A DNA stretch of 59,795 nt, counting the filler, from Jimgerdemannia flammicorona (lineage: Eukaryota), in the NCBI GenBank assembly GCA_003990765.1. It is 3 parts of 3 records of this genome, joined end to end, with 100 filler letters (N's around TTAATTAATTAA, not from the genome) between each part and the next. Parts side by side here need not be neighbours in the genome. Positions count along the whole stretch, not along the records: positions 1 to 19,865 come from RBNJ01001822.1; 2 more parts are not named here. The stretch is one strand, 5' to 3'. Shown here one piece after another: positions 1 to 59,795 of this stretch. How positions within the stretch are numbered: position 1 is the first letter of the stretch; every line of letters starts with the position of its first letter. Made by a program: the position numbers and the translations under genes. The notes below the pieces were generated by a model. It did not search any database. It was not told where the DNA came from and worked only from the letters and a program-made list of their open reading frames with translations.

Positions 1-479
1 AAAAAAAAAAAAAAAAAAAAAAAAAAAGACAACAGGAGATAAACAGCTGCGAACACCATTTCCAAGCAATGGGATATTGTAACCATGGAAGACACCCTGA
101 CTGCCAAGACTGCAGACACCAGAAGATCCACCTCAGTCATGATGTTGCAGTGCACACCTTGAAGAAGGGAGATAACCAAAGCCAGATTCAAAAAAGTCAG
201 ATTTGAAAAAGCCAGACCAAGAAGCCTGAAAAAAGAATCCTCAAGATTTATAATTTGGGAGAAGACATCCTAGCTCTCATCAGACATGCAACCCACCAAG
301 GATAGGCAGAAGATGCCACCAACTTCATGGAAGCCCTTGACCCTATAGGAAAGAGGGGAATCAATTACCTCCAAGACCCCTCTACTAGAGCCAGATGGCC
401 ACACCTCAACCTTAGAGCTTGGAGACTTTCTGCTAGTGGAGCCTCAGCCTTAGGAAAGCCTGAACTCAGCAAGGACATT

Positions 480-886
480 GCTCAGTATGCCCTGCTGCAC
501 CCAAAGGCCAAGCCCCCAACCAAAGCCCACCCAGAGGATATAGGATATGATCTTCACAGCCTGGAAGATGAATCTATCAAGCCTGAAAAAACCTTCATGA
601 TCAGAACTGGATTAGCCATGCAGTCACCTCAAGAAGCTTATATCCAACTGACCTCAAGGTCTGGACTTGCCAGACAGGGGATAACTATAGAAGGAGGAAC
701 CATTGATCCTAGATATATAGACGAAATCAAGGTCATCCTACACAACAGCAGTGCAGAATGGTACTGAATCATTAGAGGACAGAAGATTGCCCAAGCAGTC
801 TTCATAAAGGTCAAGACCCCACAGTTACAGGAAGTTTCTGAATTAACCGAAGGAACAAGACAAGCCAAGGGATTTGGAAGTTCAGA
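480..886 (+). pseudogene. Retroelement-encoded trimeric dUTPase domain with a premature TGA at 765-767
   Basis: All five motifs in one frame when read through the stop: IGYDL, SRSGLA, GTIDPRY, KIAQ, RQAKGFGSSD. Confidence 0.92.
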
Positions 887-1309
887 CAGGAAAGAGGTAT
901 ATCTTCTTCAAGTCAACCACCTCAAGAGGAATGTTCCCCAGCAAGTATACTGGCAACCAGTCAGACTGCACAAGAATCTCATCCTAGAGCCTGGAGAACA
1001 AACTACCTTCGAAATATTTGCACCACCCGACCCCAGGAACCTTTTCTTTGAACCCAAGGAAGACATCCCACACCTGGACATAGAAGGACATACATTCCCT
1101 GACAAAATGAACCCAGTACACTCCCGAGCAACCAACCAAAGTTGGGAGACCATCATCTTGCCGAAAGGAACTATCATAGGACATCTGGTGCCTTTTCTCA
1201 ACCGAACTCATAGGGAAGTTTATGAACTAAATCTATCAGGAAACGGCAAAAGGTCCCAGAAGAAAGGAAAGGCCCCTCTGCGACCCAGGAGACAGTGAAG
1301 CCTTCCACC

Positions 1310-2710
1310 AACATTGGAGAAGAATTGATACCTCAACAATAACAACAACTAGTAGAACTTCTCAATGAATATCAAGATATCTTCACCACCGATTATGGCA
1401 ACCTGCTATACAACCCATCATATCACTACAGTATAAATACGGGAAGTGCAATACCCATCCGGCAGAAACCCTATAGAATACCCCATCACTTGAAAACATT
1501 CGAAAAGGAGCATATCCAAGAACTCTTAGACAATGGAGTCATCCGACCCTCTATCAGCCCCTGGGCCAGTCCTATACTTATTGTACCAAAGAAAGGAGGA
1601 TGGAGACTTTGTGTGGATTACAGAAAACTCAATTCAGTCACTGAAAAAGATGCTTATCCTTTGCTCAGAATCGATGACCTTTTGGACCAGTTACAAGATG
1701 CCAGATACTTCAGCAGTATGGACCTCTTTGCAGGATTCCATGAGATCTCCATGGACCCCAAGGACATTCAAAAGACAGCCTTTCTTGTTCTAGAAAAACT
1801 GTTTAAATATCTCCGAATGCCCTTTGGACTTTGCAATGCACCCCCCACCTTCCAGAGAATGATGAATTCAGTCTATATCCCCTTAATCCACCACTGTCTG
1901 ATTGTATACATAGATGATTCCAACATCTATTCAGTAAATTTCGAAGAACACTTGCACCACCTAGAGGAATTTTTCAAGCTCACCTGCAAGAACCACTTGA
2001 GACTGAATGCAAAGAAATGCTACTTTGGAAAACAGAAACTCGAATTTCTTGGATTCGTGGTCTCAAAAGAAGGAACTCATGCAGACCCAAAGAAAACTGA
2101 GAAGATCAATAATTGGCCAGTACCTAAGACTCTGAAGGAAACACTATCATTCTTGATGCTAGTATCCTACTACAGAAGGTTCATCAAGGATTTTGCCCAA
2201 ATTGCTGCCCCAATCCGAATCCTTCTCAAGAAAGGAATGATATTCAAATGGACAGAATCACAAGAAAAAGCCTTCAGAGAACTCAAAAACCACATGACTA
2301 CAGCACCAATCCTTATGTGCCCCAATCTACAGAAGCCATTCATCTTATATACAGATGCTTCCAAAGATGGTCTGGGAGCAGTTCTAGCCCAAGAAGGACC
2401 CAACCAACAGCACTATGTGATAGCTTATGCAAGCAGAGCTACCAATCAGCAGCAGACGAACTATGGTAGCACCAAACTGGAATGCCTTGCAGTCATATGG
2501 GCAGTCACCCTGTTTAAGCACTACCTCATCAGAAAAAGATTCACCCTGATCACAGACCATGTAGCCCTCAAATGGCTATTCAACTGCAAGGAATCTACTG
2601 GAATCCTAGCCCACTGGATCCTTATCCTTCAGGATTACAAAATCACCATCATTCACAAAGCAGGGAAAGCTTACAACAATGTTGATGTACTTTCCCGCCA
2701 GCCTCAATGA
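1310..2710 (+). pseudogene. Ty3/Gypsy reverse transcriptase and RNase H
   Basis: PIRQKPYR, SPWASP, LCVDYRKLN, MPFGLCNAP, YIDD, YTDAS, LECLAVIWA, TDHVAL, DVLSR. Frameshifted relative to the dUTPase frame near 1300. Confidence 0.95.
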
Positions 2711-3774
2711 ACCAGAAGAAGGGTGTCCTGAGGAACTACACCCTAAAGGAAGCTCCTCAGACTATCAAAGCACAAGAAGATCTCATCTGAAAAGAATATC
2801 AGAAAGCCCACTAAGGACAGACAAGCATAGAAGAAAGAATTCGAAAACAATATCAACATTGGCCCCACCTCAGAACTCAAGTCTGGGACATCATACAGAA
2901 ATGTGATATCTGCCAGGAGTACCAAGGAAAGAAGAACTATCAAGCCTCTCTGCAACCGATTCTCCCACCCACTCACATCTTTCAAAGATGGGGAGTAGAT
3001 GTAATTGGACCTCTATCAGTTACACTAAGAAAAAACAAATATATTCTTGTATTTGTAGAACACCTGACCAAGTGGCCCGAGGCTTTCCCAATGGAAATCG
3101 CAGATGCCTTAACCATTGTAGGCCTCCTCCATAGACTCACACTCAGATATGGACCTCCTGAGGAACTCATTTCTGACCGAGGCACAGAATTCATCAATAA
3201 CATAATCACAAGTTATGCCTGAATTCACAAGATCCACCTCAAAAGGACCACATCATACCACCCCCAGACCAATGGCATGACAGAAAGAATGAATCAGACC
3301 ATCAAGAAAGGACTTGCCCAAGTCAATCCTATTAATTGGGACCTCTGCTTACCTGAAATCCTATGGGAAATTCGAAATACCCCTGCCATATCCACCAAAC
3401 AAAAGCCATTTGAAATGATGTTTGCCAAGAAAACCAGAACTGCTGATCATGAGAATCTCGGAGACCTCCTCAAGAAGGCAGAACAGTTATGAAATCAAGC
3501 CCAAGGACAGATTATCAAAGCCCAGGAAAGACAAAAGAAGTATTATAACCAAAAACAGAAGGATCAGGAGATTAAGATTGGAGATCAAGTCCTAGTTTGG
3601 AGAAGCATGATTGAGACAAACTTTGCTGCCAAACTGAAACCGAAATGGGAAGGACCTTATCTTGTACACAATATCAGAGGAACCAGCATCTATTTAAGAA
3701 ACATGGATGGATGAACCCTGAGAACACCAGTACACATCAATCACCTCAAACTATATTTCCCCTCTACACTATGA
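2707..3774 (+). pseudogene. Ty3/Gypsy integrase (HHCC, DDE, GPY/F) in its own ATG-initiated frame
   Basis: Manual translation from ATG 2707: (Y)QKAH..CDIC, WGVDVIGP, ISDRGTEF, YHPQTNGMTER, KWEGPY. Several C>T-type stops. Confidence 0.9.
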
Positions 3775-4286
3775 GCCAAAGGATTGATCAGCGCCTCCAG
3801 ACATTGGTCCTCAGCTCCTTCCAAGCCCTACCTGTCCCTCTACCTCAATTCGGCCAAGCCAATGGAAGCCTCCTTCAAAGGATCCAAGTTCATCAAGAAA
3901 ATCTCACCTTGGCCAGATGCCTACTACAAGTTCACCAACTGTAGGCCTATTATGCAATTGGTGAACAATTGCAGAACCTCCCAGCCCCAGAACAGACCTA
4001 CATCAGAAACACTACAGGTCTGACCAGAAGAGATACTACTGCTGCAGACAGACTATACACTATTTACAAATGAAATATCACAGCCCTGACATAGGCACAA
4101 TTCTCCCTGAATGACATCTAAGGAATGAACTCTGTTACCTACCTGAGCATTATCAACTCTGTTGAAATCCTCTTCCCTGAAGAAGAAGAAGAGTTCCTAG
4201 AATGGAGTAATCCTAGTATAGACAATGAAGATGATGGAACAGGTATAGATGCAGAAGCAGCCTATGCTTATTGGGATGATGACTGA
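3771..4286 (+). pseudogene. Additional ~171-aa ORF of unknown function between integrase and PPT
   Basis: ATG overlaps the integrase stop (ATGA). Reads MSQRIDQRLQTLV...YYAIGEQL...AADRLYTIYK...acidic tail, with four internal stops all revertible to Gln/Arg. Confidence 0.6.
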
Positions 4287-4325
4287 AGAATAGTCTGAGA
4301 CAGACTACCCTTCAGTGGGGGCTGA

Positions 4326-5692
4326 TGTGACAAACCAAAAATGTCCCACCCAAATTATATCTTAACCAGATGATGCAAACAAGATGACATGAACACATAA
4401 CTTAGTAACCAGCAACCATTGCTGTGGAAAACTGTATAAATAGCCAGAGATACCAGAAGGGATCTGTTTACCTGTACAGACTCTGTATACCATACAGACT
4501 CTGTATACTGTACAGGTCCCGTACACCGTACAGACTCTGTACATCTGCCATAAGTAACAGATCTATAGTTAGCCACATAGTAACCAGATAGCAACCAACT
4601 TGTATAAATTACCCCAGAGACAAGAGTGAATAAAACCTCAGTCCGAATTGAAGTGCAAACCAAAGAAGCCTCTAAAGATTGAGCAATTGGTCCCCTTATT
4701 CCCACTCTGGTCCACTTTCTGATACAAAGCCTGAAGATTTGCCGCCTAAGTTCAAGGAGAACTTCGCCGCCTTTTGAAGAGAAACCCGCTGCTTAAGAAA
4801 TAAGCTGCGCTACATTTTTGGTTCACTTGTCAGATAAGCCTGAAGATTCCACCTTTCTGCTACCTAAGAGAAAGCCACCTTGCTTAAGCTAGTTTCTGAT
4901 GCAACTTCACAGTGATTCATCACACAAACAAAGCCAGTCTTTGACGTAACTTTGTCAAGAGACCCTTTCCCAAAGAACGCCGCCAGTTTTATCCGCCATA
5001 TTCCCAGTTGAAGCCACTGATTTAGAAGAATCTGCACCATTGTATTCCCAGTTAAAGCCGCCGATTCAGGAAGAATCCGCGTCATCTGCTGTTTTCGAGT
5101 TATCCACCACATTCCCAGAAGAACCCTGCCGATTTAGAAAGAATCCATACCATTCGAGTTAATTCCCAGTTAAGCCACCATTTTCAAGAAGCTCACCAAA
5201 CCTGCATCATCTGCCATTTTCGAGTTATCTGCATTCCCAGAAGAGCCATCTGAGTTGTTCGTCATTTCCAGTGAGCCCGGTATAGAAGAATCCATGCCAT
5301 ACAATTCCCAGAGAGCCGAATCGAGTCATCCGCCAGAAACCGCATACTTTTGGGGATCGTTGCACTACATAAGATCATTATGCAGAGATCGCCCGCTACC
5401 CAAGAAAGAGAACCGCTAAATTGCCAGACCGTCACGTACAAGGAGATCATCACACTACACAGAAATTATGTCATTCCCAGTTGACCCAAGAAGGAAAAGA
5501 CATACAAATTGCCGCTACACTCAGAGAACTGTCCCAATAAGGAAACCACTCACACAGTATCCAGATCTTGACTATTATACTGCTAAACACCAAGAATATT
5601 TTATTGCTTTTAAACAAAATAACTGGGGGCTCAAGCCAAACTACATCAACTCCCAACCTTGTAATTTGCCTCCATTGAGCTGGCACGTTATA
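4326..5692 (+). repeat. 3' LTR (~1.37 kb) with internal tandem repeats
   Basis: Starts TGTGACA after the PPT; probable end CGTTATA (mutated GTTACA) at the switch to AT-rich DNA. Contains ACAGACTCTGTA repeats (4477-4545) and TTCCCAGTTAAGCC..GAAGAATC repeats (5000-5300). Confidence 0.7.
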
Positions 5693-5949
5693 ATACTTAT
5701 ATAAAATTTATAATTATACAGATTGTATAGATGTATAGATCTCATAATTATAAGAGATAATTTATAAGAAAAAAAGTCTTAACTTAGTTATCATATAGTT
5801 TGTAAACTTATATAAATATCTCTAGTATTAAGAGTAAATAAATTTTAGATCAAAATAGTTCAAAATAAAGAGACAAGAGAATTAGTAAGTCTGCAAACAG
5901 ATATACTTCAAACTTACCCACCCCTGTACCTTGAAAACTCTGAGAAGTT

Positions 5950-7100
5950 AAAGAAGATTAGGTATTTAAAAGAAATCTACTATATTTTTAAGATTACATA
6001 TTTACTACATTATAACTTAGTACTTATTGACTAATAATTCAAGATAAATTTCTTAATTTTAAGCTAAATAATAAACAACTACTATTATTCAAACATCTAC
6101 TCAAATCAAATTAAGATATTTAGATAAGATAAATATGAGACTATTAGTATTTAATAAATATATCTCTAATAAGTTAATTATTATCTTTTTTAATAATTTT
6201 GAGCAATATATCACTATAAGAACTCTATCACTAGTATAACAAATAGCTCTTATATTATTCAGCCTCTAAGGTCTTATAAAAGCTATATTTATAGCTATAA
6301 ACTATACTAAAAATGATAATAGTTCTATATTGATAATATAGAAAGCCTGGTTGCAAACAATTTACTATATAAATAAAATCAAGCAAACTCTGAAGAATCA
6401 ACTTAATATAATCTGCTAAAGATAAATAAAGACTCAAATATCTTTTATATCTGAATCTACTATCAGATAATTCTAGTAAATTATTCTAAGATCATTAGAG
6501 ATCAAGTAGCTAAAGTAATCTTCATAAAAGAAATTTATTCAGAGATAGCTATAGTAATTTGATTATTACTAATAGTTCTGAATTTATTATAGAAGATAAC
6601 TTATATTTAGTAATATTAGATAGCTAGATATCTATAAGATTATAATAGAGAGAGTTACTAAAGTTAGAGTTGAAGTACTTGAGATAATTAGTATAATTCC
6701 TATAACTATAGTTAATTAAAATATACCTCAGTTAGTAGTAGAAAAATAAAGCCCTATAGAGAAACTTACTAAGAAGTTTGCTAAAATAACTATATACTTA
6801 AGAGATATAGTAAAGGAAATTAGAGAAAGAGATTATTATCTAGTTCAGAAGTTTACTACTATTATAGATAAAAAGAGAGAAACCTACTATACTTATAGAA
6901 AAGAAGGCTACTATTTTTATAAATATATGAGCAAGATCAAGTATATATAAGGTCCAGTTAAGCAATACTACTAGAAATTATAAATAAATCAATATTATTA
7001 TCTTTAAAGAAATTAGAGATTTAGAGAAAGAGCAAGAATGAAAAGTATATTTTACTCTAATATCTAAGAAGGATATCTATAAGAAGTTCTATAAAAGACT
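5950..7100 (+). mobile_element. Hypermutated gag-like relic
   Basis: Fossil CX2CX4HX4C knuckle at 6885-6926 in which every Cys/His codon now reads TAC/TAT. Very AT-rich, with almost no CpG. Confidence 0.55.
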
Positions 7101-7359
7101 ACTGAAAAGATGCTCACATTTATTTCAGCTACTACTTGAATTATATAACAAATTCTTAACTTATTTTTTTTTTCAGTTTTCTAAAGAAATGCAATAGTAA
7201 TATATTGTCAACTTTATACTCAAAGGAGTATACTGAGTAAGGTAGCCTTAGCATATTTGACTAGTAGTATGTATATAGGAAGAAATTATAATATAGTGAA
7301 CTTCTCTTTACTATAATTCACATTATAAAAACTTTTGATAATACTTTCAACATAGTTTT

Positions 7360-10300
7360 TGGAGTAAAGAAAATAATAACATAACAATTAATGAGAAATT
7401 AGAGGAGTATGTCTAGATAGGGCAGTCTCAGTGTATTTGACTAGTAGTATATGTATAGGAAGGAGTTATGGCTTAGGAGAGAGTCTATTAGACTTACTGG
7501 CTAGAGGATATAGAAGAGAAAAAAGTAATGCTGGGAGACAGAAGACTGGAAGAGTGAGCTTTACTGACAATGTCAAGGCTGAGTGCTCATCAATAGGTCT
7601 AGAGATCTGACTACAGAGTGATAAGGAGAAGAAGAGGGTTGTAGAGTCTGGTAGAGAGATTCCTGAGAGTAGTAGTGGTAGGGCTGGGGAAGTTGTAGCT
7701 GGAGAGAGTAAAACTGCTAATAGAAGGAAGACTGCTAATCTGGAAAAAAATCCAAATGTGACAGCTAATGATAGAGCTGGACAGAAGCAGGGCATGAGGC
7801 CTGAGGACCTGACTGATAGTATAATGGACCTGGTAGCAGCACTGTTACTTAAGAAATCAGTATCTGAATTTACTGCTATATTGTACTTCTAGGGTCTAGC
7901 AATCATAGCAAGGATAGTTCTGAGGCTACTGGCTTAGAAGTGAAAGAGACTGTCTTGGTGAAGTTCTTAAAGGGTCTGAAGAGGGTTGAGGTGAGATTCA
8001 AGAAAGAAGAGTTGATGTTGAGAATATTAGAGAAAGATGTGATAGTAGGAGAGGTGATGATTTCTATGGCTTAATATTTATACTAGGACCTTAGGGTAGT
8101 ATAGCTGGTGGTGGTAAATGTATCAATAGTAAAGAAGGAGGAGGCCAGGGGGCTGATTGTCAATGTCATCAAAAAGTATAGAGATGTAGTAGATATAGAC
8201 TTCCAGGTCTAGGAGGGTATAGAGTTCAGAACAGGAGATATAGATATCAGAGTGAGGCTAGCAGGCAAAGAGAATACTAGAAAGAGAAGGGATTGACCAG
8301 CAGTACTCAAGTGGAGACCAGTAGAGTACAAGGTCTTGAGAGTTAAGAGGATGCCAGAGGAGAAAGAGGACTTACTGAAGATATTAGAGGACTTGGCCAG
8401 AGCTGTTGAGAAGAGAAGATTAGCCTAGAAGGAGTATGAGGCCAAGATAGTGATAGAGATAGTGAATGGCAAGTAAGTGAGATTGGATAGAACTACCTAA
8501 GAGAGGGTACAGAAAAGGTAGTGTCAGAGGATTTATTAGTAAAGTTGGAAGAGTAGCTAGAGGAGAGAAAAGCTGCTAATAGAGTTGGATCAAGGGCCAG
8601 TACTTGGACAGAGAAGGAAGAAATGATGGCAAAGGTGATCTTGACAGAAAGGAGTGACCCAGTATATAGTGTGGTGATTGAGGATAAGGTAATAGTAGAG
8701 GTGACTCATGTTCAGTATGATGTACCAGTAGAGGGTGGGGGAAATAATAAGCTATAGGATGTGCTAGAGAAGGACTGGGATGAGTTAGTGAGGGTAGATG
8801 CTGATGGTGGTCAAGGGGCTAGAGAGCAGAAGGTGTGCCAAGGAGTGAATGAGATAATAGAAGAGAAAAGATAGTTGTGGAAGATATTGATAAATGTTGC
8901 AGCTAATGAGTTAGATGAGGTAAACTTCAGAGTGATTAGTGAGAGGTACTGGGGAGAGATTCTGTAAGGGGAAGAGATAGTATAGAAGATTTGAGATGAG
9001 CTGATGGTAGGTCTGCTAGAGGTAGAGAAGTATGAAGTAGATGGAGATAGAAAGGCAGAGTTGATGAAAATTGCAAATGACTGTGCTATCTATCTGTAGA
9101 GCCCTAGAAAGGAGTTGGCAAAGTAGTAGATAGTGTTTGAGAAGTACTAGTCTAATATGGAGGCTGTGGTAAGAACTATCAGGAGATCTTAGTAGCTTTA
9201 GATATCCAGCAGAGAGAGACTGAGGAGCTTGAAGTAGAGGGGAACTTGAATATTGCTAGGAATATAGTAAGCATAGAACTATAGGTGACCTTCTCTATAA
9301 TATTTATTCAATATAAATAGTACAACTAGAATTTTATCTTTGAATATCAATGGATTATAGGGTGTGGTGAGATATTGGAATATTTTCTACTGGTTAAAGG
9401 GGCTAGATATAGATCTGTTTCTGTTATAGGATATTAAATATGATGTAGACTTAGATGGGCTGGACTAGATGAGGGAATAGGGTAGAGCAGCTGTTTGGCA
9501 GAGCTAAGTAGGTATTTTGATTAAGAAGAGCAAAGGTGATATTGGGGATATTGGACATTAGGGGGATAGAGTGATGTAGAGAGTATGGTAGAGACCAAGC
9601 TAGAGCTCCTTGACTGTTGAGTCTTATTATTACCCAGCAGAAAGAGGAGAGTGAATGGAGTGGATAAGAGAACTTTAAGATGCAGAAGTACTGATAGAGA
9701 TCAGGATTGACTGTTTGGATAGAGACTTTAATATGATTTGAGCTAGGCTGTTGAATAGAACTAATAGAGAGAAAAAGATGATAGACAGGAGTAGGAGTAT
9801 TGAAGGTTGAGAGGAGATTGAGAGATTGAGCTTATTGGTGGATACAGGGTGACTTGGATAGAGAGATCACAGAATCTATACTTACTGAATAGCAGGGTTG
9901 GGCTTGAGGATTGATTGGATCCTAATTGCAGAGTATTGGAGTGAGGATGTCTAGAGTCCTCTAGAAATAATTTGATATCTATAGTCTGACCATTGGAGTC
10001 TACTTGATTGTGGGAGGTTTAGGAGAAATAAGAAAGAGTCTGGATATTAGTATCTGAATGCCTTATTGCTAAGAAAGCTCTTTTTGTAGAATTTATAGAT
10101 GATGGACATGAGTTCCAGGATTCTTGGTTAGAGGATAAGAGGGCTAGAGATCAGAGATCAGTAGAGACATTTGAAATCAGATACTCAGAGGTTCTAGGGG
10201 GAGACAGGAAAGGTGAGGGGTAATGAGAGAAGAAAGTGACTAAGGTGGGCCTCTTAGAGATTGGAGAAGTTGCTGATGACCTAGGCCAATTTATAGAATA

Positions 10301-11740
10301 ATGAAGAGGAAGAGAATTAGAGGATCCAGTGGGTCTGGCTTAAGGTAGAGGAGCTGAAGGGGATACTGAGACAGGAGGAGAACTTACAGATGAAGAGTAT
10401 GGCAGCCTGATTGAGATGGTAGAGTATAGAGAAGGGGGAGTAGCCCATGAAGTTCTATTGAGGCTTCTTTAAGTGAGGAGAGTGAGGTAAAGGTGGGAGA
10501 AGATATTGAATAAGGCAGGAGAGATAGTAGTTGGAACTCTAGAGATCTTAGATCAGTTGAACTTAAGGTAGAGATATTTATAGAATAAGGAGAAAGACAG
10601 AAAAGAGGTACTAGGCATTGAACAACATCTGGAGGACTGGTATTTAGACCTAGCAGAGAGCCTAGGGGATCTTGGGGCTCTGGTACAGGGGGGAGAGATT
10701 TATAGAGTTTTGGTAACAATAAGTCTTGAGACAGCTCCTGGAGAGGATAAGCTATCTTGAAATTTCTGGAAGAAGATGGTAGAGGTGGAATTGGCTTTAG
10801 AGGAAATAGTGGAAATGTGTGATGAGGTTATCTGATCTGGAGAGTAGATTGGAGAACAGAGACTAGGACTGATAGCTCTGTTGTTTAAGAATAAGAGGAG
10901 ATAGGAGAAGTAGAAAAATTGGAGACTAATTATGCTTTTGGATATAGATTGTAAGCTAGTGATGAAGATACTGGTGGCTAGACTATAAGGAATAGTATAG
11001 CAGATACTGGAGGCTGAATAGAGGGGGGATATTTGATAAGAGATGGAACAGCTTAGATATCTAGAGTTATTAAAAGTACATGGACTGCAGAGATCAATGG
11101 ACAGCTAGTTTTTCTGGACCAGGAGAAGGTATATGACAGAGTCTAAAGAGTTTGGCTGATAGGGGTGTTGAAGTGGATGAGAGTTCCACCAGAGTTTAAA
11201 AGATTGTTGATCAGACTATTGGAGGGAAGTCAGGCAGTGATATTAGTAAATAGGTATAGGGGGGTTTCATTTTCTCTAAGTAGAGGAGTGCTGCAAGGAG
11301 ATCCACTGTCACTGATACTCTATGTTCTCTCTCTGGAGCCTCTGCTGGATAGAATTAGGTATAAGGTGGGAGAGTTAAACATTCTTATAGTAAATTGGAA
11401 GGTGAGAGCCTTTGCTGATGATATGATAGTTGGGCTAGACTCTGTAGAAGACATGGTAGTACTGAAGAGGGCTATAGAATGGTATGAGGGATACTCCAGG
11501 ACTAAGCTGAACTGATACAAATATGAGACCCTAGTGTTAGAAAGAGAAATAGTAAGGAGAGATATAATTGGATCAGTGGTTCCTATAGAAAAGACAGTCT
11601 GTTATCTGAGAATCTACTTCTCAGTATATGGGTCTTTGCTATCTCAAGAATAGTGAGAGCAGTGGTTAATAGAATGAGGAAATACTCTTCTGGAGTGAGG
11701 TGGCCAATATATCTCTCTAGTTGGGAGAGTGATGGTACTA
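7360..11740 (+). mobile_element. L1/Tx1-like LINE copy 1 (ORF1, APE endonuclease from ~9310, RT); degenerate
   Basis: RILSLNINGL, (G)DFNM and SDHW APE motifs; FLDQEKVYD, GVLQGDPLS and FADD RT motifs; ORF1 homologous to the copies at 12470, 49800 and 59000. Confidence 0.88.
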
Positions 11741-11744
11741 GAGA

Positions 11745-12390
11745 AGAGAGAGGAGTAGAAAAACTGGAGGCCAATTATACTTCTGAATATAGATTGCAAA
11801 CTGGTTACAAAGATACTGGTAGTTAGGCTGTAAGGAGTAGCTCAGCAGATTCTGAGAGTAGAGCAGAGAGGATTTGTAAAGAAATATCTGATTAGAGATG
11901 AGATAGTCTGGATATATAATATTATTGAGGGAGCTTATATTACTAAGATAGATGGATGGCTGGTTTTCTTAGACTAGGAGAAGACCTATGACAGAGTCTA
12001 GTATATATGATTAGAAGAGGTGTTAAAGCATATTAGAGTCCCCTCTGAGGTCTAACAGGTCTTAGTCAGTCTGCTGAAAGAGAGTTGAGTAGCAATTATA
12101 GTGAATGAGTATAGGGGGGTTTTGTTCCCTCTGGGTAGAGAAGTGCTGCAGAGGGATCTACTGTTACTAATCCTATATGTATTATGTCTGAAGTCTCTTT
12201 TGGATAAGATATGGTAAAAGGTGGAAAGATTGGATATTCTGGAAGTTAATTAGAAAGTGGGAGCCTTTTGCTAATAATATAGTAGTCAGACTGAGGTTAG
12301 CTGAGGATGTTGTGGTACTGAAAGATACAGTAGAGTAGTATGAGGAGTGCTTAGATACTAAGCTCAACTGATATAAGTGTGAGATTTTGG
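11745..12390 (+). mobile_element. Second LINE RT fragment of the same family
   Basis: Repeats the NWRPI...FLDxEKxYD...QxDxL...FAxx block of 10900-11530. Confidence 0.8.
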
Positions 12391-12429
12391 CATCTCTCTG
12401 ATACCATTTGGATTATATAACCTTTGGAA

Positions 12430-15400
12430 AGCACTTACAACATCATTCTTAGAGAAAAGAGACTAGCAATATGGTGACTGACAGATAATCTGAGGTGTAT
12501 ACTGAGCAGGGTGGCCCAAGCACATTCAACTGGCAGCATGTGGGAAGGGACTCTGGCCTGGGGGGAAACATGAGAGGTCTGTTGATAGGAGGATATAGAA
12601 GGGGAGGAAGTAGTGGTGAAGAACAGGAGGCAGAAAGAGTAAGCTTTATAGAGATGATGAAGGAGAGAAAGCAGGTGTCTGGGCTGGAGAGCTGGCTGAG
12701 GAAAGGCAAGAAGATGAAAAAGGTAGTAGTACAGAGGGGAGTAGTTCTTGGTAGTGGGGGCAATAGTACTGGGGGTGTAGTGGCTGGGGGGAATGTAATA
12801 GCTGATAGTAATAGGACTGCCAATCTGAAAAAAAATTCAGATGTGACTGCTGATAGCAGGGCTGAGAAGATGGGGCTTAGACAGCAGAGAGATTTAGCAG
12901 ATAGTGTGATGGACTTGGCAGTGGCTCTGTTACTCAAGAAGTCAATCTCAGAGTTTGTGATTACTTTGTACTTCTAGGGCCTAGTGGTGATGACAAAAAT
13001 AGTGCTGGGACTAATTGCTAAGCAGGTGACTAGGGCAGTATTGATGAAGTTTCTGAAGAGTTTGGAGGAAGTAGAGGTGGGCTTTGAAGAGATTGGACCT
13101 CTGGAGGAGGTACTGATGGTAGGACTGACTGTTGGGGAGATATGTGTTCTGATAGCCCATTGTCTGAGATAGGACCCCAGGGTGGTACAACTGCTAGTAA
13201 AAGGAGTGCTCACAGTTAGTGCTCCCAATGAATCAAATCAAATCGAATTTGGCTCAAACTCAATTCAATTTGATTGAATCAAGGGTCCAATTTGATTTGA
13301 AGTTCGATTTGAACCTTAATTTTCAAAATATAATAACTCAACAAAACCTCATCCAAATTTAACATATTTTAGCTTGTTAGATTTACCGTATTAATGTGAT
13401 TCTAACAAGCTAAAGTATGTTAGATTTGGATGAGTTTACGCTGAGTTATTGCATTTTGAAAATTAGGATTCGAATCAGACCCTCAATTCAATTTGACTTT
13501 TGATTTGATTCAAATTGATTCAAATTGAAAAATCCCTAATTCAATTCGACTCATTTAACCCTCAATTCGATTCGATTCGAATTGATTTGACTCATTTGAG
13601 AGCACTACTCATAGTAATAATGATAGAGATAAGGAGGAGAGTTGAAGAGGTTATGGCTAAGTATAGAAAGGTGGTAGATGTTGGATTCTGTGTCTGAGAA
13701 GAGACCTCATTCTAGACTGGGGATATTGATATCAGAATTTGGTTGACAGAGAAGGAAGCTACTGGGAAGGCAAGGAACTGACCTTCAGTAATAGTCTGGA
13801 GAGCAATCTTATACAAGGTAACAAGGGTAAAGGGGAGTGAGGAGGAGGAAGAGGACTTATTAGAAATGCTGAAAGAGCTGAGTAGTACAGTAGAGTGATG
13901 GGTGAAGGTTTGAAAGGTCTTTGTAAAGTTGATACATTTGAAGGTAGTGGATGGAAAGTAGATTTGAGTAGACAAAGGGCAGTGAGAGAGGGCTCAGAGA
14001 TACAAGAGGCAGAAAGAGCTGCTGGCTAAACTGGAGAGTAGGCCACAGAAGGATATGGGTGGAATTGAGGAAGTAGGGGGTACCAAAGTGAGTGTCTGGA
14101 CCAGTGAGGATAGAGGTATTAGGGGGAAGGGGACAGGAGAGGACAGAGAGGTGACTGGCAATAACTCATATATGGATGGTATATTTGAGGTCTGGGAGGA
14201 GGACTGGAAGGCCTCACCTACTCCTACCCCTCTTATCAAGTGAGATCCAGCTTCTTGAAGTAGAGTGGCAGAGGATGTACCCATACAGGGGGCCTAGCAA
14301 GTACAATTTGGAGTACTGGAGGTGGCAAAAGGGGGACAGGTGGTGGTGGTTGGAGAGGAGGAACTAGTGGATGTCTCAGAGGTATGGGATGAGTTTGCAA
14401 GTATAGGGGCTGACACCACAATGCTGAATGGAGAGAGGCCAGCAACTCTAGAGAGGAAGGAGGTGGAGAATCTACTTTGGATATACAGGATGATGAATAA
14501 CTTGATAGCTAAAGAGTTGGGGGAGGTAGATCTTAGAGTAATGAGTGATGAGTATTGGGCATGGATTCTACAAGGAGATAGTGTGGTAGTGATATTAAAG
14601 GTGGAAATCCTTGTGGTGTATCTGGAGAAGAAAGGGTATGAGGTGGATAAGGAGAGAGAGACAGAGCTGACAGGTATTGCTGGTGAGAGGGCCAACTACT
14701 GCTGGACTAAGCATCATGGATTACAGCTCTGACAGAAGGTCTGCCTGGAGTACCAGGAAGAGTTTGAGGAGAAGGTAAATGGAGAGATGAATAAGCTATT
14801 GACTGGATTGGAGGCTAAGAGGGCTGAAGAAGAGGAGGAGTCTGTGGAATACAATCTGGACTTGATACAGGAAGCAAGGAGTATGGAGCAGTAGAGGATG
14901 GACTTGATAATATATAGTATTTTTTTATAAATAGTATAACCAATATTTTTTCTTTAAATGTAAATAGGTTACAGGGCTCTTCTTGACATAGAAGCATTTT
15001 TCTTGACTGAAGAGATTGGAGGCTGATCTCTTTCTTCTACAGGATGTCAGGTGTGAGGATGAGTTGGATAGGCTGAAATAGACAAAGGAATGGAGAGGTG
15101 AGATAGTTTGAAAGAGCAAGGTTGGGATTCTGGTCTAGAGAGGCAGAGGGGAGATATACAATATGAGGAGCTGGAGAGATAGATTGGTCTGAGGAAAGTG
15201 GATATATATAGGTTGGGAGCTGGTTACAGTGAGTTCTTGCTACTGCTCTGCTATACAGAGTGAGTATGTAGATTAGGTGAAGTATCTCTAGGAGAGTGAA
15301 GCTCTTGCAGAGACCAGGGTGGATATGCTTGGTGGAGACTTCAATATGGTTCAGGATGTGCTGATGGATAGAATCAATGGAGAATGGGGAGCTGAGGACA

Positions 15401-15954
15401 AGAGTGGAGGGCTAGTGGTATAGGAGGATGTGAAAAGATTAAGCACTCTGGTGGATACTGGTAGGGAGTTTTGAGGTAATAAGAGAGTATACATACATTG
15501 GACAGGGGGCCTGAGGACAAGAATTGATTGGATTTTGATGGTGAGCTGTTGGGGATCAGATGTTTAGAGGTTACTAGAGGTGGAGTGGTGTCCATGATTA
15601 GATTATTAGGGGCTGCTAGAACAGATATATTTTGGGAAGAGTGGGGGTGGACCTGGACATTGACATCTCAATTCCTCTTTATTAGATGATAGGATACTGT
15701 GGGATAAGTGGGCTGAGGACATTCAATAGGGGGTAATGGGCTGGAGACAGAAAGATGCTCCAGTTGATGTTCAGTAGATAAGGATGGCCAGGGTCTACTG
15801 GAGTGAGACTGGTAAGGAGACTGGGAAACAGAGGAGGTGAAGAGTGAGATGGGCTTCTGCTAGACTGGCTAGACTATTGGAAGATTGGGCAAGGCTGGTG
15901 ACTCTGGAGGGGAGAGAGGATTGGAGATTAATACAGGTGAAAATAGAGGTTGGG
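12430..15954 (+). mobile_element. LINE copy 2 (ORF1 from ~12471, APE from ~14930), interrupted by a MITE and cut by an LTR
   Basis: Colinear with copy 1: NIFSLNVN, LQDV, GGDFNM, RIDWI. Confidence 0.85.
13217..13607. mobile_element. hAT-type MITE, near-complete fold-back
   Basis: TIRs TAGTGCTCCCAATGAATCAAATC...GATTTGACTCATTTGAGAGCACTA; 8-bp TSD CTCACAGT/CTCATAGT; central inverted arms TTTAGCTTGTTAG...CTAACAAGCTAAA. Confidence 0.92.
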
Positions 15955-16394
15955 TGTAATAGTTCTAGTTTCTTTAAGAGAAAGCAGCTAAATCTGGAAG
16001 TTCTAGTTAGTCTAAAGTAGCTTGAAGAGATACTTAAAGGTTCAAGTATTCTTGAAGAATTTCTGGGAGAAAATATTCTGAGCTTTATTTAGGCAGAGAA
16101 TAAGGATATTTATACAAGATCTGAAAGAAAGATCTGGAAGGATCTTGAAAAGAAAGAGAAATACCAAGAAATAGGTTCTCAGCAAAGCTGACTAATACTA
16201 TTCTATAATGTTCCAAAAGAACTTAGTGCCAAGGAAAGACAAGAATGTTCTAGTGGTGTCTAGATGCTGAGAGAAGGTTTCTAAGCAAGTAGAAGGTGGT
16301 GAAACATAGTAGAATGTTCAAAAAATGATAAGAAAAGACTAACTAAAAGATGTGAAAATATACTAAGGCTAAATATGACTGTAAAATTGTTACA
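15955..16394 (-). repeat. 3' LTR (~440 bp) of the minus-strand chromovirus
   Basis: TGTAATA...TGTTACA termini; the adjacent TTTCTCTCTCCTT (16395-16407) is a PPT on the minus strand. Confidence 0.8.
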
Positions 16395-16530
16395 TTTCTC
16401 TCTCCTTAAGAACCAATATCCTCATTGAGTTCTTAGGTAATACAAGACTAGATATACTTAACCAAAATTTCTCAAACTTGTATCAGTACATTGGTAGGGA
16501 TTGGTCATCCTTATATAGAGCAGAGGGCCT

Positions 16531-17701
16531 CCTTTCTCCACTATCTTACTGGTCACAAGGTTTGGTAGGTGACCTTCCAAGTCCCCTTTCCCCTATTATT
16601 ACCCTCTCTACCTTGGGTTGGTTTGCTGTGCCTGCAGAGGCATAGTGGGAGGAGGGCAATGGTGATGAGTTGCCTCTTTATCGGTGTTAGATTGGTGCTT
16701 CCTCTACTTTTTCGCAGATTCTGGTGCCTTCAGCTGCATCTGGGGTATACCCATTTTGGTGCAGCACCTTCTTCCTTTTGCCATCACCAATAAGGTGTTA
16801 TCTTGATATATCTTGGGCTACATAGGAAGTTGGCCAATCTTGGGCATTAAGTGCTCAGTGTAGATTACCTGCAGGTTCTTGGTGCCTATGGTGGGGCTCT
16901 CTGGCTTTGGCGAGCTTCCTGGCGAGTACAGTTCTGGCATAGGTGACTGCTTTTCAGGTGTTGTCAGAATGAGAGGGGAGATGGCCATTACAGATAGGAG
17001 GAAGGGTGATTACAGTGAACCAGTAGGGTGCCAGGCTGGGGGCAGTCATCAGGGCTGGGGCAGGTGCTACTTCGGTGGGGCCTTTTGATTGGTGTAGTGT
17101 GGTTAGGTGGTAGGTGTCACTAATGGCTTCTTTTGGTGGTCAGCAGGGTTGGGCCCCAGTCATCAGGGGGCATCGGGAGGCCCAAGGCTACCCATTTCAG
17201 GCATCTTGGCTGCACTTAACTGGAACCAGGAGCTGATATAGCAATGTGATCGAGGCCTGCAGACTTGAGTAGTGGAGTATTGGCACCTTATGTGTAAGTC
17301 CTTTACTTATCTCAATTGAGAGAACTAGGTCCTGCCCACCATGTTGTGCTTTGATGAGAGTTTTTTCTTTACCTGTTATTCTCTTTGGAGTGGCAGGGAC
17401 TATTCTATTTAGCTCGGGCATGGTCTTGTACATACGTTGGGTTCCCAGGCATGCGCTTTCAGTCATTGGTATATGGTTGGGTTCCCCCAGTGGTAGGGAG
17501 AGCATAGTGCACAGAATGAGATATGGGCCTTTTCGGCCCTGCTGCACCTGGCATGGTTGAGCTGCTGGACAATAGCTAGCCTAGGTTAATGGGGTGGCAG
17601 TGCTTAGTGGGTGGTGGGGGAGAGTTTTGGCCTATATAGTCTAGGTTCTCTTCTAATAAAAATCTGTGGGACATGAGTCTATTAAAAAAAAAAAAAAAAA
17701 A
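16531..17701 (+). mobile_element. PolyA-tailed retroposed insertion (5'-truncated LINE of another family, or a retrocopy)
   Basis: 16-bp TSD ATAGAGCAGAGGGCCT at 16515-16530 and 17702-17717; AATAAA near 17655; A-tail 17684-17701. Confidence 0.85.
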
Positions 17702-17899
17702 ATAGAGCAGAGGGCCTATTATCAGACTAACCAACTGAGAGGGGTTTGAACCCAGTTAGTAGCTTCATTTTGGTGGGCTTCTTGTTCATTAAATGTTCTA
17801 TTGATGCTGGAGTCCTAAAGTAAACTTCCAATGCATAAGGTACTGATCTTTACCATAGGTTGTCAATAATCCAAGAAAGTCACTATAGAGATTAGGCAA

Positions 17900-19831
17900 T
17901 ATGTTTTACCTTGAAGTCTTAAACTAGATCTTGAGAGTTCTTGAGGTTGACCAGTAGTTTCCAAATAGCATCATATTTAGGGTAACCCATCCACTTGACT
18001 AGGTATTCAGAATAGTGATAGTGGATTTATTTGTCAAGAATTTTCTCAGCTTCATACTCAATATAGTCTTCAATAATCACAGAGGCAGAAGGCTTAGAAA
18101 TTTAACCAGAGTAGGGTGGTAACTAGTTTCAGATCTTGAGGTGTGATATATGAAAGACTGAGTATACTCTCATAGTTTCAGGTAGCTTGAGATAATAGGA
18201 GGATGCAGAGACTTATTCAGTAATCTCAAAAGGTCCAATATACTTGGGTTGGAACTTGTTTAAAGAATAGTTGACTTGAGATTGTATCTTAAGGTTCTCA
18301 GTAGACAGTAGGACTTAATCTCCAACAGTATAAGTAACATTATGGTATTTCTAGTCAGCATACTTAGCTTGATGCTGTTGAGCCTTCTGAAGATTTACAG
18401 TAGCAATCTTGAGTAGTTCATCTATTTGGTCTGTAAGGTTCTTGATAGTTGAGACTTGTATTTGACTGGTTTTCTTGAAAGAGAATAGACTTGCAGGAGT
18501 CTTGGGATCTTGACTATAGAGTAACTAGAAAGAGAAAAGACTAGTAGATGATTGGACAGTATTGTTATATGCAAACTCCACATAAGTCAGATAGTGATCC
18601 CAATCATCTTACTTGTAGAAAATATAGTTTCTGAGCATTTGTTCAAGAGTTCTGTTTATGTGCTCAGTTTGTCCATCAGTTTGTAGGTAAAAGGCAGTAG
18701 ACATAGCCAATTGGGTTCCCAGAGTCTTAAAGAGGGTTTACCAGAAGTGACTAGTGAACTTGGGGTCACAATTACTAACAATTACTTGTGGTAGGCCATA
18801 GTGATGGAAGATGAACTTGAAGAAGATTCTTGCAATCTCAAGTGCAGTAGTATTGGTAGTAGTTGGTTCAGTAACCATAGTCTTAGTTAGGTGGTCAATG
18901 AATACAACAATAGCATCAGCACTAGATTGAGTTCATGGTAGTTGAGTTATAAAGTCTATAATAACTTGCTCGAATTTCTTGGTAGAAATTGGCAGTGATT
19001 ATAGCAAACCAGCTGGTACTTGGTTAGTAGACTTGTTGTGCTGATATAGATTATAGCTAGCAACATAGTTCTTGATTTTCTTAACCATGTTTGGCCAATA
19101 GTAGTAGTATTAAATATTCTTGACAGTTTTCTCAATTCCCAGATAACTAGTAAGAGGAAAGTCATAGTGTTCTTGTAAAACCTTATAGTGTAGGTTTATG
19201 TTTTCAGATAGGTAGACTTGATCTTAATGATAGATCAGGTTGTTCTCAATAGTATATATATCCTTGAGCTTATTTAAGAAAACTCTAGTAGTGACTGTGT
19301 CTTCTTTGTAAGCTTATCTGATTTGGTCTAGGAATTCTGATACCAAGGTGACCTGTATGATTGTGGCAAGGTCTGGGTATCTTGATAAGGTATCTGGTAC
19401 TACAGGTATCTTGCCAGGCTTGTAGATGATCATTGAGTTGAAGGTTTGAAGCTTGAGACTCCACTTAGCTTGTAGATATAACAGAGTAGATTGAGTATTG
19501 ATATACTTGAGGAATTGATGATCAGTAATGATATCAAACTCAACACCTTCTAGATAGCATTACTGGTGGTCTAGTACATATATTATTGCCAGTAGTTCCT
19601 TCTCATAAGTAGCTAGCTTTGTTCAGCTGGAGTTAGCTTGCAGAACTTGAAAACAATAAGGTGATGTTCTTTGCCATCATCTTGTAACAAGACTGCTCTA
19701 ATGGCAAAATTCAATATATCAGTAGTAACTATGAATTTTAGGCCTTGATCTGCATTACACAGGACTGGAGTATAGGTCAGGTAATTCTTGAGTTCTTGAA
19801 AGGCTTGTTGACAGAAGAGGTCCCAGGTGTC

Positions 19832-19833
<2 letters not shown>
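17900..19833 (-). mobile_element. Chromovirus (Ty3/Gypsy) pol 3' half: RNase H, integrase, GPF, chromodomain; degenerate
   Basis: Minus strand reads STAFYLQTDGQTE, KFQPKYIGPFEI and chromodomain EYEAEKILD...EYLVKWMGYP..DAIW (~17910-18065). Confidence 0.9.
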
Positions 19834-19865
<32 letters not shown>

Positions 19866-19965
19866 NNNNNNNNNNNNNNNNNNNNNNNNNNNNNNNNNNN
19901 NNNNNNNNNTTAATTAATTAANNNNNNNNNNNNNNNNNNNNNNNNNNNNNNNNNNNNNNNNNNNN
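19866..19965. other. Artificial contig spacer (N44-TTAATTAATTAA-N44)
   Basis: Six-frame stop linker inside N runs. Confidence 0.99.
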
Positions 19966-19978
19966 AAAAAAAAAGTAC

Positions 19979-20546
19979 CAGGGAAATTGAACTCGGGCAT
20001 CTTCCTCCCGCTCCTCAGATCGTGCTCATCCTCGTTCGCCTCCCGCAACGCCGCGCAGTATTTGTTATGTTCAGCCTTGCCGCTGAGATAATGCCCCTCG
20101 GAGCAGTGTGTCGGGTATCCGCAGTCCGAACACTCGTACGTCGGAGCTTTGCACTCGTGCGCGTGTTTCGCCTTCGCGTGTTTCGCCTTCGCGTCGGTCT
20201 TGTTGGCGTCGTCGCCAGCGCACGCCTCCTCGTAGCACACGGGACACGAGCCGTACTTGTTGATCAGGGTGGCGCGGTCGCGCATCTGGCGGATCGGGGA
20301 TTTGGAAAGCGGGTGGAAGAGGTGGTCGGGCGAGAGCACGGGGGGTCTGTCGGGCGTTGAAACATCGGCGCTGGGGTGCGAGAAGAGGGACTTGAGGGAG
20401 AAGGAGCGGGCGAAGGTCAAGGTCGGGTTCCTCGGGGAGACGAGGCGAACGGAGGGCAAGACAAGAAGCAACGAGGAGTTGCAAGGTTGGTGTGGCGGAG
20501 GGACATGAAGGGCGGACAGGATAGAGCGGGCTCTTGAGGAGAACAT
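19979..20546 (-). CDS. MSS51: Mss51, mitochondrial COX1 translation/assembly factor; exon 1 only, gene continues past the contig edge
   Basis: Arg/Ser-rich presequence MFSSRARS; LFHPLSKSP..MRDRA, CPVC, ECSDCGYPTHCS, NEDEHDLRSGR..PEFNFPG; GT donor at 19978. Confidence 0.88.
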
Positions 20547-20716
20547 GTTTTGGAGGGAGAATACTGCTACTGCTACTGCTACTGCTACTGCTACTGCTAC
20601 GGTGAACATAGATCAAATTTCCCAATTCGACATATCACGTGATCCGTGTTTGTTTACATTTGGCGTCCCCCGTTTGCTTTTTGGTCTTTTGCATCTTCTT
20701 TCCTACTCTGACCACC
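20547..20716. promoter_or_regulatory. 170-bp divergent MSS51/CWC22 promoter with the palindrome ATCACGTGAT (E-box)
   Basis: Head-to-head ATGs at 20546 (-) and 20717 (+), with CACGTG near the centre. Function is inferred. Confidence 0.55.
20562..20600. repeat. (TACTGC)6 microsatellite just upstream of the MSS51 start
   Basis: Directly visible. It produces the spurious VAVAVA N-terminus in the ORF track. Confidence 0.95.
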
Positions 20717-23522
20717 ATGACCGACCTTGAATCTCCTACACACCTCGAGGAACCCACTCCCACCTCCTCCGTCCCCACCTCCTCCGTCCCCACCGTGAGA
20801 AGTGCAATTGTGAGACCAGATCCTGTCAGGCCTGACCTCGGTAGCTCTTCGGCAGACGTGCCCTCCAAGAGGAAGAGGTATATTTGCCAGTAGACTGTTT
20901 CACTCTGGGACTCGAAAATTCTTGCATCTCAAACATCTCTGTATTCTGCTCTACAGGTCAAGTTCACGTTCGGATTCTCGTTCTACCCCCTCTTCGCGTT
21001 CCCAATCGCCTCACAGATCTGACCATGAACGAGACCACCGCCCAAACTCCCCCCCGTCTGCCACCCTGCGCATCTTCGATGTGGATCCCATCCGCCGTCG
21101 CGAGCGCGAGCGCCAGCTTCGTCGCCAACTCGACCTGGAGCGCAAGGGTGAAGTCCCACCGCCCAAAAAGCGTGAAATTGATCCTGTGGCTGAACAACAG
21201 GTGCTCATCAACACCACCCGCACGGGCGGCGCATACATTCCGCCTCACCGCCTTCGACAGATGCAACAGGGCGTCAATGACAAAGAGAGCAAGGAGTATC
21301 AGCGTATTACCTGGGAGGCCCTCAAAAAGTCCATCAATGGTCTCATCAACAAGGTCAACACCTCCAACATCAAGCATATTATTCAGGAACTGTTCGGCGA
21401 GAATCTGATCAGGGGCCGCGGGCTGTTCGCAAGGAGCGCCATGAAGGCGCAGGCGGCTTCGTTACCGTTCACACCCGTGTACGCCGCGCTGGTGGCAGTA
21501 ATCAACACGAAACTGCCGCAGGTTGGTGAATTGGTGCTGACTAGGCTCATTGTACAATTTCGCAGAGCATTTAAGAGGAACGATAAGGTATATGTTTTAC
21601 CGCTCCTACAGTTCAAAAAAATGGCTAATGTCCCACACTTCATATATTATGGACTAAGCAACCCAATTTCGTTATGTAGTCCACATGCCTGGCCGTCACC
21701 ACCTTCGTCGCCCACCTCTTCAATCAGTACGTCGCCCACGAGATCGTCCCCCTCCAGATCCTCTCTCTCCTCCTCGAGAACCCCACCGATGACTCTGTGG
21801 AGGTAGCTGTGGGCTTCATGAAAGAGGCCGGCTCCAAGCTCGCCGAGGTCGCTGCTAAGCCCAACAACGCCATCTTCGAGCGCTTCCGCGCCATTCTGCA
21901 TGAGGGGCAGATCGACAAGCGCGTGCAGTACATGATTGAAGTGCTCTTCCAGGTCCGCAAGGACAAGTTCAAGGACAACCAGCCCATCATAGCGGAGCTC
22001 GACCTCGTCGAGGAGGACGACATGGTTACTCACAACATCGGCTTAGACGACGATGATTTGGACGTCGAGGAAGGGTTGAACATTTTCAAGTACGATAGTG
22101 ACTATATAAATAACGAGGAAAAGTACGGGGCGATCAAAAAGGAGGTGTTGGGGAACGATGAGGATGAGAGTGAGAGCGGTAGTGAGGGCAGTGATATGGA
22201 CGAAAGCGATAGTGGTCAGGATGAACAAGGTGGACATACAACACCTTTCTTTCTTTTCTTTTTTATAACGTACTACTTTGTAAGCTTCATATTGCTTCGT
22301 TATCTTTCTATTTTTAATTACCTTTCACCTCAAAATAGCATTGGAAAAAGAGATGGAGATTCAGGATGCCACCAACATCGGTCTTATCAACCTGAGGCGC
22401 TCAATCTATCTCACAATCATGTCAAGCGTGGACTTTGAAGAATGTTGTCACAAGCTGATGAGACTGAATATTCAAGAAGGGCAGGAGGTATGCGTGCAAT
22501 ACCTAAGCAAAGTGGTTGTGTGTGGGAGGGCGTTCTCGCCAAAATGTATCTCCTTTAATGACTGCTTCTCCCCCCTTTTATTTTTATTTTTATTATATAT
22601 ATATATCGCACAGCACGAGCTCTGCAACATGATCATCGAGTGCTGCGCACAAGAGCGCACCTATCTCAAATTTTATGGTTTGATGGGCGAGCGCTTCTGC
22701 AAGCTGAACCGCACCTGGGCCGACGCCTTCGAGCAAGGCTTTCTCATGACCTTTGAAACCGTTCACAGGTACGAGACGAACCGTCTCCGCAACGTCGCCA
22801 AGTACTTTGGTCACCTGTTGGCGACGGACGCGATGAACTGGACCGTGCTCTCGGTGATCAAGCTTACTGAGGACGACACCACGTCGGCGTCGCGTATCTT
22901 CGTCAAAATCCTGTTCCAGGAGGTGTCGGAAACTCTCGGCCTCAAAAAGCTAAACGAGCGCCTCAAGGATCCGTATATGCGCCAGAGCTTCGTCGGCATG
23001 TTCCCCATGGAGAACCCCAAGAACACGCGCTTCGCCATCAACTACTGGACTAGCATTGGCCTCGGTGGGCTGACGGACGAGCTCAGGGACTGGCTCAAGA
23101 ATGCGCCCAAGATGATCATGCAACAGACCCAGAACGCGGGATCCAGCGACTCGGAGAGCGGCTCGGACTCAGACTCAGACTCGGACTCGGGCTCGGACTC
23201 GGACTCGGGCTCGGGCTCGGGTTCGGGCTTGAGCGCGAGCACGAGCGGTAGCGGGTCGGAGAGCGAGAGCAACCGTCGGAAGTCATCGGGCAAGCAGCGA
23301 TCGAGGAAAAGGAGCGCGTCCGTAGAAGAGCGTCGCGGCGGGCGCAGGCGCGATAGGTCGTATGATTCGGAGTGGGACGGTCGTGGCGGCGATCGAGATC
23401 GGGATCGGGATCGTAAGTCGGGCAAAAGCGGCGACGGAGGAAGGAGGATGAAGAGCGATGCATCGGAGGATAAGTCGGACGACTCGCGGGATCACAAGCG
23501 TGGCAGGAGGAGGGTTGCTTAG
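20717..23522 (+). CDS. CWC22: Pre-mRNA splicing factor Cwc22 (MIF4G and MA3); exons ~20717-20877, 20957-21587, 21680-22229, 22339-22487, 22614-23522
   Basis: [74 protein letters not shown]; in-phase GT-AG introns. Confidence 0.97.
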
Positions 23523-23635
23523 GGAAGAGGAGTGCTTAGGGAGAAGGGGTGCTTAGGGAGAGGGGTGCTTACGGAGGAGGGGTGCTTACGGAGGAGGGGT
23601 GCTTAAGGAGGAGGGATGCTTAGGGAGGAGGAGGG
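23516..23635 (+). repeat. ~17-bp G-rich minisatellite, about 7 copies (TGCTTAGGGAGRAGGGG), starting in the CWC22 stop codon
   Basis: Directly visible. Confidence 0.9.
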
Positions 23636-23898
23636 GCGAGCGAGCAGGAGTGTGGTGAAAGCGAGGGCCATCGATGGGCAATGGGGTGTACACGCCGCAT
23701 CCTAAACGAACATGATTTTGCTTATTGTATTGCGAACGTACACGCACGCAACCTCCCCTCTTTTGGAATCACGGTATAAATATAATTCTTGTTTTTGCCC
23801 CAATTGGGAAGAGGCGCGCGTTATCTCACATTTTAAAACGTAATAGATCAACACACCTCTCAAACCTCTCAAACCCTTCTCGCGGTAATATCTCTCAG

Positions 23899-23975
23899 AA
23901 CTCAGCATCGGGACTACCTCCAATCACATGTTCCTGTTCGGTGACTTCAACTACCGCATATCCCGACTCGGCGTC
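23899..23975 (+). pseudogene. Possible inositol polyphosphate 5-phosphatase fragment
   Basis: SNHMFLFGDFNYRIS matches the (F/W)xGDxNYR motif. No other exons found nearby. Confidence 0.4.
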
Positions 23976-24185
23976 CCTATCACATTTCGTTTCCATCATG
24001 GTGCCACTTTATTGTATTTAGAAGAAACACAAGTGGATCTTGAGGTCGCATTTAAAATGAAGCCAGCACGAATCCAGCGTTTATTTACGTTCCCTATGTA
24101 TTGCACAGGACACATTTACGCTTAGATTCGACATGAACGGCCGTATTCCAGCTTAAAATTTAACCCGCTTCTCCGTCCGCGATAC

Positions 24186-26032
24186 TCACCACAAATGCGC
24201 CACGTGGTCGTAGAACGAGCACGTCGCCACCAATGACCTCCCGTTACGCACCCTGTCTGGATCGCACGACCAGTCGGCGCCGTAGACCATGGACTGATGA
24301 TCAAGAAAGCTGCTCGTCAGGGTGCATGTTGCCGGCTCTGCGGAATGTGCATGTGAGACCGGGGCACATTGACGTGAGGAGGTGTTGCCCGAAAGCGGAT
24401 CACCACAGAGTCCGTAGTTTGAGAACCCACCTACACCGCCGTCCAAGATCCCGCCTCGCACGTCCACCACGAACGCGCCCGCGTGCATGCATGCTGCTAG
24501 CAGGGTATGCCGCTCCGCTGGGTGCCATCGGAGCCGCCAGACGCCGCCGCCAGTGTGGAAGTCGGATATGGGCTGCCGCAGTGAGCGGACGTCCCAGAGC
24601 AAGATGTGTTCGTTGTAGCTGGTTACGTGAGGACCAAGGAGGGGCGCTGAGTGGACGGAAGTATAGGTGGTGGAATCCAAATGTGGGGGTAACGAAAGAT
24701 CTCTCGTGTTACCTGCCAGTGGCGAGGAAATGCGGGACGAGGGGAGAGGATTGGATCGCCGTGACACCCATGTCGAAGCTTGTGGATCGAGGTGGATAAT
24801 GTTGTGGATTACGGTAAATTAGGTGGTGATGAGAACGCAGATAAGCAGCGCGCCATTACCTAAGGAATAGTCCTTACCGTTTACTCACGAATGTCGGTCG
24901 GTTTGTTCCTGCTCGCAGATCCCATCCTTTAAATAGGCAGTCGTCCGCACCTGCGTGATAGACCAATGATAGTAATTCAAATTTCATAACTACCATTAGC
25001 GCCTCGCGAGAGTAAGATCGTAGAGCCCTACCACTATATAACACCTCAGCATCCCAATAATTCCATGCCGCGATCCACGTTTCGAAATCGTGCGCATGCC
25101 ATTGTTTGACGACTTCCGCTCTCTCGTTGTTGATGCTGATGACCGAGAGGGAGCCAGAAGAATGGGAGGTGGTGATTCGGGCGGCAACACTTATGGCGAA
25201 ACATCAGAAACAATACTACGAATGTTATTTTGGTACGTGTGAATGAAAAAAAAAAAAAAAAAAAAAAAAAAGAGCTCACTTTGGGGATACGCGATTGGAC
25301 CAGTCGAGAGAAAGGCAAAGGGTAGAGATATCGGGAATTGTGGCGAGATGGTGAGAGAGGGAGAGTCGAGCAATCTGATTTGTGATAGATTGAATGCATA
25401 GTGAGATCACGTATAACAAACAAATGGCTGCTCGTATTTTGAAGCTTACGCCATTGTCATCGTCTGCGAATTCGTAGAGACTCAGACTGCCGATGGAATC
25501 GACTACGCCCAAAATTTCTTTCCCAAAGATGCGGTGGTGAGACCTAGTATGACAAAAGGAAACCAATCTTGACAGCCATCCATCGTATGAGAATGAGAAA
25601 ACCACATATTCTTGAATTCTCTGGGAATTACCATTTCATATCTAGTACTGCGGGACATTCCAATCGTTGATGAACTTTCCTGCAAACCCCAAAAACCAAG
25701 AAGTAAGTTCGTCGTTTCCCATCGCATGGTGCCACGGGCCCAGACACACACAAGATTACCCACGTCGCCACGTTCCCCTCCTTTGTATCAACCACTTCGT
25801 ATATCAATATCCGCCCCAGCCGATCCATAGGCCTGTCCTTTCTTTCCACGTCTTCGTCATCCTTGGCCGTAGCCGCCGCTTCCTCCGTCTCGTTTTTTGC
25901 GAGCTGATACGTGCCACATGCAAAATAACGCGCGTTACCAGAGTCGATGAAGGGGTTGAATTCGATCGAATCCGCGCTATATTCAGTGTCTTGGCGGTGG
26001 AGAGACGGGACGCGTGTAGAGGTGGCCAACAT
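24186..26032 (-). CDS. DPH7: Diphthine methylesterase Dph7 (WDR85/Rrt2), multi-exon WD40
   Basis: DTEYSADSIEF, ACGTYQL, CLSLDWS, SYNEHILLWDVR, GGGVWRLRWHP, LLAACMH, HQSMVYGADW, ATCSFYD. Confidence 0.93.
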
Positions 26033-26274
26033 GGCAAAGTGTTAACTCTAAGCCACCATTCGAAAATTAGATTGCCCAGCGCAGCATTTGTTCATTTTTA
26101 CATTGTTTACTGTCTTCAGCAACATATCATTGCTCAGTACTCATTTACTTTTATTTTTGATTCTTATTCTTAAGGGATATTAATATTTTTTTGTCATGTA
26201 ATTACAATAAGCTCTTTTGACTCATCTGGGTTCAGTTTGGTTCTTTTCCACCCTCTTTTTTTTTTTTTTCCTAT

Positions 26275-26580
26275 ATAAAAAACTATGTCTTCTACTTTTT
26301 AGCCATTGCTCTTATTGCTCACAACTTCTCTTCACAAATCGATGCCAAGGAATGGACGTTATCTAACAAGGTCAAGAAAAGTGCTGGCTGCTATAACCTT
26401 TATGCAACACTGGAGTGCCATCGGGCAAGACCTGAACTTAACCCACGGCTGAGCTTGATGGGGGAGGCTTTAAACACTACCTATACTTACTATCCCTCAT
26501 CCCGCAGCGCAATCATATGCGCGAGCGATTTGTTATACAACGGATCCTCCTCAACAACCTTGTCCTCTACAACCCTTTAA
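26275..26580 (+). pseudogene. Possible small secreted-protein pseudogene (start codon ATA instead of ATG)
   Basis: (I)KNYVFYFLAIALIAHNFSSQIDA-KEW resembles a signal peptide with an IDA cleavage site; the frame is open for about 100 codons. Confidence 0.3.
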
Positions 26581-27049
26581 GCTTACCACTATACTATGTC
26601 GACACCTGCATCAACATCTCAGGCCCAAGTTCCAGTAGCGGGCCAGAGCTCTTCTTCGCCAAGCTGAAGATTCTGGCACCCCATTCACGTGAATTGGTGG
26701 AGCCACCGCTTTCTCATTATCGTCAACGTTCTGGCGACGGTTATGGATTTTTGCACTCGAAATACGGAGGACTAGACATGGTACAAGGAAGGGAGAGATA
26801 TCGTTGAGACAGTAAATCAGATCAATATGTCACTCACTAATCGATCCCCTTCGAATTCCCATGAAGCAGATTTATTGGTCACAATGGTCGTATCAACAAC
26901 AGCATGCCTTTCGGAGGCTATAAACTAGATACAGAAGAGATGCTGAGCAACCTTATCATTCTTGACGAAGACCTCGTTCGAATTCTTCTCGCCACTATCC
27001 TCATCAAAGTTCTTGTTGAAAGCATTACTAGCCTTGTGTAATAATCCTC

Positions 27050-28130
27050 CATATTCTTGCTGAATTATCATCTTTTCTTTGTCATATTACTCATAGAACA
27101 TTCCAGAATAACTTAGAATAGTATGGAATTACTTAGTCATTTGTCAAGAATCTGTTTCCTAAATAGTTCTGCCAAGATCTCAATTACTAATTGATGTTTA
27201 ATAACTCTTTGTAATGTTTTACTAAGTTCTACTAAGTATGACTTATTGCTCAGTATCTAGCTTAGTAATGTTCTATCTATTTCTTTTTCTCTTATATAAA
27301 TATTCTCTCTGAATACTTCAATAAAGCTCAGTCTAGTTAGTTATTACATATTTTACTTAAATCCTTTAAAGGTAATTGAACTTTTCAAGTTCTATTTCTT
27401 AAATCTAGTTATATATTTCTATTTGAAAATTTGCTGATATATAGTCTAAGTTTTAGATTTCATCTGACTTAACTATATCAAAGCATTCTTGTACTTCAAT
27501 AAGTATAATTGTTCTTTATAATATATATATTTATTATATCTTAAGCTATATATATATTCAATAATTAAAAGTTAGAAATGAGATAAGCTTTACTCTGACC
27601 TTCTCCTTAGACTGCTCTTATCAGGTAACTTTGCATTTCATCTCACCTCTCTAAAAATGCAAATCTACATTCATTAACATAAGTGAGTTAATATAATAAA
27701 TAATATTGTATCATATATAATCTTCTCACCAAGCTTTCTACTATTATTATTATTAGATATTGTAATAATTTCATGTCTTCTAATTTCAATTACAGCAGCA
27801 TATGTATTCAGTTTCTTGCTATAGTTGAGAACATAGTTCAGCTGATAGAAAAAGTTAGCAAAAAAGTTAGTTATAAATTTTATTTATATAAATAATAATA
27901 AAAATTTACACCTTCAATCTTAATATATAAAAGTATCAATTGCTTTTACAATTTAGCATATTGAAGACCATACAGTAAGTTCAAAGTCTTGAGATCACTC
28001 CAGAACATTCTAACTTCTGAAGAACATTTGCTAGCCTGAAGTAGCTCATTAAAAGAGAAAATGAGAAATTATATGATTAAACAATAAGATGCTGGTAACT
28101 GTTGGTAAACTGTGAAAAGCTCAAGGGCCC
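27050..28130. mobile_element. AT-rich, CpG-depleted TE relic inside the gene island
   Basis: Abrupt composition shift matching the decayed TE blocks. No recognisable domain. Confidence 0.5.
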
Positions 28131-28381
28131 AATACTGGGTAGCTCAAAGGCCATCATAGTGTGTCGCAGCAATGGATCAAGGTCCGTCTTAGGGACATAT
28201 GGCACGCGTCAAAATAAAAAGGGTATGCAAGGCACTTACGTTCTTCCTCATACTAAGCCACCAAGGTAAGATTTAAAATATGATAAATCAATGACATCAC
28301 TGAACCAGCTGTGACTGCTTGGCATCAATATAAATTTCTAATTTTCTACGCTGCAATCCTCCATCACACAAAGAAAGAATA

Positions 28382-31300
28382 ATGAATCAGGCACATCGCA
28401 AGAAACCTTTCAGCAATAAGCAGAAAAAGAAACAGTTGCAGGAAAAACGCGCAAAGAAACTTGTGAAAGACACCTCTAGGATTACAGATTACCAAGAGAC
28501 AAAACCCAACGCCCAGGGACACGGTGACCCGGAGCAGGGACAGCCAGCCGATACCAAAGCCCCAGCGCAAGAGGCACCAAAAGCTAAACATGAGGGAAAT
28601 AATGTCGTACGGGACACTAAAGGAGTGAGGATCAATAGGTATGTACATCGATTTGACGTTAGTGCACGGTAACTATGTGAGAGTTTCCTCGCCTCTTAAC
28701 CGCCATATTTTCACCAAAGACTACGCTCGGTTTTTGAAAAGCCAACCGCCGACGTCATCGAAGCCTCGCGTCTTTCCAGTATGCAGCCGTTACATCGATT
28801 GTCGCAGGTGCGTTGCAAAAGAACTCTCGTTGACTCTATCACGACGCACAATGAATGAAGACAAGCACGTGTCTGAATAAGATTTTGACGTCTCTTCTGA
28901 CCCCTTCAATGGCTTTTATGGGTATCCACAATATTCGTTCACGTAGGTCGCCCTAGAAACATCTTTCACAGATGTATATCCGACCGTAATTGACTTCCCC
29001 TGTCGCCCGTCCTGGTCTTACGACTCCTCCAAGGAGGAATTAGAAGCAAGAGAACAGCACTATTTTGATGCTTGGATGGACGAAGTTTACCGTAAATACC
29101 CGAACGAGCGCCTGAGCTTGTTTGAACACAATCTGGAGGTATGGAGACAGCTGTAGGTATCCACTTATCCCTGCTTAAGCGACACGATGGCGATTGTAAA
29201 AAACCGGATGCTGAGTCCTCAATTTGATCGTCATGACGTTTTGCCTATTTTCCTTTCCACGTGTACATCACAGTTGGCGCGTCTTCGAAATTAGCGATAT
29301 TATCCTCATCATCGTTGACGTGCGCCATCCCATCCTGCACTTCCCGCCCTCCCTTTATCGCTATGTCGTGGAGGAACTCGGGCGTGGACTCGTGGTCGTG
29401 TTCAACAAGATGGATCTAGTCGCCGAGAACACGCTGTACGCGTGGCGCAAGTACTTCGAGGAGACCTACCCAGAGTTGCACGTGGCATCATTTAGCGCGT
29501 ATCCTCGGGACGAGAAGCTGATTAACGACACGGCTATATGTTAGTCTTTTTTTTTTTTTATCTTTTTTCCGAGGAATTGGGAATAATAGCCTTGTTAAAT
29601 GGAAAAGGTTATGCCAATCATCGGCATCAATGTTGCACAACAGACGCACTCCAAAGCCGCACACGCCGCCCTCGTAGACGTTATTATCATGCATGGGGTG
29701 TCAAGACCCTGCTCAACGCATGTCGCGATGTTAAGGTCGAGAAGGATGGAGTGCGAGTCGACTGGGATGAACTGATCCGCCAGTATGATCGCCTGAATGA
29801 AAATGAGGAAGGAGGCGAGGAGGGAGAGGAGGAAGAGGAGGAGGGGGAGGAGGAGGAGGAGGAGGAGAGGGAGGTACCGCGGAAAACCGGTCGGAAGCAC
29901 GGGAAAGATGATCGATTAGCGGAGGAGGTGGCGGAGAAGCTGACAACGGACGTCTCAAACGAGGGCGTGACGCCGCATAGGGATTATGTGACCATCGGGC
30001 TTGTAGGTGTGTACTGCTGTAATAGACAATTTGAAGTGATCCTTTGCGGTTGGTACGATGTTCCCAGGTATATCATGCATTTATGTAGTTCTCCCAATTT
30101 CTGACTGTCGGTAACAGGCCATCCGAATGTGGGAAAAAGCAGTCTGATTAATAGCATTGTGGGACGAACAGTGGTCAGCACAAGCAGGACGCCAGGTAAG
30201 ATTGCAATTGCTCCACGATTCCAGCTCCTCCATTTTTCGTATGTCATGAAACTTAGGTTAGCAGTGACGAGACAATCAATAAAAAATGTTTTTAGTCGAC
30301 CTCTTTATCGAACATCTATTGATTCATTTTTCTCAGGACACACTAAACACTTTCAGACGATTCATCTCACGGCGAACGTACGGCTGTGTGATGGGCCGGG
30401 GTTGGTGTTTCCCAGCTTGCTCCCAAAACCGCTGCAGGTATGATATTTTTCCCGAGTGTGTTGTGATGGACCATTTGCATTATGTTTAGACATTGTCAGT
30501 TTCATATTACAACTGCACTCTTTAGATTTTATCCGGCATGTATCCCATCGCCCAAGTCCAGGAGCCTTATAGCACTGTGCAATACTTGGTAGAGAATTCC
30601 CTTCTCATTTTAGTGAGCATCTGGATATTTGTAATTATATTTGAGCGGATCGCTCATTCAAATATGCCACCGCACCTTCCCTTTTGTCACCACCTTGTGA
30701 TGAACTCCAGGCGGAACGTGTGCCTCTGGAATCCATTATGAGACTTGAACCCCCAGACCTGGAAGATTACAAGCAGCATCGCTGGTCGGCGTGGTCGATT
30801 TGCGAAGGTGAGGGATTTAAATCTAGACTAAAGCAAATTCTTTGTTGAACGTTTTGAATCAATGAAATCAAGTGTTTTCCAAAGACTGGTATGAACGACC
30901 TGGAGTATCTGTGTTTTGCATGCTTTTACATCTTGGCTTTTCTCCGTGTCCTTGCTTCAGCTTATGCCATTCAACGAGGGTTTTATACATCCAAAGCGGC
31001 GAGACCAGACGTTTACCGAGGTGCATACAAATTTCCTCAGGTCTGGACGCGTCCGCTTTCTATTTGGTTTCTTGTGCAAATACGTTCTTATGATTTCTCG
31101 ACGTACCGATTAGCCGCCAATGCGATCCTTCGTCTCGCCAACGATGGCCGGATCCTACTCTCCTTCAAGCCACCCGGGTTCTTCACATCGACCAAGTACG
31201 AGAAATCACGGGTCCAGGATGCAGATCGAGCGCTTACCGAGAACTGCCAGGACCAGAATATTGAACAGATTGATGGCGCCGAAACATTACCTGGCAGCGA

Positions 31301-31394
31301 GAAACGGGTAACGGTTCGAACCGGCGGGTTCTTTGGGCTTTTAAACATGGAGGAGGAGGAGGAGGAGGAGGAGGAGGAGGAGGAGGAAGAGTAA
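28382..31394 (+). CDS. GNL1: GNL1-like circularly permuted GTPase (YlqF/Lsg1 family), multi-exon
   Basis: RKKPFSNKQKKKQLQEKR, DFPCRPSWSY, FEHNLEVWRQLWRV, DVRHPILHFPPSLY, NKMD, GHPNVGKSS, SRTPGHTKHFQT, LCDGPGLVFP, YPIAQVQEPY, RPDVYRAAN. Confidence 0.9.
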
Positions 31395-31972
31395 GAAGAA
31401 GAAAATGATGATGACAATTGAAGACATGTCAAAAATTTTAAACGTTTTGTGATCTGAGAATCTGTAATGAGGGGATATCCTGAAACATCATGATGGACCT
31501 CGTTGGGTCTTCCTTGTCCTTAGTAGTCTGTGTGGCTTTAGCAAATTTAATCATGCGATGGTTTTGTCCTCTTGGTACTTTGGAGCGTCCTTGCCTTCTA
31601 CGGCGGCCTGGTGGTTTCGTTCGTCGGTGGGATTGCTATAATGGCGTCGTTGTGAACTTGGAAGGCCGCGTCGTCGCATCGTGCTGAACCTTGGTTCGCC
31701 ACGCTTACCTCGAGGCTGTAGCCCATCTATTTATTGGTGCAGGGCGTCTTCAAGGATCTCGGGCAGCAGTGAAAGTCCTTCGTTTTTTTTTTTTTTTGTT
31801 TATTTAACCCTTTCCACTAGTAGTAAACTGGAAAGAGTCTTAATGTCAGCTCGAAAGAATCCATATCTGGCTGATAATTCACCGTAAACTGCGACGCCAA
31901 GCAGTCACAACTGGGTAAGGTCCCGAGGACGGGCTCATCCACCAAAAAAATTCTCCCAAACTTCACTTTCAG

Positions 31973-33687
31973 ATGGCCTCCGAACAGACAACCGACAAAA
32001 AGGACCCAGAGGAGACCTCCTTCACTGATTTGGGCATCATCAAACCCCTCAGCGACGCCTGCGCCCAGCTTAACTTCAAACACCCCACCGAAATCCAATG
32101 CGAGTCAATACCTTGGGCCCTTGAGGGTCGCGATATTATCGGCCTCGCTCAGACCGGCTCAGGCAAGACTGCTGCTTTTGCTCTGCCCATCCTTCAAGCG
32201 CTTTGGGAGGCACCTCAAGGTCTTTTTGCATGTGTGATGGCTCCGACAAGGTAGGGGCCCAAGAACCGTACTAGCATCCTTCTTTCTGGCTAATTTCCGC
32301 CTAGTTGCTCAAGTTATATTTCAATTCTCGCAGAGAACTTGCTTTCCAGATATCCGAAACCTTCGAAGCTCTTGGTGCCCTGATTGGTGTCCGTTGCGCC
32401 GTTATCGTCGGCGGCATGGACATGATGTCTCAATCGATTGCCCTTTCCAAGAAACCACACATCCTCGTCTGCACGCCCGGTCGCCTCGCCGACCATCTCG
32501 AAAATACTAAGGGGTTCAGCCTGCGAAATCTCAAGTATCTAGTTATGGACGAAGCTGATCGCTTGCTGGACATGGATTTCGGACCCAAGATCGACCAGAT
32601 CTTGAAGGTGATCCCCAAAGAGCGACATACATATCTGTTCTCGGCGACGATGACGACAAAGGTTCAGAAACTGCAGAGGGCGAGCTTGAATAATCCTGTA
32701 AAGGTCGAAGTGTCCACTAAGTGAGTGCCTTTGGTCTGCCAACCCGGCTGTATTTTGACGCTTCACAAACAACTAACATTTCATTGTTGCCTATGAAAGA
32801 TACTCGACGGTCTCCACCCTCCTTCAGCACTACTTATTCTTCCCGCTCAAGCACAAGGATTGTTATCTTGTGTATCTCCTCAATGAACTCGCCGGTCACT
32901 CCACCATCATCTTCACGCGTACCGTCAATGACACACAAAAAATCGCCATCATTCTCAGGAATCTCGGGTTTCCCGCAATTCCGCTTCATGGGCAGCTTGC
33001 GCAGTCGAAACGGCTAGGTGCGCTCAACAAGTTCAAGAGCGGAGCGCGGAATATTCTGGTGGCGACGGATGTGGCGAGCAGGTGTGTTTTGTGGGATGGA
33101 AGAGTTTGTGGAATGAGATAAATCAAGATCATGATCGACGTTCCGACAACGGAAAGGTGTATGTGAATACCTGGATTCGCTTGTCTGGAAAGGCATCATT
33201 TTCAACGTTTTTGATATTTATGCTGTCCCTTTACAGAGGTCTTGACATCCCTATGGTCGACGTGGTTATCAACTACGATGTTCCCACAACCTCCAAAGAC
33301 TACATCCACCGCGTGGGTCGCACCGCGCGCGCTGGTCGCTCGGGTAAATCCTGCACCTTCGTGACGCAGTACGACGTTGAGCTCATCCAGCGGATCGAGA
33401 AGGACCTCAACCGTACCCTTGATCCCTACCCGTTGGAGAAAGAGGACGTCCTCCTGCTACAGGAGCGCGTCTCAGAGGCGCAGAGATTAGCGGTTCACGA
33501 GATGAAGGAGCTGGCGGCAGCGGGTAAGGAAGGGAAGAGCAAGAGGATGAGGAGCGAGGGTAATGACGATGATCGGGATCGGGATGATGACGTTGTGCAA
33601 GCGGGGGGAGGGAAGTTTGGAGGAAAGGCTGGAGCTAATAAGAAGAGTGGCGGTAAGGGGAAGAGTTCGAAGAGGGGGAGATTCTGA
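31973..33687 (+). CDS. RRP3: DEAD-box rRNA helicase Rrp3/DDX47, 4 exons
   Basis: [59 protein letters not shown]. Confidence 0.96.
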
Positions 33688-33921
33688 GTAAGCCATGTTG
33701 TTTGAACAAAATTGCGATGCAATAGGATATGCCTTTATGTTGGATATGTGGATCTTGTAGAGTTTCGTTGACAAGGAATATTGTACCCTTTATTATTAAG
33801 CCAGCCATGTAATCATTTTGAAACATTAATGCCTAGCCTAGTCCCAGCCTAGTGCTGCGCCATAACATGACGTAGGCGAAATTTTAAATGGTGCGCAAAA
33901 CACGAAAAGAGCAAGACAGCC

Positions 33922-36190
33922 ATGGTCACCATTAAGAAACCCAAACCTAATGCCGCCCTACATTTATCGCCATTGGTGGGTGCCACCACCACCAACCATC
34001 CGACAAACTTAAGCAACGCCAAATCTGACACGACGAGCCGGCAGCGACCAAATCGCTCGCAATCCGTCGTCGAAGTGGTTATCGATCTAGAGGCCAACCC
34101 GGTCAAGAAGGGAAGGCGCAAGAAGAAGACGATAGATACTGAGGAGGCGAGCAAGACTGACGAAATTAAGGAAAAAAAGGGAAGATACCGCCCGCTTTTG
34201 AGTGAGTTGTGTTCATTTTTGGTAGGGCAAGTCATAGATCTGAGGTTCAGAGAAATAGTAATTGAGGTTTCAAAGGGGGGGTTTTTTTTCTTTCTTTTTC
34301 TTTTTTTTTTAGTATTACATATTTTAGCTCCTTTGCGATTGCTAACACGCAATCTCTCTGGTCTTATATATTGCTCATACCATAGCATCCACGTATAATC
34401 TCGGCCATATCATCCGCGCGCACTCCCGCAATGTTGACTTCGGCGCAACTGACGATGAGGTTGACGTCTGGGCTTGCGAATTTCAACCGCAATCCACCCA
34501 CGTCGCGACTTGTGGTGGCAACACCATCTGCTTGATCGACGCCGCTCAAGGACGTGTGATCCGCAAATACACGCACCTTGAAGTCGGGGAAGAGTTCTAT
34601 TGTCTTTCGTGGACAACCGTAGCTGGAGAAAATCCGGGTGCAGGCGCCGTGGAGCCAAGTGACGCGAACAAGAGCGATAGTGACGACGGAGGCGAATTGA
34701 ATACAAATCCTCGGGCAGACGATAGAGCCAAGCCCGTCCAGGATCAAGAATGTGACATTCTCGCCGTGGCGGGCCGGATCGGTTCCGTCAAGCTATTGAA
34801 CCCTCTGCAAAACGAATGCTATCGATACCTCTTTGGGCATACGAAACCAGTGGTCCGGGTCACGTTTTCGAAAACCAGACGGAGGTGGCTGTTTAGTATG
34901 TGTTATATATTGCTTCATTAGCTTTCCGATTTGAATCGGGAACTTTGGTAAAACACGTCATTCCACCTTGACATCGTTACGGGTCTCCAATGTTGATGTA
35001 TACTGTACGTACTACTGACGGGTTGTTGTCTTCTTGGCTTTTTTATTGACTACAAAGGTCTATCGTTAGACCGCACTGTGCGGTTATGGGATATAGGAAC
35101 GACCAATGCAAAAGATGACCAAGGTGGATCTGTGTAAGACTTTACATTGCGTATACCCTGTCCTAAACTCATCGATGTGGGACCTCATCTTGCTCTTCCT
35201 TTCGTATAATATTATCCACACATGCTGATTACTACGCCACACCTCTATTAGTTGCCTTGCTGTTTTCCCACTCCAGATTTTCCCCTCACCCCCAAGCGCG
35301 TTCTGTCTTTCCCATGATGACAATTCTTTTATGGTCGGCTTCCAGGACGGAACAATGGCGCGGTTTGATGTTGGCGATATCATGCGTGAATCTCTTGTTT
35401 CAGAGCCGGCGAAGAGAAGGAGGCCAAGAAAGGCAGAGAAGATAGGGAAAAGGGTCGGGAAAGAGGCAGAGCAGTTGCAGCCCATTGTCGTATATCCTGT
35501 AGGGGTGGAGTGGCATGAGAGTAATGTGGATGATATCGCAGTGATTGGTGATGGCTTTATTGGTAAGTGGGATGGGGATTATTAGATCATTATATCCAAG
35601 CTCCAGATTGCACATTGGTGCTCATGCTTCCACTCGTGTACTTCCAGTCTCTCGCGCTGCGCAAGATCAAGAAATCATGGTTTGGGATCCGCGCACCAGC
35701 ACTCCCACCGACGCTGCCATACGATGTCTGCTTCATTGGCCGATATGTGACACTTTTTGTTTGAAGTTCCGAGTTGTTGAAGGAGAAGGTACGCTGGCAT
35801 TCAAATTAGCTATTTAGGATCATTTGAGTGAGACTTCATTGTATCATCCGGCTTATTCTTATGTTTGCAGGGGAACGTGTTCTTGTTGCGGGCGACTGCG
35901 AAGGGAAAATCAGGATATATAATGTCGGCGATTTAAGACATAGTCAAACACTCCCAAACGAGAGTAAAGAGATGTTCGATCCGGATAAGGTATGCTATCT
36001 TTCGAGGCGGAAAGAGGGTGGAATTTCGCACTGGATATTGCATCTGATAAGTGGTTTTCGCTGCCACTAGATTCTGGGCCACGCGCAATCGAATAGAGTG
36101 ATTCGCGATGTGTGCGTGTCCCACGACTGCGCGCTGATTGTCGCTGTTGATTCGGAGAATCGGGTGTTCGTGTGGCGGAGGGAGGGTTGA
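33922..36190 (+). CDS. LRWD1/ORCA-like (EED-related) WD40 protein with a basic N-terminus and no LRR; about 7 exons
   Basis: Spliced translation HIIRAHSRN..VWACEFQP..VATCGGNTICLID..GRVIRKY..GEEFYCLSWT..LAVAG..G..KLL..GH..LFS.SLDRTVRLWDIG..VAVDSENRVFVW; in-phase GT-AG introns. Confidence 0.75.
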
Positions 36191-36501
36191 TGAAATACGA
36201 GGAGTATTGCTAGGTTTTTCCTTTTCTATGACAATGTTGCTGACAATGATTCTTGACGTTTGAGTTCCTAATCAAAATTATTACTAATAAACTAGTTGAA
36301 CTAGATAATAATAAAGTGATGAGTTATTTTCTATTATTATAGGACATAATGCTTAAGAAAACCTATAGTAGTCAAGCAGCATACCCAATTCATGGACTGC
36401 AAATGAATGACATCAGCTTAGCAGTCACCACTGCCACATTTAATGCAACGAGCAACGAAACGCCTCTTGAACTCATTCTTTCTCGCTGTATAGCGAACAT
36501 A

Positions 36502-39240
36502 ATGACTTGCACACTTTGCCCACAGTGTCACTCTAACAAAACAGATTATCAACACGACTCCCAAGAGCTCGTATGCACTGACTGTGGCACCGTCATTGCT
36601 TCACAATTCTTCCGCGACGATGACGTTTTCACTGGTTTGGGTTCTTACCGACTGGCCAACGACGCCACCCACACAACCATAGCTACTATCGGCCTTAGGG
36701 GTGGTAGGAAGGTAAATGCGAGGGGCCCTGGTTCCGATCCCGGAAAGTACGCGCGGACAGCAAAGGCGAGTTACCAGTATATCTTGCTAATCTCTGGCGT
36801 TGCTATATAATTTGTGCGTTGTCGGTTCGAGCACACTGGACAACTAAGTCTGGTCAATTTGAATGAATATCAATGTCAAGTGTTCTAACCACTTGCTCTT
36901 CCTCCGTCATTCGCAGGCCCATATGTCCAAAATCTTTGACAGCTTCGGCACGCGCTTCCGTCTCGACCCAACCGACATCAGCATTTGCAAACACCGCTTC
37001 GAACAATGCGTCAAGATTAACCTGGGCACCGCCGGTGGCCGCCGCGCCGATATTCTTGCCGCTGCCATTGCCTACATTATGATTCGCGAGAAGGGACGCG
37101 CCTTCGGGTTGCTTGAGTGCGCCTCGGCCGTGCATTGTAACGTTTTCGAGGTGGGGAGAATATACAAGGATGTGAAGCGATTCCTCAATATCAGTTTTTC
37201 GGAAATGGATCCATACGTCTTCCTGGAAAAGATGGTCGTCGACTCCTACCCCGAACTCGAGCCCCCGAATTCGACTGGAAACGCGGAATACGAGCCGCTG
37301 CTCGCGTTGAGCTCTAAGTTCATCGCCATCGCTAAGATCGCCTCTCTTGATCAAGGCCGCAAGCCCGAGCCTCTAGTGGCGGCCGCCATTGTCCTAGCGG
37401 CCAACACTCTTTCGCATGAGACTAAACACCACGTCCGCCAAATCGGACGTATAGCCGAGATTCACGTCCTCAGCAAGGCTACCATTAAGCAGCGGTACGT
37501 CGAACTCAGCAAGATCATGTTAAACTATGCAAAGATGTTACCGTGGGCGGTAAAGGTGCATTCAAGGAACATAGGATTGTATCTCGCAGATACGGTAAAG
37601 TGGTTTGAGGAGTTGCAAAAGAAGGAGAAGGGAGTAGACAGTATATTTCGAGCCTTGGAAGCTGATGGAGAGAACGAAGAGGATATTGATTATGAGACGG
37701 GCACAGAAAGCGGGAATCAGACGGAAGAGACGGATGATGGAACTGAGCCGCCAACGCCGTCCGAGGCGAACTCACCGCCCATCTTCAAACGGCGCGGCTC
37801 CATGACAGCCTCCCCCCCCGCAACCACCCCAACTCCCGCAACCACCCCAACCCCCGCCTCACTCCACCCTCCGGCCTTCACCCGCTCGCGCCAGAACGAG
37901 TCTGCCCGCCTCGCCAAGATCCAGCTCGCCAAGGAGCGCATCCGGTCGGCCCTTTTCGCCTTGCCGTCCTCGGACCAGGGATCGCTGGCTATTCCTGCCG
38001 ACGAGGAGCTGTCCTACCTCCAAATCCTTTTGCTCTACGGCGTCCCCGAGAAGGATCTGGTCGATCCTGACATAGCGAGTCTGGAGGAAATGGTGAGACG
38101 CAGGCCTGCGAAGGAGGAGGGTGGAATCGGCGCCCCGTTCGGAGATTCACAACGGCAGAGGGAAGAGCTGGATCAAGAGCAGGTGGACGAGCGGGATATG
38201 AGCGAGGAGGAGGTGGAAACTTACATCGTACCGGATTGGCAGGTATGTATTTTTCAAGTTCGGGTTTACATGACTGTTTCTGTTTCTTCATTCATGGGCC
38301 TCAATTAATCAAATTCTACTGTCTCTCTTCTTGTCTCTTTTTTCAGCTACCCTACAAGCGAGCTTCACAAGCAAGCATCCTATACGCGAATGGCGACGGC
38401 ACATTTGATGCACGAAAAACCAGAGCAGCTCAAAAACAGAAAGCGGCTGCCGCCCCTGCCAACAACAGCTCAAGCAGAAAACGTATCCGACCCATGTCCG
38501 CGGATTCTTTGGATGGCGATTTTAGTGGCGGTGATATTCCGAGCGAGCTATTGGAGGGCTATTGCGCGGACATACAGAAACCGCTTAAGAGGAAGCTTGT
38601 GAAGACTGCGGATGAGCTAGACTACGACGTTCCCTTGAGCAGGTGGAAGAGGCGAGAAACTGAGAGGGAGAACACGATGGTAACGAATGGTGACCTCGAG
38701 ATATTGGAGGGCTATTGCGCGGACATACAGAAACCGCTTAAGAGGAAGCTTGTGAAGACTGCGGATGAGCTAGACTACGACGTTCCGTTGAGCAGGTGGA
38801 AGAGGCGAGAAACTGAGAGGGAGAACACGATGGTAACGAATGGTGACCTCGAGATATTGGAGGGCTATTGCGCGGACATACAGAAACCGCTTAAGAGGAA
38901 GCTTGTGAAGACTGCGGATGAGCTAGACTACGACGTTCCGTTGAGCAGGTGGAAGAGGCGAGAAACTGAGAGGGAGAACACGATGGTAACGAATGGTGAC
39001 CTCGAGATATTGGAGGGCTATTGCGCGGACATACAGAAACCGCTTAAGAGGAAGCTTGTGAAGACTGCGGATGAGCTAGACTACGACGCTCCCTTGAGAA
39101 GGTGGAAGAGGCGAGAAATTGACAGGGGGGACACGATGGTAACGAATGGTGACCTTGAGGTGAGCGAGCTATTGGAGGGTTATTGCGCGGACATACAGAA
39201 ACCGCTTAAGAGGAAGCTTAGTAATGGGTTTGAGAAGTGA
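36502..39240 (+). CDS. BRF2/PTF2-like TFIIB-family Pol III factor; exons ~36502-36765, 36917-38242, 38347-39240
   Basis: Zn ribbon CPQC..ELVCTDCG; two cyclin folds (LAAAIAYI, GRKPEPLVAAA); AKMLPW arch-like segment; HPPAF pin-like motif; DMSEEEVETYI TBP-anchor-like motif. Confidence 0.8.
38551..39218 (+). repeat. In-frame 153-bp (51-aa) tandem repeat, 4 full copies plus one partial
   Basis: Units start at 38551, 38704, 38857, 39010 and 39172; the first three are almost identical. Confidence 0.97.
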
Positions 39241-39830
39241 GAGAAAGAAATGGGGGGCGATATGATTGTGATCCTGGTTCTGGTCAATACAGCGGATGAT
39301 GGGGGTCATGCTCTTTCAAAGCGTTTCTTGCAGATTTGCATGGCGATGTTGGAACCTTCTTGCATAAGGTATAGAGATACTGAAATAATTTTGCACTTTC
39401 ATCTTGTACATTTCCAATTCATGTTGCATTTGTTTTTGTTTGCAGACCAAAATTTGTATTTTTCATTTTGTACCATACAATTTTATAATCACGTTTAATT
39501 GATGAGCCTGTAAATAAATGGCATGGAGCCCAATGATTGGTGAGAAATAAATTGTATTCTATCCACCCACATGAGGGTGTTCAGACTTGAAAGTGTTGAT
39601 GGTTCACAGAGTAATTTCGAATAATGTTAGATGATCTATCTGCCAAAGAACATGTATTAATAGCCAGTCGACATTTAGGAACGAGCAAGCTAACAATATA
39701 CAGTGTGGCGTTGGTTATGTATGATGAACTTTCGACTTCACGGCTTAATGTATGCTACTTGGTGAAGCGCGCGATGTATAACTGAGTGCGTTGGTGACGT
39801 TCGCGACGGTTACGGGTCGTTGGTCACGTG

Positions 39831-39930
39831 NNNNNNNNNNNNNNNNNNNNNNNNNNNNNNNNNNNNNNNNNNNNTTAATTAATTAANNNNNNNNNNNNNN
39901 NNNNNNNNNNNNNNNNNNNNNNNNNNNNNN
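39831..39930. other. Artificial contig spacer (N44-TTAATTAATTAA-N44)
   Basis: Identical to the first spacer. Confidence 0.99.
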
Positions 39931-42900
39931 GGGGGGCGAGGGGGCGTGAGACGTGTTTGAGGATTGAGCTGTCGATAGGCGCTTGGTAGCGATAGTAGGC
40001 GATTTCTTGGGGATTGATAATTTCGGTTTTTTTTTCGGAATTAACGTGTTTTGTTCATCTTTTCATCGTAGATCGAAGCATCTCCAGTGTATATACTCTC
40101 CATGAATGCTCGATTGACATTTCAGAGGGATCAAAGGACTGGGATCCGTTTTATTCTTAACCCCTTGAAGATCGTTACAATTCGGTAGGGATCTCTCTGT
40201 CATCATGGGCACCCTAATAGAATATTTTCCTCTCTAGCATTAAGTTTACATCCATGATCACACCATGCATTCAGATGATTCCGCCTCGACCTGTCAACCG
40301 CCGCCGAAACCACGGCCATTCGAACCTGGCGATCCGCGCGGTGCCCGGGCTCCAGCCGTCCTCGGATGATGATGAGGAACGACTCGTTGATAACCGCCGC
40401 GCGTTCAGGAACAAAGGGCTTGCACCCGGCACGGGCGACCAGTTTCATCTCCCAGTAAGAGGTGGAAACAGGAGCATCTTGCAGACCAAGGCGCGAGGGA
40501 GGATAGGGCTGATAAGGGTCCGTCGCGCGCAGAAAAAGAAAATGAGGGTCGAAGTGCATTCGGTTCGGCAGAGGGCTTGGAGGAGGTGGGTGAATCAGTG
40601 AAGGAGGCGGAGGAGACTGGATCGGTGAAGGAGGTAGGAAAGGTTGGATCGGTGAATGAGGAGGAGGTGGCCGGATCGGGGAAGGAGTCGCTTTCTGGAC
40701 ACGAGCTTGAACGGAAGCAGAAAGGGGAGCCGGCTGGGTTGGACGACGGCGACGCGCGGGAGGACGGGTCGTAGTCACCGAATTCAGTGTCTGCAACGCC
40801 ATCACCTCGGCATATCGAGAAGCGCAAGCTACCAGACTCGGTGATGACGAAGAGGGAGAGGGAACACCGGAGTGGATACCGCGCGCTGCCAAAGCTTTGG
40901 AGACTTTCGTTGTTGAAGAACCTTCGTCGGTGAGGATCATAATCGCATCGCCCATATATGCTCAAATCTACTAGATACGTCGACATGCGCACCTTCTGGC
41001 TCGCCGGTGCCTTGAAGAACAATGAAGTGCGAATGGACGTTTGTGTCGCCAACACGGGACGGTGCGCCGCTCACGGGGACCAGTCCGTTCGAAGGCGCCG
41101 GGATTGCCATTCCATGCCGAGGTGGTCGCCGTACCCAGGGATTACTACGACTTGGAGAAAGTCGACATGAACGCGTACAACCTGACGAGGAATGAGCCTT
41201 GCCATGAGCGGCTCAGAGGGCCCGGCCCGTCGTAGGCAACCAACTCGACTTACCTCCAGAGCTGTGGCGTGACACTCTCCGCCTGGCGGTTGCCCTAGAA
41301 GACAAGATGGCACTGATACCAACTATACTTTGTATGCGATTGGACAATCGTGCCTGGTAGGCAATTGCACGGATATGGGGGATATATTGGTTCAATTCGC
41401 TCAATTTAAACCTTCACCTACCATTTCCACATATTCATATCACAGAAACAAAATCACGACCAGCCTCCACCACACGTTACCTCCACCACTTTACCTCCCG
41501 TATTTCCAGTGTCGTTGATTACCTCACCGCATTCCGCCCATACCTCCGTCGCCTCTGCCTTTATTTCAATGGACTCCGTTCACACACACCCTTTGTCTGA
41601 TCGCCAGTTTCCTCCAGTATCTTATACGGCCCAAACATCTCCGAGGATAGTTCACCTGCCTCCTCACGGAATAGTCGCACCTAAATGAAATCACGTTCGC
41701 AAACCGGACTAGCGATTTCATTCTAGCCGTTCACATTGATGGTTGGCGTCGGGAAGCCCCGTCATTGGACATCCTCGAGTCCATGCTCAACGGCAGCTCG
41801 AACAGTTCGTCGCGGAAGCCACCACCCAACGGTGACCGCCGCTTGTGCGGCGATGCCCTTGAGAACGTCTTCTTTTCGGTGTGCTGGGGCGGCAGGGTCG
41901 GGTATTTGCCCGATCTGTCGGGGATTCCTCGCCCTGTCACCGACAAGGTCGTTGCCCTCTGCATGCTCGCAACCTCGTACTGACATGAGACCGTCATGAC
42001 AGGGAGTGAGCTGTCAGAGCTCATCGTACCAGGGTAAGCGAGGGTCATGTTTTATCATAGGTGCAATAACTCGATGGGTCATCATACTATTTTGTTGGGC
42101 ACGCGTGTTGACCCTACCATGGCCGTGGAGATGGATTCTGGAGAAAAAGAAAATAGGGATTTAGGTATCGCGCGAGGACCGTGTTCCTGTATTTGAGGTC
42201 ATATGATAATTCGCCTGATGTTTTCTTCGCATTGGATCCAGAATATCGCATCGTCACCGGCCGCACTGAACAAGATCATTGTCCCTTAGACCAACAATCT
42301 TCTTGGATATTCCTCCTCTGACCCCGCCATCTTCGACTCCCTTCAATTATTTCCTCATCGCCACTAGCCCAACCACGCTTCCTTCTGCGACATCTTCTCC
42401 TACACATCTTTGACACTCCCTTTAGACGCGATAATCGTCGTCTTTTCCAGAGGCCATCTTCTATGAGATCTTGACCTGACACACAGTTGCGCAAGGGTGC
42501 TATGTGTAGACGAGATGCAACTGAAAGGAAGGCTGGATCGTGTTCTTTGGGGGCGCGGGCGCCCGCCGCTCCAGGAGGTACGAGTTGAGGTTCTGTGGTT
42601 GACCGAGAGTGGTGGGGTTTGATAGATTAAAATAGGATGTGGGTCGATGTTGGTCATATTAGATATGCATATTATGATAATTATTGAGCATGTTTAAGTA
42701 GGCATTGGGTGCGTAATGACATTGTTGGTTTCATAAAGTCAGCTCACATTAATATATTGGGGAGCGGACCATTAATGAATTATACAGGGCGAACGAGGTT
42801 AAAAAGCGTTGGTATAATATATTTGAATAAAAATAATAATAATTATAAACTGCAATGCTGTATCAAAATGGCATGTTTACCTTCCCTCAATTTGGGAGCG

Positions 42901-43430
42901 CAAAGGTTGATTCAATCCCAGGCGTTATTGCTACAGAAAAACGATATGCCTGTGACTACCTAAGGCATGCTTCGCCTCCTGTGTGACTATTGACCCATTC
43001 GCATTTTGCAACATTGCAATGAGAATGACGTGTTCTTATGAATGGTGTTTTTTTTCCGAGCTATGGTGTTACCTTGCGTTGTCTACGGGCCATTCAAGTG
43101 TATGTGCATGATTATGTACCTCAGTACACACTGGCATAGGTTCTCAAACCAGCTCACTGAGCTCCTTATCTATTACAATGACGTTTGCAATTTCATACAT
43201 CGCGTTTCCGGTACGGGATCATGTTGGTACATTTTATTGTGGGTCAGGAGGTTTGAGTGGAAAAGTATTCAGAGGAAAATAAGGGGGGGAGACGTATGTG
43301 TTTTGACTTGTGGAGCTTGTGTGTGGATGTCGGGGAGAGTGAGAGGAGGGTAGGCGGGTCACTCTGCCGGCAGGAATTCGTTTATGGGTTTTCAGCTGAA
43401 CTGGGTAGAGGGGACGAAGTTGCATCTATA
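39931..43430. other. Unassigned CpG-rich, gene-like region (orphan gene or pseudogene fragments)
   Basis: Composition resembles the gene island. Several overlapping ORFs, including the Pro-rich 40203-40955 (-); no family recognised. Confidence 0.35.
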
Positions 43431-43475
43431 TAGATGTGTTTACTAAGGAATTCATTATGAAATACATCTGGGAAC

Positions 43476-43836
43476 TAGTGCTCCCAAATGAATTGAATCA
43501 ATTTAAATCAAATTGAATTGAGTGTCATTTGAATCAAATCAAACTGGGGATTTTTCAATTTGAATAAAGTTCAAATTGAATTTGAATTGAATTGAGGATT
43601 CAATTTAAACCTTAATTTTCAAAATATAATATTTGACAAAAATACATTCAAATTTAATGCCCTTTAGCTTGTTAGATTCCTCTTATATAGGGGAATCTAA
43701 CAAGCTAAAGATTGTTAAATTTGGACATGTTTTTGTCAAGTTATTATATTTCAAAAAATAGGATTCAAATTAAATTTCAAATCAAATTAGCCTTTGATTT
43801 GAATTAGATCTTTAATTTGATTCATTGAGACCACTA
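43476..43836. mobile_element. Second copy of the hAT-type fold-back MITE
   Basis: TAGTGCTCCCAAATGAAT...ATTCATTGAGACCACTA; 8-bp TSD CTGGGAAC/CTGGGAAT; same central arms. Confidence 0.9.
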
Positions 43837-43849
43837 CTGGGAATAACCA

Positions 43850-46800
43850 CAGAATCTGAAATATAAGAGGATTCCTGTGATATCTATAAATATACCTGCT
43901 TTCAAATTATGGACTACTTCAACTCTCCTTATTTCAATCTTAAGAATTTAGTAATAATATAAAATTTCCTTACTAAAAATAGTACAACTATATAGACCTT
44001 CTATATAAGTCTATATATAAGTTTTTTGACTCATCTGAAATATATTTCTAAAGATCTCATCTGGGTGTAAAACTATTTCATTACCTTCTTCTTGATTCTA
44101 GACTATTATTCTATGAGAAATATATCAATTTTGAAGTATATACCAGAATTTGCTAAAAAGATTATAAGGAAATTTTATATCTGAGGACCTGTTCAATTGA
44201 GTACAAATCTAGCAAAATTAGTACCTGATATTTCAATCAAGAAAACTATAATTATAATATATAATTAATTTATACAATATATATAAATATGATAATAAAT
44301 ATAGTAAATATAAATATATCCTTTAAAAAATAATTTTATAATTTCCCTCAACTAGATAAAAATATATTCTCTTAAACTTTATAATACTATAATAAAGAGC
44401 TTTACTTTTCTAATACTCAATTGAGTATCTGTCTAAAATATTCAATATATTAGTCAATCTCATCTTTATCTGTATTATTCGAATTACCCTTATAAGTAAT
44501 TATAATAAATTTAATATATTATTATAGTAAAGTTTAAATATTAAAAACTTTAATCTTCTTAAGTTTTACTAAAACTATAGTTATATATCTCTTCAAATTT
44601 AGTAAGACTACTTTTATCTCTCTAAGCTCTATTATTTTTTATAATTTCTCAAAAGTAAAATTTATTTAATCTATATATTTAGAGTGAGATATATATTGTC
44701 ATATAGTGGATACTGAGTCCTTCAAATATTTCAGATTCTCTTCAAGATGTATCTCTTAGACTAACTATAAGTTTGTTATAAGTAAGTTCTTATTGAAGTA
44801 TCTTCTCAAGATCTTATAGTCCTCAAACTTCTTATCTTTAAACTGTCTTATTATCTCTTAGATTACTTGTATAGAATTGAATTTAAGTGAACTGAGAGAA
44901 CTGAGTTTATTTCAAGAGATATTTATACAAAATATAATTCAATGGTTACTAAGATATAAAGCTAAATATAAATTTCAATAACAAAATAAGATACTGGCAT
45001 ATAGAAAACTTTAGTTGTAAGTATAAATTTGAGTATCTATACAAATAATTACATAAGTTCAAGATAACAGTAGATTTCAGTTATATAAGAAAAGGATACC
45101 AGAATATTTAAATATTCAGATAAATAGTTATTAAAGAACTCAGAACAGAATGTTCAGAACTCTAGAGACTTCATCTTTATTGCTACTAGAGATCAGGATA
45201 TCTTTGAAAAAAATGAGGTCAGTGAATGTTTCATCCATTTTGTATATATTGCATATTTTGTATACCTCATACATATTGTCAATTAGCAGAATGATATTAT
45301 CATTGATGATGTCATTGCTGGTAATATCTTTATATTTGGCAGTAGTGTAGAGGAGAGCAAGGAGATCCAGGGCTCTCCAGTCTATGACATTCTCTTCTAC
45401 AAAATAAGGAACAAATGTGGGGTCTTCAAGAGGTCTAATCTGGATACTGGAATATAGAAATCAATCCTTATAAGAATTGATCTAGATTGTCCTAAAGAAT
45501 AGGATTCCAGAACTCTTCTATCTCATCACTATTGAGATTAATAGTGGATTGGGCTTCTGTAGTAACTATAACCTTCAGTATATTTGTGTGGTGAGCTGAT
45601 AATTCCTTAAAGTCTGAGACTCTAGTATACTCCAAGTTGGGGATTTACCATAGTATATACCTGAAGATTTGATGAATCTTTTTGGCTATCCTTATTTTAT
45701 ATATATCTATGGGGGTGGTATCTTGTATCTTTTAAAGACTAGTCTGAGGGAATTCCTAGCAGAGAAGGTTTCCTATTTCATACTCCTGCTATATCTAGAG
45801 GTATTCAGTAGTAATAGTGATCCTTGTTTTCATCTTATAGCAATTGAGGATAAAGTAGTAAGAGTTACTAGTACTCAGGTTGAGACTAGAAGTCCTTCTT
45901 GTGTAGGTCCTCATGGCTCTTCTGATATCCCGGAACATTCTTTCTTAGACTGAGAATCCTTGGTAGTTCCTGGATCTTGAGGTTTGGTAGGTAGCAGACA
46001 TTTTGTTTATAGTGAGTTTTTGAGCTATTTTGGGGTTTTGTGAGTCTTGTTTGAGTTACTGCTACTACAGTTCCTTGGTCCTTCTTTTATTTTTCTTGAT
46101 ATGTCTATCTTGTAGTCATGATGACTTATAGTTGATCATCATTGCTCATCTTATAGCCTGAGTGAGTCATACAGTATAATCTTCTTATACTCCTATCTGG
46201 TGGCTTATAAGAAAAGGCTGTCTTCTGTGATAATGTCACCATTCTGAAATCACTATTATATCTTCCATCTAAATAAGGATCTTCTCTTAAATATCTTTAT
46301 TCATTAGTCAAGTCTGAAAAATTTGCTAATCCCATAACCTCTGACAGAAGGTCAAAAAGTGGTATTTATAGGCTGATATTTTCTTTATATATTTTGGTGT
46401 AATAGTGAAGAGTCACTTCTTTCATATAGAGTAAGGGTCTGATTCTGATCTTGATCAATCAGTTGATGATTTAAACTCCCCTGACTTCAAAAGTCTTACA
46501 GATAAGTAGTTGCTTGTACTATTTCTTTTAGAGAATGGTCTATATAGATTGCCTGCTGGTCACGAGACATACTGTTATGATTCATGGACTAGAATCTCAT
46601 AGGCAGTTATCATGTTTTACTTCTCTTATATGGATTCATAGTACTTCTTGGGTCTGTTCCTGTATACTATAATAGGCAGTATAATTTCTAAGAGTTTTCT
46701 AAGCCAAAAGGTAGTTCTCTTGATATCTTATATATAGAAGGGTTCTTTCTATTTGGGCTCCAGTTTTCATGACCATGAGGCTTCTACTATATTTCAATAC

Positions 46801-47220
46801 AGTAGAACCTTTTCTCTGATTTGAATGGGTTCTAGAGTCTTGTGATTCTTTTCTGTATTCTTTCTTATTAGTACTTGTGACTTAATGATGTAATTCTCTA
46901 CCTTCTTCCTAATTTGGTATAGTCTCTAGATTTCTGAGTCAATCTGTTACCAAGTTAGATCTAGATTTATAGCTAAGATTCTATCAGAATCTTCTTCTGA
47001 AGAGTAGTTCTCTTGGGGTAAAGTATGTGCTCTATAATTATATATCTTGTAAGACAGAGAGGGTAGTTGAGTGGTAGTTATCTCAATTCTTATATATTTC
47101 TTAAGAATCTTATTGGTTCTTTCTATCTGTATATTTCCTTGAGAGTGATATGTAATAGTCTTGATATACTGAATCTTATATCTCTGATAGTTAGTCTCTC
47201 CTCAATACACTCTAGTCACA
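43850..47220. mobile_element. Heavily decayed TE DNA, probably LTR-element derived
   Basis: CpG-depleted and TA-rich; ends GTCACA at the LINE junction. No clean domain recovered. Confidence 0.4.
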
Positions 47221-49890
47221 TCTTTTAACTTTACTCAACAGATCCCCACAGAAGATCTCTCGAGATTTCAGTAAACAATTTTGGATCCAATGTCTATTAT
47301 CTATACCCCCCATAACTTTAGCTCTACTAGCAAGAAGGAATTGAGATATTAATATCCAGACTTATCTCCCTCTTTCCAAACTAACCATATCTCAATAACT
47401 CTCAATTATCTGATCAAGAATACTACTTATGTTCTAGATCAATTCAGATATCTATTCTCCAGTAATCAGCAGTCAGCATCCAATCTTCTAAGCCTACTCT
47501 ATAAACTCACCAGTCTCTCTACAATATCCTATCAGTATCCATCAGTGAACTTAGATACTCTATCTTCTCTCAGATATCCAGACAACTACTTTAGCCCTCA
47601 GTACTCTATATCAGTCTTTACAAATATACCACACTTTTGATGACCATTTATTCATTTGACTCTGTCCTCTCTAACTATAGAGAAATAGGAGAGTCTATAA
47701 CTACTAGCTTCCAATCAGACCTCTGCCACTTCTCTCATACCAAATATTCTCCCTAAGTTCTGATATTACCAAGATCTCCTTTATACTTCTATACTAGAAT
47801 TCCTACCTTACTCTACCAAACTACCACTCTGCTCTATTTCTTCACTCACTTCTGCCTGTTTAAGTTCTCCTCAGAGTATATATCCTATAATAGAAAATGA
47901 TCCATATCCAATCCCTTCAGCTAAGCAAAAATGTTTTGATATCTTTCATAGTCTCTCAATTCATTTATATTCAGTGAGAAAATATTAGTATACTTTTCAA
48001 ATGATTAATATTTCTTTTTCATAGGTCTGAATTCTTCATAGCTTTATACTTATCTCCTTTTTAGTTAAGTATAATCCATGTTTTACAACAGCCTCCTATT
48101 CTTTGATCTCCTTAGTCTTCAATTTCACTATCTTCTCTCTATACTCCAAACATACCTCCTATTAGAGCTACAATCTATATTATTGTTTTTATCAGTCGAC
48201 AGCTCACTCTCTAGTAGTAGCTACCAATTCTGTCTTCCTCATCACATTGACTTATAACTCTTCTCATCTAAATAATCTAGTGAAGATTCCCAATATTCTT
48301 TCCCCAGAGTTATCAGGTCTTTCCTCTGCATATATTTTATTATCAGTACTAGTACTTACTAACTCATTCTAATTTTTCTCCAGAATATCCACCAATATGT
48401 TCTTTCCAACCCTAACTCTCCATCCTTCCTTTACAGAATTAGGTACTCTAAACCAAACTCTTTGAGTACCTCTCATCACTATATCCTTACCAGTCTTCTA
48501 TATCTGAGCAGCAGCCCCCACCTTATAATTCTCTCTCTCTTCCCAGACTTCAAGTATGCCCTTATAATAGAGTCTCTAATCTCTCACCTCCCTGCTTTCC
48601 ACCAGACCTGTCATCTTTCTGCTCACACCCACATTAGTCTAAATACTTATCTGTACTCCCACTTTGCTCTCTATTGATCTAGCTATTGATCTCTCCTTCA
48701 ATTCTACCAGTAAGTCCCTCTGCCTCTTCTACTTCTAAATCTTTTTCCATAGTGTCTTATCTATCCTAAAATACTTTCTATTGATTATCTACAAATATGT
48801 TAACCCCTCATATACTCACAATACTGCTGCTATCACTCTACCACTCTACTGAACTTCTTCAGAGCATCCAGCAGATCTTTCTCCTCCTTCACACTCTCTT
48901 TTACCCTAGTTACTCTATAGATGAAAATACTTTACATTAAAACTGAGGTCCAGTTATGAGTCTTCTCAGTAGTCTCTCTCTCAGTAAGCTAGAGCCAAAT
49001 ATCTATATTTCTAAGTCTCCTCTCAAATCCAGAACCCAATATCTACCATATTACTATTTCACCTTACCTCCTCTACTCTTCTTCTCATTTCCATCAATAT
49101 CACTATAAGCACCCTTTTCACCAGAAGCTATATCACTCTCAGATCTTATCTTAAGCACTGAACTATCAGGATAGTTATCTTACCAATACTCTCAAAGTCA
49201 CCTACAATAACTGATCTTCTTAAAGCTTATCTTAACTCCCTCTAGACCCTATAAAAACTTCACCAATATAGTCCTAGTTATCTACTTCAAGATTAGGCCC
49301 AGAACTATCTTTACTATAATAATTAATTTCTGGAAGTATAATGTAATAGTAAATTCTGAGATTGACTTCTTGAGTAATAGAGCCACTATCAGACCCATTA
49401 TACTGTCTGCTATATTCCCCTTCACCTTATACTCCAACTGCTCAGCTTTATCATTAGTGATTACATCTGGATTTTTTTTCCAGATCCTCAGTAATACTAT
49501 CATTAGCAGTTCTATTCTACTCTTAGTTATAACTCTATCAGTCTCTATATCAGCTCCACCAGCCAATGACCCTCTAGTTCTTCTAGTACTTATCTTCTCC
49601 TTTTCTTCAAACCAGTCTCTCTGAGTACTACCAGTCCACCCCCCTATCTTTATCTTATTGGCAAAGCTTATAAACTAGACTTCATCCCCACTTACATCTG
49701 ATACTGAGTTTCTCTCAAATATCTTCTCACTTATACTGCTAAAGAAACCCATTTCCATATTATAACCATACTTAATATACTGCCACACAAAGGCCCCAGA
49801 TATATCTGACCTAGCATATCTGTCTGAACTATTATATATATTATATTACTAGTTAGTTTTCTCTAAAAATAATAATAAAAAGCTTATATA
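47221..49890 (-). mobile_element. LINE copy 3 (5' end, ORF1, APE)
   Basis: Minus strand WKKNPDV...ALLLKKSISEFTITLYFQ matches copies 1 and 2; NIFSLNIN at ~47980. Confidence 0.85.
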
Positions 49891-50843
49891 ATGTAAATTA
49901 TAAGAGAGAAATCTATTGATACAATAGGGCCATTTATCTCATATATTATATAGTTTATTGTCTAATTATTATTTGAATAATAACTAAATTATATATAAAA
50001 AAAAAAAAAAAAATTATCTAATTATTGCTGTGAATTAATTTCAAATATCTGAAAATGATACCACTGCAGGATAAAGTCTGGTCATTAGACTATTTCCTTC
50101 AGTATTCATAGAGAATAAGATTTTTTATATATTGATATAGATTAAAAATTAAGCTACTTAAGAGGCTTGTTTGGATTAGTTATATATATTTTTTTTATAG
50201 TCTCTTGGACATCTATATTTATTATCAAACCAATCTAAATCTATATAATATAAACATTCCAACCTATACTCAATCTCCTTGAGAGGTCTTCTTTATCTCC
50301 TTCTCTCTCTATCTCCTCATAATAGAATACTATCAGATTATTAAAAATTGCAACCCTCCTACTATTTTTCATATTGTACAAACAGAGAAGTGATTTATTC
50401 AAAATTCATATATTGTATATTTTATGTATTACTGATAAATAATATAATACTGATAGAATGGCATATAATATAAAGTCATATATCTATATATTAAGTTGCT
50501 ATCCCAAAACTCTCACTCAAGGAGATATATAGGTCAAAACAAAAAAAGAATATCAACTGTATCCAAAAAAAAAAGAATACAAACTAGTATAAAAAAAGCA
50601 ATACCATATATACAAAAAAAACTAGAACTATATATAAGATTTTTTGCAGATCAAAAAGTGTTTTATAATATCTATAATATCTAAAGAAATACGAAATATA
50701 TATGGATAATGCAAATAAAGTAGTAATGTGAATGTCAAATATATATGCAATATGAGAGGCTTTTAAAAGTCTGAAAAGTATCCCACTTTTCTTGTCATAT
50801 TTATCTAGACTAGTTAGTATTACAGGAGCCAAAAAAAGGTCAT

Positions 50844-52385
50844 TGTTATAGATGTTATTACTGCTGCTTAATCCAATGCCATTGATGTTATTGGGGTGTG
50901 CTATTACTAGATATAGATGTTATTTCTAATAAGAGAGCTATATTCATCTAAAACCTTTTCTACTCCTTGTTGTTGGAGAAATTCATAGCTTCATATGATA
51001 CTATTTGCAATGCTGTATTATACTGAAATCTATTAGCCAGATTTCTTCATTATTATTAGCTATATTGGTATATTTGCTAGATATTATTGACCATACCTAT
51101 ACTGCTGATGTTGTTGGTAGTATTTATACTTATTATCATTAATGGTAGTACCATCACTCATATAATTGACAATATTACTACTTTTTATCAGTATAAAGTA
51201 TTTTGCTAACTGGGATTTATAAGTATTAAGTTGACTGAATTTAGTAGTGGAACTACTCATATATGTAGATTTTATGCTAGCAGACCTGGTAGAACTCATA
51301 CTACTGATGTTGTTAATAGTATCCATATTACTGATATTGGTAGTATTTATGCTAGATATAGATGTCATTCCTGATTGACATAGTTATTATTATTGTCTAT
51401 GCTTTGGACCTGATTAGCATTTGTCTTATCTATGCTTTTGTTCATACTTTTGATCTTATTGTCTATACTGGTTTCATTTACAATATCCATACTTTTGACC
51501 TCATTGTCTATGCCTCATTTTAGGCTATATCATTGACCTTATTGATCTTTTTGGTCTTCTTGGCCTTTTCTATAACTTGTCAGTCTTGTTGCTGACCTCA
51601 TTTACTATATTGGACCTTGGGTTTGAGTTTGTCTCATTGACCTTATTGCTGGTCTCATATATACTGCTTTTGTCAATACTTTAGAACTTATTGGCATTTG
51701 CCTCATCTGTATCTTTTGATCTTGTTGTTTATACTTGCTGTATTTGCTACATCCATTTTTTTGATCTTTTTGTCCATACTGGCTTTATTTATCACATCTA
51801 TATGTTTGACCTTATTGTCTATACTGGCTTTATTTATCATATCTGTACTTTTAATCTTATTAGAATTTCTTATCTTGTTAGTTGTATCTCATTGCTAGCT
51901 GTATTACCGATCTTCTCAGTCTTATTAATCTCATCCATACTTTGGACCTTGGGTTTGGGTTTGCCCCATTGATCTCATTGCTGGTCATATCATTGATTTA
52001 ATTTGCAATATCTACCACATGAGCTATAGAAAGCTTTCTTATTATCATAATCACTAACTCTAATATCTGAGAGTGTATCTCTGCCACTAGAGAGGACTTT
52101 GTACCTCAACTACTTGGGAGGACTTCATAATTGCCTCAAACACCTGAGTGGTTACCTTAGTAATCACCTCTGTCACTAGGGAGGAATTTATTACTGTCAT
52201 TAGTAGACTTCTTCATCACACCTGAGCTAGTAATGACTATATTCATCTATGGATACTCATACTTAGTATACTCATATACTTTTGTAGCATAGTATATATA
52301 CTAGAGGAGTTTCTAACCATAACCAGTATCTGCTAACTAGACTATATAGCCACACAGTTACTAACAGAGCTCACAACCTGTTACA
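50844..52385 (-). repeat. LTR-like element with ~42-bp internal tandem repeats
   Basis: Minus-strand TGTAACA...ACA termini; TTTTGATCTTATTGTCTATACTGGC repeats at 51390-51880; no TSD found. Confidence 0.4.
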
Positions 52386-52395
52386 TATGATGATC

Positions 52396-53975
52396 AGAAG
52401 AAGCAATTTATTCAAAATACCTATGTTATATATTTTATATATAACTAATAAATAATATAATATTGATAGAATGGCATATGTTATAAAGTCATATATCTAT
52501 ATATTGAGTTGCTATTCCAATATTTCATATAAACTCTCTTTATTAGGCAATAATAGTAGCTCCTTAGGGACTCAATTCCTACTATCTATCAGATATGATA
52601 TCCAATATCAACTCCTCTCACTATACTATTCTCTTCAATTTCATCTATCTTCTATCCCCAAAAAAATATAGCCAATGTTCAGCCAACTATATACTAAAGC
52701 CCACTCAATAATGAGTTACTCATTATTAATATACTTCATTAACTACAGCTTCAAGTTCCCCCAATGACCACCCTCTCTATCTTCCTATCTTACTACTACC
52801 AAATAGTTACCAATTATTACTCAGAAATTTCGAAAGATATCACACTCATCCAGTCAATGTTCTGGTGTCTATATAAAATCTCCTATTGGCTCTATATTAT
52901 AACACTCTTCAAAGTCTAAGATCTCACCATTAACTAAATAGTCTGAGCAAAAGTTCAATATGATATTTCTCCTCAGTATATACCACTATATCACTGAGAA
53001 TTTTAGAGGAAGTTACTACTATACCTCAGTGCTCTATAATTAGACACCAGTCTAGTTCTACTCCTTATAAATAAAAACTAACTATTAGCTGACTGGTCAC
53101 AGATCCTGACTCATCTTCCATTGATATTTTACTAGTATCAATACTAAAGTCCACTAGAGAGAAGATATCCAACAGTAGACTATTCTATCTCTATATTGCT
53201 GGACTTTAGTATGTATATCTCTTCTTCAGTATCTCTTTAGTACAGACCAATATTATGAGTACTCTCTACCACTCTATTACCAGAACTACTTAAACTATAG
53301 ATATCTATTATTTTTTAGACCAACTTTCAATAGCAAATTATCAGAGGATTCTCTTGGAAAGAATTGTATCTTCCAGACTCTTTATATCAAAGGTACTCAT
53401 CTATCTCTATACAGCTCAATAGCCCTCTTCAACTCTAAATCCATAGGTAGTATAATCTCTTTAGAAAGTCTATTGGACTAATGCTTCTTCTGTCAACTAG
53501 AGTTATCAAGACCTTCTAACTAATCTGACTCCTCCTTTCAGTCCAAATTTTCTTAGCTATCTTTAATAACCTCTTTACTACTAATATTGAAAATTTCAGA
53601 TATATAATATACTAAGTACTAGAGCTTTAACAACTAATAGATATTTAGAATCAAAATTTATCTAGTAAGAGAAATATAGCACTCTCCCAAACTTTGAAAG
53701 ATATCTCCCCATTTTTCTATCTTTCAATTCTACTATTGAGTCATATATTGACAGAAAGATACTCAGATATCTTACAATCTCCCCTGTAGAGACAATAGTC
53801 TCAATAATACTTCTGCTGACCAAACTGTTCTCTAGCACTATTTTTTCACCCTTATACTAATTGAGCTTGATCTCAAAGTACGTCTTATACCAATTCACCA
53901 TCTCTTTCATATAACTATATCTGTAATAGAGCTAAGCCCAATTACTATATTTTCTGCAAATATAAGCACACAATC
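52396..53975 (-). mobile_element. LINE ORF2 3' part and probable 3' UTR
   Basis: Homologous to 54950-56140 (FAEN/FADD region at ~53950). The 52396-52520 block recurs at 50386-50505. Confidence 0.7.
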
Positions 53976-54889
53976 TCCAAACCACCTAAATTACATATTA
54001 TTCTCAGAACAAATTCAGAAATCACATGTAAGATTACAAAATGAGTTACTAAAGAGTTTATCTGATTACATGAAGTATATCAGCAATTATAAGAATTTAT
54101 TACTAAGATACAAGAATATCAGAAGAAGTACTATAACTATAAGGCTGATCTTGAACTACTACATATTAGACAATAAGTCTTAGTACAACATACTATCATA
54201 GATGAAAACTAGAGTATAAATACAAACTGAAATAGGAAGAACCTTATCTTATCTATCAAAAATTTATAAACCATACTTATCAACTCAAGACCATAGATAG
54301 AGTTATACTCAAAACTAAGATACACTACAACTATATAAGATCTTATTACTCAGCAGAAGCAAAATATATTTAAATGACTTCATTCACTCAATCTGTATCA
54401 CCTCTGTTAGAGAATGACAGATGTTTTATATAAAACTCAAGAAAATTAAAAATGTTGAAACTAATATCAAGCCTATCTACATGAGAGATATTACTATTAG
54501 AAATTGTCTTAGATTATAGAAAATATCATTTCTGAGAGGTTTTAACCCCAGCCACAACAATGAGAGCCCTTACTCTAGACAAAGATGGCCAGTTCTTACA
54601 AATATACCAATAGTCTAAAAAAAAGGAGAACCAAGACTAGCTATTCTTATATAATCATGTATATAATATATTGGGACAATGATCACTAGTATAAATACTA
54701 ATCTATATTCATACCTGATTACTCCAACTATAATAAAGAGAGCAGAGAACATAACTTATATCTTCAGACAACCCACCTTCTGAGTACAAATGAAATGAAC
54801 CACAGCTACTAGTACTACAACTCTGTAATAAAGTGTACTATAACCTACCTAAGATATACTTACAGCAAATTTGAGGAAAGCTAAGATAA

Positions 54890-57800
54890 TACATCCCTTA
54901 TCTACTCACTGACACCCTACTTAGTATATGAGACTCTATTCTTCAGATTCTCCCAATTACCATCTCTTCTTCTCATAATATTCAACATATTCCCAACTGC
55001 TAACTAAAAATTGCTAAGTATCTCACACCCACCTAGCCAATGTTCTGATATCTCTACAAACTCTCTTTTCTGTCCTATATTATAGTACTTCTTACAATCA
55101 AAGCTCCTCCAATCTACAAGATGACCTAAGTGAAAGTTGAGTATAATATTTCTCCACAGTATATACCACCAGACCACCCAGTACTTAGACAGTAACTATT
55201 GCCTCATTTCTACACTCTAGGCCCAGATTCCATTCTAGTTTCATTCTAACTATCAGGCCATATATCCTGTTCCAATCTCCTTTGAAACTCAACCCAATTG
55301 CTAATATTGAAGTCTAGAAGGAGGGTGCACCCCAATAATACTCTATCTCATCTCTATATCACTGGGCCCCAAGGTATCTCCCCTTCATCCCCCTATCAGC
55401 AAATTCCAATATGGTGAGCCCCATTAACTACTCTCAACCAGAAGTCCTTATACTATATATATTAACTATTTTGAAGCCCAACCAAGGAGATTAAATCTCT
55501 GGTAGAGCCTCTTGGTGAGCACCTCATCTTTCAGGCCTTCTTTATTAGAGGAACCCAGCTACCACCCCTTAATTTCACTACTCTCTTTAGCCACTATACT
55601 CTTAAACAATACAGCCTCTTCAGAAAGTCAATCAGTCTAGGGTCTTCTCTAGCCACTGGTAACAATAAGATTTCCCAGTTAATCTGATTTCTCTGCCCAG
55701 CCTAGATTTAATCTTTAGCCAACTTCAATAGTCTCTTTACTATCTACACTAAAAAGTCCAGATAATATACCAGGTATCATAACTTAGGCAGCCAGTAAAT
55801 ATTCAAAGTTATAATGTACCTCACTAAAGACATGTGATGGTCTTCCCAAATCTGCAAGATCTTGGCCCAGATAGCCATCTGCTGCTCCTACCAAGATCTC
55901 AATAAGACTGATCTATACACCAAAGATAGATGCCCAAGTATCTTACAGACTCTCTCACAGAGACAATTGTTCCAATAATATCCCCTTATTAGACTATTGC
56001 TTAATACCATTATTTCACACTTATGCTAGTTACGTTTAGCTTCAGAATGTATCTCATCTTACTCCAATGTTTTCTAGAGCTCCTCAACATCTGTAATCTA
56101 ACCCAGGCCAATTACTATATCATCTGCAAAGGCTCAAACTTTCCACACAATATCAAATACTGAGAGCCTCACTATCTTCTATCAGATCCTATCCATCAAT
56201 AGCTCCAAGGACAGAGTATATAAAATAGGAGACAGTGGGTCCCCCTGGAGAACACCTATACCCAGAGAGAATGCCACTCCTTTATATCTATTATATATGA
56301 GTACTACTCTATACTCTTTCAGCAGGCTGATCATTATCTCTCAGAACTACTGAGGGATACCAATCCTCTCTAGTACCTTCATCAGCCAGACCTGCCAAAT
56401 ATGGTTATATACTTTCTCCTAATCCAAGAAGACCAATCTTCCATCCAGTCCACAGGCTTGAGCCCCTTCAATAACACTATATACTCAGGCTGTTCCATCT
56501 CTAATTAGCTGGCCCCAACAAAACTATGCTGCTTCTCCTCCAAGACTTGCTGGGCTACCTTCTGCAGCCTTGCCACCACTACCTTAGTAACCAACTTCCT
56601 ATCTATGTCCAGTAGTATGATTGGCCACCAGTTCTTCCAGTCCTCCCTCCTGCTCTTGTCCTAAAAAAGCAGCACCACCAGTCCTAGATCCTGCTCACCC
56701 ACCCACCTCCTTAACTATAATACTAAGTCACAAAGTGCCATCAACTCTCCAAGCACTTCAGGGACTTCTACCATCTTGTATGAAAGTCCCAGGGCAGACC
56801 ATCCTCTCCCAGTACTGTATCTAGCATAGTTGTAGCAAGAACCTGGCAAATTTCCTCCTTCTATACTAGTACTACTAAGCTGCCTAGCCCATCTACTTGT
56901 GGTGAGTGCCATTCCTCCAAAGTATATTCTTTGGTAGCATCATCAGTCCCACCCTCCTCCTCATTCTACAAACTACTCTATCTCTCTTTCAGTAAGTCCA
57001 GAATGTCTTATAAACTATATACTAGCAAACCATCAGAATGAAGAACCCCCACCCATCTCCACCATACTCTCCTCACCCAAAGGGTCCTTGAAAGATACTT
57101 AGAGGACCACTCTCCCTCCCTACTAGCATAGTCTTATAGCCAAACTCCACGACTATATCTCCTCCTCCTCTTTCAATATCTGTTGTAACTCTGCAACCTT
57201 CAGCTTCATCTTTATCACCCTCCAGTTCTCTATCTTCTTCAGGGCCAAAAGCTTGCCCACTCTTCCAAAAGTCCAGCCAATCTAGCCAAAGCCCAGGTCA
57301 CTCTCCTCCTCCTCTGCCTTCCTGCTATCTTACTAACTGCATACCAGTAGACCTTAGCAGTCTTCTTCAATCTCATCTATTAAATACTAACTAGGATACT
57401 CTCCAGTATCCAACTCTCTAACCTCTGTTAAATATCATCTGCCCACTTATCCCACAATACCTTCTCAGCCAACAAGGAGGAATTGAGGCACCAATGTCCA
57501 GGCTCATCCCTACTCCCTCCAAAGTAATCCTACCCCAAACAGCCCCCAGTGATCAGACTATATACACCACTCAGCCTTCAGCAACTTCTAAATATCCAAA
57601 CTCCAGCAGTCTGCCATCAGTATCCAGTCAATTCTTATTCCCAGACTATTTCCCTAGTGTGTATAAACCCTTCTATCTCTCCAGAACCCCTTGTACATAT
57701 CCAACAGTAAGCTCAGTCTCTCTACTTCTTCCCATGACCCAAGACTCCTACTCCTATCATCAGCCACCCACCCTCTATCTGTCCCTTCTACCAGCATATC

Positions 57801-59722
57801 TCAGACCATATTATAGTCTCCTCTAATAATATCTATTCCTGTCTCTATAAGAGCTCTAATCTCTCAGAGTCTCTTCACCCAATCTACTCTCTCACCATAT
57901 ATAGCAGAACGGTAGCAGAACTCCACTGTAACTAACTCTCAATCTGGTCAAATCCATTCTCCCCAGACCAGCCTGTCTCCTCAGCTCCTTATATCTCATA
58001 TCTCCCCTCTATCTCTCTGGACCTGGATCCTAACCTTACTCTTTCAAACTACTACACCTCCTAATTCTATTGTCTATTACAGTCTTTTTAAGTTATCTTC
58101 ATATCAAATATCTTGCAAAAGAAAAATATTAGCCTCTAAGCTCTTTAACCAAGTAAAAATGTTCTAATATCAAACTGAACCCCACAACTCATTCATGTTC
58201 AAAGAAAAAATATTAGTTGCACTATTCATAAGAAGTAATAAGATTTATATATATTCTCTATAACTCCACATTCATCTTCTCCTGAGCCAAGTCCACTACA
58301 GCTACCTCCTTCTCTTTAACCCTCTTTATCTTCAATCCAACTAGAAGTTCAGCTAGTTTCCCATCCTCCTTTTCCTCAAAGTTCTCATGATATTCCAGAC
58401 AAGCCTTCTGCCAAGTTGTAGGCCATGACGCTCCACCCACTAGAGGGTAGCCTGCTCACTAGTAGCAACTGCCAGCTCTGTCTCCCTCACCTTATCAATC
58501 TCATATCCTTTCTTCTCTAAGAAAACTACAAGCATCTCTGCCTTCAGAGCCTCCACCACTCCATCACTATATAGAATCCATACCTAATAATTATTACTCA
58601 TCACCCTCAGGTCCACTTCTCCCAACTTTTCAGATACTAAGTTATTCATCATCCTGTATATCTATTGTAGTTTTTCCACCTCTTTTCTATCTGGAGTCAC
58701 TGGCCCCTCTTCTCCCAGCATTGAGATAACTACCCCAGCACTCACCATCTCATCCCACTTCTCCTCTGAGATATTCACCAGTTCATCCTTACCAACTATC
58801 ACCACCTATCTTTTTTTTACTACCTCAGGAACTCAAAGTACATTCACTAGGCACTATGCATTGGCACATCCTCTGCCACTCAGTCTCTTACAGAGACTCT
58901 ACCTAATAAGGGGATGAGAAGTGCCCTCCCAGACTTCAAATATACCATCCTCATATGGGTTCTTACTTCGTACCTTCCTGACCTCATCTGGACCCACCTC
59001 CACACTCCCTCCACTTACACTAGCCCAGATACTTGCTTTGGCTCCTTCAGTATCCTCAATACCACTAGCAATACTCTTCATCTTTTCCTCCAGGTTCACC
59101 AGTAGTTCCCTCTATCTCATACATCCTTGGGACCTCTCCCACAGCCTCTTATTATTGTGGACATACTTCCCATTGTTAATTTTCAAATACATCAACTTTA
59201 CATATATCTTTCAAGCCTTTGCTCTCTGCTCTACAGTATCACTCAGCTCCTTTAGTACCTCCAACAAATTCTCCTCCTCCTCTTTACTCTTCTTCACTCT
59301 CATTACTTTACACATGAAAGCCCTATATACTATGACTATCAGCCAATCATAAGTCTTTCTGGTAGCCTCTCTCCTAGCCAGCCAAATCTGGATATCAATA
59401 TCTCTAGTCCTGAAAGAGATTTCTTCCTAAACTCAAAACCTAACATTAACTACCTCTTTATACTCCACCATGACTAACTCTACTCTTCTCCTCATCTTCA
59501 TCACTATCACCATGAGTACTCCTTTTACCAAAAGTTGCACCGCTCTGGGGTCTCACCTCAAGCATCATGTCATTAGAACACATATCTCTCCAACAGTCAA
59601 CCCCCCCTTCATTGCAGATACTAATGGCCCTACCTCCCCAATGCCCACTTCCACTCCTTCTAAACCCCTCAGAAACTTCACTGATGCTACATCATCCATC
59701 TGCTTGGCATTTAGCCCCAGGA

Positions 59723-59724
<2 letters not shown>
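54890..59724 (-). mobile_element. LINE copy 4 (most of ORF1, APE, RT, C-terminal region)
   Basis: Minus strand NIFSLNMN (~58200), NWWPI, GVLQGDPLS (~56240), AFADD (~56125); ORF1 matches 13000-14900. Confidence 0.88.
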
Positions 59725-59774
<50 letters not shown>

Positions 59775-59795
59775 CTTTTTTTTTCTTTTTTTTTT

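What the first reader, a model, noticed from the sequence alone, without database searches (positions are those of the whole stretch)
2701..3780. Two ATGA stop/start overlaps split pol into coupled cistrons (RT-RH / INT / ORF3)
Seen: RNase H ends DVLSRQPQ-TGA (2708-2710), overlapped by the ATG at 2707 that opens the integrase frame. The integrase ends at TGA 3772-3774, overlapped by the ATG at 3771 of another ORF. Known: Ty3/Gypsy integrase is normally released from a single polyprotein, and ATGA coupling is the geometry of viral and prokaryotic termination-reinitiation. Inference: two such junctions at domain boundaries argue for a polycistronic retrotransposon design rather than random frameshifts. 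This is the best candidate here for an undescribed system.
Basis: partly seen in the sequence, partly recalled or inferred. Interest (0 to 1): 0.75.

Follow-up and report, generated by a model that had tools for sequence, protein, structure and literature searches.

The report
Retrotransposon with separately translated integrase cistron
This Ty3/Gypsy-type retrotransposon family, and a wide group of its relatives, encodes integrase and a small unknown protein as separate genes placed on or just after the previous stop codon rather than inside one Pol polyprotein, likely so that ribosomes stop and restart on one RNA, an arrangement our literature searches did not find described for LTR retrotransposons.

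Summary
Confirmed. ATGA overlaps sit at 2707-2710 (RNase H stop/integrase start) and 3771-3774 (integrase stop/ORF3 start). They are family-wide: 28 of 29 other copies keep each, with no indel from 2707 to 4286. Of 100 listed matches across junction 1, 99 keep the spacing. The window copy itself is decayed.

The split is ancient. In 23 divergent elements integrase has its own start at offsets -8 to +368 from the RNase H stop, in all three frames, which excludes a single frameshift or readthrough. ATGA is only one geometry (2 of 23), but short spacers are AUG-poor (1 in 848 nt, 7.5 expected). ORF3 is a real, lineage-wide helical protein family (444 clusters, no Pfam or fold match).

Likely mechanism: termination-reinitiation on the genomic RNA (about 0.55). 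The main rival is separate subgenomic RNAs (about 0.25). There is no expression data. The scan noted the junction-1 split before on other DNA of this genome; junction 2, the ORF3 family and a candidate -1 frameshift site placed after dUTPase are added here.

The parts
28..1298 (+). 3' part of ORF1 (Gag-zinc knuckle-protease-dUTPase, about 1330 codons from the Gag Met in a full-length copy); only the dUTPase region and C-terminus lie in the window; internal stops at 204, 303, 765 are copy-level decay, TGA 1296 is family-wide
   Evidence: Pfam dUTPase E 3e-16 and 4e-5; Gag, CCHC and DTGA protease motif read in copy L071; stop tallies 6, 3, 8 and 28 of 29
1238..1285 (+). Candidate -1 ribosomal frameshift site from ORF1 into RT: heptamer at 1238-1244 in register, with an 8-of-9-pair stem 1252-1260/1277-1285 (inferred)
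   Evidence: G GGA AAY in 14 of 30 rows (window included; 13 have A GGA AAY, as the window does) and in relative L079; stem arms; folding z of the 70 nt downstream not significant (-0.2, +0.7)
1238..2710 (+). RT-RNase H cistron, frame -1 to ORF1, ends TGA 2708-2710
   Evidence: Pfam RVT_1 E 2e-31, RT_RNaseH E 9e-36; stop in 29 of 29 copies
2660..2698 (+). Predicted hairpin ending 8 nt before junction 1; family-specific
   Evidence: mean z -2.3 to -2.5 in 11 copies, z -3.3 in L079; 2 of 15 positions tested fall below -2; 1 of 23 split elements (L079) below -2
2707..2710 (+). Junction 1: ATGA, RNase H stop overlapping the integrase start
   Evidence: also ATGA in L079 and L080
2707..3774 (+). 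Integrase cistron (355 codons; HHCC zinc finger, rve core, C-terminal domain); 5 internal stops in this copy
   Evidence: Pfam Integrase_H2C2, rve; intact stand-alone homologue P0010, 83% identical, same start
3771..3774 (+). Junction 2: ATGA, integrase stop overlapping the ORF3 start
   Evidence: L079 has ATAA and P0007 implies ATGA at a shifted position
3771..4286 (+). ORF3, 171 codons, all-helical core of about 100 residues plus acidic tail; lineage-wide family of unknown function; 4 internal stops in this copy
   Evidence: homologues 57-80%; codon-position differences 23/6/38 against L079; family alignment and 444 clusters; model pLDDT 83
4314..4325 (+). Polypurine-tract-like sequence before the 3' LTR
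4326..5692 (+). 3' LTR (about 1.37 kb, starts TGT, ends in the family's terminal motif)
   Evidence: LTR pairs about 86-93% identical at about 9 kb spacing in 10 of 18 fetched stretches; ends and the primer-binding site after the 5' LTR in copies

Best explanation
This is a decayed copy of a high-copy Ty3/Gypsy-type LTR retrotransposon whose integrase and ORF3 are separate genes, each with its own start codon on or just after the upstream stop, and they are likely made by termination-reinitiation on the one genomic RNA. Shown: ORF1 (Gag-protease-dUTPase), RT-RNase H, integrase and ORF3 are four reading frames; both ATGA overlaps are family-wide; the split and the ORF3 protein are shared by divergent relatives. 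Inferred: some ribosomes slip -1 at 1238-1244 into RT-RH, terminate at 2708, and a fraction restart at the overlapping AUG to make free integrase, then again to make ORF3. In relatives with spacers the post-termination 40S would scan to the first AUG. Free integrase would then have to reach the particle or the cDNA without being part of Gag-Pol.
For: Family-wide junctions. Stand-alone integrase homologues share one initiator Met column (45 of 47), and 76 of 120 hits are 410-430 aa. 23 split elements use all three frames (12, 6, 5) and offsets -8 to +368. Nine independent tight geometries include ATGA, TAATG and ATGnnTAA. Spacers up to 166 nt hold 1 ATG in 848 nt against 7.5 expected (P about 0.005), while RNase H coding just upstream is ATG-rich (146 in 5520 nt). 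Short integrase-to-ORF3 gaps hold 1 ATG in 365 nt in 5 elements, and ORF3 overlaps the integrase stop in three more lineages (-1 here, -8 in a second family of this genome, -26 in L080). Upstream ATGs lie as close as 5-45 nt before the integrase start, and 8 of 23 have no YAG in the ATG-free stretch, which fits neither a common splice acceptor nor a long separate leader. Fungal ribosomes are known to do AUGA/UAAUG stop-restart, and LINE-1 restarts across a 63-nt spacer (passages of PMC6631646, PMC5972666).
Against: No RNA, ribosome or protein evidence. No cis signal is shared across the lineage: TGGGA is absent in 23 of 23 and only this family has an upstream hairpin. Two integrase spacers contain ATGs (L097: 7 in 365 nt; L142: 3 in 278, one in frame), L141 has one, and two ORF3 genes lie 1.36 and 1.6 kb downstream across 16 and 27 ATGs, which simple restart cannot bridge. 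In this family serial frameshift-then-restart would give very little integrase and less ORF3 (inference). An AUG-poor spacer is also what a short separate transcript leader would show. Monophyly of split elements is neither shown nor rejected (AU p 0.086; 0% of bootstrap trees).
Confidence: 0.55

Rival explanations
1. Integrase and/or ORF3 are translated from their own subgenomic RNAs started at internal promoters; the overlaps are only compact packing.
For: Offsets vary widely; some gaps hold many ATGs (L097, L142; ORF3 in L091, L084); spaced starts have a purine at -3 in 11 of 14; it avoids the low yield of serial restart.
Against: In tight elements an upstream ATG lies 5-82 nt before the integrase start, so the RNA would have to begin within RNase H coding sequence very close to the AUG; 9 of 23 starts cluster within -8..+5 of the stop in three different geometries.
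Confidence: 0.25
2. A spliced RNA (as for foamy-virus pol or errantivirus env, recalled) joins the leader to an acceptor just before the integrase or ORF3 start.
For: The window family has a pyrimidine-rich CAG six bases before junction 1; a Rhizophagus gene model (P0229) joins integrase to the ORF3 domain.
Against: The closest relative L079 has no YAG there; 8 of 23 split elements have no YAG in the ATG-free stretch before the start.
Confidence: 0.08
3. Internal ribosome entry or shunting places ribosomes at the integrase AUG independently of upstream termination.
For: A family-specific hairpin precedes junction 1; spacers are AT-rich and AUG-poor.
Against: No structure is shared across 23 elements; the tight link between stop and start positions is not needed.
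Confidence: 0.06
4. A programmed frameshift or readthrough restores an RT-RH-integrase fusion, and the ATG is incidental.
For: Junction 1 is a -1 frame change, like retroviral frameshifts.
Against: The integrase frame is closed 24 nt upstream in 29 of 29 copies and the sequence shows no in-register X XXY YYZ heptamer in between; relatives use all three frames and spacers with stops; the Met is conserved at one alignment column.
Confidence: 0.04
5. The breaks are lesions of a master copy amplified in trans, or chance.
For: All copies in this genome are decayed, and the first two searches ranked the closest copies.
Against: Uninterrupted RT-RH and integrase frames in L079 and L080 have the same ATGA; two further families in this genome and 19 more metagenomic elements are split; integrase N-terminus and ORF3 show codon-position bias.
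Confidence: 0.02

Closest known systems
Ty3/Gypsy (Metaviridae) LTR retrotransposons, especially fungal elements with dUTPase between protease and RT (PosPlaTy3-5; passages of PMC2864245)
   Same: LTRs, primer-binding site, polypurine tract, order protease-dUTPase-RT-RH-integrase, HHCC integrase, an additional ORF in some
   Different: That paper describes most fungal elements as one Gag-Pol ORF or two ORFs. Here integrase is its own ORF, protease and dUTPase are in ORF1, and the candidate frameshift lies after dUTPase.
Victorivirus HvV190S and hypovirus CHV1 stop/restart (passages of PMC6631646, PMC10275272)
   Same: AUGA or UAAUG overlap between long ORFs in a fungal host, with predicted structure just upstream in this family
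   Different: Those are RNA viruses with one junction and, for HvV190S, an upstream pseudoknot. Here there are two serial junctions, a simple predicted hairpin, and relatives with spacers.
SART1 and LINE-1 ORF2 reinitiation (passages of PMC5972666, PMC10275272)
   Same: Retrotransposon cistrons coupled by an overlap (SART1) or a 63-nt spacer (LINE-1), matching the two geometries seen across this lineage
   Different: Those are non-LTR elements, and the junction separates ORF1 from the enzyme ORF rather than splitting the enzymes.
Cauliflower mosaic virus TAV-driven polycistronic translation (passages of PMC5972666)
   Same: Several closely spaced long ORFs, tolerance of overlaps and of spacers up to hundreds of nt, no shared cis signal, a 3'-terminal accessory ORF
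   Different: Caulimoviruses lack integrase and LTRs (recalled). No similarity between ORF3 and TAV was found, and ORF3 is about 150 aa.

Membership tests
Ty3/Gypsy LTR retrotransposon | Direct LTRs, primer-binding site and polypurine tract | tested here: met
   the match of the primer site to tRNA-Pro is recalled
Ty3/Gypsy LTR retrotransposon | Domain order protease-RT-RNase H-integrase | tested here: met
Ty3/Gypsy LTR retrotransposon | RT phylogeny among named Metaviridae clades | not tested
   trees held only unnamed relatives; no named reference set was available
Canonical Ty3/Gypsy Pol polyprotein | Integrase in one ORF with RT-RNase H | tested here: not met
Victorivirus-type stop/restart | AUGA or UAAUG overlap | tested here: met
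   both junctions; 4 of 23 relatives at junction 1 (ATGA 2, TAATG 2)
Victorivirus-type stop/restart | H-type pseudoknot just upstream | tested here: inconclusive
   a hairpin is predicted at 2660-2698; the folding program does not predict pseudoknots; none adjoining junction 2
Victorivirus-type stop/restart | Downstream expression depends on upstream termination | not testable with these tools
   needs a reporter assay
Calicivirus/influenza B TURBS | UGGGA motif complementary to 18S rRNA upstream of the stop (motif recalled) | tested here: not met
   absent within 90 nt in 23 of 23; GGGA in 2 of 23
TAV-type transactivated reinitiation | Element-encoded transactivator | tested here: inconclusive
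   ORF3 has no Pfam, PDB or BFVD match to TAV or anything else; function untested
Env-bearing gypsy (errantivirus-like) ORF3 | Envelope glycoprotein similarity | tested here: inconclusive
   no env family among the 25 Pfam rows shown (of 28) for 122 members; model is a small helical domain
Ginger / Gmr1-like stand-alone integrase | Integrase outside the RH-integrase-PPT order or without LTRs (recalled) | tested here: not met
   integrase lies between RNase H and the PPT/LTR

The most novel reading that the evidence does not exclude
A widespread lineage of LTR retrotransposons of Mucoromycota-type fungi runs a caulimovirus-like polycistronic RNA: Gag-Pol, free integrase and a conserved small ORF3 protein are translated serially by reinitiation, ORF3 being the element's own trans-acting factor (reinitiation activator or integrase/RNA packaging adaptor) that makes the junctions tolerant of overlap or spacer.
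Probability: 0.15. Interest if true: 0.9.

Novelty: new variant of a known kind. Interest (0 to 1): 0.68.

Why it matters
LTR retroelements normally deliver integrase to the particle as part of Gag-Pol (established knowledge). A successful lineage that makes integrase separately needs another route for expression, dosage and packaging. It supplies dozens of natural junction variants, from overlap to 368-nt spacer, for studying reinitiation after long ORFs in fungi. It also defines a large unannotated protein family (ORF3), and shows that annotators will misread these elements as broken or fuse their genes (P0229).

Tried and rejected
Expression: the sequencing-run search listed no RNA holder, so no reads were laid; this is no evidence either way. 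ORF3 function: no shared Pfam family; ESM Atlas best score 0.87, below the lead threshold; PDB sequence hits to TPR repeats had no passing stretch; Foldseek PDB and BFVD gave nothing at E<=0.001; VIA-align best Z 4.2, with ParB-family HTH cores (SopB, VirB, KorB) at Z 2.8-3.5, a lead only. A recalled resemblance to DUF1016 found no support. A possible third stop/start overlap at 1295-1298 was rejected: it reads GTGA in 28 of 29 other copies, never ATGA. The first RT tree (4 label changes) used a crude extraction and was replaced; the integrase tree is the quick tree only. Rows dropped: of 82 metagenomic/viral loci, 38 had no RNase H upstream, 19 were fused and 25 split; of the 25, L121 and L128 (broken copies grouping with fused types), L113 (no Met at the profile start) and L089 (near-duplicate of L087) were left out, and L164 and L171 from this genome were added, giving 23. 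The ORF3 offsets of L187 and L090 were dropped because their integrase stop was unreliable. Literature: searches found no description of a separately encoded integrase in LTR retrotransposons; Repbase, GyDB, subscription journals and the structure table in the supplement of PMC2864245 (old .doc, not opened) could not be seen and may bear on novelty.

Full report
Observation. RT-RNase H (Pfam RVT_1, RT_RNaseH) ends at TGA 2708-2710. ATG 2707 opens the -1 frame with the integrase zinc finger and core, which ends at TGA 3772-3774. ATG 3771 opens a 171-codon ORF ending at 4286. Two such overlaps in one copy have a chance of about 0.04, so the test is conservation.

The element. The window is three contigs joined by linkers; 1-19865 is G000:C1822. 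The host is a eukaryote (eIF4G-type and TFIIB-type genes on the next contig). I infer a fungus because named homologues come from Rhizophagus, Entrophospora and Gigaspora; the host was not identified. The family is large (2094 first-look candidates). Ten of 18 fetched stretches show paired LTRs about 86-93% identical at about 9 kb spacing. The window holds the 3' half: polypurine tract about 4314-4325 and LTR 4326-5692. A full-length copy reads Gag, zinc knuckle, protease and dUTPase in one ORF1 of about 1330 codons, ending at TGA 1296 in 28 of 29 copies. RT-RH lies in the -1 frame. An in-register G GGA AAY heptamer at 1238-1244 occurs in 14 of 30 rows and in relative L079, followed by an 8-of-9-pair stem, although the fold is no more stable than shuffles. 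A -1 frameshift after dUTPase is therefore inferred. The copies are decaying by C-to-T change, strongest at CpG (20-23% pairwise), then CpA (6-7%); the window's internal stops are copy-level.

Family-wide junctions. Of 29 other copies, 28 have ATGA and 1 ATAA at each junction, all 29 have the stops at 2708, 3772 and 4284, and none has an indel in 2707-4286. A flank-anchored pattern gave 366 places; 99 of the 100 listed keep the spacing, one is 3 nt shorter, and by eye 77 read ATGA, 22 ATAA and 1 ATAT, against 19 of 100 decayed at a neighbouring CpA site.

Lineage-wide split. Integrase homologues in the 195-622 aa search window are mostly 410-430 aa (76 of 120) and lack RNase H. The length filter favours stand-alone forms, but 45 of 47 aligned sequences place Met in one column. 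Of 82 metagenomic and viral loci, 44 had RNase H upstream: 19 fused and 25 split. After dropping four and adding two other families of this genome, 23 split elements have the integrase Met at -8, -5, -5, -5, -1, -1, +2, +2, +5, +27, +30, +33, +42, +65, +66, +77, +78, +92, +95, +113, +166, +281 and +368 from the RNase H stop, in frames -1, 0 and +1 (12, 6, 5). No single frameshift or readthrough can serve three frames. L079 (RT-RH 83% identical) and L080 (44%) have uninterrupted RT-RH and integrase frames and ATGA; L080 has Gag-Pol in one frame, L084 a frame change after Gag. The split label is clustered on trees (2 changes against 15.7 and 9.6 shuffled), but one origin is not shown: 0% of bootstrap trees, AU p 0.086.

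ORF3. It is a real gene: homologues at 57-80% and codon-position differences of 23/6/38 against L079. A related domain follows integrase in other split elements, starting at -8 (second family of this genome), -26, +35, +37, +61, +115, +132, +1361 and +1603 from the integrase stop. In the L079 subfamily both the integrase end and the ORF3 start have shifted, yet the overlap persists (ATAA in L079; ATGA inferred from the P0007 translation). The profile finds 444 clusters at 50% identity, mostly 125-160 aa among the 150 listed. The model is all-helical, pLDDT 83, with no significant family or fold match.

Mechanism. For reinitiation: starts cluster on the stop in several independent geometries; spacers up to 166 nt hold 1 ATG in 848 nt (7.5 expected, P about 0.005) whereas upstream RNase H coding holds 146 in 5520; short integrase-ORF3 gaps hold 1 in 365; 8 of 23 lack a YAG acceptor in the ATG-free stretch. 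This family has a hairpin at 2660-2698 (z -2.3 to -2.5 in 11 copies, -3.3 in L079), in the position of the victorivirus upstream element, but it may partly reflect conserved codons. Against: no TURBS motif (0 of 23) and no shared structure; ATG-containing gaps in L097, L142 and L141 and before two ORF3 genes; low expected yield after a frameshift (inference); no expression data. I put reinitiation at 0.55 and internal transcripts at 0.25; the lineage may use both, especially for ORF3.

Known systems. I read passages, not whole texts, of PMC10275272, PMC5972666, PMC6631646, PMC2864245, PMC6431247 and PMC5006619; other papers were seen only as search listings. They describe AUGA/UAAUG restart in fungal viruses, SART1 and LINE-1 reinitiation, TAV-driven spacer-tolerant reinitiation, and fungal gypsy elements with dUTPase between protease and RT in one or two ORFs. 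Searches returned no account of a separately encoded LTR-retrotransposon integrase; Repbase, GyDB, subscription papers and one unread supplement could hold one. Two earlier notes of this scan report the junction-1 split on other pieces of this genome; none matched ORF3 by sequence.

Verdict. A real, conserved and unusual architecture: a new variant of Ty3/Gypsy-type elements that works like stop/restart systems by inference, not by test. Interest 0.68.

Noticed in passing
window 18132-19825 (-) and 46629-47186 (-): Fragments of other, distant gypsy-type RNase H/integrase genes (25-37% identity).
   Followed up: no
window 28-19850 versus 19966-39830: CpG observed/expected is 0.05-0.16 in the repeat contig outside the LTR region (0.57 in it) but 1.03 in the gene-rich contig; copies differ mainly by C/T and G/A changes, CpG then CpA, suggesting repeat-targeted methylation decay.
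   Followed up: partly
window 2707-2800: This family's integrase has about 31 residues before the zinc finger, against about 60-73 in most stand-alone relatives: the lineage's N-terminal helix is largely lost, yet the ATGA start is kept.
   Followed up: partly
L080 1-8116: Both ends of the contig read the same Gag peptide, suggesting a circular or tandem assembly of an uninterrupted split element with one Gag-Pol ORF of 1577 or more codons.
   Followed up: no
L087 (RNase H end to stop, 945 nt): RT-RH carries a C-terminal extension of about 315 codons before its stop.
   Followed up: no
protein P0229 (Rhizophagus irregularis): A gene model joins an integrase core to the ORF3 domain; either a prediction artefact or a real splice.
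   Followed up: no
window 13254-13528 and 43476-43809: Related palindromic repeats (about 74% alike), MITE-like.
   Followed up: no
window 38391-39302: 153-nt tandem repeat (5 overlapping matches, core copies 97-99% identical) in an open frame next to a TFIIB/BRF-like ORF.
   Followed up: no
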